Virus record (IMG/VR): IMGVR_UViG_2061766007_000136
From: an uncultured virus (IMG/VR IMGVR_UViG_2061766007_000136)
Lineage: Duplodnaviria; Heunggongvirae; Uroviricota; Caudoviricetes
Direction: 5' to 3' (one strand)
Length of the DNA: 40,316 nt
A program made the position numbers and the translations under genes. Every line of letters starts with the position of its first letter. Positions within the stretch are counted from its first letter, which is position 1. Below are positions 1 through 40,316 of this stretch, piece after piece. Under the pieces are notes generated by a model. The model did not search any database, was not told the DNA's origin, and worked only from the letters and a program-made list of their open reading frames with translations.

Positions 1-38
1 TCCAACTCGACGCAATAGACCAACTCTGCCAACCCTCC
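1..38 (-). tRNA. tRNA-Ser(GGA), 5' part only (window edge)
   Basis: Minus strand GGAGGGTTGGCAGAGTTGGTCTATTGCGTCGAGTTGGA; same 5' end as Ser(GCT) at 10543. Confidence 0.75.
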
Positions 39-50
39 ACTTTTAAAAAC

Positions 51-176
51 AAGGCGCGTAATGTTTCATAATAGACGCTCTGACCAATCTGAGCTACCTC
101 GTCTTTTCGGACGCAGGACGGGACTCGAACCCGCGACATTCTATGCCCATGAATGAATGTTTGCTGTAAACGCCTT
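51..176 (-). ncRNA. RCAGCA element 1; permuted tRNA-like (YrlA-like) RNA
   Basis: AAGGCGT..ACAGCAA...GCGCCTT closing stem; order is T-arm, loop-closed acceptor stem, D-arm. Confidence 0.75.
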
Positions 177-191
177 AAAAATCTTATGCAA

Positions 192-269
192 TGGCAGGAG
201 CAACAGGATTCGAACCTATACCATGAGATTTGGAGTCACATATGCTAGCCATTGAAACACCATGCTCCT
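192..269 (-). tRNA. tRNA-Trp(CCA)
   Basis: Cloverleaf, loop CT-CCA-AA, encoded CCA. Confidence 0.85.
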
Positions 270-284
270 GCTTGTCATACAATT

Positions 285-312
285 AATATACACCGACTTT
301 CTGAAAAGTCAA
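285..312 (-). promoter_or_regulatory. sigma70-like promoter
   Basis: TTGACT-N16-TATATT; one of 11 copies with the same spacing. Confidence 0.7.
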
Positions 313-318
313 GTAATC

Positions 319-425
319 AAGACACGTTTTTTTCTTGCGTTAGACCGCTCCGCCAAGCCTTTGCAGGCTACGAGATTCGAACTCGTGTCATCTTCCAGAT
401 GAGAATGATTTGCTGTCCGCGTCTT
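319..425 (-). ncRNA. RCAGCA element 2; permuted tRNA-like RNA
   Basis: AAGACGC..ACAGCAA...GTGTCTT; T-arm ACGAG-TTCGAAT-CTCGT, acceptor AGCCT-GCAA-AGGCT, then D-arm. Confidence 0.75.
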
Positions 426-436
426 ATTAAAAAACC

Positions 437-576
437 AAGGCACAGTTTTGTAATTGTCCTTCGTGTACGCCACACCACCTAGCCGTCCCTTTCGGGAGAC
501 TGCGGGATTCGAACCCGCGAGTTGCTTTCGCATGCTAAAGGATTTCATCCAAATGTATATTTGCTGCGTGTGCCTT
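437..576 (-). ncRNA. RCAGCA element 3; permuted tRNA-like RNA with variable arm
   Basis: AAGGCAC..GCAGCAA...GTGCCTT; T-arm GCGGG-TTCGAAT-CCCGC, acceptor closed by GAAA loop. Confidence 0.7.
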
Positions 577-587
577 TATGAAAATCA

Positions 588-665
588 TGGTAGCGAAGGA
601 GAGGGTCGAACTCTCAACAAATGGCTTCTAAGACCACCGCGTCTGCCAGATTGCGCCACTTCGCC
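588..665 (-). tRNA. tRNA-Leu(TAG), short variable loop
   Basis: Loop CT-TAG-AA; Leu-type D-arm; 5-nt variable region; CCA. Confidence 0.85.
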
Positions 666-668
666 ATC

Positions 669-754
669 TGGTATCTGGGGAGGGACTCGAACCCTCAAGG
701 ATTGCTCCACATGGACCTCAACCATGCGCGTCTGCCAAATTGCGCCACCCAGAC
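669..754 (-). tRNA. tRNA-Leu(GAG)
   Basis: Loop TT-GAG-GT; long variable arm; CCA. Confidence 0.9.
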
Positions 755-768
755 ATGATGTGAAAACC

Positions 769-845
769 TGATACCCACGGTGGGACTCGAACCCACAATC
801 ACCGCGTCCTGAACACGGCGCGTCTGCCGATTGCGCCACATGGGT
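769..845 (-). tRNA. tRNA-Leu(CAG), short variable loop
   Basis: Loop TT-CAG-GA; ends TCA instead of CCA. Confidence 0.8.
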
Positions 846-856
846 ATCGCAAAAGA

Positions 857-963
857 AAAAAGGGCTGGAGGTCTCGAACCTCCGATTCCTATCCACCACA
901 AGCGTTTTTCCAATGCGGGGAAGCCTAGGCTTCCAAACTTCCCTGTCCGAACTACGCCCTTTT
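857..963 (-). ncRNA. aberrant tRNA-like element
   Basis: AGGGC/GCCCT ends and T-arm GGAGG-TTCGAGA-CCTCC; no canonical anticodon arm or CCA. Confidence 0.4.
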
Positions 964-973
964 CTCAAAGGAT

Positions 974-1237
974 AAAGACGGCTACCGTGATTTCGACTGG
1001 ATTTCGTGTCCGATACGCAATCGGGATGTGCCCAGTAATCAGACGACTCCTCACCAAGGTTACTTGTTTGCAAGATTCTGTCCCGCCACAGGGTGAGTAT
1101 CACTCATACGCAGTACACGGCAGTAAAGGGATAATCCATAATTCATGAGAATTAATGCATCGCGAAGACACTGCTTGTCAGGGGGATGGGATTTAAAGCC
1201 TTGCAAGTCTTTTTCCCAATCTCTTTTTACCGTCTTT
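974..1237 (-). ncRNA. candidate ~265-nt structured RNA
   Basis: Terminal AAAGACGG/CCGTCTTT helix; internal hairpins; lies between tRNAs. Confidence 0.35.
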
Positions 1238-1254
1238 GTGAAAACTTATGTTAT

Positions 1255-1328
1255 TGGTACCACGAGAGGGACTCGAACCCTCGACCCCTGAATGGGAATC
1301 AGGAATTTTACCCCTAAACTATCATGGC
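1255..1328 (-). tRNA. tRNA-Gly(CCC)
   Basis: Loop TT-CCC-AT; CCA. Confidence 0.85.
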
Positions 1329-1356
1329 ACTTTAAAAATTGTATCTGTAAAAACCT

Positions 1357-1399
1357 TGGAGCCAGCGGTCAGGCTCGAACTGACGACCTACGCATTACC
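1357..1399 (-). tRNA. 3' half of split tRNA-Thr
   Basis: GGTAATGCGTAGGTCGTCAGTTCGAGCCTGACCGCTGGCTCCA; pairs with the 5' half at 2221-2254. Confidence 0.8.
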
Positions 1400-1400
1400 T

Positions 1401-2021
1401 TTAATAAGATTTTCCTTCTTTGTATCTTTGCATTCTCCAAAACCTTCCACTATGACGATTCTTTCCAGTAAAGGTATCAGTTTGCATATTACAATTTCCA
1501 CATATCAAACGGAAATTATCAATAGAACTATTTTCACTATTTCCATCTATATGGTCAACAACCAAAGGAATTGGTTGACCCATCCATTCTGTATTTCCGC
1601 ATATTTGGCATTTATGTCCATCTCGTTCAAGAAGAAATCGTCTAACTATCTTTCTGCTTGCTTCTCCATTTTTTCCATTTTTAAAAGAACCTGTTTCAAG
1701 AATCTCTTTCTTTATTTCATTCCATTGAAAATCATTTTGACATTGATTATTACAATATATTTTTTTCTTACTTATTGGCTTTCCGCAATACAAACAATGA
1801 TTTTCTTGTTTTCTTAAATGATTGTTATGCTTTGCTGAACAAGATTGAGAACAAAATTTGTTATAACGATGTTCATAATCTAATTCTTTTCCACATTCTT
1901 GACAAACTCTTGGAGAATCTTGATAATCTTGACGACGCTTTTCATTCGCCTGTTCTCTTTTTTCCTTTGATTTCTCCCAACCAAGCTTGCCGCATTCAGA
2001 ATAATTTAAGCCGTTTCTCAT
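1401..2021 (-). CDS. HNH homing endonuclease with N-terminal Cys-rich zinc-binding repeats
   Basis: CQICG...DHIDGN..N..N.R.ICGNCN motif; CxxC repeats; GGAGG SD. Confidence 0.9.
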   Translation of the reverse strand: MRNGLNYSECGKLGWEKSKEKREQANEKRRQDYQDSPRVCQECGKELDYEHRYNKFCSQSCSAKHNNHLRKQENHCLYCGKPISKKKIYCNNQCQNDFQWNEIKKEILETGSFKNGKNGEASRKIVRRFLLERDGHKCQICGNTEWMGQPIPLVVDHIDGNSENSSIDNFRLICGNCNMQTDTFTGKNRHSGRFWRMQRYKEGKSY

Positions 2022-2094
2022 ATTCGAACCTCCTACCGATTTTTGATTTAAAACCGCTATTATGTTCGANNNNNNNNNNNNNNNNNNNNNNNNN

Positions 2095-2166
2095 GGGATT
2101 CGAACCCCCGAAGCCGAAGCATCGGTTTACAAAACCGAACCCGTTGACCACTTGGGTAATGCTGGC
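2095..2166 (-). tRNA. tRNA-Thr(TGT) with long variable arm; 3' end in gap
   Basis: GCCAGCA acceptor; TCGGT-TT-TGT-AA-ACCGA; variable arm TGCTTCGGCT. Confidence 0.7.
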
Positions 2167-2220
2167 ATTATAAAAGATTAGCGCAATAAAAAATATGGTT
2201 TACCAACATTGTAATTTTTT

Positions 2221-2254
2221 CAGGTGCGTGGCTCTACCACTGAGCTACGCTGGC
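2221..2254 (-). tRNA. 5' half of split tRNA-Thr
   Basis: GCCAGCGTAGCTCAGTGGTAGAGCCACGCACCTG; acceptor and anticodon stems complementary to 1357-1399. Confidence 0.8.
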
Positions 2255-2266
2255 ATTGTGAAAATC

Positions 2267-2408
2267 TGGTGGGGAGCGGTAGGGTATCCCACCCCTACGA
2301 AGGCTCAACATCAGGACTCCATCGTGCATGCTATTGGAATCCCCCTAGGATGATACATCAAGCCACCGACTTCACGTGTCGGCTCCTTTGTAGCTTGGAT
2401 ACGTCCCC
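2267..2408 (-). ncRNA. 142-nt tRNA-like RNA with giant variable arm (GTG in anticodon position), ends ACCA
   Basis: GGGGACG/CGCTCCCC-ACCA; CCGAC-ACGTGAA-GTCGG; ~65-nt paired variable arm; non-canonical T-loop. Confidence 0.7.
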
Positions 2409-2421
2409 ATTGTGAAAAATC

Positions 2422-2561
2422 TAGGGCGAGGGTGGCAGAATTTCCATCTGCGACGGCTTCTCGCACGGGGCTACTTGTCGCAGTGACTTTCGCTTGTCCT
2501 TGCTTGAAGCCAGTGGCTCGTCGCGCCACTTCCTTATGACACTCCTTGGATACGACCCTCG
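2422..2561 (-). ncRNA. second ~140-nt tRNA-like RNA with giant variable arm (GAC in anticodon position)
   Basis: GAGGGT/ACCCTC; shares CGTATCCAAG..AAGGA and TGGCTT...AGCC with its neighbour. Confidence 0.65.
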
Positions 2562-2568
2562 AAAACTT

Positions 2569-2644
2569 TGGTGGTGGGGGGCGGAATCGGACCGCCGACA
2601 CAGGAATTTTCAGTCCCTTGCTCTACCGACTGAGCTACCCCACC
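2569..2644 (-). tRNA. tRNA-Phe(GAA)
   Basis: Loop CT-GAA-AA; CCA. Confidence 0.9.
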
Positions 2645-2760
2645 ATCGTGGAAAACTAAACAAGCTGAATGATGTGTGCGAATCAAAAAAGTCATAGACT
2701 GACAACTTGTTGAATTGTTTTGTCTGTGAAATTCATCCAGCTTGAAAATGTCTTTGGAAA

Positions 2761-2849
2761 ACCGCCCGTGCTAATCGCATCTTGCACCACCGTGTCACTC
2801 CAAGTTCCATCTTGGGACACAGACCGTCATGCTTACGGTATCTGGCGGT
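2761..2849 (-). ncRNA. candidate four-way-junction small RNA
   Basis: ACCGCC/GGCGGT closing stem enclosing three hairpins. Confidence 0.45.
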
Positions 2850-2853
2850 AAAA

Positions 2854-2932
2854 TGGCGAGCTATACAGGACTCGAACCTGCAAAGATTCCTCCGTGACAG
2901 GGAGGCGAGTTTACCAATTCCTCCAATAGCCC
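2854..2932 (-). tRNA. tRNA-Asp(GTC)
   Basis: Loop CT-GTC-AC; G73; CCA. Confidence 0.85.
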
Positions 2933-2969
2933 ATTAACCTTTTAGAAAACCTGTATTTTGAAAGAACTT

Positions 2970-3045
2970 TGGGCGGGAAAGAGGGAATCGAACCCTCATT
3001 TGTTGAGCCACAATCAACCGTCCTGACCATTAGACGACAACCCGC
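2970..3045 (-). tRNA. tRNA-His(GTG)
   Basis: Loop TT-GTG-GC; G-1:C73; CCA. Confidence 0.9.
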
Positions 3046-3070
3046 ATCTTGTTTTAATTGTCATGCTATT

Positions 3071-3098
3071 AATATACACCGTTTTTTCAATTTTGCAA
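3071..3098 (-). promoter_or_regulatory. sigma70-like promoter
   Basis: TTGCAA-N16-TATATT. Confidence 0.7.
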
Positions 3099-3518
3099 GT
3101 CGTCGTGTTGATTTTTTTTGATTTTTTCTTCCAATTCCCTGAAATCGCGTTGTATTTCAAGCATTTTACCTATAAACTCGTCCAGATGGATGATTCCGAT
3201 GGAAAGCGTCTTCTCTTCTCTCTCTATCGAATAGAACACGGTTTCATCGTCAACGACGACCTCTCCACCGCCTTCCAGCTCATAAATCTGACCAGTGCTA
3301 TCGAGGTATCGGCAGACCGAAATGAAAATGCCGTTCGGCAGTAGGATGTTGAAATCCACGATTCTCTTCTTCTTTCCGACATCCACGAAGCAGTCAAAAA
3401 TTTCCAGTCTTGAAATCTGACTTGCTATCTTCTCGAAAACCGCAAGGTATTCACCGTCGATTTTGCCGCCGTCGAAGTTCTTTGCGAATGATTCATATAG
3501 CTTGTCGTATGAAGTCAT
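3087..3518 (-). CDS. hypothetical protein
   Basis: 143-aa ORF with protein-like composition between tRNA blocks. Confidence 0.7.
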   Translation of the reverse strand: MTSYDKLYESFAKNFDGGKIDGEYLAVFEKIASQISRLEIFDCFVDVGKKKRIVDFNILLPNGIFISVCRYLDSTGQIYELEGGGEVVVDDETVFYSIEREEKTLSIGIIHLDEFIGKMLEIQRDFRELEEKIKKNQHDDLQN

Positions 3519-3549
3519 AGTATATAAACACCAGTATAACTAATGATTT

Positions 3550-3626
3550 TGGTCAGTCAGGAGGGATTTGAACCCCCGACCTTCTGGTCCCAAACCAGTC
3601 GTTCTACCAAGCTGAACTACTGACTG
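3550..3626 (-). tRNA. tRNA-Pro(TGG)
   Basis: Loop TT-TGG-GA; C1:G72, A73. Confidence 0.9.
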
Positions 3627-3639
3627 ACTATGAAAATCT

Positions 3640-3733
3640 TGGTCGGAGTGACAAGACTCGAACTTGCATGAAAGTGTAACACTTTGCTCCTGCACCCTAA
3701 GCAGGTCGGGAACCAATTACCGATTACACTCCG
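3640..3733 (-). tRNA. tRNA-Pro(AGG) with long variable arm
   Basis: CGGAGTG/CACTCCG-ACCA; loop TT-AGG-GT; variable arm AAAGTG-TTA-CACTTT. Confidence 0.8.
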
Positions 3734-4101
3734 ATTTTAAAAAAAATTACAGCACACGGGCAAGCCCTTAACTTGCAACCTTCGCCACAGTTTCAAGAAT
3801 CCGTTCGGATACCCACTCCATGTGACGACACTCTCAGCTTTGAGTTACTTCGCATGCTGTGCCACCCCTCTTCGGGGTTTTGCAAAGATATTATACCATT
3901 CGACTTTTTGAAGTCGTAAAAACCAAAAAAAGAGCTATAGCAGATTTCGAACTCTAACTATATTGTTACTGATGTGCTTGTTCACCTTTACACCATTTTT
4001 CCAAGTAAGAAACAATTCCCAGGACAGCCGCGGACTGCATCATAGGTACTTTCTCGAAAGAAAATTGTTTCACCTTCAGTATCTCTTTTTTTGAAAAGCC
4101 T

Positions 4102-4177
4102 TGGTACCCCCTTGCGGATTCGAACCGCAGACCAATTGATTAAGAGTCAACTGCTCTACCGACTGAGCTAAGGAGGC
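4102..4177 (-). tRNA. tRNA-Lys(CTT)
   Basis: Loop CT-CTT-AA; CCA. Confidence 0.9.
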
Positions 4178-4193
4178 ATTGAAAAAATCTTTT

Positions 4194-4272
4194 TGGTCGG
4201 AGTGGTTGGATTTGAACCAACGCTCTTTGCGTCCCGAACGCAACGACTTAAACCAGACTAGCCTACACCCCG
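4194..4272 (-). tRNA. tRNA-Pro(CGG)
   Basis: Loop TT-CGG-GA; CCA. Confidence 0.9.
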
Positions 4273-4276
4273 ATTT

Positions 4277-4351
4277 TGGTACCCCCAGTGGGTCTTGAAC
4301 CCACAACCTACTGGTTAAGAGCCAGTTGCTCTACCGTTGAGCTACGGAGGC
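4277..4351 (-). tRNA. tRNA-Lys(CTT), second copy
   Basis: Loop CT-CTT-AA; CCA. Confidence 0.9.
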
Positions 4352-4365
4352 ATTGAAAAAACTTC

Positions 4366-4500
4366 TGATGTCTTTGGCAGGACTCGAACCTGCGCATCGG
4401 GGCACTCATCCCCGTCACACTAGCCAATTGTGCNNNNNNNNNNNNNNNNNNNNNNNNNNNNNNNCGAACCCGCAACTCTACCAACTGAGTGTACAAAGAC
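4366..4500 (-). tRNA. tRNA of undetermined identity spanning an N-gap
   Basis: Acceptor GTCTTTG/CAAAGAC on either side of the gap; two non-identical D/anticodon halves. Confidence 0.45.
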
Positions 4501-4515
4501 ATCTCTTGAAAACCT

Positions 4516-4845
4516 TTATGATGTTGCAAAAATCCGTTTGATTTTCGCGAACTCCTCTTCGGAGAAGAAAGGAGCGAAACATCGGTCTAGAAAATCCTCA
4601 TTGAGAAACAACGACGTTGCCCCTGCCTTCTTGCCGACAAGAAAACCGTCATCCCGTTGTTCCAGTTCATATACCGCAGGAAGCGTTGCCACCACTTCCT
4701 GAATGGAACGCAACGTCGTGTCCACGAGCACTTCACCGATTTCATCGACCAGACGCTTGTGCATCCTAGACAGTTGCTCTGACGAAACCTGACCACGCCC
4801 CAGAAGAGCGTAGTAGATAACCATGTCCGCGCCGATGTACTTCAT
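4516..4845 (-). CDS. hypothetical protein
   Basis: 109-aa ORF with AGGAGAAGGA SD. Confidence 0.75.
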   Translation of the reverse strand: MKYIGADMVIYYALLGRGQVSSEQLSRMHKRLVDEIGEVLVDTTLRSIQEVVATLPAVYELEQRDDGFLVGKKAGATSLFLNEDFLDRCFAPFFSEEEFAKIKRIFATS

Positions 4846-4889
4846 TCCTTCTCCTGCTTTGTTTCAACTCATTCCCTTTTTAAAGAGAG

Positions 4890-4964
4890 AGCACACGACT
4901 GGATTCGAACCAGTGGTTGTACGATTTTGCAGACCGTTGCTTTGGACCACTCAGCCACGTGTGC
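4890..4964 (-). tRNA. tRNA-Cys(GCA), no encoded CCA
   Basis: Loop CT-GCA-AA; U73. Confidence 0.85.
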
Positions 4965-4983
4965 ATCTTGAAATCTTTTCTAT

Positions 4984-5011
4984 AATATACGCCACTTTTC
5001 TGATTTTGCAA
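4984..5011 (-). promoter_or_regulatory. sigma70-like promoter
   Basis: TTGCAA-N16-TATATT. Confidence 0.7.
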
Positions 5012-5020
5012 GCCGATTCG

Positions 5021-5533
5021 TCAAAATTTCTTCACTTCTTCCCATCTTTTCATTGTATCGTCAAGATTTTCGCCGTTGGCTTCGCATTCCATCTGCCTTT
5101 CAAGCTCTTCAAATCCCGCCAGAACCAGCTTTTTGGACATCTCGCATCTTTCGAGGAAATGCGCTTTCAGCTTTTCAAGCCCTTCCTTCTCCATGCCGTG
5201 CGGAATCTCAATCCCGAACGTGTCTCGTGGCTGATACATGGAAACCGCATGCGACATGGCACCGACTCTTGGATAATCCCTTTCCGTTTCTGGAACCCGC
5301 TTGTCGTCGTCGTCCATCGTCCAGAGATGAATCCCGCCATCGTAGTAGTTGCTGTCGTACTTGTTCCACGTCAGTTCATATCTGATGCCGTAGCCACTTG
5401 CCGACGTGGGCGAAACCATAAGGCGAACCACCTTGTAGTTCTTTTTCAGGCATTCATTGCAATGCTTGTTGTATTCGTCTTCGTCTTCGAACTCCGCTCC
5501 GCATATGTCGCAAATCCAGATTTCCTTTTTCAT
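5021..5533 (-). CDS. hypothetical protein with N-terminal C2H2/C2HC-like zinc finger
   Basis: WICDICGAEF...YNKHCNEC; AAGGAG SD. Confidence 0.75.
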   Translation of the reverse strand: MKKEIWICDICGAEFEDEDEYNKHCNECLKKNYKVVRLMVSPTSASGYGIRYELTWNKYDSNYYDGGIHLWTMDDDDKRVPETERDYPRVGAMSHAVSMYQPRDTFGIEIPHGMEKEGLEKLKAHFLERCEMSKKLVLAGFEELERQMECEANGENLDDTMKRWEEVKKF

Positions 5534-5561
5534 GCCGTCTCCTTTGACTGGTTTTAAAATA

Positions 5562-5639
5562 TGGTAGGAGCAATTGGATTCGAACCAATGGTATTTTGGG
5601 TGTAAACCAAACGCTCTAACCAGGCTGAGCTATGCTCCC
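5562..5639 (-). tRNA. tRNA-Val(TAC)
   Basis: Loop TT-TAC-AC; CCA. Confidence 0.9.
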
Positions 5640-5655
5640 ATTGAAAACTCTTGCT

Positions 5656-5732
5656 TGGTGAGGACGGGTGGATTCGAACCACCGACCTTGTCCATGTCAA
5701 GGACACGCTCTAGCCGACTAAGCTACGCCCTC
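5656..5732 (-). tRNA. tRNA-Val(GAC)
   Basis: Loop TT-GAC-AT; CCA. Confidence 0.9.
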
Positions 5733-5738
5733 AATATA

Positions 5739-5966
5739 TTAGAATCCGACTTCCTTCTTTGGAAGCTGAAGTATGCAGACTTCATTGCAAAGCGTCATCA
5801 GCTTGTCCCTGTCGTCGATTTTCCTCGCCTTTTCGGAGAACTCGGAGATGAACTCCTGCGAGCAACCCTGCCTCCTCAATTGTTTCTCCACTTCGCCACG
5901 GATGGATGCCCGTCCGAGGGCATGGTACTTTGACAACTTCACCTTGATGTTCGTCTGTTTCAGCAT
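5739..5966 (-). CDS. small hypothetical protein
   Basis: 75-aa ORF with AAGGA SD. Confidence 0.65.
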   Translation of the reverse strand: MLKQTNIKVKLSKYHALGRASIRGEVEKQLRRQGCSQEFISEFSEKARKIDDRDKLMTLCNEVCILQLPKKEVGF

Positions 5967-6009
5967 CGTACTGTTCCTTCTGGTTGATTAATGTTTTGAA
6001 AGCCGAACA

Positions 6010-6121
6010 GGGTTAGCTTGGATTCTATGGCGTTTCAGCCGTTGGGAATCCTAGGGAGATTTCATGTTTTCAACGAAGCATAGTGGCACTTGTTTCAAAA
6101 ATGAAACAACACAGCCAACCC
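6010..6121 (-). ncRNA. candidate ~110-nt structured RNA
   Basis: GGGTTGGCT/AGCTAACCC closing helix (G-U pair only on the minus strand) enclosing hairpins. Confidence 0.45.
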
Positions 6122-6125
6122 AAAA

Positions 6126-6202
6126 TGGTGGGGGAGAGTGGATTCGAACCACCGACCCTTTCCTTATCAGAGAAATGCTCTAACCAACTGAGCTACTCCC
6201 CC
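6126..6202 (-). tRNA. tRNA-Ile(GAT)
   Basis: Loop CT-GAT-AA; CCA. Confidence 0.9.
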
Positions 6203-6212
6203 ATTTTAAACT

Positions 6213-6289
6213 TGGTGGAACTGGCGGGACTTGAACCCGCGACCTTCTACATGCGAAGCAGGTGTTCTAGCCAACTGAACTACAGCCCC
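6213..6289 (-). tRNA. tRNA-Ala(CGC)
   Basis: Loop TT-CGC-AT; G3:U70. Confidence 0.9.
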
Positions 6290-6312
6290 ATTAAAGTTGT
6301 AAGTTGTTGATT

Positions 6313-6389
6313 TGGTGGAGCATAGGGGACTTGAACCCCTGACCTCATGCTTGCAAAGCACGCGCTCTAGCCAACTGAGCTAATGCCCC
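6313..6389 (-). tRNA. tRNA-Ala(TGC)
   Basis: Loop TT-TGC-AA; G3:U70. Confidence 0.92.
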
Positions 6390-6408
6390 ACTTAAATAAA
6401 ACTTTGAA

Positions 6409-6480
6409 CGGCTCACGCTGGACTCGAACCAAGCACCCTCTGTCTGAAGGACAGCCCTCTACCAGTTAAGCTAGTGAGTC
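6409..6480 (-). tRNA. atypical or pseudo-tRNA (TTC, Glu-like)
   Basis: Cloverleaf with loop CC-TTC-AG, bulged T-stem, no CCA. Confidence 0.5.
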
Positions 6481-6494
6481 AACGTGGAAAACTT

Positions 6495-6573
6495 TGGCGG
6501 TTCCAGAGGGATTCGAACCCTCGACCTCTAGGTTGACAACCTAACGCTCTAAAACCAACTGCGCTATGGAACC
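6495..6573 (-). tRNA. tRNA-Asp(GTC), second copy
   Basis: Loop TT-GTC-AA; G73; CCA. Confidence 0.85.
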
Positions 6574-6586
6574 GCTGTGAAATCTA

Positions 6587-6661
6587 TGGAGCGGGTGAAG
6601 GGAATTGAACCCTCATCATCGGCTTGGAGGGCCGAAGCATTGACCGTTATGCTACACCCGC
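6587..6661 (-). tRNA. tRNA-Gly(TCC)
   Basis: GCGGGTG acceptor, U73; loop CC-TCC-AA (C33). Confidence 0.88.
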
Positions 6662-6670
6662 ATCGTAAAA

Positions 6671-6746
6671 TGGTAGCACGACTCGGATTCGAACCGAGAA
6701 GCGACTCATTTTGAGTGAGCCTGATATGCCAATTCTCTATCGTGCC
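6671..6746 (-). tRNA. tRNA-Leu(CAA), short variable loop
   Basis: Loop CT-CAA-AA; 76 nt; CCA. Confidence 0.85.
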
Positions 6747-6758
6747 AAAAAACTTGTA

Positions 6759-6836
6759 TGGTAGCTGGTGAGGGACTTGAACCCACAAAACCTACAGATT
6801 ATGATTCTGTCGCTCTACCAATTGAGCTAACCAGCC
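6759..6836 (-). tRNA. tRNA-Met/Ile2(CAT)
   Basis: Loop AT-CAT-AA; CCA. Confidence 0.85.
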
Positions 6837-6851
6837 ATTGTGAAAACCTTT

Positions 6852-6928
6852 TGGTGAGCGCACTTGGATTTGAACCAAGGACAACCGCCATGTGACGACG
6901 GTGCTCTAGCCGACTGAGCTATACGCCC
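6852..6928 (-). tRNA. tRNA-Val(CAC)
   Basis: Loop GT-CAC-AT; CCA. Confidence 0.88.
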
Positions 6929-6954
6929 ATTTTGAAAACCTTATAAAACCAAAG

Positions 6955-7029
6955 ACCAAATACTGACCGTCTCGAACGTGCCTTCTCCCACACTAACGGG
7001 TGTTTTGCCTGATAAACTAAGCATTTGGT
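6955..7029 (-). ncRNA. degenerate tRNA-like element
   Basis: 10-bp terminal helix ACCAAATGCT/AGTATTTGGT, D-like arm and GTTCGAGAC loop. Confidence 0.35.
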
Positions 7030-7040
7030 TTCACGGAAAA

Positions 7041-7200
7041 AAGCCATACACCAGTGCGCACTGGCGCATGTTGTTACTAGACGTGCATTGGGGCGTTTTG
7101 TGCTTGTACAATACACCATTCTCGGTATCCCAGAGCGTTTTCGGGGGAAAGGCTCATGACTTCCTTTCTCTTGTTCCGCACTACTCACCTTCTAGTATCT
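7041..7200 (-). ncRNA. unknown structured RNA, copy A
   Basis: Homologous to 7261-7402 with compensatory changes. Confidence 0.7.
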
Positions 7201-7260
7201 ATTTTTCCAAAAGCCACAGAAGGGTTCTTTAGAAGCACCCTTACCGAAAAATCTAAAAAA

Positions 7261-7402
7261 GAGCCATGCGCCAGTGCGCCCTAACGCATGTTTTTACCAG
7301 ACGTGCTTGAGGCGTTTCATGCTATTACCAGAGCACTTTGCGGGGTGGCAGGCTCATGATTTCCCGTCCCATGTTTCCACAAATGCTCACCTTCTGGTAT
7401 CT
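7261..7402 (-). ncRNA. unknown structured RNA, copy B
   Basis: Homologous to 7041-7200. Confidence 0.7.
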
Positions 7403-7427
7403 CTTTGTTCCAGTTGAAAACCAGTTG

Positions 7428-7502
7428 TGGTAGGGGATGATAGAGTCGAACTATCGTCTGAACTTTATAAGAATTCGGTCCTAACCGTTGAACGAATCCC
7501 CC
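7428..7502 (-). tRNA. tRNA-Ile(TAT)
   Basis: Loop CT-TAT-AA; A73; CCA. Confidence 0.85.
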
Positions 7503-7523
7503 GTCATTTAAAACCTTTCTTAT

Positions 7524-7551
7524 AATATGGACTGTTTTTCCGAAAAATCAA
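7524..7551 (-). promoter_or_regulatory. sigma70-like promoter
   Basis: TTGATT-N16-CATATT. Confidence 0.6.
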
Positions 7552-7569
7552 GCCCCTTTGAAAACTTTT

Positions 7570-7644
7570 TGGCAACCCCTACTGGATTTGAACCCGTATC
7601 CTGTGGTTCAGAGCCACATATCCTGACCGTTGGACGAAGGGGTT
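7570..7644 (-). tRNA. tRNA-Gln(CTG)
   Basis: Loop CT-CTG-AA; G73; CCA. Confidence 0.85.
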
Positions 7645-7648
7645 GCTT

Positions 7649-8002
7649 TTAAATCTTGAACCAGAAATTGAGCAATGCGGTGGCGAGGTTCTCGTTCCTC
7701 GTGGAAATGGACTTCATCTCACCATCGACCATCCAGCCGTCTTCCAGCACCTTGATGTCCCTGACCTTCTTGCACTCGGCGATGATTTCCTCCGCCGTGG
7801 GAGCTGGCATCATGTTGCTTCCATCAGGGAACACATCAGACCGCCATTGGACATTCTCGCGTTCGCAAAGCTCGACCTGCTCGCCAGTGTCGTAGCTGTG
7901 GTGAATCCACACGTACACGGATTCAGGAAAAGCATTCTTCACCTTGTCGTTGTTGCACATCCCGTAGAATGGAACAAGCCCGTTGTCATTGATTATTTTC
8001 AT
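7649..8002 (-). CDS. hypothetical protein
   Basis: 117-aa ORF with GAGGAG SD. Confidence 0.75.
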   Translation of the reverse strand: MKIINDNGLVPFYGMCNNDKVKNAFPESVYVWIHHSYDTGEQVELCERENVQWRSDVFPDGSNMMPAPTAEEIIAECKKVRDIKVLEDGWMVDGEMKSISTRNENLATALLNFWFKI

Positions 8003-8023
8003 TTTGTCAACTCCTCTTTTTTT

Positions 8024-8098
8024 TGGTACCCCAGATGAGAATCGAACTCATGTCAACTGTCTGGCAGGCAGCTATACTAACCGCTGTACGACTGGAGC
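8024..8098 (-). tRNA. tRNA-Gly(GCC)
   Basis: Loop CT-GCC-AG; CCA. Confidence 0.85.
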
Positions 8099-8108
8099 AC
8101 TGTTAATA

Positions 8109-8185
8109 TGGCGTCCTTGGAGGGACTCGAACCCCCGACCTCTTGGTTCGTAGCCAAGCATTCTATCCAACTGGACTACAAGGAC
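8109..8185 (-). tRNA. tRNA-Arg(ACG)
   Basis: Loop CT-ACG-AA; CCA. Confidence 0.92.
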
Positions 8186-8215
8186 ACTTCAAAAACCATC
8201 CCTTCGAGTATCACC

Positions 8216-8267
8216 TAGACGCATTTTTCGATTAATCCTAAATCATTAAGATTGCTGTTAGCATCTA
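8216..8267 (-). ncRNA. RCAGCA element 4 (minimal form)
   Basis: TAGATGC..ACAGCAA-hairpin-AAAAAT-GCGTCTA. Confidence 0.6.
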
Positions 8268-8309
8268 ATCATCAACAACACGAAGGAGAAAGCAGTATTT
8301 TCAAAACCG

Positions 8310-8384
8310 TGGCACCTCTACTGGGAGTCGAACCCAGGTTGCTTGGCTGAGAACCAAATGTCCTGACCACTAGACGATGGAGGC
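8310..8384 (-). tRNA. tRNA-Glu(CTC)
   Basis: Loop TT-CTC-AG; CCA. Confidence 0.88.
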
Positions 8385-8421
8385 ATTGTGATATGTAAAT
8401 GTTTTGTTGTTTCCTAATTTA

Positions 8422-8497
8422 TGGCATCTCCAATGAGATTCGAACTCATGTCGTTGGGATGAAAACCCAATATCCTAGGCCTCTAGACGATGGAGAC
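8422..8497 (-). tRNA. tRNA-Glu(TTC)
   Basis: Loop TT-TTC-AT; CCA. Confidence 0.9.
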
Positions 8498-8584
8498 ATT
8501 GAAAATGGCACTTTTTTCTGTTCTTTTCCGATATTCTATAATATTTGGAGCATTTGCTCTTCGAACAGAAAAGCGTTGCAAAAG

Positions 8585-8825
8585 AAAGGAGCGACCTTTC
8601 ATCCACCAGTGCCTTGCTTGACGTGCTTCCTAGTAGCTCATTCCCAAGGTCATGGGAAGGATTGACTGACGTACATCCGTGACGGTCGGCGCAGTGGTGT
8701 CGCGGGTTCCCTAACGCCGACAAGGGAACGACCGCCATCGGTCGGACTCGGAACCGTCGAGGTTAATTTGATGTATTAATTGTAATTCCCTGTGAGAACA
8801 TGGGTCTCAACCGACCGACAATCCT
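8585..8825 (-). ncRNA. candidate structured RNA(s)
   Basis: GC-rich non-coding segment; AGGATTG/CAATCCT and TCGGTCGG/CCGACCGA helices. Confidence 0.35.
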
Positions 8826-8834
8826 CTCAAAAAC

Positions 8835-8893
8835 AAGGCTCGTTTTTTTCTATGACCAAAATATAGATTTAAGTGAGTTGCTGTATGAGCCTT
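8835..8893 (-). ncRNA. RCAGCA element 5 (minimal form)
   Basis: AAGGCTC..ACAGCAA-hairpin-A7C-GAGCCTT. Confidence 0.65.
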
Positions 8894-8901
8894 TGAAAAT
8901 C

Positions 8902-9012
8902 AAGATGCCATGTTTTTCAGCGTCCTAACCTATTAGACGAGTTCCGTAAGGAATGTCGGACTCGAACCGACATCTCTGGCGTGGTAGGCAAAAGATATGC
9001 TGTCGGCATCTT
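8902..9012 (-). ncRNA. RCAGCA element 6; permuted tRNA-like RNA
   Basis: AAGATGC..ACAGCAT; T-arm GTCGG-TTCGAGT-CCGAC, closed mini-acceptor TTCC-TTAC-GGAA, D-arm. Confidence 0.72.
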
Positions 9013-9028
9013 TCTGAAAACCTGAAAA

Positions 9029-9132
9029 CAAGACGCGGAACTCTCCGAAGAGAGGGTGTCGGGTTTGAACCGACTGGTGTTAGTTTTGCAGACTAATTTT
9101 CTCCTAAGAAGGTGATTGCTGTATGCGCCTTG
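9029..9132 (-). ncRNA. RCAGCA element 7 carrying a Cys(GCA) anticodon arm and T-arm
   Basis: AAGGCGC..ACAGCAA; TTAGT-CTGCAAA-ACTAA; GTCGG-TTCAAAC-CCGAC. Confidence 0.7.
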
Positions 9133-9154
9133 AAAAATGACTTTTGATTACTTA

Positions 9155-9228
9155 TGGTAGGCCTGGACGGTACCGACCCGTCTTCTCCAAATTAAAAGTT
9201 TGGTGCTTCACCTTAAAGCTTCAAGCCC
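9155..9228 (-). tRNA. tRNA-Lys(TTT)
   Basis: Loop CT-TTT-AA; atypical T-loop; CCA. Confidence 0.82.
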
Positions 9229-9256
9229 ACTCTAAACCAAAACCAAACTTGAAAAA

Positions 9257-9578
9257 GGTTTCCTTGCAACGTGTTGTGACACCAAAGCCCTGTCTTGACC
9301 ATCTGACCTCGCATACCGCCTGATGCTTTGCCCTTGCGTCCGCGTTCGCCTGCGATTGTCCCCAACAGCCCTCATCGGGACGGCAGGACGGCAATGGCTG
9401 TGAAGCCGTCGTCGCAACCGCCCACCATTATCGTCGTTAGGCAGTCTCCGTTAAGGCTCATGGGTTTGGCCTTGGGGTTTTTCGCAAGCGTATCAGCGTT
9501 TCCAAGGGGTCTGTCGCAATGCGACTCGGACACTCTTCAATACCGTGGGCACTTTTAACCCTAGGATTGCAGGAAACC
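9257..9578 (-). ncRNA. candidate ~320-nt structured RNA
   Basis: Terminal helix GGTTTCCTGCAA/TTGCAAGGAAACC; GC-rich; downstream of promoter 9653-9680. Confidence 0.6.
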
Positions 9579-9652
9579 AATACTGGCTTTCTATTCTAAA
9601 TATTCAGTTGTCAAAGAACTCAGGCGACCAATCCTTTTTCTGTCGCCTTTTT

Positions 9653-9680
9653 AATATGGTTCATGTTTTGCTTTTGTCAA
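9653..9680 (-). promoter_or_regulatory. sigma70-like promoter
   Basis: TTGACA-N16-CATATT. Confidence 0.7.
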
Positions 9681-9699
9681 GCAGAACAATCACATTTTA

Positions 9700-9775
9700 T
9701 GGCGGAGCTTCCGAGACTCGAACTCAGATTGACGGATTAACAGTCCGCTCTCCTAACCGATTGGAGGAAAGCTCC
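9700..9775 (-). tRNA. tRNA-Asn(GTT)
   Basis: Loop CT-GTT-AA; G73; CCA. Confidence 0.87.
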
Positions 9776-9779
9776 ATCT

Positions 9780-9857
9780 TGGCATCCTTGGTTGGACTCG
9801 AACCAACGACCCACTGCTTAGAAGGCAGTTGCTCCTATCCGACTGAGCTACAAGGAC
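9780..9857 (-). tRNA. tRNA-Arg(TCT)
   Basis: Loop CT-TCT-AA; CCA. Confidence 0.92.
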
Positions 9858-9867
9858 TTATATTTTT

Positions 9868-9944
9868 TGGCATCCTCGGTAGGACTCTAACCTACAATCT
9901 TCGGTTTCGGAAACCGATGCTCTGTACGGTTGAGCTACGAGGAC
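9868..9944 (-). tRNA. tRNA-Arg(CCG)
   Basis: Loop TT-CCG-AA; T-loop variant TTAGA; CCA. Confidence 0.87.
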
Positions 9945-9955
9945 ACTCGTGAAAC

Positions 9956-10355
9956 TGGTGGAGATGTCGGGGAACCGCCCCCCGATTCCTTGACAGCCTT
10001 AATCGCACGGATTCTTCACACGCTTGCCTTCATCCTGTTCTTGGCTGAAGATGACCTCAATCCATTTGTACTGTTCCAGAACTGCTTGGACTCGCCATTC
10101 TGGTAGGAACGCCTTTCTTTCCTTTTTCATGCCGTCCGTCCTGCGCTCGCTTGACGGCTAGCCATATCGGAATTGATTTGACACCTCACCGCTTATCCGA
10201 ATAGCGGATTTTTCCGTTGGTGCTCGCAGTCACTAAGCTGCGAGGGCGTAATCTGTATTCGCAGATATTTTTCGGTCGGGTTTTATAAGGAGCCTCCTGA
10301 CCAACTCCTGCATGCATCCATGTTTTCGACTGGAAGTCGAGTTTGTTTCATCCCC
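9956..10355 (-). ncRNA. ssrA: tmRNA
   Basis: 5' GGGGATG..TCGAC, 3' CATCTCCACCA with G3:U70; tag frame ANTDYALAA-stop at 10262-10233. Confidence 0.95.
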
Positions 10356-10434
10356 ATTTTCAAAGAGCCTTTTCCCATTGGCATCGCCAGTGGATTTCCT
10401 TTCGGAGAATCTCGTTTGATTGCCAACGTTCATT

Positions 10435-10462
10435 AATATACACCGTATTTTCGATTTTGCAA
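10435..10462 (-). promoter_or_regulatory. sigma70-like promoter upstream of tmRNA
   Basis: TTGCAA-N16-TATATT. Confidence 0.72.
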
Positions 10463-10494
10463 ATCGCTTTGTGCGATTTTTTCGATTTTTTTCT

Positions 10495-10522
10495 AATATG
10501 ACCTGTTTTTTGCGGAAGTCAA
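10495..10522 (-). promoter_or_regulatory. second tandem sigma70-like promoter
   Basis: TTGACT-N16-CATATT. Confidence 0.65.
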
Positions 10523-10542
10523 GTCATGTTGATGATTTTTTA

Positions 10543-10633
10543 TGGCGGAGGGTACAGGATTCGAACCTGTGAGCCTTTTTAGGGACTAGCGGTTTAGCAA
10601 ACCGTCGCAATAGACCAACTCTGCCAACCCTCC
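10543..10633 (-). tRNA. tRNA-Ser(GCT)
   Basis: Loop TT-GCT-AA; long variable arm; G73; CCA. Confidence 0.92.
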
Positions 10634-10640
10634 ATTGTCA

Positions 10641-10715
10641 TGGAGCCGATTCTCGGACTCGAACCGAGAACTTTCGCCTTACTAGAGCGATACTCTACCA
10701 TTGAGTTAAATCGGC
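10641..10715 (-). tRNA. tRNA-Thr(AGT)
   Basis: GCCGATT acceptor, U73; loop CT-AGT-AA. Confidence 0.88.
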
Positions 10716-10729
10716 AACCGAAGATTTTT

Positions 10730-10808
10730 TGGAGCCAGCGGGGGGATTCGAACCNNNNNNNNNNNNNNNNNNNNAACCAGACCTGTTGACCACTTAGGAA
10801 ACGCTGGC
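10730..10808 (-). tRNA. Thr-like tRNA, anticodon in N-gap
   Basis: GCCAGCG/CGCTGGC-TCCA; D-arm like that of the long-arm Thr at 2095. Confidence 0.7.
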
Positions 10809-10825
10809 ATCACCTGAAATCTTTA

Positions 10826-10918
10826 TGGTGGTCCACCGTGGATTCGAACCACTCGTCAAACCGACCCCCCTTATTTCATCGACACTGATTTTACAGACCA
10901 GCGGGAGGAAGATGAACC
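10826..10918 (-). tRNA. tRNA-Tyr(GTA) lacking a D-arm
   Basis: Loop CT-GTA-AA; D-arm replaced by CTTCCTCCC; enlarged variable arm; ACCA. Confidence 0.75.
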
Positions 10919-10952
10919 ATCGTTATTGAAAAATCTTTTGATAAAGAGCATT

Positions 10953-11000
10953 AAAAAAGCCCGTCAGGTTTTTCCTTTCGGATTATCCTTGACGGGCTTT
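10953..11000 (-). terminator. intrinsic terminator (attenuator) between leader ORF and tRNA array
   Basis: AAAGCCCGTCA...TGACGGGC-TTTTTT. Confidence 0.85.
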
Positions 11001-11028
11001 CTCGTTTTCTATCGGTTTCTGGGAGATT

Positions 11029-11166
11029 CTAGAACCTCCGCTCGTCAAAGGATAATCCATGCTTTCTACCTTCATCATAGAGTCCTTCATAGGCGCATGG
11101 CAACGTCGCAAAGACGCTATTGCGTTTTGCATTGCATGTGCTCTGACTCTTAATGGTAGTGGACAT
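11029..11166 (-). CDS. putative 45-aa leader (attenuator) peptide
   Basis: AAGGA SD; 3' codons complementary to the terminator 5' strand; 36 distinct codons in 45. Confidence 0.65.
   Translation of the reverse strand: MSTTIKSQSTCNAKRNSVFATLPCAYEGLYDEGRKHGLSFDERRF
11040..11058 (-). promoter_or_regulatory. antiterminator strand
   Basis: GGATTATCCTTTGACGAGC can pair with GCCCGTCAAGGATAATCC (10997-10980). Confidence 0.75.
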
Positions 11167-11314
11167 TGTTCTTTCCTTTGACTTTTTCGCCGTCGCTTTT
11201 GTCTGAAAAGCGAATCTGACTTTAGAAACTGATATAAACAAAAAGTTAAATCCGACGAGGTTTTGACCTCGGTGGAAGTCGAATCAAAACGCTGTTGTTT
11301 TGTTCAACGCTTAT

Positions 11315-11342
11315 AATATGGCACGTTTTTCTGAAATTGCAA
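11315..11342 (-). promoter_or_regulatory. sigma70-like promoter heading the RNA island
   Basis: TTGCAA-N16-CATATT. Confidence 0.72.
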
Positions 11343-11361
11343 GTCGACTCGTGAAATTTTT

Positions 11362-11925
11362 TCATTTTTTTTGAATTTTTTCATTCGGAAACGACTTTTC
11401 AACTGCATCAAGCCCTTTGACGATTTCTATGGCACAAGCCACAGCGCATCTGACGGCTTCCTCTGCCGTGCCCTTCTTGAATTGAACCAGACTGGATTCA
11501 CCGAATTCCACTCGCTCGCCACCGTACTTTTCAAAAGCCGTCTCAAACACGCGGGTGATTCCATCGACATCGTAAACCTCATCCAACTTAATGCCGTCTT
11601 CCTTCATCACCACGACATCGAACTTGTCATCGAATGTCATGCTCAAAGGAAGAATCCCAGCCCAGTATCTCCATTCCACGCCTTCGCTCCACTGGGAGTA
11701 TCTGGCGATGACATTAAAATCCATTTCACCAATCTTGAAATCCCTGTTGAACCCATAAAGATTCACGAGATTGTAGCCGTAGTCCAACTGGGCGTTGACG
11801 CAATTGCTGTTTTCATGGTCGAAGGAAATCGGCATGAACCCGTGGTCGTACAGCCATGCGATGTCCTTTGAAATATTGCTGGATTCACCAATCAGAATGT
11901 CGGCTTCTTTCAAATTCTCTTCCAT
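11362..11925 (-). CDS. hypothetical protein, paralogue family A
   Basis: Shares WL.DHGF and TAEEAV..AVA.AI motifs with the next two ORFs. Confidence 0.8.
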   Translation of the reverse strand: MEENLKEADILIGESSNISKDIAWLYDHGFMPISFDHENSNCVNAQLDYGYNLVNLYGFNRDFKIGEMDFNVIARYSQWSEGVEWRYWAGILPLSMTFDDKFDVVVMKEDGIKLDEVYDVDGITRVFETAFEKYGGERVEFGESSLVQFKKGTAEEAVRCAVACAIEIVKGLDAVEKSFPNEKIQKK

Positions 11926-11937
11926 TGTTTCTTTTCC

Positions 11938-12489
11938 TTATTCATTAAAACACTCTGGATGCTCGTCACGGTACTTGTCCATCTCCTTGTGGACTTCGAT
12001 TGCGAAGGCGACCGTCCTTTTCACGGCAATTTCAGCCGTCTTCCCCTTGAAGCACATCGTGATACCATGCTTCACGGCTTCCTCCTCGTCAGCCCCCATG
12101 CGTTTCTCGTACACACGGTCGTAGATGGTTCCAAACCTGTGCTTCATGGCGTATTGGAGTCTGCTGATGGATTCGCTCTTGAAGTCATTCTGCGGTATCA
12201 ACGCCATGTAGGTGTAATTCGGATGCATTCCGATTACATGCAGGTAGATGTTGAATGAATGGTTCTTGTAGTGAAACAACCTCTCGTACCCTGCGGAATG
12301 GGCGATGGTCATCCAGTCATTCTCGCCATAGGCATTGGGAACAAGGGTCTTGTCGTCGTCAACCGAATAGATTTCCCAAAACCCGTGGTTCAGCAACCAG
12401 TTGTGGCTTTCGGCTAATCCGTCTTCCTCTCCAATCACCGCCTGCACGAGCACTTCGTCCACGACATCGTATTTTTCCTCTTTGCTCAT
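11938..12489 (-). CDS. hypothetical protein, paralogue family A
   Basis: YDVVDEV, WLLNHGF, TAEIAVKRTVAFAI. Confidence 0.8.
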   Translation of the reverse strand: MSKEEKYDVVDEVLVQAVIGEEDGLAESHNWLLNHGFWEIYSVDDDKTLVPNAYGENDWMTIAHSAGYERLFHYKNHSFNIYLHVIGMHPNYTYMALIPQNDFKSESISRLQYAMKHRFGTIYDRVYEKRMGADEEEAVKHGITMCFKGKTAEIAVKRTVAFAIEVHKEMDKYRDEHPECFNE

Positions 12490-13040
12490 CTGAACACAAA
12501 CGCCTTTCTCTTGTACTGCGCCTCGAAGCGCATCCTGATGCTCTCCATCGCCCTGATTCCATAGGCGACCGCCTGCTTGACAGCCTCCTCAGCGGTATTG
12601 GCGACGAAACCATTGAGGCAATCAGCAGGCATGGACACCTCGAACATGTCGTAGATGTCGTTCTCCATGAAGTTACTTCTCAATGTATTGAACATGTCGC
12701 CATTGAATTTCTTTGGACTTATTTGCGAATGATACAAGCATCCATGATAGGAATCATCATCGCTTTCGCACTTGAATTCAAAATAAACATCGACATCGAA
12801 CTTAACATAGTCGCAAAAGTCCTTGACGCAGAAATTCTTGAACCTATGCAGGAATTGACGGGAAAAGCATATGGGAACCATCCACGATGTATTGCCGTTT
12901 TCAGGTCCAAAAACCTCATGGAAGTAATGGTCAAAAAGCCATTGCCTGTTCTTCGATATGTCGCACTCGGTGCCGATGGCATTCTGCGCCATCACCTCAT
13001 CCACGACATCGTATTCACTTTTTGTCTTTTTCTTCGCCAT
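12486..13040 (-). CDS. hypothetical protein, paralogue family A
   Basis: YDVVDEV, WLFDHYF, TAEEAVKQAVAYGI. Confidence 0.8.
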   Translation of the reverse strand: MAKKKTKSEYDVVDEVMAQNAIGTECDISKNRQWLFDHYFHEVFGPENGNTSWMVPICFSRQFLHRFKNFCVKDFCDYVKFDVDVYFEFKCESDDDSYHGCLYHSQISPKKFNGDMFNTLRSNFMENDIYDMFEVSMPADCLNGFVANTAEEAVKQAVAYGIRAMESIRMRFEAQYKRKAFVFR

Positions 13041-13410
13041 CGTTTTTGACATCTGTTTTATCCAATCCATTTTCAAGGAACAACTTGGGCAGGTATTCCA
13101 TGAATTCGTTTATCGCATTCAGCTTTTTCTGAAGGTACTCCATGTCCTCCTTGACGTACTCCCTGCATTTGTCCAGCTCGACCAACTGCTTCTCAACCGC
13201 GTCTGGAAAGGAAGTGCAGTCGTTTTTCTCCATTTTCCCTATCCCGAAATGGGCGTAGTTGCCACGCGAATCAAGCGATACAATTCCAAATCGGTGATTG
13301 TACGGCTGGTTCTTGTACTGTGCTGGCTTTTCCTTGAAAACGAGCCTGAACCCGTTGGATTCAAGCGTGAACGAATGCCGTCCTTCATTTTCATTCATCT
13401 CTATATTCAT
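13015..13410 (-). CDS. hypothetical protein
   Basis: 131-aa ORF in operon order. Confidence 0.75.
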   Translation of the reverse strand: MNIEMNENEGRHSFTLESNGFRLVFKEKPAQYKNQPYNHRFGIVSLDSRGNYAHFGIGKMEKNDCTSFPDAVEKQLVELDKCREYVKEDMEYLQKKLNAINEFMEYLPKLFLENGLDKTDVKNDGEEKDKK

Positions 13411-13413
13411 CTT

Positions 13414-14217
13414 TTATCCTTCGTGCATGTTGAACGTAAGCGTCGCGTCGTACAAATCCTGCCATGTGAAATTCGCGGGAACTTTCTTGTAGAAGACAAG
13501 CCATTTCACGAAGATTTCGCACAACCTCTGGTAGCTGTACGAATCCGTCGTCCACCCGTTCACTCCAATGTGGTCATGGACACCGTGTATCTCGCAATAT
13601 TCGTTTTCATCGAAATGGATGACGAAACGCGCCTTGTCGCTCATCATGACATCAAGATTCGTGCATATCCCAAGCGAATCCCACTTCTGCAACATGGCTT
13701 TAATGTACTTTTTCGGAAATTTTGCCTTGCAACGCTTTTTGTTACGATAGACCCTGAAATCAAAATACTCCTCTTTGATGTCGTCCCTGTCATTCACCCT
13801 GCAATCCACACAGACGTAATCGTATTTGTCCCGAAGCTCGCATTCAACCCTGTCCTCGATGCTTTCGCAGTAATTCTCCCATTCCTCCGTGGGGAATTCA
13901 TTCACGCCTTTCACGACAACGCCATCGACCTTTGTGCAAAGATTCGCGTTCCATGACTCAAGAAGGTCTCCAAGCTCCTTCTTCGCTGCATTCCTCTCGG
14001 TCTTCAAGTCAAAGACGCAGAACGGGAACATCCAGTCATCGACATTGTAATCCTTGACGAACTTGCGGTGGCTCTCCATTGTTTTTTCATAATTGTTGTA
14101 AAGCCCTTTGAGCATCTCGTTCCAGTCCGCTGACGTAAGGTTCGCCAAGGCTGGAATGTCTTCGAGTATGAACGAACTCGAAGAACTATTGCTTACATAG
14201 TTGTTTCGTATTTTCAT
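13414..14217 (-). CDS. phage protein with N-terminal MKxRxxxVSNSSSSSF motif
   Basis: MKIRNNYVSNSSSSSFI; the same motif occurs at 16769-17137. Confidence 0.8.
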   Translation of the reverse strand: MKIRNNYVSNSSSSSFILEDIPALANLTSADWNEMLKGLYNNYEKTMESHRKFVKDYNVDDWMFPFCVFDLKTERNAAKKELGDLLESWNANLCTKVDGVVVKGVNEFPTEEWENYCESIEDRVECELRDKYDYVCVDCRVNDRDDIKEEYFDFRVYRNKKRCKAKFPKKYIKAMLQKWDSLGICTNLDVMMSDKARFVIHFDENEYCEIHGVHDHIGVNGWTTDSYSYQRLCEIFVKWLVFYKKVPANFTWQDLYDATLTFNMHEG

Positions 14218-14855
14218 TATGATACATATAGATTGTTGACTTTCTTTATAAACATGACGCATCTGTTCCTCGGAATCGGACTAACCATATCTTTCATATG
14301 GAGGCACATGTCTTCCTTGCTGGTGCTTATGCAACCGCACTTGCAACATCTCCTGTGGCTAAACTCAAAATCAGCTCTCAACCAGAGAAGCTCCCTGCCA
14401 TTAAAGTAGCGTCTCCATATATTCGCATCCATCCATTCCAACCCGCATGCGTACCAGATTTTCATTCCGTCCATCATCTCGCCAGTTGCCCACGACTGGG
14501 AAACTTCGATGTTCTTTGCTTGTTTCTTTGCCTGTTTCACGGTATTCACGAACCTGAACACGGAGTCCTTCGTGAAGACGTATTTCCCGCTGTTCCTGCA
14601 AAGTCCAACAAAACGCTTATCCACAATGGTATATCCGTCATCCTTAAGAGGAGTGGAGTTAATGATTTCAAAGTACATAAGCGCATCGCCATTCGTAAGA
14701 TGCTTGAAACCCTGCATATCGCCCTCTGGGGTGCATACGACGTACTCCGTCGGGTCTTCAAGCCTGACGAAATTGAAATGGAGGTCCTCATTCTCCAACC
14801 GCAGTCTCTTCATCAGGGCATGCAATCTTTTCTTCGCCTTCGCAATCAACACCAT
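14217..14855 (-). CDS. hypothetical protein, paralogue family B
   Basis: CTPE.DM..F.H...G....Y.EI.NS.P..DDGY shared with the next ORF. Confidence 0.78.
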   Translation of the reverse strand: MVLIAKAKKRLHALMKRLRLENEDLHFNFVRLEDPTEYVVCTPEGDMQGFKHLTNGDALMYFEIINSTPLKDDGYTIVDKRFVGLCRNSGKYVFTKDSVFRFVNTVKQAKKQAKNIEVSQSWATGEMMDGMKIWYACGLEWMDANIWRRYFNGRELLWLRADFEFSHRRCCKCGCISTSKEDMCLHMKDMVSPIPRNRCVMFIKKVNNLYVS

Positions 14856-14867
14856 CGGTTCATGTCC

Positions 14868-15665
14868 TCAATATATGGAATCATCCTTTGTTTTGATTAT
14901 GTGCGGGACAAAATCATATTCGTCACTTTTTTTAGTGAAATGCAAAAACGAGAAATACTCAAACCCGTCCATTAGGTAGAAAGAGTGCCATGATGCCTCG
15001 TCCCAGTTCACTTCGTTATTAAGCCATTTCTTGAATGTCTCGCATTCATGTGGCTCGCCACAGGCACAGCATATTCTCTGGGTCATGTCCTGCACGATTC
15101 CATCCATGCACGAAACGCAAGCAAGGTCGCTGTTGCCATAGCATTCGCTGTAGAACGACTCCTCCACCCACGCAAGACCACAGAGGTCGTACACGGGAAC
15201 GCCTTCGGCTTCGTCCTTCCACAGCCACGACTTGACGAATTCCCCGCGCTTGAATTCGCCCCAATCGTTTTTGAAGCTGTGGCTGTGCCGTCCACGCCAA
15301 TACGAGCATATCCTCGCCCCGACGAGTTTCCGCCTCATCCTTTTCAGTATTTTCTCGGAAAACACGTTGCAACCGACGCTCCGATGATTGCAACATTCGT
15401 ACTTCTTCTTCGGGAAACCGAACGAATACCCGTCGTCAGCAATCGGGATGGAATTCGCAATCTCCGCATACACGAGGACATGCCCCGCAACAATATGTCT
15501 GAAGCTCTCCATGTCCTTTTCAGGAGTGCATTCGATGTACCTGTTCGGGTCTGGATTGGAGAGAAGAAGTGCGTTACTGCACTTCTTCTCCTCTGGAGCC
15601 TCATTCTTCTTCTGTTCAAGAAGATTGTGGAACAGTTCCTTTGTTTTTGTCAGAATGCGTTGCAT
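14868..15665 (-). CDS. hypothetical protein, paralogue family B
   Basis: Same motif as 14217-14855; C-terminal CCxCG. Confidence 0.78.
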   Translation of the reverse strand: MQRILTKTKELFHNLLEQKKNEAPEEKKCSNALLLSNPDPNRYIECTPEKDMESFRHIVAGHVLVYAEIANSIPIADDGYSFGFPKKKYECCNHRSVGCNVFSEKILKRMRRKLVGARICSYWRGRHSHSFKNDWGEFKRGEFVKSWLWKDEAEGVPVYDLCGLAWVEESFYSECYGNSDLACVSCMDGIVQDMTQRICCACGEPHECETFKKWLNNEVNWDEASWHSFYLMDGFEYFSFLHFTKKSDEYDFVPHIIKTKDDSIY

Positions 15666-15671
15666 TGCTTT

Positions 15672-16751
15672 TTACTGCGGGTCTGGGATGTACATGTCCC
15701 TGTCTTCCTTGACATCTAGGACTCGGATGCTGTGGGATGCGATATGCTCGTATTTCTTGTCGCAATGGATATACGCGATGTTCAGCTTCGGGGCATCACG
15801 GCGTTTAGACATATCGTCCAAGAACTGAACGAGGTTGTCCTCGTCGTCCATGTCGTACCCGTTGCGGAGACCACGCACCAACACAGGCTCTACGTATTTG
15901 GAACGCTTGGAGTTGACGAATTCGACCAGTTGCTCTGGGAACTCGATGACCTCGTGATGACGCATGATGTCCTTCACGTTGTCGAATTCGGGATTACCGA
16001 GCAAGTCCTTCTTCGCACGGTTGTATCCTTTGGCGATAATCACCTTGTCGAACATCTTCTCCGCCTTGCGGACGATGTTCAAATGCCCGTTATGGAACGG
16101 ATAGAAACTACCCGCGTAGATGCCGACAGTGCGCTTGCGCTGGACAAGCGGACGCAGGTAGTTGGCGACTTCCTGAGTCATCAGCCCCTTCCTAACCGAA
16201 TTATCGATAAAGATGAGACGATGCTTGACGTATTCTTCGACAGGAACTTTCTGGAACTCCTTGAAAATATTGTTTTCATAAGTATCCAGCCATTCGGCGT
16301 ATTCAGGGGTGATGTCATGGGTGGAACCCATGTAGTTCCAGTCGAGGTCGCGGAGGATAAGCTCATTCTTGGTCTTCGCATTCTCAGGATGCTTCGTGGA
16401 CATAATGAGACTTGCGACTTCCTCGATTTCCTTGTCCGTGTACTGGCAGGTATCCGTACCGCCGTAGTGACTGGTGCAATGTTCCTTGACGTATTCTCGC
16501 CACAGCTCGACGGACTTCTCCTCGTTGTCGCTCGCAAACGGTTCGTAAACAATGTCATGGAAGACAATTGCCCTGTTCAGAACGTTCCACATCGCCATAT
16601 GCTCGTCTTTCGTGATGTTGCCTTTCTTCTCCTCGTCTCGGAGTATTCCCTGCATCTTGTCCCACATCATGTTGACATGGGCATCCGTATGATGGTAACG
16701 CCACGGTTCGGAGTAGCATTCGTCGCTCAAATATCTCCAGTCTCTGCTCAT
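15672..16751 (-). CDS. coaD: HD-domain phosphohydrolase fused to pantetheine-phosphate adenylyltransferase (CoaD-like)
   Basis: N-terminal Y.EP.RYHH...H..FHD.VY...NEEKS; C-terminal GIYAGSFYPFHNGH...VRGLR...D. Confidence 0.8.
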   Translation of the reverse strand: MSRDWRYLSDECYSEPWRYHHTDAHVNMMWDKMQGILRDEEKKGNITKDEHMAMWNVLNRAIVFHDIVYEPFASDNEEKSVELWREYVKEHCTSHYGGTDTCQYTDKEIEEVASLIMSTKHPENAKTKNELILRDLDWNYMGSTHDITPEYAEWLDTYENNIFKEFQKVPVEEYVKHRLIFIDNSVRKGLMTQEVANYLRPLVQRKRTVGIYAGSFYPFHNGHLNIVRKAEKMFDKVIIAKGYNRAKKDLLGNPEFDNVKDIMRHHEVIEFPEQLVEFVNSKRSKYVEPVLVRGLRNGYDMDDEDNLVQFLDDMSKRRDAPKLNIAYIHCDKKYEHIASHSIRVLDVKEDRDMYIPDPQ

Positions 16752-16768
16752 TTCAAAAAACTCCTTTA

Positions 16769-17137
16769 TTATTCAGTGTATCTGTAGACTACCCCTCCGA
16801 GGTAGTCCAGCCATTTGCCCAAGTTGAAGTTGTCCATGTACGTCATAGCGTCCATGCAACCGTCCTTGGCTTCCGAAAAGTACCAGTTGTCAATCCACCC
16901 GAAATCCAGCTTTTCAGCCAGCTCGCGTGTCTCGTCGTCCTTAATCGCGTTGAAGTCAATATGCGTCATGTCATGCTCCGCTGATTCGATTGGAATAGAA
17001 TTGGCAATCCAAGTCGCCTTCACGCATTCCTTGTAGTCCATAATCATCCTTTTCTTCCTTTCGGACAAGGAAGACCAGTTAATGATGACGAATGAACTCG
17101 AACTCGAATTGCTCACAAAGCTGTACCTTGTTTTCAT
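16769..17137 (-). CDS. phage protein with SNSSSSSF motif
   Basis: MKTRYSFVSNSSSSSFVII. Confidence 0.8.
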   Translation of the reverse strand: MKTRYSFVSNSSSSSFVIINWSSLSERKKRMIMDYKECVKATWIANSIPIESAEHDMTHIDFNAIKDDETRELAEKLDFGWIDNWYFSEAKDGCMDAMTYMDNFNLGKWLDYLGGVVYRYTE

Positions 17138-17157
17138 GCTGACTCCTTTTTACCATT

Positions 17158-17185
17158 AATATACATCATTTTTCCAATTTTGCAA
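17158..17185 (-). promoter_or_regulatory. sigma70-like promoter
   Basis: TTGCAA-N16-TATATT. Confidence 0.7.
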
Positions 17186-17194
17186 ATAAATCTG

Positions 17195-17673
17195 TCATTT
17201 TTTCTCAAGACGATATGCCGTGACGTGAAATTTCTCCCCGTACCGATTCACCTGACGCTTGATAATGTCGGTGATAACCTTCGGGTCTCCTCCAGCCAAC
17301 CCGCATCCTATTAAATAAGGTATGGCGATTTCGCAATGCTCTGGATACTTCTTGTCGAGTTGCCACAACGCCTGTCCAAAAGCCCTCTCGAATTCACGGT
17401 AGCCAGTCATCCGCATCTTATAGCCATAGTTTACTTGTCCATATATGTTATAGACATACTTCACACCCATCGGGTTCTCGCGCTTGATTTCCGCATGGCT
17501 CGTGCTCCCGAACTTCCACTTGTCGGGCATAGTGGCTTTATCGGCTTCGTAAGCCTCTGGGAACACTTNNNNNNNNNNNNNNNCGCGCCCCACACGCACA
17601 TGCAGTTGCATTGATGCATCACAACGTCGGCTTTCGCCTCGAATAAATCACCGTCAACTATGTCCATATTCAA
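17195..17673 (-). CDS. macrodomain protein (TARG1/DarG-like ADP-ribose hydrolase), interrupted by N-gap
   Basis: GDLF...HQCNC...WGA and IAIPYLIGCGLAGG motifs. Confidence 0.88.
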
Positions 17674-17679
17674 TCCTCC

Positions 17680-18347
17680 TTACGCACGTTTGAGCTTTTC
17701 ACAGCAGTCGAACGCATCTTCCAGCATCTCGTCCGACGGATAGTCCTTCACATACTTCTTCACTTCATTCACCACCTTTTCCTTTACAAGCGGGTTGCAC
17801 ATGCGACAATCATACACATACCATACGTCAGAAAGGCACTTCGCCCATTCGTCAAGCCCGTATTTCTCTTCGCCCCATCTCAGTATCCCTCGAATGCAAC
17901 CGAGCGTCATCACCCATTCTTCTGGAAGATGCTTCTTCTCCACGCCTTTGTAGTTCTCGTAAAGGTCGTCCTGCAATCCCTGAGAATACATNNNNNNNNN
18001 NTCGCCCATTCGTCAAGCCCGTACTTCTCTTCGCCCCATCTCAATATCCCGCGAATGCAACCAAGCGTCATCACCCATTCTTCTGGAAGACGCTTCTTCT
18101 TCTCAACGCCTTTGTAGTTCTCGTAAAGGTCGTCCTGCAATCCCTGAGAATACATGCCGACCTTGTATCTGCTCCATGAATACTCGCCTATGCTCACTCC
18201 ACGGCACTGGGCAATCATCATCGCTTCTTGCATCAACCGCCTGTCTTTCAATTCATTGTAATCAAACTCCCTATCAAACAACAGTTCAAACACATAAGGC
18301 AGATACTCGCGTTCGCTTCTTACAAAATCATCGTCACGCCATCCCAT
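17680..18347 (-). CDS. hypothetical protein, possibly YwgA/DarG-C-terminal-like; 3' part duplicated across N-gap
   Basis: RRLMQEAMMIAQ..G....YSW..Y..G.YS..L..DL pattern. Confidence 0.55.
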
Positions 18348-18756
18348 CTTTCTTCTCCTTTCTGTTCCAGTCATGCATCTTCCTTTCTGCATAATATTCA
18401 CATTGCCTCCTGAGCATGGAGTCAAAGCCCACCTCCCCTTTCTCAATCCAATGCCCAGAAAGATACCTGAACAAGTCTCCACTCGTCCTTGCATTCCTGT
18501 TTTCGCGGTACTTTTTGAAAAGCCCGATGACATCGTTGTATTCTTGAGTGCATACAACGATGTCCGTCTCGAACGTACAACACGACGTGTCAACGTCCCC
18601 ATCATCCTTGTCGACGAGGCCTCCCACATGCACAAGAACTCTGTCGGAAATGACATGAAGAATTCCGTACAAGTTCGGCTTCTTGTGTTTCGGGCATCCA
18701 TCGAGGCAGTACGCCAAGTCCATGCCACATTTGCATTGACCAAATTCATTGTCCAT
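18334..18756 (-). CDS. Cys-rich array member (divergent)
   Basis: C-terminal CEYYAERKMHDWN. Confidence 0.7.
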   Translation of the reverse strand: MDNEFGQCKCGMDLAYCLDGCPKHKKPNLYGILHVISDRVLVHVGGLVDKDDGDVDTSCCTFETDIVVCTQEYNDVIGLFKKYRENRNARTSGDLFRYLSGHWIEKGEVGFDSMLRRQCEYYAERKMHDWNRKEKKDGMA

Positions 18757-18771
18757 CCAGTTCCTCCTTTC

Positions 18772-19041
18772 TCATCTGCCTTTACCGTCGTTCCATTCGC
18801 GCAATTTGTACTCCGCCATCATCTCGCACCGCTTCGGAACATCGTCCTCCTCGAACTTGCATTTCGGTCGAATCGGAGGAATACCCTTGAATTCAGTGCA
18901 ATACAAATGCTTGTTGCAACAATAGTACGTGTCCTCCGTGGTGTTTATTCCGCCCATCCAAGCTATTTTATCGCCAGGCTTCATGACGCACAAGAACAAG
19001 CAGTTGTATCCTTGACAAACCTCAAGACTTATCTTCATCAT
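18772..19041 (-). CDS. Cys-rich array member
   Basis: VPKRCEMMAEYKLREWN. Confidence 0.8.
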   Translation of the reverse strand: MMKISLEVCQGYNCLFLCVMKPGDKIAWMGGINTTEDTYYCCNKHLYCTEFKGIPPIRPKCKFEEDDVPKRCEMMAEYKLREWNDGKGR

Positions 19042-19489
19042 TCTTATCCTTGCTCATTGCACTAACATATTGCTCAGCATAAAACGCACACTTCTTCGTC
19101 ACGTGAACGCGCTCGAACCAGTCTTTCTTATAACCTCCGCCACCATCAGCAAGACATGAATACTCATCGTACTCCTCGCAGAAAAAAGGTTGGTTTTCTG
19201 GCAACTTCATTTCCTCCTCTGTAGCATTAAAAGGATAAGGGACACCACCTTTACGAAATACAGGCGTAATACCCGCCAATCCTTCTCGTAATGGCTCATA
19301 ATGCCTTTTGCATCCATATTTGACATGCTTGACCTGAAATTCTGGGCATTTCTGGCAGATATTCATATCCCTTGTGAATTTCACATGGCGGTCATACGCG
19401 CCGTCAATATTTGTTTCAAGACGGTCAAAAGAGACACTAGCTGGCTCCGTGTCATTCCTTGTGACCTTCATCTTCTTCTTTTTCTTCAT
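19022..19489 (-). CDS. Cys-rich array member
   Basis: ICQKC...CAFYAEQ. Confidence 0.75.
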   Translation of the reverse strand: MKKKKKMKVTRNDTEPASVSFDRLETNIDGAYDRHVKFTRDMNICQKCPEFQVKHVKYGCKRHYEPLREGLAGITPVFRKGGVPYPFNATEEEMKLPENQPFFCEEYDEYSCLADGGGGYKKDWFERVHVTKKCAFYAEQYVSAMSKDKNDEDKS

Positions 19490-20096
19490 CTTTATTTTCC
19501 TTGTATATGTCACGCATCACATATTCAGCAATCATGGCGCAAGTACGAGGAATGTGGAAATACTCGAATCTTTTTCTGTCTTCACTGCAATGATTGTCCC
19601 TTGTGCAACAGAAGAACCATTTGTTTCCATAATACGGATGGTCACTGCTGTAATGCTTCGCCACTTCCTTGCTGTTCGACGGGGTTCCTTCCGCAAAGCA
19701 AGGACATGTCTTGCAAATATCTAGATTCTTATGCAACTTCTGCTTGTAGTCTGGCTGATAGCCATAATCCCAAGGATAGAAAAGCTGTCCATGCGAACTC
19801 TTATTTACTTTTTCATCATTTCTTTTTACTTCCTTGACGGATTCCCTAAACGGCTTTTCATATTCTTTAATATGCGTACACATATATTTAAAAGGATACG
19901 TCCTGTCTGGAACCACACGGCGTTCCCAGTCGGAGGCATCTCTCATTTCCTCCTTAATCCATAAATGCGACTGCAACCACTGCTTATGACCGCGAGACAC
20001 ATGACCATAATCGAAATTGAAAATCTCGCAACAAGCATTATTGCCATCGCATTTCATGTGTTTGCATTTTCTGCATATTTCAAGCTTTCTTTTCAT
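19452..20096 (-). CDS. Cys-rich array member with two domains
   Basis: Two IC..C modules. Confidence 0.78.
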   Translation of the reverse strand: MKRKLEICRKCKHMKCDGNNACCEIFNFDYGHVSRGHKQWLQSHLWIKEEMRDASDWERRVVPDRTYPFKYMCTHIKEYEKPFRESVKEVKRNDEKVNKSSHGQLFYPWDYGYQPDYKQKLHKNLDICKTCPCFAEGTPSNSKEVAKHYSSDHPYYGNKWFFCCTRDNHCSEDRKRFEYFHIPRTCAMIAEYVMRDIYKENKDEEKEEDEGHKE

Positions 20097-20367
20097 GCTT
20101 GTTCCATTCTTTGATACAATACTCTGGATACAACTCGCATTTGTCAACAATACCGAAGCTTTCAAATTCTTCCTTGGTGTAAAGGAACCACGGAGTGTAG
20201 GATGCCATTCTAATGTCGGGAAAACGCACAGCATCTGAAGGCTCCAACCAGTCTTCTTGCTTTTTACAAGCGTATTCAACCAAAGCCTCAGAAGTTTTAA
20301 AATTCCAATTGTGCTTAGACGTTGCAAACATCTTGCAACGCTTGCATATTTCAAGCTTTCTTTTCAT
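20080..20367 (-). CDS. Cys-rich array member
   Basis: MKRKLEICKRC...EYCIKEWN. Confidence 0.82.
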   Translation of the reverse strand: MKRKLEICKRCKMFATSKHNWNFKTSEALVEYACKKQEDWLEPSDAVRFPDIRMASYTPWFLYTKEEFESFGIVDKCELYPEYCIKEWNKHEKKA

Positions 20368-20647
20368 CTTTGTTCCATTCTTTGATACAATACTCTGGAT
20401 ACATCAAACAGTCATTACTAACTTTGAGACTTTCAAAAGTTTTTTCATCATATGGTATTGTTTTACGAGTTATCGTAAGTGTTATATTTCCGAATGGTTT
20501 AAATAAACCATTCCATTGGTTATTCAGTCCTTCTTCCCCAATCGTGTAAATCCATTTTTCATCATAGAAAAAAGAACATCCGACTTTACCATTTTCAAAA
20601 TGCTCAAAATTTTTACACGTTTTACAAATATCCAACTTCAACTTCAT
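20351..20647 (-). CDS. Cys-rich array member
   Basis: Family motif. Confidence 0.82.
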   Translation of the reverse strand: MKLKLDICKTCKNFEHFENGKVGCSFFYDEKWIYTIGEEGLNNQWNGLFKPFGNITLTITRKTIPYDEKTFESLKVSNDCLMYPEYCIKEWNKDEKKA

Positions 20648-20883
20648 TTATTCCATTCCTTCAACTGATATTCCATGAAATACTCGCAATTTTCTGGAAT
20701 CATGAAATTATCCCAATAATTGTAGTTTATCCATTCGAAATCGCATTCACACCATATAAACACAGCGTCATCATTTGATGAAGCAGTAGTGTAATTGCCG
20801 TTAAACTGATTGCACACGTAAGCCATTCTGTATTTCTTGCAGTTCCTGCATATCTTCAGTCGTCTCTTCGGTCTTTTTCCCAT
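20644..20883 (-). CDS. Cys-rich array member
   Basis: Family motif. Confidence 0.8.
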   Translation of the reverse strand: MGKRPKRRLKICRNCKKYRMAYVCNQFNGNYTTASSNDDAVFIWCECDFEWINYNYWDNFMIPENCEYFMEYQLKEWNK

Positions 20884-21109
20884 TGTTCCAATCATCCATG
20901 CAATGCTCCATGTAATACAAGCAACCTTCTGGAACATCCATTTCATTCCAATGGTCGCTTGTCTTCAACTGCTCGATGTCATTTTCTTTCTTGCTAGCTA
21001 CTCCGCAAATGTATGCAAGCTCGTTATGACCGAACTTCCTTATGAATGATGCACAAAAGCAACTTTCACAGTTCTTGCACATGTCCCATATCCGTTTCAT
21101 TTGTTCCAT
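20801..21109 (-). CDS. Cys-rich array member
   Basis: Family motif. Confidence 0.78.
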   Translation of the reverse strand: MEQMKRIWDMCKNCESCFCASFIRKFGHNELAYICGVASKKENDIEQLKTSDHWNEMDVPEGCLYYMEHCMDDWNNGKKTEETTEDMQELQEIQNGLRVQSV

Positions 21110-21372
21110 CTCCTCAATTGTTGTTCCATAAGATAAGGGCAATCATCTGGTACCATTTGATTCCCCCAATAATTCTTGGCACTAATAACGGTTCCTCCAT
21201 CACGATAGCAAGTCCTGAACGTAGGCTTCCACTCATGAAACGGAGGAATGAATTTCCTGTCTGAAGAATTAACTACATATCCTTCGGAGTCAACTTTGTA
21301 AATCTTGCTGTATTCATTGTATTCTTCGCAATTTTTGCATATTTCAATGCATCTTCTTATTTTATTCTTCAT
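21097..21372 (-). CDS. Cys-rich array member
   Basis: Family motif. Confidence 0.8.
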   Translation of the reverse strand: MKNKIRRCIEICKNCEEYNEYSKIYKVDSEGYVVNSSDRKFIPPFHEWKPTFRTCYRDGGTVISAKNYWGNQMVPDDCPYLMEQQLRRWNK

Positions 21373-21931
21373 TATTCCATTCATTCAAAAGATACTCCGC
21401 TTTCATGAGACAATTCTTTGAAATCGTCTGCTTCTCAAATTCTTCCTTCGTCGTAATATGGCATCCATCAACCGTATTGCAGGAATAGACTCTTTCACCA
21501 CCACTCCTGCTCTTGAAGAAATTATCGCAATGTTTACATACGTCAAATTTCATCGTGATTTTCCCTTCCCACGGAGGCGATTCGCGGAGGCGGTCAGCAA
21601 GAGGGCATTTCTTCGGGGCATCCTGCATCTCGAACATAACCTTCGTCATCTCAAAGCACTTCACGCCGTCTTCTTCACAAGTGTAGTACATTCCGACATC
21701 TTCTTCTTGATTCGCCTGTGTCCTTCGTGTGACAACACCGCTTCTTTCACCAAAATATTCACAATCCTTGCAGATGTCGATATTCCTGTATACTTTTTTG
21801 GATACGTCAGTTGCACTTTTGTAGGTGCCGAGATAAAGTACCTTTCCATCATTTCCTTTCTTACTCGTATTGAGTTTTCCTATGGATTCGCCATTCGTGG
21901 CTTCCAGATTATCATTCCGCACTACTTTCAT
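21362..21931 (-). CDS. Cys-rich array member with two domains
   Basis: MKVVRND start; two modules. Confidence 0.82.
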   Translation of the reverse strand: MKVVRNDNLEATNGESIGKLNTSKKGNDGKVLYLGTYKSATDVSKKVYRNIDICKDCEYFGERSGVVTRRTQANQEEDVGMYYTCEEDGVKCFEMTKVMFEMQDAPKKCPLADRLRESPPWEGKITMKFDVCKHCDNFFKSRSGGERVYSCNTVDGCHITTKEEFEKQTISKNCLMKAEYLLNEWNNEE

Positions 21932-21943
21932 TTTTGAATACCT

Positions 21944-22165
21944 TTACTCTTTTTCATTGTTCCATTCCTCCAAAAAATACTCTGCTTTCAACTCGCAATT
22001 TGAAGGAATGTGCAATGCCTCCCATTCATATCTTTCTATCGGAGTCGTAAAACGGTTTCCTTGTTCCGTACTATATAAATCGTTCCAGCAATAATACGTA
22101 TTGCTTTTCTTGAACCATTCGAATTTACAGCATTTTTCGCAAAAGCTAAATTTCCTTTTCATCAT
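21944..22165 (-). CDS. Cys-rich array member
   Basis: Family motif. Confidence 0.8.
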   Translation of the reverse strand: MMKRKFSFCEKCCKFEWFKKSNTYYCWNDLYSTEQGNRFTTPIERYEWEALHIPSNCELKAEYFLEEWNNEKE

Positions 22166-22406
22166 TGCAATTCATTAAAAAATACTCCGCATAGTAAATG
22201 CATTCTTTAGGCACGCTGAATTTTTCCCAGTCGGTCTTGTAATATGAAGGATGGTAAAGAGAATTCAAATCAGGGTAGTTTGTCAAGTTGAACTTTTCGC
22301 AATTACATACGCATTTTTCTTTTCTATTCAGAAAAAAAGTGGAAAATTTATCGCATGCCTTGCAAATCTTCATCTTCCTTGTTATCGGTTTTCTTATCTG
22401 ACTCAT
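22146..22406 (-). CDS. Cys-rich array member
   Basis: Family motif. Confidence 0.78.
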   Translation of the reverse strand: MSQIRKPITRKMKICKACDKFSTFFLNRKEKCVCNCEKFNLTNYPDLNSLYHPSYYKTDWEKFSVPKECIYYAEYFLMNCNDEKEI

Positions 22407-22611
22407 TGTTCCATTCCCCAAGCTCATGTTCCATATAGTAATTGCAATTATGCGGTACGGTTCTTTTCGACCATTCATCCTCTCCAAAAAGCGGAGTGAA
22501 CGTATATCCGTGTATGCACAGATATCCAGTACCGTACAACTCGCTGTCATATATCTTTAATCTGTCGCACATTTTGCAGATTTCAAGATTTCTCTTCGGT
22601 CTTTTCTTCAT
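22348..22611 (-). CDS. Cys-rich array member
   Basis: Family motif. Confidence 0.8.
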   Translation of the reverse strand: MKKRPKRNLEICKMCDRLKIYDSELYGTGYLCIHGYTFTPLFGEDEWSKRTVPHNCNYYMEHELGEWNNESDKKTDNKEDEDLQGMR

Positions 22612-22837
22612 TGTTCCATTCCTTTAGACAATATTCAGTTCGCATAATACACCGTTTTGAAAGGTCATACCGTTCCCATTCGTCAATCGTGATGCATTCA
22701 TACCGACCATAGTAATCTTCCTTTGTAACGCCGTCCCAACACATGTAATGGATGTCAGTCCTCAGACTGTTCCACGGAATGAGCTTTCTTTTCCTGAAGC
22801 AAGGGCATTTCCTGCAAATTTCAAGATTCCTTTTCAT
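22583..22837 (-). CDS. Cys-rich array member
   Basis: Family motif. Confidence 0.8.
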   Translation of the reverse strand: MKRNLEICRKCPCFRKRKLIPWNSLRTDIHYMCWDGVTKEDYYGRYECITIDEWERYDLSKRCIMRTEYCLKEWNNEEKTEEKS

Positions 22838-23039
22838 TCTGATTCCACTCAATAATCTGATGCTCCATGCGAAAAGGACATGATGGCGGAACATCCATCT
22901 TATGCCAGTTCCTGAAAACCATATGGTCGAAATATCTGTAGTTGCGATTGCAGAACCATTCGCCTTCGCTCGCCTGCGGATAGCAGAACCACTTGGTCTT
23001 GTACTTGCACTGGATGCATATATCCTTATTTCGCTTCAT
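22821..23039 (-). CDS. Cys-rich array member
   Basis: Family motif. Confidence 0.8.
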   Translation of the reverse strand: MKRNKDICIQCKYKTKWFCYPQASEGEWFCNRNYRYFDHMVFRNWHKMDVPPSCPFRMEHQIIEWNQNEKES

Positions 23040-23271
23040 CTCTATTCCATTCGCTTATATATTGCTCTGTCTTGTACGGACATTCGTCTGGCACTTTTCT
23101 GGTTTCAACTCTCATTTTGCTTGATATTATAAACAATCCACGCATCACGATATAATAACGGTTAATATCACAATATCCCGTATGTCTCATCCCTTTTGAA
23201 CCCATCTTTCCATACTTTTTGAAATGCTCGCACTTTTTGCAAATATTGATTCTTCTAAACATCTTCTTCAT
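23026..23271 (-). CDS. Cys-rich array member
   Basis: Family motif. Confidence 0.8.
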   Translation of the reverse strand: MKKMFRRINICKKCEHFKKYGKMGSKGMRHTGYCDINRYYIVMRGLFIISSKMRVETRKVPDECPYKTEQYISEWNRDEAK

Positions 23272-23482
23272 TCCATTTGCTAAGTTGATGCTCCATGCGA
23301 TAAGGGCAATGTATCGGTACGGAATATTCCTTGAACGACTTAGACAGCATTCCAACTCCGTCCATGAAACCGCATCCGTACAAATCATGAGGTGTTCTTA
23401 CACCCGTCGCGAAATCAATAGACCAGTATCCAGACTTGAACAGATGTTCGCAATCCTTGCAAATGTTGAATTCCCGTTTCAT
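23255..23482 (-). CDS. Cys-rich array member
   Basis: Family motif. Confidence 0.8.
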   Translation of the reverse strand: MKREFNICKDCEHLFKSGYWSIDFATGVRTPHDLYGCGFMDGVGMLSKSFKEYSVPIHCPYRMEHQLSKWNEEDV

Positions 23483-23910
23483 TTTTTATTTTGTGTCTGT
23501 TCTTTACAAATTTCGTTCCATTTATCCTTCAACACTTCTTCATGAATCTTGCGTAATTGCTCTTCCCGCATGCTTTGGAAGGACATGTCCTTTTCATCAT
23601 CATCATTCCATGTCACGAATTTAAGGTCTCCGATAAGTGGACACGTGACAGTATCGGCATATTCATGCTCATAAGTCACCTTGTTCATCCATCCTATTTT
23701 TATTCTGTCTGCTTCACACGCATAATATTCGCATTCCTTGTCATCCCATCTCCCCTTTGTCATCATCTTCCTCTGAAAATGCTCACAGTCCTTGCAGACA
23801 TCAATATCCCTGTATATCTTCCGTTTCTCGTCCCTCATTCGTTGCAATGAACCAACCGATTTCGCCGTCCATTTTTCATCAATTTGTTCATCATTGCGCA
23901 CAACTTTCAT
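23479..23910 (-). CDS. Cys-rich array member (MKVVRND subtype)
   Basis: DIDVCKDC...CPL. Confidence 0.8.
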   Translation of the reverse strand: MKVVRNDEQIDEKWTAKSVGSLQRMRDEKRKIYRDIDVCKDCEHFQRKMMTKGRWDDKECEYYACEADRIKIGWMNKVTYEHEYADTVTCPLIGDLKFVTWNDDDEKDMSFQSMREEQLRKIHEEVLKDKWNEICKEQTQNKK

Positions 23911-24104
23911 TTCACATCTCCTTTCTTATCCATAAAGCAATTTTCAGCAGGTACTTCCAATTCATTCCATTTTCCTTTCCTGTCCACTCTTGTCCAGTTT
24001 TCAGAGCCGTCGTCCTTCAGACAGCGAAGAACTGGAAGACCTATCTCGACCATCGCCACATCGAAATACATGCACTTCTTGCAAGTCTCCCAGTTCCTTT
24101 TCAT
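23907..24104 (-). CDS. Cys-rich array member
   Basis: Family motif. Confidence 0.75.
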   Translation of the reverse strand: MKRNWETCKKCMYFDVAMVEIGLPVLRCLKDDGSENWTRVDRKGKWNELEVPAENCFMDKKGDVK

Positions 24105-24385
24105 TCTTCGTCATTCCATTGTAAAAGACAATACTCTGCATAGTAATCGCAATTGACTGGGACATGCCTCTTAAAGAAAGACCTTTTTCTCACGGACAAT
24201 TCAGAATGCATAAATCCGTCTTTTCCCTTGTTGCATATTCCACAAAAGAAGCAGTCATCATACTCTAAAACCCTTGTCAAAGCAAAATGCAATTTCTCGC
24301 ACTTGCAACATATCTCTGGCTTGCGAACCAAAGACATGTCGAGTCTCTGACCACTACTTTTTTCAACTATTCTTTTCTTCATCAT
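24101..24385 (-). CDS. Cys-rich array member
   Basis: Family motif. Confidence 0.8.
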   Translation of the reverse strand: MMKKRIVEKSSGQRLDMSLVRKPEICCKCEKLHFALTRVLEYDDCFFCGICNKGKDGFMHSELSVRKRSFFKRHVPVNCDYYAEYCLLQWNDEE

Positions 24386-24626
24386 TCCATTCTTTCAGAT
24401 TGTATTCCATTTTCAGTGTACACCGCCTCGGAACAGGAAGTTCCTTGTAATCACATTCCTTCTTGGCATCCAAGTCAAAAGACCTGCACAGATATCGATA
24501 AAACCAAATGCTGTCATATCGTCTGAAATCCTTGCAAAGCTGGCATATCTTAATATCCCTTTTCTGTGTAATCGGGGATTCAAGACTACTGTTATGGCAT
24601 TCTTCCATCATTATTCTCCTTTTCAT
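24363..24626 (-). CDS. Cys-rich array member
   Basis: Family motif. Confidence 0.78.
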   Translation of the reverse strand: MKRRIMMEECHNSSLESPITQKRDIKICQLCKDFRRYDSIWFYRYLCRSFDLDAKKECDYKELPVPRRCTLKMEYNLKEWNDEEKNS

Positions 24627-24861
24627 TCCATTCCTTGATGCAATATTCAGCCCTATATTCGCAATTGTCTGGCACATCCTGTTGCTCCCAACTGCTTCTT
24701 GAAAAGCAATTCAATTTGACACGCTCCTGACCGTCCTCAAAAAAATATCCCTCCATAATACTTCCAGACTTCGCGCAATGATACATTCCATCGAATATTC
24801 TCACTTCGCTAAACCAATTGCATTTCTCACATATCTTCCAATTTCTCTTAATTGCTTCCAT
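24592..24861 (-). CDS. Cys-rich array member
   Basis: Family motif. Confidence 0.8.
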   Translation of the reverse strand: MEAIKRNWKICEKCNWFSEVRIFDGMYHCAKSGSIMEGYFFEDGQERVKLNCFSRSSWEQQDVPDNCEYRAEYCIKEWNEKENNDGRMP

Positions 24862-25042
24862 CGTGCTTATTCCATGACAAAATACAATATTCCGCATACA
24901 TCGGGCAGTTCTTCGGAACTTCCAGTTTCCGTGTCTTCTTCCACGGCTTTTTCCACATCAGTGTACACGGGTCTTTCTTCAAACACTTCATATCTGGCTG
25001 ATAATGGTCGCAATCTCTGCATATCTTATATATCCTCTTCAT
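24848..25042 (-). CDS. Cys-rich array member
   Basis: Family motif. Confidence 0.8.
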   Translation of the reverse strand: MKRIYKICRDCDHYQPDMKCLKKDPCTLMWKKPWKKTRKLEVPKNCPMYAEYCILSWNKHDGSN

Positions 25043-25241
25043 CGCCGTTCCAATCGGTCATCTTGTATTCAGCCAGAAGCTCGCAGTCATTGGGGACATC
25101 CATCATCTCGAACTTTTCCCGATTTGTTCTATGAATGCTTACTTTTCCAATATCACTGGCGCATATCATCGCACCAAACACAGGGAAAGAATAGAAATTC
25201 CTGCAATGCCTGCAAAGATTAACTCTTCTTCTTATCACCAT
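25026..25241 (-). CDS. Cys-rich array member
   Basis: Family motif. Confidence 0.8.
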   Translation of the reverse strand: MVIRRRVNLCRHCRNFYSFPVFGAMICASDIGKVSIHRTNREKFEMMDVPNDCELLAEYKMTDWNGDEEDI

Positions 25242-25464
25242 TGTCGTTCCAATTCGTAAGACACTGCTCCGTCTTGAACAAACATGTGCTTGGGACTTCA
25301 GTGCTCTCGAAATTCTTTACAATTCGGTTCTGGTCGCAATTCCCGTTGGCTTTCACGGAATTGACATCCGTTATGCAACCATAGAAATGCAACTTCTTGT
25401 CATCGTCCGTCACAGCGGAATAGAAATAAGAACATTGTTTACAAACATCATATTTCTTTTTCAT
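25219..25464 (-). CDS. Cys-rich array member
   Basis: Family motif. Confidence 0.8.
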   Translation of the reverse strand: MKKKYDVCKQCSYFYSAVTDDDKKLHFYGCITDVNSVKANGNCDQNRIVKNFESTEVPSTCLFKTEQCLTNWNDNGDKKKS

Positions 25465-25708
25465 CTTTCTTATCCTTGTTCCATGATGTCATAGCCTGCT
25501 CCACATAGAAAGGGCATGACTTCGGTGCTTCTATCATTTCAAATTGCTCCTTGCAATATCTCCTCTTTATCTTTGTACTTGTTTCAAGCTCGCACTGATA
25601 TAATTGCTTCCCCGTAAATACCACCATCTTGGAACTCCTATCACAGGAAAAATTATTGCACTTTCTGCAAAGATTCAATGTTCTTTTCTTATTTATTTGC
25701 TTATCCAT
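25448..25708 (-). CDS. Cys-rich array member
   Basis: Family motif. Confidence 0.8.
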   Translation of the reverse strand: MDKQINKKRTLNLCRKCNNFSCDRSSKMVVFTGKQLYQCELETSTKIKRRYCKEQFEMIEAPKSCPFYVEQAMTSWNKDKKDEKEI

Positions 25709-25709
25709 T

Positions 25710-25946
25710 TCAATCTCCTTTATTCCAATCAATTATCTGGTATTCCGCTCTCATGGTGCAGTCGCTTGGAACTTCTTCCAGCACATATAAAGAATCTTTT
25801 TTGAACACAGGATGCTGAAAGACATTCCCTTCCACATTAAGCCATTTCTTCACACGACTGCAAGCATACCTATCTTCCTTGCTTACAGAAACATAATGCA
25901 GGCAATCCTTGCAATTAAGGCATATTTCAAGGTTTCTTTTCATCAT
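25710..25946 (-). CDS. Cys-rich array member
   Basis: Family motif. Confidence 0.8.
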   Translation of the reverse strand: MMKRNLEICLNCKDCLHYVSVSKEDRYACSRVKKWLNVEGNVFQHPVFKKDSLYVLEEVPSDCTMRAEYQIIDWNKGD

Positions 25947-26139
25947 TCCACTCCTGCATGTCATGCTCAGTTCTAAAAGGACATTCCTCAGCAATCTGCT
26001 GTCTTTCAAAAGCCTCAGCCTCGTAACATGACCCGAAATCCGTCCACCACATATCAACGATTTTACATTGAAACACCGACTCCCCGACCTGCTCGAATTC
26101 AGGACAGTGCCTGCAAATCTCAATCCTTCTTCTTGTCAT
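25927..26139 (-). CDS. Cys-rich array member
   Basis: Family motif. Confidence 0.8.
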   Translation of the reverse strand: MTRRRIEICRHCPEFEQVGESVFQCKIVDMWWTDFGSCYEAEAFERQQIAEECPFRTEHDMQEWNDEKKP

Positions 26140-26146
26140 TTCCTAT

Positions 26147-26386
26147 TTAACTATTTAACGTAGCAATCATTTGCTCCACTTTGAAAGAACAATTAACAGG
26201 TATACTCCTTCTTGTAAATTTCTTGGCACCAGCAAGACAAACAGGAAATCCGTTTTCTGTTGATTCCAATCCACATGTATATATGTTTATTTCATTCTCT
26301 TCTGTAAATGAAAATATATCATGCTGAAAATGAGGGCAGTTTAAACATATCTTAATGTGTCGTCTTATTTCGTTCGTCTTTTCCAT
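26147..26386 (-). CDS. Cys-rich array member
   Basis: Family motif. Confidence 0.8.
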   Translation of the reverse strand: MEKTNEIRRHIKICLNCPHFQHDIFSFTEENEINIYTCGLESTENGFPVCLAGAKKFTRRSIPVNCSFKVEQMIATLNS

Positions 26387-26609
26387 CTTTGTTCCAATCC
26401 ATTATCAAATATTCCGCTTTGTATATGCAAGTGCTTGGAATGTCTTCCAATTCATAGTATGTCCATTCGCGCCAGATTTTCATATACCAACTATCTGCAT
26501 TGAGACAACAAAATTGCTCCGAATCCTCGTCTGCTATCATAGTCCTGAATTCAGAACAAGTCTTACAGATGCGTATCTTCCTTTTTATACCTCTGTTACA
26601 TTCCTTCAT
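26352..26609 (-). CDS. Cys-rich array member
   Basis: Family motif. Confidence 0.8.
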   Translation of the reverse strand: MKECNRGIKRKIRICKTCSEFRTMIADEDSEQFCCLNADSWYMKIWREWTYYELEDIPSTCIYKAEYLIMDWNKDGKDERNKTTH

Positions 26610-26727
26610 CCTCGTTCCACTCCGTCAACTTCTGCTCCGTCAGGAAGANNNNNNNNNNATGCACCAGAATGCCATCGGAAACATCGCGTCTCCCCTGACC
26701 GCGAACCTCCTGCATTTCGAGCAGATG

Positions 26728-26979
26728 TCAATGTCTCTCTTCGGTCTCTCCGTCATCGTTACACTCCGTCACAAGGTATTCCGCGTAAAGCAAACAGCCA
26801 TCAGGCAGGTCAACCGTCTCCCATGCGTCGCTACAGTACGACGGGCAGTAACGGATGGACTTGTTCTGCGCATCCGTAAAAGTCTCGCAACCGCAGGAGC
26901 AGTATTCCTTTCCGTCTTTCGCGACAAACTTGCCGAACATCCCCGCGCATTGCCCGCAAAGTTTCAGCTTGCGCTTCAT
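26728..26979 (-). CDS. Cys-rich array member
   Basis: Family motif. Confidence 0.78.
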   Translation of the reverse strand: MKRKLKLCGQCAGMFGKFVAKDGKEYCSCGCETFTDAQNKSIRYCPSYCSDAWETVDLPDGCLLYAEYLVTECNDDGETEERH

Positions 26980-27206
26980 CCGTTCAATTCCTCAATCAAG
27001 TACTCAGCGTAATACACGCAGTAATTCGGCACGTCTCTCTTCTCCCATTCGTCGATGTGGATGCACTCGTACAGCGCACGGTAGTTTTTCCTGTCCGCAT
27101 CATCATGGCAATGGTAGTGGTGGTCCGTCCTCTTCATTTCCCAAGGGATGACCTTCCACTTCCTGAAGCAATGGCAATTCCTGCAAACATCAAGCCTTCT
27201 CTTCAT
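26976..27206 (-). CDS. Cys-rich array member (close homologue of 22583-22837)
   Basis: Family motif. Confidence 0.78.
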   Translation of the reverse strand: MKRRLDVCRNCHCFRKWKVIPWEMKRTDHHYHCHDDADRKNYRALYECIHIDEWEKRDVPNYCVYYAEYLIEELNG

Positions 27207-27405
27207 CGTTCCATTCCGACAACTTGTGCTCCATGCGGAAAGGGCACAGGGGAGGTACATCCATCCTGTGCCAATTCCTGAACGCCTTGTGGTCGAATTC
27301 CCTGTAGTTGCGGTTGCAGAAGTACTCGGATTCCTTGATATGCGAGTAGCCTTGCCACTTAATCCGATGTGGGCACTGCCTGCAAATCGCCCTGTTTCTT
27401 TTCAT
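27190..27405 (-). CDS. Cys-rich array member (close homologue of 22821-23039)
   Basis: FCNRNYR.FDH shared. Confidence 0.78.
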   Translation of the reverse strand: MKRNRAICRQCPHRIKWQGYSHIKESEYFCNRNYREFDHKAFRNWHRMDVPPLCPFRMEHKLSEWNDEEKA

Positions 27406-28166
27406 CGCCATTCCATTCGTTGATGCAGTGCTCCGTGCGGTACGGGCAGTTGTTCGGAATGTCATGGTCGTGGAACTTCTCGCATTCCATCGGCATGTCG
27501 TCCATCAGGACGCATGCGTGGACGACGTTTTCCTTCTTTTCGTCATCGTCGGCGAAGACGAAGTNNNNNNNNNNNNNNNNNNNNNNNNNNNNNNNNNNNN
27601 NNNNNNNNNNNNNNNNNNNNNNNNNNNNNNNNNNNNNNNNNNNNNNNNNNNNNNNNNNNNNNNNNNNNNNNNNNNNNNNCGCCGTCGTCATTCCACGACA
27701 CGAATTTCAGGTCTGTCAAGAAAGGGCATGTGGCGGAATCCGCATATTCATGCTCGTAGATTGTCTTGTCCATCCACCCGACTTTTATCCTGTCCGCTTC
27801 ACAAGCATAGCACTCACGCTCCTTTCCATCGCTTTCCTGCGTCATTTCCCTCTTGAAATGCTCGCATGACTGGCATACTTCTATATCCCTGTATATCCTC
27901 TTCCTGTCATCCATCTTCTTCGGCAACGCTCCGATGGCTTTGACGTTGTTCAACTTGCCAGCCTTGTCATCGCCACTCACGACTTCCATCCCCTNNNNNN
28001 NNNNNNNNNNNNNNNNNNNNNNNNNNNNNNNNNNNNNNNNNNNNNNNNNNNNNNNNNNNNNNNNNNNNNNNNNNNNNNNNNNNNNNNNAACGCAGCACGG
28101 GAAGACCATTCTCGACCATCACCACGTCGAAAAACATGCATTTCTTGCAAGTCTCCCAATCCCTTT

Positions 28167-28424
28167 TCATTCACCTTCGTTCCATTCCTTCAGCTTGTAC
28201 TCCATTTGCATCTCGCACTTCCTTGGAACAAGAAGCTCCTTGTACTGCCATTCCTTCCTCGCCTCAAGGTCGTAGCCGTTGCACCGATATTTGTAGAACC
28301 AAATCCAGTCGTACCGCCTGAATTCATTGCACTGCTTGCATATATCAATGTCCCTCTTCTGGATAATTGGCGAATCGAGACTACTGTTCTGACCTTCGTC
28401 CATCGTCGTTCTCCTTTTCATCAC
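28167..28424 (-). CDS. Cys-rich array member (close homologue of 24363-24626)
   Basis: FRRYD.IWFY shared. Confidence 0.78.
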   Translation of the reverse strand: MMKRRTTMDEGQNSSLDSPIIQKRDIDICKQCNEFRRYDWIWFYKYRCNGYDLEARKEWQYKELLVPRKCEMQMEYKLKEWNEGE

Positions 28425-29845
28425 CGCTCCATTCCATGACGCAATACTCAGCCTTGAACTCGCAACAATCGGGTATGTCCTGGTTAGCCCAGTTGGTCTT
28501 CGAAAAGCTGTTCAGCTTGACGTAGTGTTGCCCGTCTTCAAAGTACCCTTCCATGATAGCCCCAGACAGCATGCAGTAGTACATCTCGCCTAATAAGCTG
28601 ACAACNNNNNNNNNNNNNNNNNNNNNNNNNNNNNNNNTCCAATCCATGATGCAATACTCGGCGTACATCGGGCAGTTTTTCGGGACTTCCAGCTTCCGCT
28701 TCTTCCACGGAACCTCCCGCGTCAGACGGCACGGGTCTAGCTTCGAATATTTCATGTCTGGCTAGAAATGCTCGCAATCCCTGCATATCTTATACTTTCT
28801 TCTCATTCCCGTTCCAGTTCTGGAGGCACTGTTCAGCCCTGAGATGGCAGTCCTTGGAGACTTCAGACCCTTCGAAAATCTTCCTGACATGCTCTTCGCT
28901 GAACCCAATCTCCTTCGCTGGACTCTCGTCGTTGATGCATCCGTAGTAAAGCAACTTCTTGCCTTCGTTCGTCCTGCAAGCATAGAACATGTTGCACGAC
29001 TTGCAGACCTCNNNNNNNNNNNNNNNNNNNNNNNNNNNNNNNNNNNNNNNNNNNTGGAACGGGCATCCCTTCGGAATGTCGCCTTCCTTGAATTTCTCCT
29101 GAGAGCACCATTTGTCAAAATGGTACCCCATCCTTGTCCGCTTGTCCTTGTGGCATACGTAAAGCCTCTTCCCCATGTACTTCACTTCGGCTCTATTCTT
29201 GATGCACTCNNNNNNNNNNNNNNNNNNNNNNNNNNNNNNNNNNNNNNNNNNTTCCTCGCCATCGTTCCACTCCGTCATGTCCTGCTCCATCTTGAAAGGG
29301 CAGTCGTCTGGGATTTTGACCTTTTCATAGTCCCTCTCCCCATATCTGACATAGTACACGCCGAAAAACGTCTCGTCGGTGTCGGCAATCATGCACATGC
29401 ANNNNNNNNNNNNNNNNNNNNNNNNNNNNNNNNNNNNNNNNNNNNNNTCCTTCTCCTCGCCATCCCTGTTCCATCGCTCTAAACGATGCTCCATCTTGAA
29501 CATGCAGTACTCTGGAACCTTGAGGTTCTCGTACCGATTGACGGTCGGCTCCGTCCCGTGGAACAGCAGGTCTCTCGCCGAGTATGTGCATGCGTACTCG
29601 CCCTTCTTGTTGCAGAAGCACTCGCACTTGAGGCAGANNNNNNNNNNNNNNNNNNNNNNNNNNNNNNNNNNNNCTTGTTCCAATCCATCATCAGGTATTC
29701 CACTTTGCATTTGCAAGTGCTCGGAACATCCACAAGCTCGTAGTACATCAATTCACGCCAGATTTTAATGTACCAGCTATCACCATTGAGACAGCAGAAC
29801 TCCTCCGAACCCTCATTTACCGTCCTTCTGAATTCAGAGCAAGTC

Positions 29846-30100
29846 TCACAGATGCGCATCTTCCTTCTTATGCCCCTGTTCCATTCCTTCATCCTCGTTC
29901 CACTCCGTCAACTTCTGCTCCGTCAGGAAGACGCATTCTTCTGGAACTTCCCTTTCAAAAAATTCCTCCCTGCTTGTAAGATGGATGAACGCCTCTCCCG
30001 TCTTCATGCAGTAAAAATGAGGAGGACTCCATTTCCCATAACCTTTGTAGGCTACGAACTGCTTGCAACAGTCGCAAATCTCAGGCTTTCTTTTCATCAT
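29846..30100 (-). CDS. Cys-rich array member
   Basis: Family motif. Confidence 0.78.
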   Translation of the reverse strand: MMKRKPEICDCCKQFVAYKGYGKWSPPHFYCMKTGEAFIHLTSREEFFEREVPEECVFLTEQKLTEWNEDEGMEQGHKKEDAHL

Positions 30101-30284
30101 TCTTGTTCCAGTTCGCAATGCAATGTTCAGCGTACATCGGGCAGTTCTTCGGGACGTTTTTCCGAAGGAACTCATGTATGGACCTTNNNNNNNNNNNNNN
30201 NNNNNNTCTTGCGCAGTAGAACTTGGCGAAATACGCAATAACGAAATCGTCGCATTGACCGCATACCTCACGTATTTTCTTCAT
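30081..30284 (-). CDS. Cys-rich array member (N-gap inside)
   Basis: Family motif. Confidence 0.7.
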   Translation of the reverse strand: MKKIREVCGQCDDFVIAYFAKFYCARXXXXXXXRSIHEFLRKNVPKNCPMYAEHCIANWNKNDEKKA

Positions 30285-30452
30285 CGTCCCCGTTCCATTC
30301 GTTCATGCAGTACTCCGTGTAGAAATCGCATTTGACCGTGATTTCCTCGTCCTCGAAATCCCTGTCGGACTGTAGGACATANNNNNNNNNNCGGGGGGCT
30401 GAATTTACCATAACCCTTGTAGGCTACGAACTGCTTGCAGTGGTCGCAAATC

Positions 30453-30722
30453 TCAGGCTTTCTTTTCATCCTTGTTCCATTCGTTCAAACAATATTCTGT
30501 ATAGAAATCACATTTAACCGTGATGTCCTCATTCTCGAAGTCCTTTTTGGATTGAAGAACATATATCCCGCTGGTTCCATCCATCGACGCTACAGTTATG
30601 CCTATCACCCCTTCTGGGTGGTCTGTAAAATCAGCCTTCATGCAAATGTTCATATTAGTACCCAATGCCTTCGCCTTAGAATAATGAGGGCATTTTTTGC
30701 AAATGTTAAGCTTCCTTTTCAT
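30453..30722 (-). CDS. Cys-rich array member
   Basis: Family motif. Confidence 0.8.
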   Translation of the reverse strand: MKRKLNICKKCPHYSKAKALGTNMNICMKADFTDHPEGVIGITVASMDGTSGIYVLQSKKDFENEDITVKCDFYTEYCLNEWNKDEKKA

Positions 30723-30939
30723 CCTTGTTCCATTCCTTCATCTTGTATTCAACAAGGCACTGGCATCCTTTTGGTATATCCAGTTTTTTGAACTTGTTCT
30801 TTGTATCCCCAACAATATATGGAGTAAATCTGAGCATGCATCGTTCCTTGTATTCCTGCAAACACACATACCTGTTCGCATATCCTTTTGACTTTTGAAG
30901 TTCAGAACAATTCATGCAAATTCCGAAATCCCTTTTCAT
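30706..30939 (-). CDS. Cys-rich array member
   Basis: Family motif. Confidence 0.8.
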   Translation of the reverse strand: MKRDFGICMNCSELQKSKGYANRYVCLQEYKERCMLRFTPYIVGDTKNKFKKLDIPKGCQCLVEYKMKEWNKDEKEA

Positions 30940-31685
30940 CAGAACAACTCTAGTTGGCTTCCTTTTCCTTCAATCCTATCCTTCGCAATCTGGAAATACT
31001 TTTCTTCAAGTTCGATTCCTATGAAACGCCTGTTCGTATTCTTGCAGGCGATTCCAGTCGTTCCAGACCCCATGCAATTGTCCAGCACAACACCGTCCTC
31101 TGGACAATACGCCTTCACCAGCCATTCCATCAGTTCCACAGGCTTCTGCGTTGGATGCACCTGGTCTTGCCTCCGCCATTTCTGCGGGAAATCAAGAATA
31201 GTCGATGGATGCCTCGTTCCGTCGTTCGAATGCTCCGTCCCGCTGATTCCGAACTTCAAATTGTTGTTCTTGTTCGGAGTCCAGTTGCGGTGATACGGAG
31301 TGCCTTTCTCCATCTGGGGTTCATAGTACGCAGCGGACTCTCCGAACACAAGGATGTTTTCATGCTTCTTCATCGGCATGTACTTCGCAGTAAACGGGCT
31401 TCCGCATTTCGACTTCTTCCAAATAAGCTCATATCGGAACTTCTTCTCATTTGACAAGGCGAGTTTGTAGGCGAACAATCCTGTTCCAAATAACAGGATA
31501 TTTCCCTTCTTCTTGATGATTCGGTCATATTGCTCCCACAACTTGTCGAAAGGAATGATGACATCCCACGGGCATGAAGTGGACCCGAAGGGTAAATCGC
31601 AGAGAATCAAATCCACGGATTTATCTGCAATTCCCTTCATGATTTCAAGACAGTCGCCTTGATACAGTTGTATCTTTTCATCCAT
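30939..31685 (-). CDS. site-specific DNA methyltransferase (N6-adenine/N4-cytosine, beta class)
   Basis: GDCLE, DLILCDLPFG (motif IV), HPTQKP, VLDNCMGSGTT (motif I). Confidence 0.93.
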   Translation of the reverse strand: MDEKIQLYQGDCLEIMKGIADKSVDLILCDLPFGSTSCPWDVIIPFDKLWEQYDRIIKKKGNILLFGTGLFAYKLALSNEKKFRYELIWKKSKCGSPFTAKYMPMKKHENILVFGESAAYYEPQMEKGTPYHRNWTPNKNNNLKFGISGTEHSNDGTRHPSTILDFPQKWRRQDQVHPTQKPVELMEWLVKAYCPEDGVVLDNCMGSGTTGIACKNTNRRFIGIELEEKYFQIAKDRIEGKGSQLELF

Positions 31686-31707
31686 AATGATTATTGTCCT
31701 TTCTAAT

Positions 31708-31735
31708 AATATGACACACAATCATCAGAAGTCAA
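31708..31735 (-). promoter_or_regulatory. sigma70-like promoter driving the MTase and Cys-rich array
   Basis: TTGACT-N16-CATATT. Confidence 0.68.
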
Positions 31736-31740
31736 GTAAA

Positions 31741-32007
31741 TCAGTCGTCGAGATTATACAACTCAACCATTCTTTCTGTATACATCGGGCATCCATTCCA
31801 GATGTTTTTCATATCAAGCACCATGACTTTCACCATGTCTTCGCATGTCGAATCATCTGGCATGAAATCCATATGATTGTCACTCCAAAAACAAAGCACA
31901 TAATTCCCTCTTGAGTCTCGTGGGTCGAATCTATATCGATGAAAATGTAACCACTCGCAATGCATACATTCATCACACCACTTTTCAGCATATTCTTTTT
32001 TTGTCAT
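31741..32007 (-). CDS. Cys-rich family member (divergent)
   Basis: CDEC..C...GCPMYTERMVELYN. Confidence 0.7.
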   Translation of the reverse strand: MTKKEYAEKWCDECMHCEWLHFHRYRFDPRDSRGNYVLCFWSDNHMDFMPDDSTCEDMVKVMVLDMKNIWNGCPMYTERMVELYNLDD

Positions 32008-32014
32008 AATCATT

Positions 32015-32049
32015 AAAAAGGCGCAAGTTGAGTTCTTCAACTTGCGCCT
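32015..32049 (-). terminator. intrinsic terminator
   Basis: AGGCGCAAGTTGA-AGAAC-TCAACTTGCGCCT-TTTT. Confidence 0.85.
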
Positions 32050-32064
32050 CTCCTCATGTCAATC

Positions 32065-32274
32065 TTATTTCACGACTCTACGTGCGAATTTGTCCAAAAG
32101 CTCATCTGGCGTGATATGGATTTTCTTGTTCAGGATATTGTCGCTTCTGCCACAATAATTATCCTTACCATGATATTCAAGCCAGTATGACTTCCCTTTT
32201 TCGAATATGGAGAAGGATTCCATACAAGTAAGGAATCCATTCCCCACACGTTCCTTTTTCTCTTTCTCAGTCAT
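32065..32274 (-). CDS. hypothetical protein
   Basis: 69-aa ORF coupled to the SPFH gene. Confidence 0.7.
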   Translation of the reverse strand: MTEKEKKERVGNGFLTCMESFSIFEKGKSYWLEYHGKDNYCGRSDNILNKKIHITPDELLDKFARRVVK

Positions 32275-32276
32275 TA

Positions 32277-33536
32277 TTATTTCGTCTTGGACGGAACAAC
32301 TGTTTGTGCAGGAGTTGTTGTAATGCCAGCCAGTTCATTGGCTTTCTGAACAGTCAACATGTTGATGAGCTGGTCAACAGCATTCGTGGCTTTCGCACTA
32401 TCCGCAGTTGTTCCACCATTCACAAACAACGTGGTCGGGAGCTTGATTTGAGCAAGACCCTTGCTAATGGACTCGGCAATCTTGGTCTTGGCTTCAAGAG
32501 TCTTCTCCAAAGTAATCTTTTCAGATTCCTTCATTTCGCCAGCAAGTTCAATGGCTTTCTGCTTGGCTTCTGCTTCGGCAATCTTCTGCTCAGCTTGTAC
32601 TTTCACAGTTTCAAGTTTCGTCTTTTCCATTTCAAGCGTAATCTTAGCGACTTCCGCTTCCTTTTCAGCTTCAATCTTCGCGACTTCAGCTTCTTTTTTA
32701 GCCTTCGCTTCTGCTTCCTTCTTGTCAAGTTCGGCAACTGCGACACGCTGTTCACCAGCGATTTCGGCAAGTTTTTTCTCCTTTTCAGCATCGGTCTCGG
32801 CTTTCATCTTTTCAACTTCCGCCTTACCTTTCGCTTCTGCAATCTGCATCTGAGCCTCAGCCTCAACACGTTTCTTCTCCATCACGAATTTGGCTTCCTG
32901 CACTTCTGCGATACGCTTCTGCTGTTCAGCTTCACGAGCCTGTTCAAACGCCGCCACAGTCTTGTCGTCAGGCTTGACCTTTGTGATGGTGAACTGAGAA
33001 ATCCTAATTCCAATTTCCTCGAAATCCTTATTATTCAGAAGCTTGCTTCTGATAGCCTCGATGAATTCACCCTTTTTATCCGTTGATGCATCAGTTGCGG
33101 TGAATTTACCTGCTTCGCAAATAGCTGTTTCACGAAGAACTGCCAAAATACGTTTATCAATCACATCGTCGTCACCCTTCGCCAATGCATGCATTCGTAA
33201 AACACTTTCATCATCGGTAAGAAGTTCATAGGTAATCTGGAAACTGACCTTTCCTTGGGAACGGTCGGAGAAGAAGACTTCTGCACCGTCGTTATCCTTG
33301 GATTCCTGTTCCTCAAACGAAAATGCCACTTGGCGCGTCTTATCGTAAGGCCAGACAGAGGCGAACTTCTTGATGTAGAATCCTGGTTCCTTTCGGATAG
33401 TCGTCTTGCCAGAAACACCCTGTACGACCTGAATCTGCGAGACGTTGTTGACTTCAAACAAGGACTTGTACGAAACGCAAGCAAAAATGACTGCGATGAC
33501 GATTCCCACAAGCAGGAAAATAAGCTTTTTACTCAT
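32277..33536 (-). CDS. SPFH/band-7 (flotillin-like) membrane protein
   Basis: N-terminal TM helix, band-7-like domain, long Ala/Glu/Lys coiled coil. Confidence 0.85.
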   Translation of the reverse strand: MSKKLIFLLVGIVIAVIFACVSYKSLFEVNNVSQIQVVQGVSGKTTIRKEPGFYIKKFASVWPYDKTRQVAFSFEEQESKDNDGAEVFFSDRSQGKVSFQITYELLTDDESVLRMHALAKGDDDVIDKRILAVLRETAICEAGKFTATDASTDKKGEFIEAIRSKLLNNKDFEEIGIRISQFTITKVKPDDKTVAAFEQAREAEQQKRIAEVQEAKFVMEKKRVEAEAQMQIAEAKGKAEVEKMKAETDAEKEKKLAEIAGEQRVAVAELDKKEAEAKAKKEAEVAKIEAEKEAEVAKITLEMEKTKLETVKVQAEQKIAEAEAKQKAIELAGEMKESEKITLEKTLEAKTKIAESISKGLAQIKLPTTLFVNGGTTADSAKATNAVDQLINMLTVQKANELAGITTTPAQTVVPSKTK

Positions 33537-33591
33537 AACGGAACTCCTTTGGTTTACTTTACTTTTACTTTTCTAATTAACTACAACTACT

Positions 33592-34713
33592 TTACTTATC
33601 TTCTTTGACTTTTTCTTCTCCGTCGGCATGGTAGCCACCAAGGAATGCGTTGAGCTTGTTTTCCTGCTCCTTCGCTTCCTTTGCCTCGGCTTCGCGTTGC
33701 TTTGCCTCCTTTTCCAGTCTCGACTGCTCGTCNNNNNNNNNNCTTCGCCAAGGCATGCATCCGCAGTACGCTTTCGTTGTCGGTAAGCAGTTCATAGGTA
33801 ATCTGGAAGCTGACCTTGCCTTTGGAACGGTCGGAGAAGAAGACTTCTGCACCGTCATTATCCTTGGATTCCTGTTCTTCGAACGAGANNNNNNNNNNNN
33901 NNNNNNNNNNNNNNNNNNNNNNNNNNNNNNNNNNNNNNNNNNNNNNNNNNNNNNNTCCTTTCGGATGGTCGTCTTGCCAGAGACACCCTGTACGACCTGA
34001 ATCTGCGCGACGTTGTTGACTTCAAACAAGGACTTGGACATGACGCAGGCAAAAATGACTGCGATGACGATTGCCCCAAGCAGGAAAATAAGCTTTTTGC
34101 TCATAACGGAACTCCTTTGGTTTACTTTACCTTTACTTTTANNNNNNNNNNNNNNNNNNNNNNNNNNNNNNNNNNNNNNNNNNNNNNNNNNNNNNNNNNN
34201 NGTAGCCACCAAGGAATGCAGCGAGCTTGCTCTCCTGCTCCTTCGCTTCCTTCGCCTCGGCTTCGCGTTGCTTTGCCTCCTTTTCCAGTCTCGACTGCTC
34301 GTCNNNNNNNNNNNNNNNNNNNNNNNNNNNNNNNNNNNNNNNNNNNNNNNNNNNNNNNNNNNNNNNNNNNNNNCAAGCGGGATGAACGCAATAACGACAA
34401 CACCAAGCAAAAAAAGTTTCCACATAGTCATGCTCCTTTTCTATTGTTTCCACGAAACCACTTCTTTCCATTATACCCCGCCATCATTCGGTCAAGGCGG
34501 TTCTGCTGATAGTCAAGCTCCGTATGCGAATTGCTCAGGCTTGAATCAAGACCNNNNNNNNNNCTTGATTCCCTTAATAACGTCCGACGCATTCTTCTTT
34601 TTTTCCTCATCCTCGCTCGTCAACCAGTTATATCCTTTGTCCAGACACTTCATGGCAAGCGGGATGAACGCAATAACGATAATACCAAGCAAAAAAAGTT
34701 TCCACATAACCAT
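33592..34713 (-). other. gap-rich region: two small membrane-protein paralogues plus redundant allelic fragments of the SPFH 5' end
   Basis: M(T/V)MWKLFLLG..VIAFIPL twice; MSKKLIFLL repeated between N-gaps. Confidence 0.6.
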
Positions 34714-34719
34714 GCTCCT

Positions 34720-35181
34720 TTACTTATTTTTAAACCACTTTTTCTTTCTGAATTCATTCAGAAGCTCTTCTTTCTTTCCATACAGTTTCATCATGCTCTG
34801 ATTGACGACCGAACCCAAATCTAGACTGTTAAGCAAATCAACGCCCTGCTTTATCTTCTCTTCAAGATGAGCCAACTTTTCTTCCGCATTAGCTCTAGCG
34901 CAGTCGCCTTTGTTCCGATAGACCTTCTCTGGTTTGAACCAGTACGACTTGTCTTCAATGAAGGCATCGCCTATCGCTTCTGCGCTCATGGCAATGCTGT
35001 TCGGAATAATCAGCTTCACGCCTTTTATCTGCACCTTGTCTTCTGTGCAAATGATGCTGAATGCCTTGACCTTGAACTTCTGTATGATTTCACCTGGACA
35101 CATTATAGCCACGCCAGTCCCTTCTCCATTTCCACGGATAATCTTCTGTAGCGTCTCTATATCTTTTACGTCTTCAAACAT
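34720..35181 (-). CDS. hypothetical protein
   Basis: ORF with AGGAG SD downstream of a promoter. Confidence 0.75.
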   Translation of the reverse strand: MFEDVKDIETLQKIIRGNGEGTGVAIMCPGEIIQKFKVKAFSIICTEDKVQIKGVKLIIPNSIAMSAEAIGDAFIEDKSYWFKPEKVYRNKGDCARANAEEKLAHLEEKIKQGVDLLNSLDLGSVVNQSMMKLYGKKEELLNEFRKKKWFKNK

Positions 35182-35216
35182 TCTGTCTTCTCCTAATCCG
35201 CGATTGCTTTTCAATT

Positions 35217-35244
35217 AATATGAACCACAATCGCGGATTGTCAA
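35217..35244 (-). promoter_or_regulatory. sigma70-like promoter
   Basis: TTGACA-N16-CATATT. Confidence 0.7.
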
Positions 35245-35258
35245 GTCATCGCGAATCC

Positions 35259-36323
35259 TCACTTTTCTCCTTTCAACAGATACTTATTGGACACAGCCTT
35301 GAACAGGATTGGTTTCAAGGAAGACTCTTCCTGCTTGTAAACCAAGCCCTCACGAGGATTTCCGTTCTCGGTCAGACCATCGGAATAGGCAAGGAGTTCA
35401 TCCGTGTCCTTAAATGTATCAAACGGCTTGAAGTGCCGTGCAATCACTGGGACATGCGGGACACCGTACTTCTCGCACCACTCATGGCGTTCATCAGGAG
35501 ACAAGTACATCTGCTTCGTAATATTATAGATGCTGTACACGCGGAACTGCACGTCAGTGAGCTTGTCACGGTTTTTCTGAATCCCAAGTCCATGCAACTC
35601 GCCCTGAATCGCGAGTTCGATGCCAGTTTCCTTGTAATGTTGCTCCAGCTTCTCTCGCAGACCAAGTTGATTCGCTAGCTTCACAAACAGACTATTGCTG
35701 TCGAGCTTGAATTCAAGTTCATGGGAACAGACACCGAACGGGTCGTTTGCACGGTATTCAGGAGCATAGAACACGGTCATGGACTGACCGTCAATCTTGC
35801 GAGTGACTTCGAATTCCATGCCTTTCTTCTCATCGAAATAATTGGAAAGATTCTGGATTCGCTCCAATTCCGTGGACGGAATCCATCCTGGCAACAGACC
35901 TTTCGCATCTTCGCATTTGATATACTTAGACGCAATATGGTCGTAATGCTGGACATGCAGGACTTCTGCGCAGTCGGCACCAAGTTCGGCATCAACGATT
36001 TCAGGGAAGTCGCCTACAGGCATGAGCAAGCCCTGAGACAGCTTCTTGCGGAATTCCTGCGTCCGAATACGAACACATGCTTCAAGGACATTGCCGTTGT
36101 CGTCCTTGAATTCCTTATAAGAAGACTTTTTCAGGAATTCATAACGCGGGTCGTCCGCTGGCAACGCGGAATCGATTTCAAAATAGACACCGACATCCCC
36201 AGCCTTGAACTGACCTTTCGGCACGACACACTGCCATCCGCCGATGTGAGCGAGTTCGATACGGTCTGCGCCCTCAATCAGGCTGATGGAGTCAACAATC
36301 ACTTTGCGCACTAGCTTTCTCAT
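35259..36323 (-). CDS. ATP-dependent RNA ligase, DRB0094 (Rnl5) family
   Basis: N-terminal IEGADRIE..GW..VV OB domain; KIDG motif I, QGEL, REGLVYK, FKAVSNKYLLK. Confidence 0.92.
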   Translation of the reverse strand: MRKLVRKVIVDSISLIEGADRIELAHIGGWQCVVPKGQFKAGDVGVYFEIDSALPADDPRYEFLKKSSYKEFKDDNGNVLEACVRIRTQEFRKKLSQGLLMPVGDFPEIVDAELGADCAEVLHVQHYDHIASKYIKCEDAKGLLPGWIPSTELERIQNLSNYFDEKKGMEFEVTRKIDGQSMTVFYAPEYRANDPFGVCSHELEFKLDSNSLFVKLANQLGLREKLEQHYKETGIELAIQGELHGLGIQKNRDKLTDVQFRVYSIYNITKQMYLSPDERHEWCEKYGVPHVPVIARHFKPFDTFKDTDELLAYSDGLTENGNPREGLVYKQEESSLKPILFKAVSNKYLLKGEK

Positions 36324-36326
36324 TTT

Positions 36327-36593
36327 TCAATCCTTTTCCCCTTTTTCATACTTTTCAACCGCCTCTTCGATTTCCTTGCGAGCCTCGTCCTTTTCATAAC
36401 GACGCTCGGAAGAAGTAAAGAACTGCAAACGCTTCAGACGGTCTTTCGGTTCATGCTTCATTTCAGACGGATAAATGTATGCATTCACCTGCTTCTTCAG
36501 CTTGTTCCTGCTTGTCATGCGATTCCTTTTTGTTATGGTTTCCGTGTTACAGCCATAATATACATCCGTCTTCGACGATTGCAAGTCGTCCAT
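36327..36593 (-). CDS. hypothetical basic protein
   Basis: ORF filling the space between the ligase and the array; start uncertain. Confidence 0.55.
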   Translation of the reverse strand: MDDLQSSKTDVYYGCNTETITKRNRMTSRNKLKKQVNAYIYPSEMKHEPKDRLKRLQFFTSSERRYEKDEARKEIEEAVEKYEKGEKD

Positions 36594-36603
36594 TGCGATT
36601 TTT

Positions 36604-36963
36604 TTATTTTTTTTCGTTTTTTCCATTCCACGCATCAATCTTGTGCTCCATGATGCACGGGCAGTCGTCATAGCTCTCCACATTACTGGGAAGACATCCG
36701 TCCAGCTCCCACTCGAAATCCGAAAACAAAGAATCTTCGTATATTGCACGGCGCAGAAACAGCCTTCCTCCTTTCTTGAGCACGTACCTGTCGCAAACAT
36801 AGTTGTCATGTATCTCGTCCATCACACCCATCTCATCGTACTTCTTGCGGGAATAGACATGCACGTAATCAATCTTGCCTCCAGAAGGAACAAATCCGTT
36901 TACATAATAGTATATCCTACACGTATCAACAGGGCAGTTTTCGCAGACTTCACGCTTCATCAT
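36604..36963 (-). CDS. Cys-rich family member (long form)
   Basis: EVCENC...CPCIMEHKIDAWN. Confidence 0.8.
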   Translation of the reverse strand: MMKREVCENCPVDTCRIYYYVNGFVPSGGKIDYVHVYSRKKYDEMGVMDEIHDNYVCDRYVLKKGGRLFLRRAIYEDSLFSDFEWELDGCLPSNVESYDDCPCIMEHKIDAWNGKNEKK

Positions 36964-37327
36964 CCTTCTCCTTGTTCCATTCCTCAATTTTCTGCTCCGT
37001 ATAACAAAGGCATCTATCCCCTTCCTTCAGTGTTCCTTCCTCCATAAACCTTTTGAATGGATATCCGTACTTGATGCATTCATCCCAGTCAAAAAATGAT
37101 GACCACCTGTTCATATATTTTGAAATACAGATTTCACCATCCTTCTTTTCAAGCACCAGATGAGCCTTGTCCTTTGTATCAAAACTCAAATAATTATTGA
37201 CCGTGGAAACAACTGCCTTCCTTCCATCGTTCAAGCCGAACAACATCTCATATGTAGTTATATCCCCGAAATCAAAGCACAGATAGCAATGCTCACGGGA
37301 ACAGCCTTTGCATACTTCAACATTCAT
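36950..37327 (-). CDS. Cys-rich family member (long form)
   Basis: Family motif. Confidence 0.82.
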   Translation of the reverse strand: MNVEVCKGCSREHCYLCFDFGDITTYEMLFGLNDGRKAVVSTVNNYLSFDTKDKAHLVLEKKDGEICISKYMNRWSSFFDWDECIKYGYPFKRFMEEGTLKEGDRCLCYTEQKIEEWNKEKDDEA

Positions 37328-37731
37328 TTTTCTTCTCCTCTGGCAAGACTTGATATCTTGTGCTCCAACCAGTAAGGGCAGTCATCCCTGCAACTATCAT
37401 ATGGAACATATTCCTCAAACTCCCATTTGTCCTTAATCACCTTCATGTTATCTACAGATAGAAGCTTGTTCATTTCGGCTATTCTATGAGGAGCAGCGAC
37501 ATTCCACTGCCATATTGAATTCCCAGATTTTTTAACCCAGAAATTCGATGTCGCCAGCCTTATTCCTATCTCTATGCCGACAACTCTATTTTTAGCCTGA
37601 TAGTTTTTCTTCGTATGGTCGTACATCCATATCCCCATTATGTCGGCGAAACACCCGTTTTCATCCTTTCTGAAAAACATTTCGCAACAAGCGTATCGGT
37701 TGCATTTTCTGCAAATTTCAAGATTCATCAT
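37324..37731 (-). CDS. Cys-rich family member (long form)
   Basis: Family motif. Confidence 0.82.
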   Translation of the reverse strand: MMNLEICRKCNRYACCEMFFRKDENGCFADIMGIWMYDHTKKNYQAKNRVVGIEIGIRLATSNFWVKKSGNSIWQWNVAAPHRIAEMNKLLSVDNMKVIKDKWEFEEYVPYDSCRDDCPYWLEHKISSLARGEEK

Positions 37732-38092
37732 TCCTCCTGCTCAAAGCATCCAAAACATGCTCCGTATAGTATCGACAGCTTTTTCTGCTTCCATCACTAT
37801 TTGGCGCATATTTATCAAAAGGCCATGCCACCACAGTTCTTAAATTATCATGAACTTCTTCTGTCACATCCGAATGAGTCGCTGTTTCCTTATACAAATA
37901 AAAATTATTGTCTTCCTTTACGATAGCTTCTGTTGCATTTTCGAATATATGCCTGTCATCCATCCTCCTAACCACATATCTATTATGTGAATCCTTACAT
38001 ATAACTTTGGAAATTTCAACAGTATACTCAATTGTGTTGAAATATATCCAGCAATATTTCTCTTCACATTTTCTACAAATATCAAAATTCAT
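37718..38092 (-). CDS. Cys-rich family member (long form)
   Basis: Family motif. Confidence 0.82.
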   Translation of the reverse strand: MNFDICRKCEEKYCWIYFNTIEYTVEISKVICKDSHNRYVVRRMDDRHIFENATEAIVKEDNNFYLYKETATHSDVTEEVHDNLRTVVAWPFDKYAPNSDGSRKSCRYYTEHVLDALSRRNDES

Positions 38093-38531
38093 CCTTATTA
38101 TCTCTATTCCAATCCGAAATCATGTGTTCAAGTTTGTACGGGCAGTCATACCAATCTGGCCATTTGTCATCCCTTGTGATTTTCGCTTTGCAAATTTTAT
38201 CCCAGATTGTCTTCTCCTTCACTCTCCAGAAAAAAGCCTTCAACTTTTCAAACCAATTCTTTCCGTTGTAATGACATCCTTCTTTAAATATAGTTTCGTC
38301 TTTATAAAGATAGCTGAACATCGTCCGTCCGTGCTTTTGTGATGATTCAGACCAATGACAGACGCACCATTCCGTTTTGCCATCGTGAAACTGGCAATGC
38401 CAATTGTCCGCACGATATTCAGCCGTCAATCCATCTATATTATTATTTCTATGCATTATCCGCACTTCATTGTTCCTGCAAAGAAAAATATCACAATCGT
38501 CTTTACATTGTTCGCAGATTTCCTTGTTCAT
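38082..38531 (-). CDS. Cys-rich family member (long form)
   Basis: Family motif. Confidence 0.82.
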   Translation of the reverse strand: MNKEICEQCKDDCDIFLCRNNEVRIMHRNNNIDGLTAEYRADNWHCQFHDGKTEWCVCHWSESSQKHGRTMFSYLYKDETIFKEGCHYNGKNWFEKLKAFFWRVKEKTIWDKICKAKITRDDKWPDWYDCPYKLEHMISDWNRDNKDEF

Positions 38532-38926
38532 TTTCCATCCTTGTTCAAACTGTGCATCAAATGCTCCGTATAGTACGGACATCCTTTGGAATCGCTCTTT
38601 TCTGGAACCATGTCCTCAAATTTCCATTCATCTTTCCGACCCAAATGTAGTCCATTAATACCCTTGTCTTTGAACATGAACATCTTGCCGTCCTTCCATA
38701 TCATTTCGCAACCGTCCATCTCCAACCCCTGTTCCAGCTTCACATCCAGAAAAGACTCCCACCACATCAAATACTGCGCTTTGTCAACATTGTTTGGAAT
38801 ATTCCTTTTCGTCGTGAAATAGTCCCCAGCAAGCACCCTGAGAAACTCCTTTCCAGTCTCCTCGTCCTTTGTATTGAACATCCTGCACTTCGCCACTTCG
38901 CACTTCTCACACACTTCCTTGTTCAT
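38528..38926 (-). CDS. Cys-rich family member (long form)
   Basis: Family motif. Confidence 0.82.
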   Translation of the reverse strand: MNKEVCEKCEVAKCRMFNTKDEETGKEFLRVLAGDYFTTKRNIPNNVDKAQYLMWWESFLDVKLEQGLEMDGCEMIWKDGKMFMFKDKGINGLHLGRKDEWKFEDMVPEKSDSKGCPYYTEHLMHSLNKDGK

Positions 38927-39282
38927 CCTTTTTCTCCTTTATTGTTCAGAAAAGCGACAAATTGCTCCGACCAGCACGGGCACCACATCCTTGTGTATTC
39001 CGTGTCGGAGAAATAATCGTCGTAGTTCCATTCCTTCACTTCAAAATCATCGGGTTGCGGAGCGTCTGGTGGCAACGTCATCTTCTCGTAAACCAGCCTG
39101 TCTCCGTTTTTTCCTACCACCGTGGTCGAATTCATCCACAAGCCAGAGAAAAACAAATCAGATTCGTTGAGCTTGAAACTGAAGTAGTCATCCTCGTCAA
39201 GCATGATGACCGTGTGCTTGGCTTCATTGAAGAACAGCTTGCACTTGTTCACGGGGCACTGCCTGCAAATGTCGATGTTCAC
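38923..39282 (-). CDS. Cys-rich family member (long form, GTG start)
   Basis: Family motif. Confidence 0.78.
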   Translation of the reverse strand: MNIDICRQCPVNKCKLFFNEAKHTVIMLDEDDYFSFKLNESDLFFSGLWMNSTTVVGKNGDRLVYEKMTLPPDAPQPDDFEVKEWNYDDYFSDTEYTRMWCPCWSEQFVAFLNNKGEKG

Positions 39283-39734
39283 TCCTGCCCCTCCTTGCTC
39301 CATTCGGCGATTTTGTGCTCCATCTCATACGGGCATGCGAAGTTTCTTGGAAAGCCAATCGGTCCATCCTTGCATTCGCCGAGCAACTTCCAGAAGGAAT
39401 CGACCATCTTCCTCGAACGGTATGCCTTGTACCTTTTGATAGGATTCCAGCCATCATATCTGTATTGGTAGATGTCGCGCCAAGGCGCGTCGTTCGTGAA
39501 ACAGTACCCGTATCCGTACCGCTCGCTGGAATCCGTCCTGTGCTCCTTGCCGACATGCCTGATGTGGTGCGTCGAAACCCTGAAGCAAGTGTAGAAAGCA
39601 TCCTCAAGGAAGACTGGATACTTCGGAAGGAAAGGCTTCTGTGTGCAAAGCACGTAGGACTCATGGCTTTTCATGTTCATGAAGAACCAGCACTCCATGT
39701 CGCAATCCTCGCATATCCTCTTGTCAATCTTCAT
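39279..39734 (-). CDS. Cys-rich family member (long form)
   Basis: ICEDCDMEC...CPYEMEHKIAEWS. Confidence 0.8.
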   Translation of the reverse strand: MKIDKRICEDCDMECWFFMNMKSHESYVLCTQKPFLPKYPVFLEDAFYTCFRVSTHHIRHVGKEHRTDSSERYGYGYCFTNDAPWRDIYQYRYDGWNPIKRYKAYRSRKMVDSFWKLLGECKDGPIGFPRNFACPYEMEHKIAEWSKEGQE

Positions 39735-40177
39735 CGCCGTCATTCCATTCCATGAGCTTGTGTTCCATTTCATACGGGCAGGCGAACCCCTTCGGCAGGA
39801 TGATTGAGCCTTCCTTGCATCCGTCCAGCNNNNNNNNNNNNNNNNNNNNNNNNNNNNNNNNNNNNNGATAAAAGCACCTTCATTCTCTTGAAAGGGTTCC
39901 ACCCATTGTATCTGTATTGGATGTGGTCATCCCTGTAGAAGCTTTTGTCCGCCTTCCCGTATCCGAAAGTCTCGTCCCCTTCTTTCCTGTACATCTTTCC
40001 GAAATGCCTGATGTAATGGGTCGTTTCCTGAAAGCACTTGGAGAAGCAGTTCTGCAACTCATCCGACAGGTTCGGTATGTACTCCTCGTTCATGCACAAA
40101 ACATAGAACTCGTTCTTGTTCATGAAGAAAAAGCACTCCATGTCGCAATCCTCACATATCTTCCTGTTGACTTTCAT
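39718..40177 (-). CDS. Cys-rich family member (long form, N-gap inside)
   Basis: Close paralogue of 39279-39734. Confidence 0.72.
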
Positions 40178-40316
40178 TGTTGTTGCTCCATTCAGCAAGC
40201 TTGTGCTCCATCTTATACGGGCACCAGAGATGTTCTGGAATCCATGACTCGCCACTCTTGCATGTTTCAAGCACCTTCCAGAATCTTCTGGTCTTCATCC
40301 TTGAGAACAACGCCTT

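Follow-up and report, generated by a model that had tools for sequence, protein, structure and literature searches.

What are the two genes that lie side by side in a large phage tRNA array, resemble tRNA genes and are nevertheless passed over by tRNA finders? They are found in a 40,316-nt stretch of DNA from an uncultured virus (hereafter the window), in which the original prediction, made from the sequence alone, placed a tandem pair of tRNA-like RNAs with giant variable arms at 2267..2561. The pair is confirmed on the minus strand as two paralogous elements of 142 and 138 nt, here called TL1 and TL2 (Table 1).

Table 1. Features of TL1, TL2 and their surroundings in the window, and orthologous copies on the metagenome contig L123
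Feature	Position	Strand	Remarks
tRNA-Phe(GAA), canonical	2569..2644	minus	directly upstream of TL2; presumed co-transcribed
Spacer tRNA-Phe/TL2	2562..2568	minus	7 nt, AAGTTTT; the C completing TTTC is TL2 base 2561
TL2, 138-nt paralogue of TL1	2424..2561	minus	fold, match to the TL1-only model, L123 orthologue
TL2 acceptor 5' strand	2561-2555	minus	
TL2 D arm	2550-2531	minus	TCC-14 nt-GGA; loop highly variable among relatives
TL2 anticodon-like arm	2530-2512	minus	AGTGGC-GCGACGA-GCCACT; loop GCGACGA at 2524-2518
TL2 extra arm	2511-2455	minus	57 nt, then GTC
TL2 T-like arm	2451-2435	minus	GCAGA-TGGAAAT-TCTGC
TL2 acceptor 3' strand	2433-2427	minus	
TL2 tail	2426-2424	minus	CCC
Spacer TL2/TL1	2409..2423	minus	15 nt, TAGATTTTTCACAAT; has TTTC-containing leader motif
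TL1, 142-nt tRNA-like RNA gene	2267..2408	minus	single-sequence fold, covariance-model matches, L123 orthologue
TL1 acceptor 5' strand	2408-2402	minus	
TL1 D arm	2399-2384	minus	TCC-10 nt-GGA
TL1 anticodon-like arm	2383-2365	minus	GCCGAC-ACGTGAA-GTCGGT; loop ACGUGAA at 2377-2371
TL1 extra arm	2364-2302	minus	63 nt, then TTC
TL1 T-like arm	2298-2279	minus	GTAGGG-GTGGGATA-CCCTAC
TL1 acceptor 3' strand	2278-2271	minus	
TL1 3' end	2270-2267	minus	ACCA
tRNA-Thr(UGU) 5' half	2221..2254	minus	directly downstream of TL1; an insertion cuts the gene in the anticodon
TL1 orthologue	L123:2011-2152		137/142 identical (96.5%)
TL2 orthologue	L123:2168-2305		118/138 identical (85.5%)

The window is phage DNA with its genes on the minus strand; most ORFs belong to no family, the named products being an HNH endonuclease, a DNA methylase and an RNA ligase (gene 35259-36323, 35-39% identical to ligases of cyanophages and of Burkholderia jumbo phages). 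The tRNA array, on the same strand, comprises about 37 genes: 36 tRNAs are called by ARAGORN in 192-10715, and Rfam adds a further one at 9158-9228. These tRNAs are mostly orthodox, with an encoded CCA end in 33/36, U33 in 35/36 and the T-loop sequence GTTC in 34/36 (the exceptions to the latter being tRNA-Phe, with GTCC, and one tRNA-Arg, with GTTA). The array includes a 94-nt, long-armed tRNA-Pro(AGG) and, at about 2085-2165, a tRNA-Tyr partly masked by N. The tRNA-Thr gene that is broken in the window is intact in L123, where it has the same placement after TL1. A TTTC motif occurs at most 16 nt upstream of 15/36 tRNAs and of both TL1 and TL2, against a background of 6.7% of random 16-mers. 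No promoter-like or terminator-like site was found on the minus strand from 3063 to 1905. A 96-codon open frame (2311-2601, minus strand) overlaps both elements, and several of the sites that vary among relatives fall on its third codon positions.

Folded alone, each window copy has as its minimum-energy structure a cloverleaf with a long extra arm. Both consist of an acceptor-type stem, a 3-bp D stem, a 6-bp hairpin with a 7-nt loop, a long paired arm and a 5-6-bp T-like stem, and the acceptor and T stems add up to 13 layers in either copy (7+6 in TL1, 8+5 in TL2). Their folding energies are ordinary when compared with shuffled sequences (z of -1.0 for TL1 and -1.5 for TL2). The two elements agree exactly in the blocks CGTATCCAAG, AAGGA and TGGCTT, the first two being the shared D region of the original prediction, which thus holds as it was put. 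The anticodon arms with GTG and GAC, described there as 5 bp closed by 7 nt, do have 7-nt loops, but their stems reach 6 bp once the closing G.U or A-U pair is counted. Likewise, the giant paired arm is present, but with lengths of 63 and 57 nt instead of about 60-65 nt; of the bounds proposed for it, TGGCTT is exact whereas AGCC reads GGTC in a relative, where it still pairs through G.U. The inner part of the TL2 arm has a poorly defined fold. Eight substitutions are at positions without a pairing partner.

The departures from a standard tRNA concern precisely defined positions. Both window copies form a cloverleaf, but with an acceptor stem that is bulged (TL1) or mismatched (TL2), in agreement with the bulged stem first proposed: in TL1 it reads GGGGACG / CG-C-TCCCC, with a single bulged C and A-CCA after it, and in TL2 it can be drawn as 7 bp (CGAGGGT/ACCCTCG) or, in the register of TL1, as GAGGGTCG with one C.C mismatch. 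TL1 is the copy whose ACCA ending had been noticed; TL2 ends in GCCC(T) in the window and in CCCA in a variant, X4 (see below). The predicted lack of TTCRA in the T loop is also borne out, since TL1 has GTGGGATA, without TTC, and TL2 has TGGAAAT, so that both read UGGRA at the place of the canonical UUCRA. The D loop of TL1 has no GG. Position 33 is a C in both loops; C33 is also found in two otherwise ordinary tRNAs, Gly-UCC of the window and Thr-UGU of L123. On the other hand, both elements have the features by which class II tRNAs are recognized, namely a 3-bp D stem and, immediately after the anticodon stem, a paired extra arm.

Standard detection tools do not recognize these genes. ARAGORN, one of the checks originally suggested, calls neither TL1 nor TL2, and the Rfam tRNA family RF00005 gives no match at the gathering score and none at E<=10 on 1950-2700. 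The Rfam matches that touch TL sequence at E<=10 are an unrelated lncRNA model (10.5 bits, E 4.6) and tmRNA_permuted (10.7 bits, E 9), the latter overlapping the 5' end of TL2 as well as tRNA-Phe. Yet models built from the elements themselves, the other search suggested, recognize tRNAs next after the family, which upholds the description as non-canonical and tRNA-like. A covariance model made from TL1 alone finds TL2 in the 40-kb window at 29.1 bits (E 3.4e-5), and 23/30 of its remaining matches at E<=10, including all of the top nine, overlap tRNA genes; with the two-copy model, 12/13 further matches in the window are tRNAs. Outside the family, the two-copy model matches the tRNA-Tyr of BcepSaruman (33.6 bits) and the 87-nt long-armed tRNA-Lys(CUU) of CcrBL9 (26.0 bits) and, among the matches listed, a tRNA-Tyr on the IMG/VR contig L105 (30.2 bits) and, on L119, a tRNA that bears a Cys anticodon but lacks a long arm (26.5 bits). 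Long-armed tRNAs are therefore three of the four best out-of-family matches listed, at 26-34 bits. The tRNAs of L105 and L119 also have a D arm of the type CGUAUCCAAG...AAGGA with a 3-bp D stem. Since the next matches of the pair-built model are tRNAs, the best of them long-armed, TL1 and TL2 probably descend from a tRNA, most likely one of class II shape and of the Tyr type.

The elements are conserved in relatives of the phage. One metagenome contig, L123, matches the strict motif pattern; it bears a syntenic tRNA array with both elements at the same place, between tRNA-Phe and tRNA-Thr, where the two-copy model scores 158 and 114 bits. Between the window and L123, tRNAs are 70-99% identical (Gly-CCC 98.6, Asp 98.7, Pro-AGG 98.9, Leu-GAG 96.5, Cys 88.5 and His 70.1), the ORF at 3087-3518 is 89.4% identical and two non-coding stretches are 83.2% and 70.0% identical. 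TL1 is thus conserved like the best-kept tRNAs, and its 96.5% identity, set against 70-83% for the spacers, points to purifying selection. Public sequencing runs that contain part of 2100-3100 also exist (20 listed, from 14 studies); their recorded labels describe most of them as metagenomes of animal guts, several being bovine. Most of the listed runs contain a small share of the region, and three contain at least half of the sampled words.

Four of these runs were examined, two of DNA (X3 and X4) and two from RNA libraries (X19, from sheep gut, and X17), which brings the haplotypes to five (window, L123, X19, X3 and X4). In X3 and in X4, a single contig spans both elements; it shows 6 differences from the window in X3 and 15 in X4. 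X19 yields a contig of 313 nt that lies on 2268-2535, crosses both long arms without a break and shows 20 differences, and it is of the L123 type at every difference listed. This contig hints weakly at transcription of the elements, as it may come from DNA carry-over, the intergenic segment 2733-2853 being found at similar depth. X17 gave no contig over 2270-2575, which is not evidence of absence. Both copies are retained in 5/5 haplotypes, with their stems kept paired, so the conservation that had been proposed for the pair extends beyond L123 to X3, X4 and X19.

Searches further afield were negative. By blastn against 50,697 phage records, the sole match of 1900-3100 was tRNA-Phe, and 12000-19900 had no match. 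In IMG/VR, a loose D-arm pattern occurs at at least 120 loci, of which 120 were screened with the two-copy model, the best being the tRNAs of L105 and L119 mentioned above; the strict pattern occurs at 0 loci there and at 0 in the species genomes, a four-block pattern has one match (L122), which is due to chance, and a relaxed pattern has 23 loci, none of which is a family member. No relatives of the neighbouring ORFs 3087-3518 and 5021-5533 were found in IMG/VR. Over the tRNA regions of six cultured phages and T4 (242 kb), the two-copy model detected two long-armed tRNAs and nothing else. So far, the pair is seen in one phage lineage, in animal-gut metagenomes, and has no homologue elsewhere in the databases searched. 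What was originally called a conserved class is therefore a conserved pair, the wider class having no member found outside this lineage.

The pattern of substitutions bears on the fold. Among the differences listed for the five haplotypes (all but five of those in the runs), which are close relatives separated by few independent events, 10 paired positions are substituted and 0 pairs are broken under the consensus fold. In TL1, there are five variable positions, three in loops and two in stems. At 2383, G.U becomes A-U and the pair is kept. At 2309, U.G becomes U-A, a pair that is kept in the arm fold common to the window and L123; the same change breaks a terminal C-G pair in the window-only fold, and the consensus fold was derived using that very sequence. 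In TL2, eight stem positions are substituted in six pairs, all still pairing. Two of these are full compensatory swaps, A-U to G-C in the T stem (2447/2439, in L123, X19 and X4) and C-G to U-A in the arm hairpin (2485/2479, in X3 and X4). The others are U-A to U.G and G-C to G.U at the arm base (2458 and 2456), and A-U to G.U in the acceptor stem (2559) and at the closing pair of the anticodon stem (2530), both in X3. The changes at 2559 and 2530 in X3 and at 2485/2479 in X3 and X4 are independent tests of the fold, because these positions are identical in the two sequences from which it was derived. As a yardstick, a single transition leaves a Watson-Crick pair standing in only half of the cases, and G.U pairs can form only on the minus-strand RNA. 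Since all six single stem changes are to or from G.U and both double swaps also keep pairing, selection would act on the fold of the minus-strand RNA.

An alignment of four sequences leads to the same picture: 96.4% of pair cells are paired, versus 35-52% when the partners are slid, and eight pairs are changed on both sides, versus 0-1 in the slid controls, this alignment having been fitted to the structure. The original statement that the sequences diverge while pairing is kept is thereby substantiated. For the L123 copy of TL2, the minimum-energy fold is not a cloverleaf (-54.9 kcal/mol), the cloverleaf reaching -51.5 with the arm refolded. Changes at unpaired positions of TL2 affect the D loop (7/9 positions differ between the window and L123), the internal loops of the arm, the tail and the T loop, where A to G gives UGGGA, as in TL1. 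By contrast, the window and L123 do not differ at all in the anticodon-like arm of TL2, against an overall TL2 identity of 85.5%, and the 7-nt loops of both elements are untouched by any listed variant. This comparison indicates that the anticodon-like hairpin is held most firmly by selection, together with the core junction and the acceptor end, and that drift affects the D loop and the loops within the long arm; in detail, what is kept comprises the acceptor end, U8-A9, A14 and R15 along with the D stem, the base of the arm and the anticodon-like hairpin.

Several explanations could be given for such genes. TL1 and TL2 might be functional elongators, an extreme form of long-armed tRNA that serves His (GUG) and Val (GAC) codons and evades the tRNA-cutting enzymes of the host. 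This would fit the invariance of the 7-nt loop on its 6-bp stem in all haplotypes, the acceptor stem and ACCA of TL1, and the X4 variant, in which the TL2 tail becomes C-CCA behind a perfect 7-bp stem; long arms on anticodons that normally go with short ones also have precedents in phage arrays (the 94-nt Pro-AGG of the window and the 87-nt Lys-CUU of CcrBL9). However, C33 instead of U33, UGGRA instead of UUCRA, a D loop without the conserved GG, an irregular acceptor stem and the alteration of most of the TL2 D loop between relatives are all at odds with decoding. Because these T-loop, anticodon-loop and D-loop signatures are missing by comparison with the 36 tRNAs of the array, and because canonical tRNA-His(GUG) and tRNA-Val(GAC) are already present in it, a function outside decoding is preferred and the elongator explanation is judged unlikely. 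It is much less probable still that the long arm is excised as an intervening sequence and its flanks are joined, for instance through the RNA ligase of the phage, into a tRNA-sized RNA. The arm is indeed a self-contained helix at the site of the variable loop and the phage does encode a ligase, but no arm-skipping joint was seen in the four runs, the X19 contig passes through both arms, no intron family of Rfam is matched, and the trimmed RNA would remain without the T-loop TTC and U33.

That the elements are decaying tRNA pseudogenes or debris of a duplication, deprived of any function, is hardly tenable. A broken tRNA-Thr gene does adjoin them, tRNA finders miss both and their fold energies are not exceptional; against this stand the identity of TL1 to its orthologue, far above that of the spacers, the absence of broken pairs among the 10 stem substitutions, the two compensatory swaps and the maintenance of both copies in every haplotype. 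The decay that a lack of homologues would have betrayed is thus not borne out, L123 having orthologues whose stems are kept paired. The remaining candidate, a small protein encoded by the frame at 2311-2601, is the least credible of all. Neither the window nor L123 interrupts the frame, and of the four X3/X4 changes at 2479-2488 three are silent in it, but two of these four (2485/2479) form a compensatory RNA pair. Moreover, the only start is a GTG inside tRNA-Phe, with no start at the matching place of L123, 13 amino-acid changes occur in 84 codons, and, when the window is compared with L123, this frame has a pN/pS of 0.73, the other two having 1.10 and 0.64. This ORF was rejected as a protein gene, pN/pS giving no coding constraint.

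The explanation that is favoured, and to which a fair likelihood is given, is that TL1 and TL2 are tRNA-derived, paralogous and stable tRNA mimics, processed together with the tRNAs but acting outside decoding. Their life history could be viewed as follows. The ancestor would be a tRNA, most likely with the long variable arm of the class II shape, whose arm grew to 57-63 nt while the parts that build the tRNA corner, the D-loop GG and the T-loop TTC, were lost or remodelled. The shared leader, the spacing of 7 and 15 nt and the lack of any promoter-like or terminator-like site between the genes suggest that the two elements are transcribed with the neighbouring tRNA genes and processed like them, to what would be stable RNAs. 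Their release would be expected to rely on the tRNA-processing enzymes, with RNase P cutting at the 5' end and trimming and CCA repair completing the 3' end, TL1 already encoding ACCA. Once released, they might, speculatively, bind or titrate a tRNA-recognizing protein, the long arm serving as an added handle; a host tRNA-cutting defence enzyme, for which they would be decoys, or a tRNA-processing or tRNA-modifying enzyme could be imagined as partners. An action by antisense pairing finds no echo in the sequences, as the longest complementarities (of at least 10 nt) between the elements and minus-strand transcripts of the window are 10-11 nt, the same as for shuffles.

A bolder version of this proposal, possible but more doubtful than not, is that the pair represents an undescribed class of phage tRNA mimics, in which a long-armed tRNA body has shed the elements used by the ribosome and for the elbow and has gained a 60-nt module in its variable arm, and which works outside translation. 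Such mimics would have retained an anticodon-like hairpin that does not vary, as well as an acceptor end still open to processing and perhaps to charging. They might, for instance, serve as a decoy or inhibitor of a host immune nuclease that targets tRNAs, or recruit a tRNA enzyme, as adaptors, to a task that is new to it.

Current thinking sees in phage tRNA clusters a means of countering host defences that cut tRNAs, and two RNAs of the T4 cluster have been unexplained for decades. The latter, rnaC and rnaD, are tandem RNAs of 139 and 119 nt encoded at the end of the tRNA cluster, on the tRNA strand, beside the homing endonuclease gene segB. The TL pair resembles them in consisting of tandem small RNA genes inside a phage tRNA cluster and on its strand, and the termini of rnaC, like those of TL1 and TL2, pair in the manner of an acceptor stem. 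Unlike the TL elements, rnaC has a canonical GGTTCGAATCC T arm and no anticodon-like 7-nt hairpin at the same position, and the fold of rnaD is not tRNA-like. Two publications (PMC3014915, PMC12685909) describe the roles of rnaC and rnaD as still unknown. The two-copy model gives no match at E<=0.1 on T4 68000-76000, so that these RNAs are the nearest analogues by likeness of setting, with no detectable homology.

In architecture, the elements come closer to class II tRNAs (phage and bacterial tRNA-Tyr, and long-armed phage Lys, Pro and Ile tRNAs), in which the extra arm likewise follows the anticodon stem directly; the D-stem type CGTATCCAAG...AAGGA is common to the TL elements, the tRNA-Tyr of L105 and the Cys-anticodon tRNA of L119. 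The extra arm of an ordinary class II tRNA measures roughly 13-25 nt. TL1 and TL2 differ from these tRNAs by an arm of 57-63 nt, by the absence of the T-loop TTC, U33 and D-loop GG, by an irregular acceptor and by escaping the tRNA finders. Word searches of the literature returned no account of tRNA-like RNAs with such long arms, which may still be in print. Engineered tRNAs that carry a hairpin aptamer in a long variable arm have been made (PMC7590224). These share with the TL elements a tRNA body with an extra variable-arm hairpin, but they are synthetic and active in translation, whereas the corner of the TL elements is remodelled.

Another comparison is offered by the YrlA RNAs, some of which are phage-borne and for which Rfam has a model; their ends form the Ro-binding stem and, unlike the TL elements, they have a canonical T arm. 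Apart from the two matches given above, the TL sequences hit no Rfam family at E<=10. According to PMC4201824, YrlA are bacterial Y-RNA-like tRNA mimics bound by Ro60, and as such they are, like TL1 and TL2, non-coding RNAs that mimic tRNA. Taken as a whole, TL1 and TL2 are a real, conserved pair of tRNA-like structured RNAs among the small RNAs of phage tRNA clusters, and they illustrate that conserved tRNA-shaped genes of phage arrays are overlooked by standard tRNA finders. The tRNA features that they have lost and kept are defined, and natural variation marks the selected parts, namely the anticodon-like hairpin, the junction and the acceptor end. Beside the T4 RNAs, they constitute a second, independent case, and one with a clear tRNA-like shape.

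An insertion of ~820 nt splits the tRNA-Thr(UGU) gene of the window within its anticodon (locus 1355-2254, minus strand), and the stop codon TAA of the HNH endonuclease ORF that it carries is made of anticodon-loop bases of the split gene. An intact tRNA-Thr(UGU), devoid of insertion, is found at 1926-2000 of L123, a metagenome contig from a related phage that carries a syntenic tRNA array. None of the group I intron models matched at the insertion, which looks like a homing-endonuclease cassette carrying a tRNA as cargo.

Features of the split tRNA-Thr(UGU) gene and of the hairpin repeats in the window
Feature	Coordinates	Strand	Remark
tRNA-Thr(UGU) 5' half	2254 to ~2221	minus	
tRNA-Thr(UGU) 3' half	~1403 to 1355	minus	
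HNH endonuclease ORF	1401-2021		within tRNA-Thr insertion
tRNA-Tyr(GUA) gene	~2085-2165		within tRNA-Thr insertion; N masks part
26-nt hairpin copies	7045-7070 and 7265-7290	minus	spacing 220 nt

Upstream of TL2, one of the paired tRNA-like RNAs with a long extra arm, L123 harbors two tRNA-Phe(GAA) genes (2314-2390 and 2407-2482) versus one in the window, the identity of the L123 copies to the window copy being only 70% and 82%. Pro tRNAs normally have a short extra arm; the tRNA-Pro(AGG) of the window (3640-3733, minus strand) is 94 nt long, its extra arm is paired, and it shares 98.9% identity with that of L123. The latter contig also encodes a tRNA-Pro(UGG) of 93 nt, these two tRNA-Pro genes of L123 being located at 3518-3611 and 3398-3490.

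A tRNA located at 9158-9228 (minus strand), detected by Rfam at 46.8 bits and missed by ARAGORN, has an atypical T loop (GGGTCGGTACCGTCC), an anticodon loop CTTTTAA and a 3' end without CCA. In two otherwise ordinary tRNAs, U33 is replaced by C33: Gly-UCC of the window (6587-6661, minus strand; loop CCTCCAA) and the intact Thr-UGU of L123 (loop CCTGTAA).

In the spacers of the array (192-10715), a repeated leader of the type RGWTTTTCAMAAT stops a few bases 5' of many tRNAs. The motif TTTC is present at most 16 nt upstream of 15 of the 36 array tRNAs identified by ARAGORN (background, 6.7%), and this leader may serve as a signal for processing or punctuation. The array also includes two nearly identical G+C-rich hairpins of 26 nt (CATGCG...GCGCACTGG...), each followed by T runs; these repeats are terminator-like.

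Outside of the array, an ORF of 359 aa (15672-16751, minus strand) combines a phosphohydrolase-like N-terminal part with a cytidylyltransferase-like domain of the NMN/pantetheine-phosphate adenylyltransferase type. Its relatives are found in huge uncultured phages and in phages of Caulobacter and Brevundimonas.

Follow-up and report, generated by a model that had tools for sequence, protein, structure and literature searches.

The question raised by this locus is how a phage that carries a large tRNA island could control these genes, and whether a leader lying ahead of the first of them could let the ribosome decide if they are transcribed. We know of essentially no account of phage control of tRNA genes. 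The locus lies on the minus strand of a 40,316-nt stretch of DNA from an uncultured virus (Caudoviricetes), called the window throughout and meaning that whole stretch, in a phage whose translation-repair genes comprise 36-38 tRNA genes, a tmRNA and an RNA ligase. The original prediction placed here, in order of transcription, a promoter (11342-11315), a Shine-Dalgarno sequence (SD), a 45-codon open reading frame (ORF, 11166-11029) and a U-tailed terminator (11000-10953) followed by the first tRNAs, and proposed an attenuator whose leader peptide samples nearly all codons. The promoter, SD, ORF and terminator are present at these positions and the order holds, but what directly follows the terminator is an atypical tRNA-like gene rather than an ordinary tRNA. 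Our comparisons use two orthologues of the leader DNA, the window and a second metagenome phage (L001), and three peptides, the third from contig P0010.

Organization of the leader and of the first tRNA block

The features of the locus, all on the minus strand, are the following.

11312..11371: promoter with A-rich upstream element (repeat-family alignment of promoter copies)
11251..11307: conserved 5' end of the leader, with hairpin I (11307-11279), hairpin II (11276-11251) and then a U-rich tract (folds)
11224..11239: 5' strand of the outer helix, whose partner is the post-ORF spacer 11020-11004 (folds)
11193..11213: small hairpin 5' of the SD (folds)
11162..11191: segment 1, containing the SD and AUG, partner of segment 2 (duplex energies)
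11029..11166: leader ORF of 45 codons plus TAG, with the conserved core KRNSVFATLPCAYEGL (ORF calls, codon alignment)
11039..11059: segment 2, ORF codons 37-43, partner of segment 1 or segment 3 (duplex energies, shuffles)
11022..11039: stop-codon hairpin with the stop in its loop, CUAG in the window and GUGA in L001 (folds)
11004..11020: outer helix, 3' strand, located between the ORF and the terminator (folds)
10953..11000: intrinsic terminator, with segment 3 (5' arm and loop, 10998-10979), segment 4 (3' arm) and U tract (10958-10953)
10938..10950: boxA-like motif right behind the U tract (motif match)
10829..10919: atypical tRNA-like gene, first behind the terminator (tRNA-Sec model, alignment with L001)
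10543..10815: remainder of the promoter-less first block (tRNA calls, promoter-family map)

The promoter (-35 TTGCAA at 11342-11337, -10 ATATTA at 11319-11314) belongs to a family that copy alignment finds seven times in the window and twice more in L001, and the leader copy is about 93% identical between the two phages. Scanning for this family placed one copy at 11371-11312 and the next only from 10541 downward (10541-10432), with none in 10953-10543, so that the terminator stands between the leader promoter and genes that have no family promoter of their own. The internal family promoters are real, so that the leader terminator would govern no more than the first four tRNA-type genes, in keeping with the earlier caution that internal promoters might limit control to that block. 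A promoter-like TTGCCA-N18-TATGAT inside the ORF was discarded, being unkept in L001, where the spacing and the -10 both differ; the gap 10432-9945 was considered as a second leader and rejected, as it is the tmRNA gene.

The tRNA-like gene at 10919-10829 has a 9-bp acceptor stem, a minimal D region, an anticodon loop CUGUAAA, a T arm and an encoded CCA. It scores 21.5 bits with the tRNA-Sec model, under the gathering score, is called by neither ARAGORN nor the Rfam tRNA model, and is almost identical in L001. Behind it, 10815-10543 holds a long tRNA-type gene with an N-masked stretch, then tRNA-Thr(AGT) and tRNA-Ser(GCT). The same arrangement recurs in L001, where the upstream gene, family promoter, leader ORF, terminator, odd tRNA-like gene and Thr/Ser tRNAs are syntenic; a structure model of the upstream protein family reached a mean pLDDT of 43.5.

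The leader, about 355 nt long, is very stable (folding z -7.74 in the window and -6.52 in L001) and its architecture is common to the two phages, and a search of Rfam, T-box included, returned nothing credible for it with E up to 10 and nothing that reached the gathering score. Hairpins I and II are its best-conserved part and both appear in the L001 fold. The outer helix forms in both phages despite differing 3' strand sequences, the small hairpin before the SD has an L001 counterpart at the same site with unrelated sequence, and the stop-codon hairpin keeps its pairing with one pair altered on both sides (A-U to G-C). The terminator consists of an 8-bp G+C-rich core, extending to 11-14 pairs, and six U; its hairpin reaches -23.5 kcal/mol in both phages, with a sequence equal to that of L001 apart from the loop. 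A simple terminator scan missed it because the loop is longer than the limit of the scan. We take the motif at 10950-10938 to be boxA-like, with one mismatch to the rrn-type consensus; its first 8 bases are kept in L001, and with up to two mismatches allowed 1.3 chance matches are expected in the window.

Elsewhere in the island, further tRNAs come after U-tailed hairpins (7290-7255 and 7070-7035), and no family promoter follows either hairpin. These hairpins together with the boxA-like motif suggest that terminator read-through may be general in the tRNA island. Of the two units of about 200 nt at 7430-7035, neither is more stable than its shuffled versions (z -1.3 and -1.0) and neither matches an Rfam family.

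Overlapping pairings and the position of the ribosome

Segment 2 forms 17 pairs with 10998-10979, interrupted by a single bulge and a single mismatch (-26.0 kcal/mol). Dinucleotide shuffling of the upstream leader never gave so stable a duplex in 1000 trials (mean -13.2, sd 2.2), which confirms the predicted complementarity between codons 37-43 and the 5' strand of the terminator. This 2:3 pairing is kept at the homologous site of L001 (-21.6 kcal/mol; 57 of 1000 shuffles as good), as conserved complementarity in a relative would have it. Segment 2 also pairs with segment 1, through 18 pairs in the window (-16.7 kcal/mol) and 13 in L001 (-12.3 kcal/mol), the strands CAAAGG/CCUUUG of the window being CAAGG/CCUUG in L001, so that an extra A in the SD region is matched by an extra U in segment 2. 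A candidate covariation in 2:3, A-U in the window and C-G in L001, was read from the pair lists and depends on the alignment. Among near-identical variants (X3 and X4), both substitutions within the leader change a G.U pair of the rod, the fold closed by 1:2, to A-U; one is the synonymous change AAG>AAA, and such a change is also seen in segment 1 (G>A at 11171). Mutually exclusive, overlapping pairings 1:2, 2:3 and 3:4 are found in silico in both DNA orthologues. The stop codon lies 8 nt past segment 2 in the window and in L001, and is absent at that place in P0010.

Two further observations concern these segments: segment 2 closely copies segment 4, and the pairing of the SD/AUG region with the 3' end of the ORF had escaped the original prediction.

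Local folds put the terminator at -40.0 and the antiterminator (2:3) at -37.0 kcal/mol in the window, and at -39.0 and -36.0 kcal/mol in L001. The two folds are exclusive, as had been proposed, and nearly isoenergetic, the gap being 3.0 kcal/mol in either phage. When the last 9 codons are masked, the terminator is the only fold that remains, which is the outcome expected of a ribosome that finishes the leader. In full-length equilibrium folds the terminator is present at every ribosome position in both phages. We also folded truncated transcripts that end before segment 4, with the ribosome footprint masked. With no ribosome, the rod closed by 1:2 is preferred over the antiterminator, the margin being 4.1 kcal/mol for the window and 9.0 kcal/mol for L001, and with the ribosome on codons 5-33 the rod (SD to ORF 3' end) is ahead by 2.8-9.0 kcal/mol. 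The antiterminator is best only with the ribosome on codons 1-2, covering the SD and AUG, where the best fold is 2:3 with 17 pairs in the window and 12 in L001. The claim that stalling at almost any codon allows read-through finds no support in this modelling; given the preference for the rod at interior codons, sensing at any codon must rest on a kinetic argument.

From these pairings and folds we tentatively favor, at somewhat less than an even chance, a translation-coupled transcription attenuator that would gate the promoter-less tRNA-type block 10919-10543. With no ribosome on the leader, 1:2 would fold the ORF up as a rod in which the SD and AUG are hidden, the 3:4 terminator would form and transcription would end at 10953. 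A ribosome at the last codons or at the stop would cover segment 2, and the terminator would form again. A ribosome that keeps segment 1 off a bare segment 2 would instead give segment 2 the chance to pair with segment 3 ahead of the synthesis of segment 4, and once 2:3 had formed the polymerase would continue into the tRNA genes. This would apply to a ribosome at or near the start and, on kinetic grounds, to any ribosome lagging within the rod. The element would in this way report ribosome occupancy and speed on the leader, not one particular codon.

Coding character of the leader ORF and competing explanations

The SD (AAGGA, 11178-11174) lies 7 nt 5' of the AUG at 11166, and both phages have a good SD at the right spacing. 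Across 44 aligned codons the window and L001 have 13 identical, 10 synonymous and 21 non-synonymous codons, with 13, 13 and 23 differences at codon positions 1, 2 and 3. In the 15-residue core 7 codons differ, all 7 by synonymous third-position changes; the three gaps in the DNA alignment of the ORF are 3 nt each, and the stop falls at a common aligned place, as TAG in the window and TGA in L001. By this sequence signature the leader holds a short, SD-preceded, coding-like ORF, as an attenuator should, and the ORF looks translated. A second frame is also open in both phages and shows no conservation at the protein level. The peptide is 52-55% conserved, below the RNA elements that flank it, and FATLPCAYEG is invariant in all three peptides. 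This invariant core went unremarked in the original prediction. Judged by codon changes and peptide alignment, it points to a role of the peptide itself, which the classic leaders lack. The peptide has 7 K/R and 5 D/E and, on inspection, no hydrophobic stretch, so that it does not resemble a hok-like membrane toxin; it has no Pfam match, Atlas scores of at most 0.84 and no recognised arrest motif.

The module recurs in L001 and the peptide in P0010, whose ORF lacks the stop at the homologous site and reads on through terminator-encoded residues; an assembly error is possible there, as P0010 is a single 790-bp contig. In a search of 1.84 billion proteins P0010 was the sole credible relative of the peptide, P0011 and P0012 having been dropped as repeat proteins with a chance FATLP-like word. 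INPHARED searches by blastn and tblastn gave no relatives (one returned chance matches with E of at least 3), nor did IMG/VR, queried with the protein, a profile of it, five DNA patterns and a degenerate pattern of the peptide core, or the GTDB genome contigs. The peptide was not found, exactly or by shared words, in collections of 5.8 billion and 15 billion proteins, in the latter of which these leader ORFs of 45-48 residues went unrecorded by gene callers. A final word-based search turned up P0010 itself and nothing else. The leader block 10803-11370 of X4 has 8 differences and 1 gap in 568 nt, and its next gene 24 differences in 113 nt. From an RNA library (X18) came a 245-nt contig covering 11001-11245 with 1 difference; DNA can occur in such libraries, and we take the contig as a weak sign of transcription of the leader. 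Its ends coincide with the borders of conserved flanks and are for this reason probably branching of the assembly graph rather than RNA ends. Run X18 had no near-identical piece of the neighboring gene and RNA run X17 none of the leader, missing cover in either being uninformative.

If the ORF is fortuitous, the locus would give a structured RNA without coding function, such as a small stable RNA belonging to the tRNA cluster or a rod that a double-strand-specific RNase processes. The extreme folding z-scores, the burial of SD and AUG in the best fold, the second open frame and the absence of these ORFs from the gene calls agree with this, which we nevertheless hold to be highly improbable given the exclusively synonymous differences in the core, the in-frame indels with a common stop position, the unconserved alternative frame and the well-spaced SD of both phages. 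A self-contained small gene or dual-function RNA, in which promoter, gene for a 45-48-residue protein and terminator form their own unit, is the main rival of the attenuator, although still on the unlikely side. Here the rod would give the mRNA stability and limit its translation, the tRNAs would be reached by constitutive leak or processive antitermination, and the 2:3 complementarity would arise simply as segments 1 and 3 are each an SD-like GUCAAGGA string. The invariant core with synonymous-only changes between the two DNAs speaks for it, as do the terminator being the best fold in every equilibrium condition, the other U-tailed hairpins before tRNAs, the boxA-like motif directly behind the terminator and the lack of a stop in P0010 where an attenuator needs one. 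Such a unit has no use for a segment 2 that copies segment 4, or for a 2:3 pairing far stronger than 1:2 in both phages; it also leaves aside the equal balance of 3 kcal/mol and the four tRNA-type genes without another visible promoter, and the peptide is less conserved than the RNA around it and has neither a family match nor, among 1.84 billion proteins, a relative beyond P0010.

The switch may also be real and governed by the conserved peptide or a factor, which we consider quite unlikely: FATLPCAYEG could be an exit-tunnel arrest peptide, possibly responsive to a ligand, or a protein or small RNA could bind the SD region, thereby deciding between rod and antiterminator, and the released peptide or terminated RNA may act in trans. 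The invariant core is consistent with this, as is the emergence of the antiterminator as best fold exactly when SD and AUG are occupied, and peTrpL of Sinorhizobium (PMC7298713, 10.1101/864512) gives a precedent for a trans-acting attenuator product. However, the comparison holds three sequences, no arrest motif, ligand or factor was recognised, and the core sits 16-31 residues ahead of the C terminus, so that tunnel contact is only possible near the stop, a position that favors termination. Nested within the attenuator reading is the proposal that selection made the leader use nearly every codon once, in which case a shortage of almost any tRNA would open the terminator. A recount agrees with the original hand counts: of the 45 codons 36 are distinct and none occurs more than twice; 19 amino acids are represented, Trp being absent; and the ORF has ACT, ACC, ACA and ACG once each, and CGC, AGA, CGG and AGG once each; the window ORF accordingly has no regulatory run of codons for a sensed amino acid. 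Against genes of the phage this diversity is rare, being reached by 0.1% of 4101 45-codon windows from 20 genes (mean 27.3, sd 3.3), and L001, with 34 distinct codons in 48, lies in the top 3% of gene windows; the phage's investment in translation repair would suit such a design too. Against random expectation it is ordinary (P 0.057 if all codons are used equally, 0.05-0.10 when the ORF's own bases are shuffled, and 0.44-0.56 in L001), and the Thr/Arg pattern is lost in L001, which uses ACG four times (dispersed) and CGC three times. One hungry codon would moreover cause only a brief stall, and ribosomes at interior codons do not favor the antiterminator in the modelling. Codon sampling as a selected design is accordingly very unlikely in our estimate, and the evenness of codon use is most simply explained by the shortness and self-complementarity of the sequence. 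An enrichment of leader codons that match the downstream tRNAs (6 of 44 in the window, P 0.09; 9 of 47 in L001, P 0.02) was set aside, its support being weak and post hoc and P0010 being poor in Thr/Ser.

Relation to known systems and significance

The trp, his, thr, leu, ilv and pheA leaders of enterobacteria use overlapping 1:2, 2:3 and 3:4 pairings, and an untranslated leader leads to termination by default. The leader described here shares with them a promoter-proximal terminator, a short leader ORF, the three pairings and, as proposed, termination as the default; in the window and L001, though not in P0010, the stop also lies where a finishing ribosome would cover segment 2. The pheL attenuator (PMC3082878) is among these leader-peptide attenuators of amino-acid operons. 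Unlike them, our leader has no regulatory codon run, has a longer ORF (45-48 codons) that lies wholly within the rod, uses the SD/AUG as segment 1 in place of regulatory codons, carries a conserved peptide core, and precedes phage tRNA-type genes rather than biosynthetic enzymes. In the pyrBI attenuator of E. coli a leader ORF of 44 codons runs through the terminator, and the ribosome physically blocks the hairpin. The ORF here is of similar length, and the signal would likewise be the closeness of ribosome to polymerase and not a specific hungry codon, but it ends 31 nt (window) or 28 nt (L001) before the stem and reads through in P0010 only. The mRNAs of hok-type type I toxins carry a small ORF in a highly folded RNA of about 350-400 nt, with the SD hidden by long-range pairing and alternative folds. 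Small ORF, hidden SD, strong folding and alternative folds are common to both, whereas our leader encodes a charged, hydrophilic peptide, showed no antisense RNA gene and is followed by a block of tRNAs. A T-box recognises tRNA by direct binding and does not require an ORF; the likeness lies in a terminator/antiterminator switch tied to the state of the tRNA pool, in a leader without Rfam match. In the Sinorhizobium trpL attenuator the terminated RNA (rnTrpL) and the leader peptide (peTrpL) are reported to have functions of their own (PMC7298713, 10.1101/864512), and such functions would fit a conserved core in a conserved RNA; the sequences are unrelated, the regulated genes differ, and activity in trans is here a conjecture.

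Huge phages carry tRNA clusters and translation genes, as set out in passages of PMC7162821, and our phage resembles those with its many tRNAs and tmRNA in a large genome; these passages do not describe leader regulation of tRNA genes. Phage tRNA genes are now viewed as tools against host defences that cut tRNA (PMC10264068, eLife; PMC11555353, Nat Commun). Our literature search did not find a leader-peptide attenuator ahead of tRNA genes, and by analogy this looks like a classic type of attenuator in a new place, before phage tRNA genes. A wider proposal, which we consider rather unlikely, is that a huge gut phage autoregulates its tRNA supply, the leader ribosome being a speedometer of translation in the infected cell and its lag opening the tRNA genes; a ribosome lagging, for instance, after tRNA cleavage by a host defence nuclease would allow the 3' end of the ORF to capture the terminator arm.

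If the attenuator is real, no earlier case would exist of leader-peptide attenuation shown to control tRNA genes, nor of a sensor of this type within the tRNA island of a phage, and it would couple tRNA production directly to ribosome performance. A textbook mechanism would gain a new class of target genes, and the element would be a compact sensor of translation stress. Even without an attenuator, a conserved small protein encoded in so stable an RNA, just ahead of a tRNA island, remains worthy of note.

Elements at the head of the tRNA island

The set of elements that the original prediction had placed at the head of the minus-strand tRNA island is confirmed. It comprises a promoter with an A-rich tract upstream, an SD motif (AAGGA) 7 nt ahead of the AUG, a leader ORF and a terminator with a G+C-rich stem and six U, and tRNA-type genes lie behind it. 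Listed with further features of the region, these are:

11342-11337, minus strand: promoter element TTGCAA
11319-11314, minus strand: promoter element ATATTA
11166-11029, minus strand: leader ORF, 45 codons and TAG
10983-11132, minus strand: second open frame, 49 aa, overlapping the leader ORF and extending into the terminator
11000-10953, minus strand: terminator
10938-10950, minus strand: boxA-like motif directly after the terminator U tract (5010-5022, plus strand, in L001, a second metagenome phage locus with the same module)
10829-10919, minus strand: atypical tRNA-like gene, first behind the terminator (5041-5133, plus strand, in L001)
10728-10815, minus strand: long tRNA-type gene, anticodon region inside the N-masked stretch 10766-10785

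The boxA-like motif, read from 10950 to 10938, has one mismatch to what we take to be the rrn boxA consensus. The tRNA-like gene has a 9-bp acceptor stem and a nearly absent D arm; its anticodon loop is CUGUAAA (GUA, Tyr-like), its extra region is long, its T arm is normal and CCA is encoded. It scores only weakly with the tRNA-Sec model (21.5 bits) and is nearly identical to its L001 copy.

The promoter belongs to a family of seven copies in the window, all on the minus strand (11371-11312, 10541-10490, 10491-10432, 7570-7519, 5040-4981, 3127-3068 and 341-282), in which CTTGCAA or CTTGAC follows an A-rich upstream tract and is separated by about 17 nt from ATATTA; five of the seven lie about 20 nt ahead of a tRNA, and the family splits the island into blocks. 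A scan of the window for this family found no copy from the terminator down to 10543, so the block of four tRNA-type genes there (10919-10543) is apparently transcribed only by polymerases that pass the terminator.

Searches of INPHARED, IMG/VR and GTDB genomes gave no relatives of the leader element. Metagenome protein sets contain nine homologues of the gene upstream of the leader (one is encoded on a contig of 655,914 bases), and the single syntenic DNA locus retrieved was L001, where the order is gene, family promoter, 48-codon leader ORF, terminator, the same odd tRNA-like gene, and tRNAs for Thr, Thr and Ser. The leader peptide gained one more homologue, P0010, from a profile search of 1.84 billion proteins; there it forms part of a longer called ORF, on one contig of 790 bp. 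Two near-identical variants, X3 and X4, come from two other gut metagenome studies; the X4 block 10803-11370 has 8 differences and 1 gap in 568 nt, and in the gene next to it 24 of 113 positions differ and a further stretch of 264 nt has diverged. A 245-nt contig from an RNA library, in which DNA can also occur, spans 11001-11245 with one difference; contigs of this type show neither RNA ends nor levels.

The comparisons indicate that the leader ORF is coding. The window and L001 share 13 of 44 aligned codons; a further 10 are synonymous pairs and 21 change the amino acid, with 13, 13 and 23 differences at the first, second and third codon position. Seven codons of the core KRNS(V)FATLPCAYEGL differ, every one at the third position and without changing the residue. 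The ORF contains three alignment gaps, each of 3 nt (those outside are 1, 3, 5, 9 and 10 nt), and the stop codon, TAG in the window and TGA in L001, keeps its aligned position. The second frame is also open in L001 and is not conserved as protein. FATLPCAYEG is invariant in all three peptides, which suggests a function for the peptide itself.

Alternative pairings and modelled switching

The predicted complementarity between the ORF and the terminator is present: 11059-11039 pairs with 10998-10979 (17 pairs, -26.0 kcal/mol), a duplex that 0 of 1000 dinucleotide shuffles of the upstream leader matched. The original prediction lacked a second pairing, in which the same ORF segment joins the SD/AUG region at 11191-11162 (18 pairs, -16.7 kcal/mol). 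Numbering the SD/AUG region 1, ORF codons 37-43 2, the terminator 5' arm and loop 3 and its 3' arm 4, the predicted layout is 1:2, 2:3 (antiterminator) and 3:4 (terminator), as in classic attenuators, with the ribosome binding site as segment 1. In the minimum-energy fold 1:2 closes the whole ORF into a long rod, and the U-rich tract that follows the 5' hairpins pairs with the ORF-terminator spacer in an outer helix. The 371-nt leader has a folding z of -7.74 (0 of 100 shuffles as stable).

The L001 leader (z = -6.52) has the same architecture, at -12.3 kcal/mol for 1:2, -21.6 for 2:3 and -23.5 for the terminator; its 2:3 duplex alone is unexceptional (57 of 1000 shuffles as good) and lies at the homologous site. 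Sequence variation lends the pairings support. CAAAGG/CCUUUG in the SD region and segment 2 of the window corresponds to CAAGG/CCUUG in L001, a matched insertion that would keep 1:2 and add a bulge to the window's 2:3. A distal 2:3 pair is A-U in the window and C-G in L001, as read from pair lists and dependent on register, and a hairpin with the stop codon in its loop is kept in L001 with one pair altered on both sides. The only two substitutions of X3 and X4 in the leader transcript, a synonymous AAG>AAA at 11062 and a change at 11171, 5 nt ahead of the AUG, each convert a G.U pair of the rod to A-U.

Folding the local 126-nt stretch named in the original prediction gave -40.0 kcal/mol for the best terminator fold vs -37.0 for the best antiterminator fold (-39.0 vs -36.0 in L001), and masking the last nine codons left the terminator only, as predicted. 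In the full-length leader the terminator is the best fold at every ribosome position; the same holds for classic attenuators, whose action is kinetic. When the transcript is cut before segment 4, the antiterminator is best only with a ribosome footprint over the SD/AUG, its P site on codons 1-2 (window) or codon 1 (L001). The rod leads by 4.1 kcal/mol (window) or 9.0 (L001) with no ribosome, and by 2.8-9.0 with a ribosome on codons 5-33. Stalling at almost any codon had been expected to give read-through, and the interior positions favour the rod instead. Since the nearest-neighbour model takes no account of how much room a ribosome inside the rod occupies, a kinetic, any-position switch may still operate, though the modelling lends it no support.

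Codon diversity and competing readings

Our recount reproduced the hand codon counts of the leader. Its 36 distinct codons compare with a mean of 27.3 (sd 3.3) in 4101 45-codon windows from 20 phage genes, 0.1% of which reach 36, a comparison that mostly reflects the absence from this ORF of the codon and amino-acid bias that ordinary genes show. If all 61 codons were used evenly, 32.0 distinct codons would be expected on average, with P = 0.057 for 36 or more; shuffles of the ORF's own bases give P = 0.05-0.10. The L001 leader, with 34 distinct codons in 48, is ordinary (P 0.44-0.56); it has ACG four times and CGC three times, and tRNA-Thr(CGT), which reads ACG, is the first canonical tRNA behind its terminator. 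This ACG excess (P = 0.004, uncorrected and noticed post hoc) is absent in the window and not suggested by P0010. With diversity near random expectation, codon sampling as a design, nested within the attenuator reading, is unsupported and quite improbable; the original interpretation as a whole is partly supported.

We tentatively prefer a translation-coupled attenuator that would gate the first tRNA block, at somewhat below an even chance. On paper the element would work as leader-peptide attenuators do, and it has three of their six defining features; it lacks the regulatory codon run that they have, and the placement of the stop gives a mixed picture, 8 nt after segment 2 in the window and L001 and missing there in P0010. 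It is not a T-box, since it matches no Rfam family, it is unlike hok because its peptide is hydrophilic, and its two DNA orthologues (window and L001) are unlike pyrBI. Searches of open-access papers turned up no case, phage or bacterial, of tRNA genes under leader-peptide attenuation, and tRNA terms were absent from one genome-wide attenuator survey that was checked for them.

Several observations count against the attenuator. The P0010 ORF, lacking a stop codon at the homologous site, continues across terminator-encoded residues, which could be an assembly error in the single short contig. The minus strand has two tandem related units of about 200 nt (7035-7430), each with a U-tailed hairpin (at 7290-7255 and 7070-7035), a mini-ORF starting MSL and a closing helix of the UACCAGA/UCUGGUA type. 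They have no Rfam match and are no more stably folded than shuffles; their hairpins precede tRNAs with no family promoter after them. From these hairpins and the boxA-like motif, polymerases in the island may therefore read through terminators generally. A self-contained small gene with a leaky terminator is the alternative we rate highest, though still unlikely. The invariant peptide core also weighs against the attenuator; a switch set by the peptide or a factor is improbable, and a non-coding RNA, set beside the codon-level evidence for coding, very improbable.

The tRNA island and its phage setting

ARAGORN called 36 genes in the dense minus-strand island, at 10715-192, and the surroundings are phage-like, with an RNA ligase, a DNA methyltransferase, an HNH endonuclease and a phosphohydrolase/nucleotidyltransferase. 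Further features are:

9228-9158, minus strand: extra tRNA (Rfam 46.8 bits; no ARAGORN call)
9956-10355, minus strand: phage tmRNA by the Rfam tmRNA model (about 5860-6300, plus strand, in L001)
11362-13076, minus strand: three tandem paralogous genes (187, 183 and 196 aa) with a common WL(Y/L/F)DHGF-type motif
15672-16751, minus strand: phosphohydrolase/nucleotidyltransferase fusion
35259-36323, minus strand: RNA ligase (PHROG 968, E 3e-78)

The three paralogues match no Pfam or PHROG family, their homologues occur in metagenomes only (one on the 655,914-base contig), and the structure model of the family was too poor for use. In L001, but not in the window, the stretch that separates tRNA-Ser from the tmRNA promoter contains an ORF of about 84 codons (5505-5757, plus strand) that includes several Cys.

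The tmRNA matches its model over the full length at 44.8 bits (gathering score 47; E 1.2e-16) and was not called by ARAGORN; it has its own family promoters at 10541-10432, and conservation with L001 is good. The RNA ligase and the phosphohydrolase/nucleotidyltransferase, taken with the tRNAs and this tmRNA, suggest a toolkit for tRNA repair and translation rescue.

Follow-up and report, generated by a model that had tools for sequence, protein, structure and literature searches.

A previously undescribed family of small Cys-rich proteins expanded in tandem in a large, tRNA-rich uncultured gut phage

In zinc ribbons and treble-clef fingers, a CxxC turn opens a small beta-hairpin and the further metal ligands are supplied later in the chain, in part by the start of a helix. 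Large phages carry early host-takeover clusters, such as the SPO1 gp37-60 module and the T4 early genes, whose products probably bind host proteins and redirect them, and large eukaryotic DNA viruses have families of tandem paralogues (ASFV MGF110 and poxvirus families) that vary in number between strains, evolve by birth-and-death and are associated with host interaction. The closest precedent for the locus described here, unrelated to it in sequence, is the lineage-specific Zn-ribbon expansion of Bacillus phage G, put at roughly 35 copies (e.g. gp32, YP_009015343.1) in the section of Iyer et al. 2021 (PMC7824862) that deals with it. The comment in that section, the only published one on a comparable expansion, suggests transcription factors or DNA-binding proteins (PMC7824862). 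Our search of the phage G record with gp32 returned 34 matches, 28 of which lie in one tandem run at 352.9-371.0 kb.

The window analysed here is a 40,316-nt stretch of DNA from an uncultured virus (IMG/VR IMGVR_UViG_2061766007_000136). Its carrier is a large, tRNA-rich uncultured phage, present in cattle-gut and other gut metagenomes, and the array of Cys-rich genes lies in an accessory region (Table 1). The window also encodes an RNA ligase, 36 tRNA genes, an NMN-adenylyltransferase-like protein and a macro/phosphatase-like protein; known counter-defence functions occur among these classes and among DNA methyltransferases such as the one next to the array. The Cys family is encoded on the minus strand, and the plus-strand ORFs over the array (e.g. 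18373-19065), in which the family features are absent, were set aside as antisense shadows.

Table 1. The array, its neighbours and the members singled out for modelling, in window coordinates
Feature	Position	Strand	Remarks
Array main part, dominant strain (haplotype A)	18334-26648	-	30 ORFs, 32 family-domain hits
First gene of main part	18334-18756	-	family match by C-terminal motif only
Two-unit fused genes	19452-20354 and 21362-21931	-	inside main part
Example of a 17-nt overlap	20351-20367	-	tail of gene 20351-20647 (...EWN-KDEKKA-stop) = start of gene 20080-20367 (MKRKLE...), two frames
Member modelled first	22821-23039	-	72 aa; AlphaFold2, 131 sequences: pLDDT 82.7, pTM 0.65
N10 gap, low edge of block B	26649-26658		cuts dominant-strain gene X, whose C-terminal end is 26599-26648
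Block B	26659-30381	-	15 domain hits and 2 edge fragments, 9 internal N-runs
N10 gap, high edge of block B	30382-30391		joint 30019->30392 in contigs
Array head, dominant strain	30392-30939	-	N-terminal piece of gene X (30392-30469), genes 30453-30722 and 30706-30939; contigs continuous over 30392-31086
Member modelled second	30453-30722	-	89 aa; AlphaFold2, 133 sequences: pLDDT 82.2, pTM 0.67
N6/N4 DNA methyltransferase	30939-31721	-	directly upstream; Pfam PF01555 E 7e-31, phrog_67 E 5e-81
Possible outlying member	31741-32040	-	CDECMHC ... CPMYTERMVELYN; weak HMM match, E 0.16
Second block	36604-40316	-	at least 8 longer genes (118-151 aa), same ends, much larger cores

The evidence supports a single, real protein-coding family with four conserved cysteines and a shared scaffold. 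The complete N-free member set comprised 38 sequences, 31 in 20080-30939 (63-98 aa) and seven longer ones in 36604-39734 (118-151 aa). An alignment of 30 members yielded the consensus MKRxxxICxxCxxF...YxC...VPxxCxxxxEYxLxEWN, with C8, C11, C77, E82 and N89 invariant and C34 conserved in at least 90%, and the profile hidden Markov model (HMM) built from these members matched 46 ORFs of the window at E<=1e-3, 44 of them within 18775-30969, which bears out the shared Cys-rich form with constant ends noted in the initial annotation. In a larger set of 131-133 members drawn from many phages, invariance holds for one or two of the four cysteines and the rest are conserved in at least 90%, so that the family shows the four conserved ligands of a generic Cys4 Zn-binding domain. 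A strict C-terminal motif, [VIL]P..C....E....x[WLC][NS], occurred 31 times in minus-strand frames versus 0 times in plus-strand frames, and a looser version 54 versus 9 times. Reading the array as a non-coding repeat was ruled out by the frame conservation and an omega of 0.15 (see below); Rfam returned no family over 10700-40316. All members are hydrophilic, with pI values of 4.4-9.6 and net charges from -10 to +9 (median 0). Because some of them stop 1-3 residues past W-N, the longer tail is dispensable.

These small (60-100 aa) cytoplasmic proteins form a family not described before, which has undergone a lineage-specific tandem expansion. None of the 38 window members reached the curated cut-off in Pfam-A (best E 0.01), and no Pfam family was matched by more than one of 131 family members; likewise, there was no match at threshold in PHROGs v4 (weak hits in 2 of 38, E 0.002-0.003) or NCBIfam 20 (weak hit in 1 of 30, E 0.0024), in agreement with the earlier view that the array is not assignable to a known family. 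In IMG/VR, the junction DNA pattern had 0 matches, and 79 loci fetched via the neighbouring methyltransferase contained 0 family members at E<=1e-3, while among GenBank phages neither blastn of 20000-27500 nor tblastn of one member (E<=1) produced a match. A word-indexed homologue search with the family profile A2 gave only seven hits, none named, and the closest ESM Atlas clusters were unnamed viral proteins; the nearest named clusters, DUF6472 (0.81) and Tad8 (0.78), fell below the level deemed meaningful. Overall, ~312 family representatives were present among 1.84 billion clustered proteins. Full-text literature searches on tandem or paralogous small phage proteins, rumen and jumbo phages and multigene families retrieved no description of the family. 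The junction pattern was found at 30 loci in species-representative bacterial and archaeal genomes; because none of these encodes a family member (E<=1e-2), they are chance matches and provide no clue to the host.

As submitted, the scaffold holds ~53 units in 18334-30939 (34 + 15 domain hits and 4 edge fragments), in line with the initial count of about 50 paralogues, but approximately one third of this apparent array is an assembly artefact that inflates the count. Block B is the version of the locus from a second, lower-depth strain, put in tandem by scaffolding. The alternative, that it is a genuine segmental duplication within one phage genome and that the array truly has ~50 members, is hardly credible. 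It accords with the presence of blocks A and B on one submitted scaffold and with the colinearity of block B and 22772-26648 at 73-84% identity, the pattern expected of an old tandem duplication. However, both edges of block B fall on N10 gaps and cut genes, and block B is 94-98% identical to positions 4826-8644 of L084, a gap-free contig from another sample that holds a single copy of the locus, whereas elsewhere the window matches L084 at 79-89% identity (95% in one 351-nt stretch). Furthermore, in run X1 block B lies on a separate contig, with a depth of 5.65 versus 14.9 and loose ends that diverge from the window. Contigs of run X1 and of runs X3 and X4, which come from other studies, bridge it (26598 -> 29882-30019 -> 30392), and Logan contigs of runs X1 and X2 cover 25600-26598 without differences. 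Cover in X3 and X4 is absent over most of block B (26704-28175 and 28360-29831, with X4 at 0.42 in the 28176-28359 bin); of the two, the bridging joints and not this missing cover serve as evidence.

Since block B belongs to a second strain, one genome therefore carries ~33 genes (~35 units) in ~9 kb on one strand. Gap-free contigs from other samples have similar arrays, with 33 ORF hits in 127-9095 of L084 and 14 before the contig end in L104. The practical lesson is that a scaffold placing the variable locus of two strains in tandem can inflate a gene family by a third. The second block, whose genes begin with M-N/K-x-E-I/V-C-E-x-C and end with C-P-Y-x-x-E-H-x4-W-N, aligned with the first at the profile level only in the C-terminal 22 columns (hhalign probability 96%, E 3e-9), and the first-block HMM matched four of its genes at domain E<=1e-2. 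It is only a distant subfamily. The previous figure of about 60 members including this block counts the assembly artefact.

The genes are packed by overlap: within 18300-26650 the 24 resolved junctions include 21 overlapping ones, and L084 has 27 out of 28, so that stops and starts overlap or adjoin along one strand, as in an operon. The commonest overlap is 17 nt (6 of 24 junctions in the window, 8 of 28 in L084 and 3 of 9 in L104), with 4, 14, 20, 23 and 29 nt among the other values in 18300-26650. Given this predominant length, the tail past E-W-N reads the bases of the next gene's M-K-R-K-L-E in another frame. Start codons were chosen heuristically and the longest overlaps (53-95 nt) may for this reason be wrong. 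The methyltransferase stop and the start codon of the first array gene likewise share bases (TGATG). Solely from the overlaps, we infer that the array genes are probably translationally coupled. The proposal that the constant tail doubles as the ribosome-binding region of the next gene is weakly supported at best: as Shine-Dalgarno sequences the GAATGGAA codons are weak, with a median duplex energy of -3.3 versus -3.1 kcal/mol at background positions, while spaced genes in the same window reach -7.5 to -10.9 kcal/mol. This difference between array and spaced genes is compatible with translational coupling. A promoter-like site is located at 31735-31706, but the sigma-70 scan as a whole was not enriched over shuffles (27 found versus 26.6 expected), nor was the terminator scan (14 versus 9.5), and neither scan is informative on operon structure. 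The 17-nt dual-coding junction, repeated dozens of times, provides an unusually regular set of overlapping genes that could serve for studies of translational coupling and junction-mediated recombination.

The dN/dS estimate between homologous pairs that had been suggested at the outset was obtained from five block B genes and their L084 counterparts, which differ by 18 non-synonymous and 23 synonymous changes (dN 0.019, dS 0.123, omega 0.15); the recent divergence shows purifying selection, and nothing points to positive selection. In the more distant comparison of dominant-strain with L084 orthologues, synonymous sites have reached saturation (pS 0.72-0.82), so these pairs yield no usable omega from which selection on the cores could be judged. 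Among syntenic orthologues, pN was 0.26 in the core versus 0.18-0.19 at the ends, and the earlier description of the cores as hypervariable was therefore overstated, the core being only moderately more divergent. Full-length paralogue pairs within one array share at most ~36% identity, and for 22 of 26 dominant-strain members the best BLASTP match lies in the L084-type array, at 46-83% identity in 14 cases. With the artefact set aside, the paralogues are old and maintained and show no recent amplification.

The array also turns over faster than the neighbouring genes, as judged from pN values of 0.18-0.26 for its orthologues versus a dN of 0.085 for the RNA ligase (85% protein identity). Comparison across strains revealed that array content differs between related phages: two shared anchor genes enclose 5 genes in the window versus 15 in L084, and some orthologues lie on opposite sides of an anchor gene in the two arrays. 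Moreover, the adjacent junctions at 20072-20132 and 20343-20403 are 96.7% identical over 61 nt, whereas the corresponding proteins are only 35% identical. Both the content differences and this junction pair fit the initial suggestion of expansion by recombination at the junctions. Searches for a diversity-generating retroelement found no reverse transcriptase among the 24 larger window ORFs scanned, and self-comparison of the window revealed no template/variable repeat pair; the cores differ in length.

Predicted structures of two members (Table 1) have three elements in common, consistent with a shared fold: a strand at residue 2 with the CxxC turn at residues 5-9, a beta-hairpin ending at the third Cys and a helix past the fourth Cys. 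Between these elements the models differ, with helices in one and an extra hairpin in the other. For the first model, the best matches were at E 6.4 with Foldseek against the PDB, Z 2.5 with VIA (rmsd 4.0, 54 aligned) and E 0.31 in BFVD (TM 0.48/0.55, to an uncharacterised 60-aa protein); for the second, E 0.67 with Foldseek and Z 2.6 with VIA (rmsd 3.2, 45 aligned). Small metal-dependent domains are hard to match, so the lack of a structural match is no proof of a new fold. Nevertheless, the family, which has ~312 representatives, is unnamed in every library searched and lacks a structural match for either of its confident models, is a candidate for a new fold.

With moderate confidence, we interpret the array as a lineage-specific expansion of a probably Zn-stapled mini-domain, most likely a repertoire of host-directed binders, a function that we infer from context. 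Each unit would be a mini-domain in which a single metal ion, most likely Zn, is coordinated by the four conserved cysteines (the CxxC turn, one at the end of the beta-hairpin and one preceding the C-terminal helix) and would thereby staple the constant N-terminal elements to the C-terminal ones. Between the second and fourth Cys, a stretch of 30-70 residues appears to vary in length, charge and secondary structure, so that each paralogue would show a different surface. The array may be transcribed into one long mRNA, on which ribosomes move at each overlap into the next gene, and the set would act against different host or competitor proteins in host takeover or counter-defence. The array would change through slow birth-and-death and recombination at its conserved junctions, not through targeted hypermutation or recent amplification. 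A bolder and speculative version, which we consider doubtful, is that of a phage library of metal-stapled mini-binders, each paralogue neutralising a different host defence or housekeeping protein, in which the dual-coded junctions serve as recombination points for swapping, adding and dropping cassettes between co-infecting relatives; the result would be a heritable, modular counter-immunity repertoire under birth-and-death, built on a fold unseen in solved structures.

Among the other functions considered, nucleic-acid binding deserves the most attention, although we regard it as unlikely. The members would then be specific transcription factors or DNA- or RNA-coating proteins, with the Cys4 module as a small zinc finger, much as transcription-factor or structural DNA-binding roles are proposed for the Zn-ribbon expansion in the relevant part of the phage G account (PMC7824862). 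The array N-termini are indeed basic (MKRK...) and some members have a pI above 9, but the overlapping frame partly dictates this basic N-terminus, net charge has a median of 0 and acidic members are numerous, with pI down to 4.4. In addition, the Pfam scans of 38 and 131 members retrieved no DNA-binding family, and homology to the phage G family is not detectable. It is very unlikely that the four cysteines hold iron or an Fe-S cluster in small redox or electron-transfer modules. Four invariant cysteines and the anaerobic gut habitat suggested by the run labels would suit such a role, to which a chance-level HPIP_like hit in 1 of 38 members (E 0.01, below cut-off) adds; yet Fe-S families in Pfam and NCBIfam gave no significant match, no redox partner genes were present among the 24 larger ORFs scanned, and a redox carrier would hardly account for ~35 divergent paralogues that vary in core and charge. 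Least credible of all are precursors of ribosomally made, post-translationally modified peptides (RiPPs), with the constant ends for recognition and the variable part as core, since, despite the resemblance to multi-precursor RiPP loci with their many tandem small Cys-containing ORFs of constant and variable parts, both ends are conserved and predicted to form a confident domain jointly with the core, the locus lies in the accessory region of a phage, and the 24 larger ORFs scanned include no radical-SAM, cyclase, protease or transporter family.

As a putative repertoire of host-directed binders, the array shares with the ASFV MGF110 and poxvirus families tandem paralogues whose number varies between strains, but those families belong to viruses of another domain of life, without sequence relation, and the array paralogues are old, without recent amplification once the artefact is removed. 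Host-takeover clusters likewise contain dozens of small one-strand genes in an accessory region beside nucleic-acid-modification and repair genes, but they mix unrelated proteins, whereas the array is nearly all one family. With zinc ribbons and treble clefs the family has in common the CxxC turn followed by later ligands, the small size and probably metal-dependent folding; it differs in its second ligand pair, two cysteines 20-45 residues apart in place of CxxC or CxxH, and no zinc-finger family scored above threshold and no solved structure matches the array models. The family offers a compact natural scaffold with naturally varied surfaces. Phage G is likewise very large, and its genome contains about 30 paralogues of a small Cys4 metal-binding module, mostly head to tail on one strand, and there, too, the role of the expansion is only guessed at. 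Alignment of profile A2 with gp32 gave an hhalign probability of 0.3%, and a search of the complete phage G record with A2 gave 0 matches at E<=1, an empty answer that shows nothing by itself, as the 34 places found with gp32 are a control for the record and not for A2. The phage G units have two Cys pairs (CPxC ... CPxxC; CPIC ... CPHGC in gp32) where the array family has one CxxC and two lone cysteines, and the tandem copies of phage G lie mostly in open frames of 183-230 aa, ~600 nt apart, in contrast to the 60-100-aa genes in overlapping frames seen here. The array is thus a second, unrelated case, beside the single published one, of a very large phage giving many kb to tandem small Cys4 paralogues, suggesting a recurring strategy rather than a curiosity.

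The family is encoded on the minus strand, as are all genes of the window. A strict version of its C-terminal motif occurred 31 times in the minus-strand frames and not once in the plus-strand frames, and a loose version 54 and 9 times, respectively. The complete, N-free members comprise 38 proteins, 31 of 63–98 aa encoded at 20080-30939 and 7 of 118–151 aa encoded at 36604-39734; 4 additional ORFs interrupted by N-runs were left out of this set. An alignment of 30 members gave the consensus MKRxxxICxxCxxF...YxC...VPxxCxxxxEYxLxEWN, with C8, C11, C77, E82 and N89 invariant and C34 at least 90% conserved, and its profile matched 46 ORFs of the window but none of 79 unrelated viral loci (E ≤ 1e-3 in both searches). 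The domain tally for 18334-30939, 34 and 15 profile matches plus 4 edge fragments, agrees with the roughly 50 tandem units counted in the initial annotation. This number is, however, only apparent, as an assembly artefact accounts for a third of the array and a single genome holds about 35 units.

The window contains 21 N-runs, and its self-comparison revealed that A (22772-26648), a section of the dominant strain's array, is colinear with 27141-29931 of block B (26659-30381) at 73–84% identity. Scanning metagenome contigs for the junction pattern identified 3 contigs with arrays. One of them, the N-free contig L084 of a related phage, is 94–98% identical to 26703-30381 of block B, versus 79–89% for the window outside block B, except for one 351-nt stretch at 95%, and carries the locus as a single copy. 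N10 gaps lie at both ends of block B, each cutting a gene, and one gene is split by the block into an N-terminal piece (30392-30469) and a C-terminal piece (26599-26648). For a direct test, Logan contigs from four sequencing runs (X1–X4) were placed on the window. In X1, from which the window may derive, a contig with a depth of 14.9 leads from 25600-26598 through 138 nt equal to 29882-30019 into 30392-31086, and both joints recur in X3 and X4, which come from other studies and leave most of block B without cover. Block B itself forms a separate contig with a depth of 5.65 (6.36 in X2), the ends of which continue unlike the window. Given the bridging joints, the separate lower-depth contig and the identity to L084, block B is the array locus of a second strain that is rarer in the sample. 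In the dominant genome, the array amounts to about 33 genes, corresponding to 35 units, within about 8.95 kb. Arrays of about 33 genes are real, since the gap-free L084 holds 33 ORF matches inside 9 kb.

The N-runs at 27565-27679, 27995-28088 and 28606-28637 (115, 94 and 32 N) correspond to 167, 111 and 63 letters in the X1 and X2 contigs, so that N-run lengths differ here from true sequence lengths. Elsewhere, 33743-34303 is a repeat of 33177-33732 (89–94% identical, the pieces being separated by N-runs), and 34374-34449 is a repeat of 34656-34731 on the other side of an N10 gap (91% identical). Both copies correspond to one single stretch of L084, and the redundancy at 33177-34731 probably represents a second-strain insert, as in block B. 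At 17841-18155, the 151–154 nt flanking the N10 gap 17992-18001 are 94.8% identical and contain a duplicated partial gene (…MYSQGLQDDLYENYKGVEKK…), probably representing overlapping contig ends of two strains.

In the usual arrangement of the array, the next gene begins in another frame right behind the W-N codons. At a typical junction, GAA TGG AAC AAA G/ATG AAA AGA AAG CTT GAA ATA TGC (the slash precedes the start codon), the same bases encode the tail E-W-N-K-D-E-K-K-A-stop and the M-K-R-K-L-E-I-C of the following gene. Overlaps were found at 21 of the 24 resolved junctions at 18300-26650, measuring 17 nt in six cases, 20 nt in three, and 4, 14, 23 and 29 nt in two cases each, although start codons were assigned heuristically and the longest overlaps may be wrong. 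The 17-nt overlap is present in the gap-free contigs as well: L084 shows it at 8 of its 28 resolved junctions and L104, a contig of another related phage, at 3 of 9. Because some members stop 1–3 residues past W-N, longer tails seem to be a side effect of the gene overlap. The suggestion that GAATGGAA serves as a ribosome-binding site is weakly supported: with a generic anti-Shine-Dalgarno sequence, the median pairing energy at array genes was −3.3 kcal/mol versus a background of −3.1 (Mann-Whitney p 0.002), compared with −7.5 to −10.9 kcal/mol at the spaced genes of the window, which carry AGGAGG or AAGGAG. Such weak Shine-Dalgarno sequences at array genes and strong ones at spaced genes would be compatible with translation by coupling.

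None of the 38 members reached the Pfam threshold, no Pfam family matched more than once among 131 family members, and PHROGs and NCBIfam returned only weak matches (2 of 38 and 1 of 30 members, respectively), in line with the original impression that the family could not be assigned to a known one. HMMER searches over 1.84 billion representatives retrieved 312 proteins at E ≤ 1e-3, of which 55 passed E ≤ 1e-10; some consist of two or three fused units, and no named protein was among the relatives. When 123 single-unit representatives were aligned, 34 matched ORFs of the window, L084 or L104 at 90% identity or more and 73 fell below 50%, indicating that the family extends to other, unsampled relatives. 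The confident AlphaFold2 models of a 72-aa and an 89-aa member (pLDDT 82.7 and 82.2; pTM 0.65 and 0.67), which are 26% identical to each other, have in common a strand at residue 2, a CxxC turn at residues 5–9, a hairpin that ends with the third Cys, a short strand preceding the fourth Cys and a C-terminal helix. The stretches in between differ, with two helices in one model and an additional hairpin in the other. The fixed scaffold with a variable region anticipated from the sequence is thus recovered in the predictions, with the middle as the variable part. Foldseek found no solved structure in the PDB matching either model (E 6.4 and 0.67), and neither VIA (Z 2.5 and 2.6) nor the predicted viral structures of BFVD (E 0.31) yielded a match; the fold is possibly new. 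The member proteins are hydrophilic, with charges from −10 to +9.

The array genes are under purifying selection. Five block B genes differ from L084 by 18 non-synonymous and 23 synonymous changes, and the resulting omega of 0.15 identifies them as coding genes under constraint. In 14 syntenic pairs of the dominant strain and L084, synonymous sites are saturated (pS 0.72–0.82), and pN is 0.26 in the core, compared with 0.18 and 0.19 at the N- and C-terminal ends, respectively; the core is more divergent than the ends, as initially described, but 'hypervariable' is too strong a term. The neighbouring RNA ligase (dN 0.085, dS 1.0) and SPFH protein (dN 0.139) evolve more slowly than the array, by a factor of two to four. 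Full-length paralogues within the array, block B excluded, are at most about 36% identical, and 22 of 26 members are most similar to a member of the L084-type array, including 14 with 46–83% identity; the paralogues are therefore old and individually maintained. Array content, which was to be compared across strains, varies between relatives: 5 genes in the window and 15 in L084 separate two common anchor genes, and some orthologues lie on opposite sides of an anchor gene. At one pair of adjacent junctions, 61 nt are 96.7% identical and the proteins 35% identical, apparently the trace of a local conversion or recombination event. No reverse transcriptase was found among the larger ORFs scanned, and no template repeat in the window self-comparison.

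Features of the window outside the main array
Feature	Coordinates	Strand	Remarks
36 tRNA genes	192-10715	-	ARAGORN; most amino acids covered
Three adjacent genes, 183-196 aa	11362-13076	-	paralogue-like by eye; common ...DVVDEV...W L.DHGF... and ...TAEEAV..AVA.AIE...
Paralogue set	13414-14262; 16769-17137	-	common N-terminal SNSSSSSF motif
Paralogue set	14217-14855; 14868-15665	-	common ...TPE.DM..F.H...G..L.Y.EI.NS.P..DDGY....
Phosphohydrolase + cytidylyltransferase-like fusion	15672-16751	-	NMN-adenylyltransferase-like
Macro/phosphatase-like protein	17195-17611	-	phrog_335
DNA methyltransferase	directly upstream of array	-	stop overlaps first array gene
SPFH/Band 7 protein	32277-33536	-	
Rnl-type RNA ligase	35259-36323	-	PHA02142 OB domain
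160-aa ORF	36327-36809	-	about 200 nt shared with family member 36604-36960 in another frame
HNH endonuclease	within window	-	

A tRNA island of this kind is typical of very large phages; several short self-similar stretches that self-BLAST detected at 3–11 kb are tRNA genes. The RNA ligase is only 35–39% identical to those of known large phages. The gene order RNA ligase, SPFH, methyltransferase, array is also found in L104, where the methyltransferase counterpart is 80% identical; BLASTN of L084 9095-10605 against window 30939-32668 found no such counterpart, so the gene directly upstream of the array differs between relatives. The locus was found in runs labelled bovine gut or gut metagenome; metatranscriptome runs, including X20, contain part of it, and relatives are present in X3–X10. 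The three adjacent genes had no Pfam or PHROGs match, and the two other paralogue sets no family match. For the 160-aa ORF, comparison with L084 gave pN 0.089 and pS 0.093 (34 non-synonymous and 9 synonymous changes), and its upstream part may be non-coding. Together, the accessory genes, methyltransferase and tRNAs may constitute a counter-defence and host-independence region.

We propose that a metal, probably Zn, would staple the protein ends together; the array would give a single message on which ribosomes move on to the next gene at each overlap; its products would be small binders, together a repertoire directed at different host or competitor proteins; and junction homology would mediate gene gain, loss and reshuffling. 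Combined with the properties of the family and array, this explanation as a whole appears to us slightly favoured. The specific step of a binder repertoire for takeover or counter-defence is more tentative, with the odds somewhat against it, since its basis is surface diversity and the neighbouring gene classes, which include known counter-defence functions.

Judging from the description of Bacillus phage G in Iyer et al. (2021, PMC7824862), where about 35 Zn ribbon copies are considered possible transcription factors or DNA-binding proteins, this expansion is the closest precedent for the array. Searching the phage G genome with gp32, an example of these Zn ribbons, yielded 34 matches, with 28 forming a single tandem run at 352.9–371.0 kb. 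A relation between the two families was not detectable by a profile search of the phage G genome or by hhalign, and they differ in Cys pattern, size and spacing. The array represents a new family with an unusually regular dual-coding junction, outside the phage G family, yet not without precedent.
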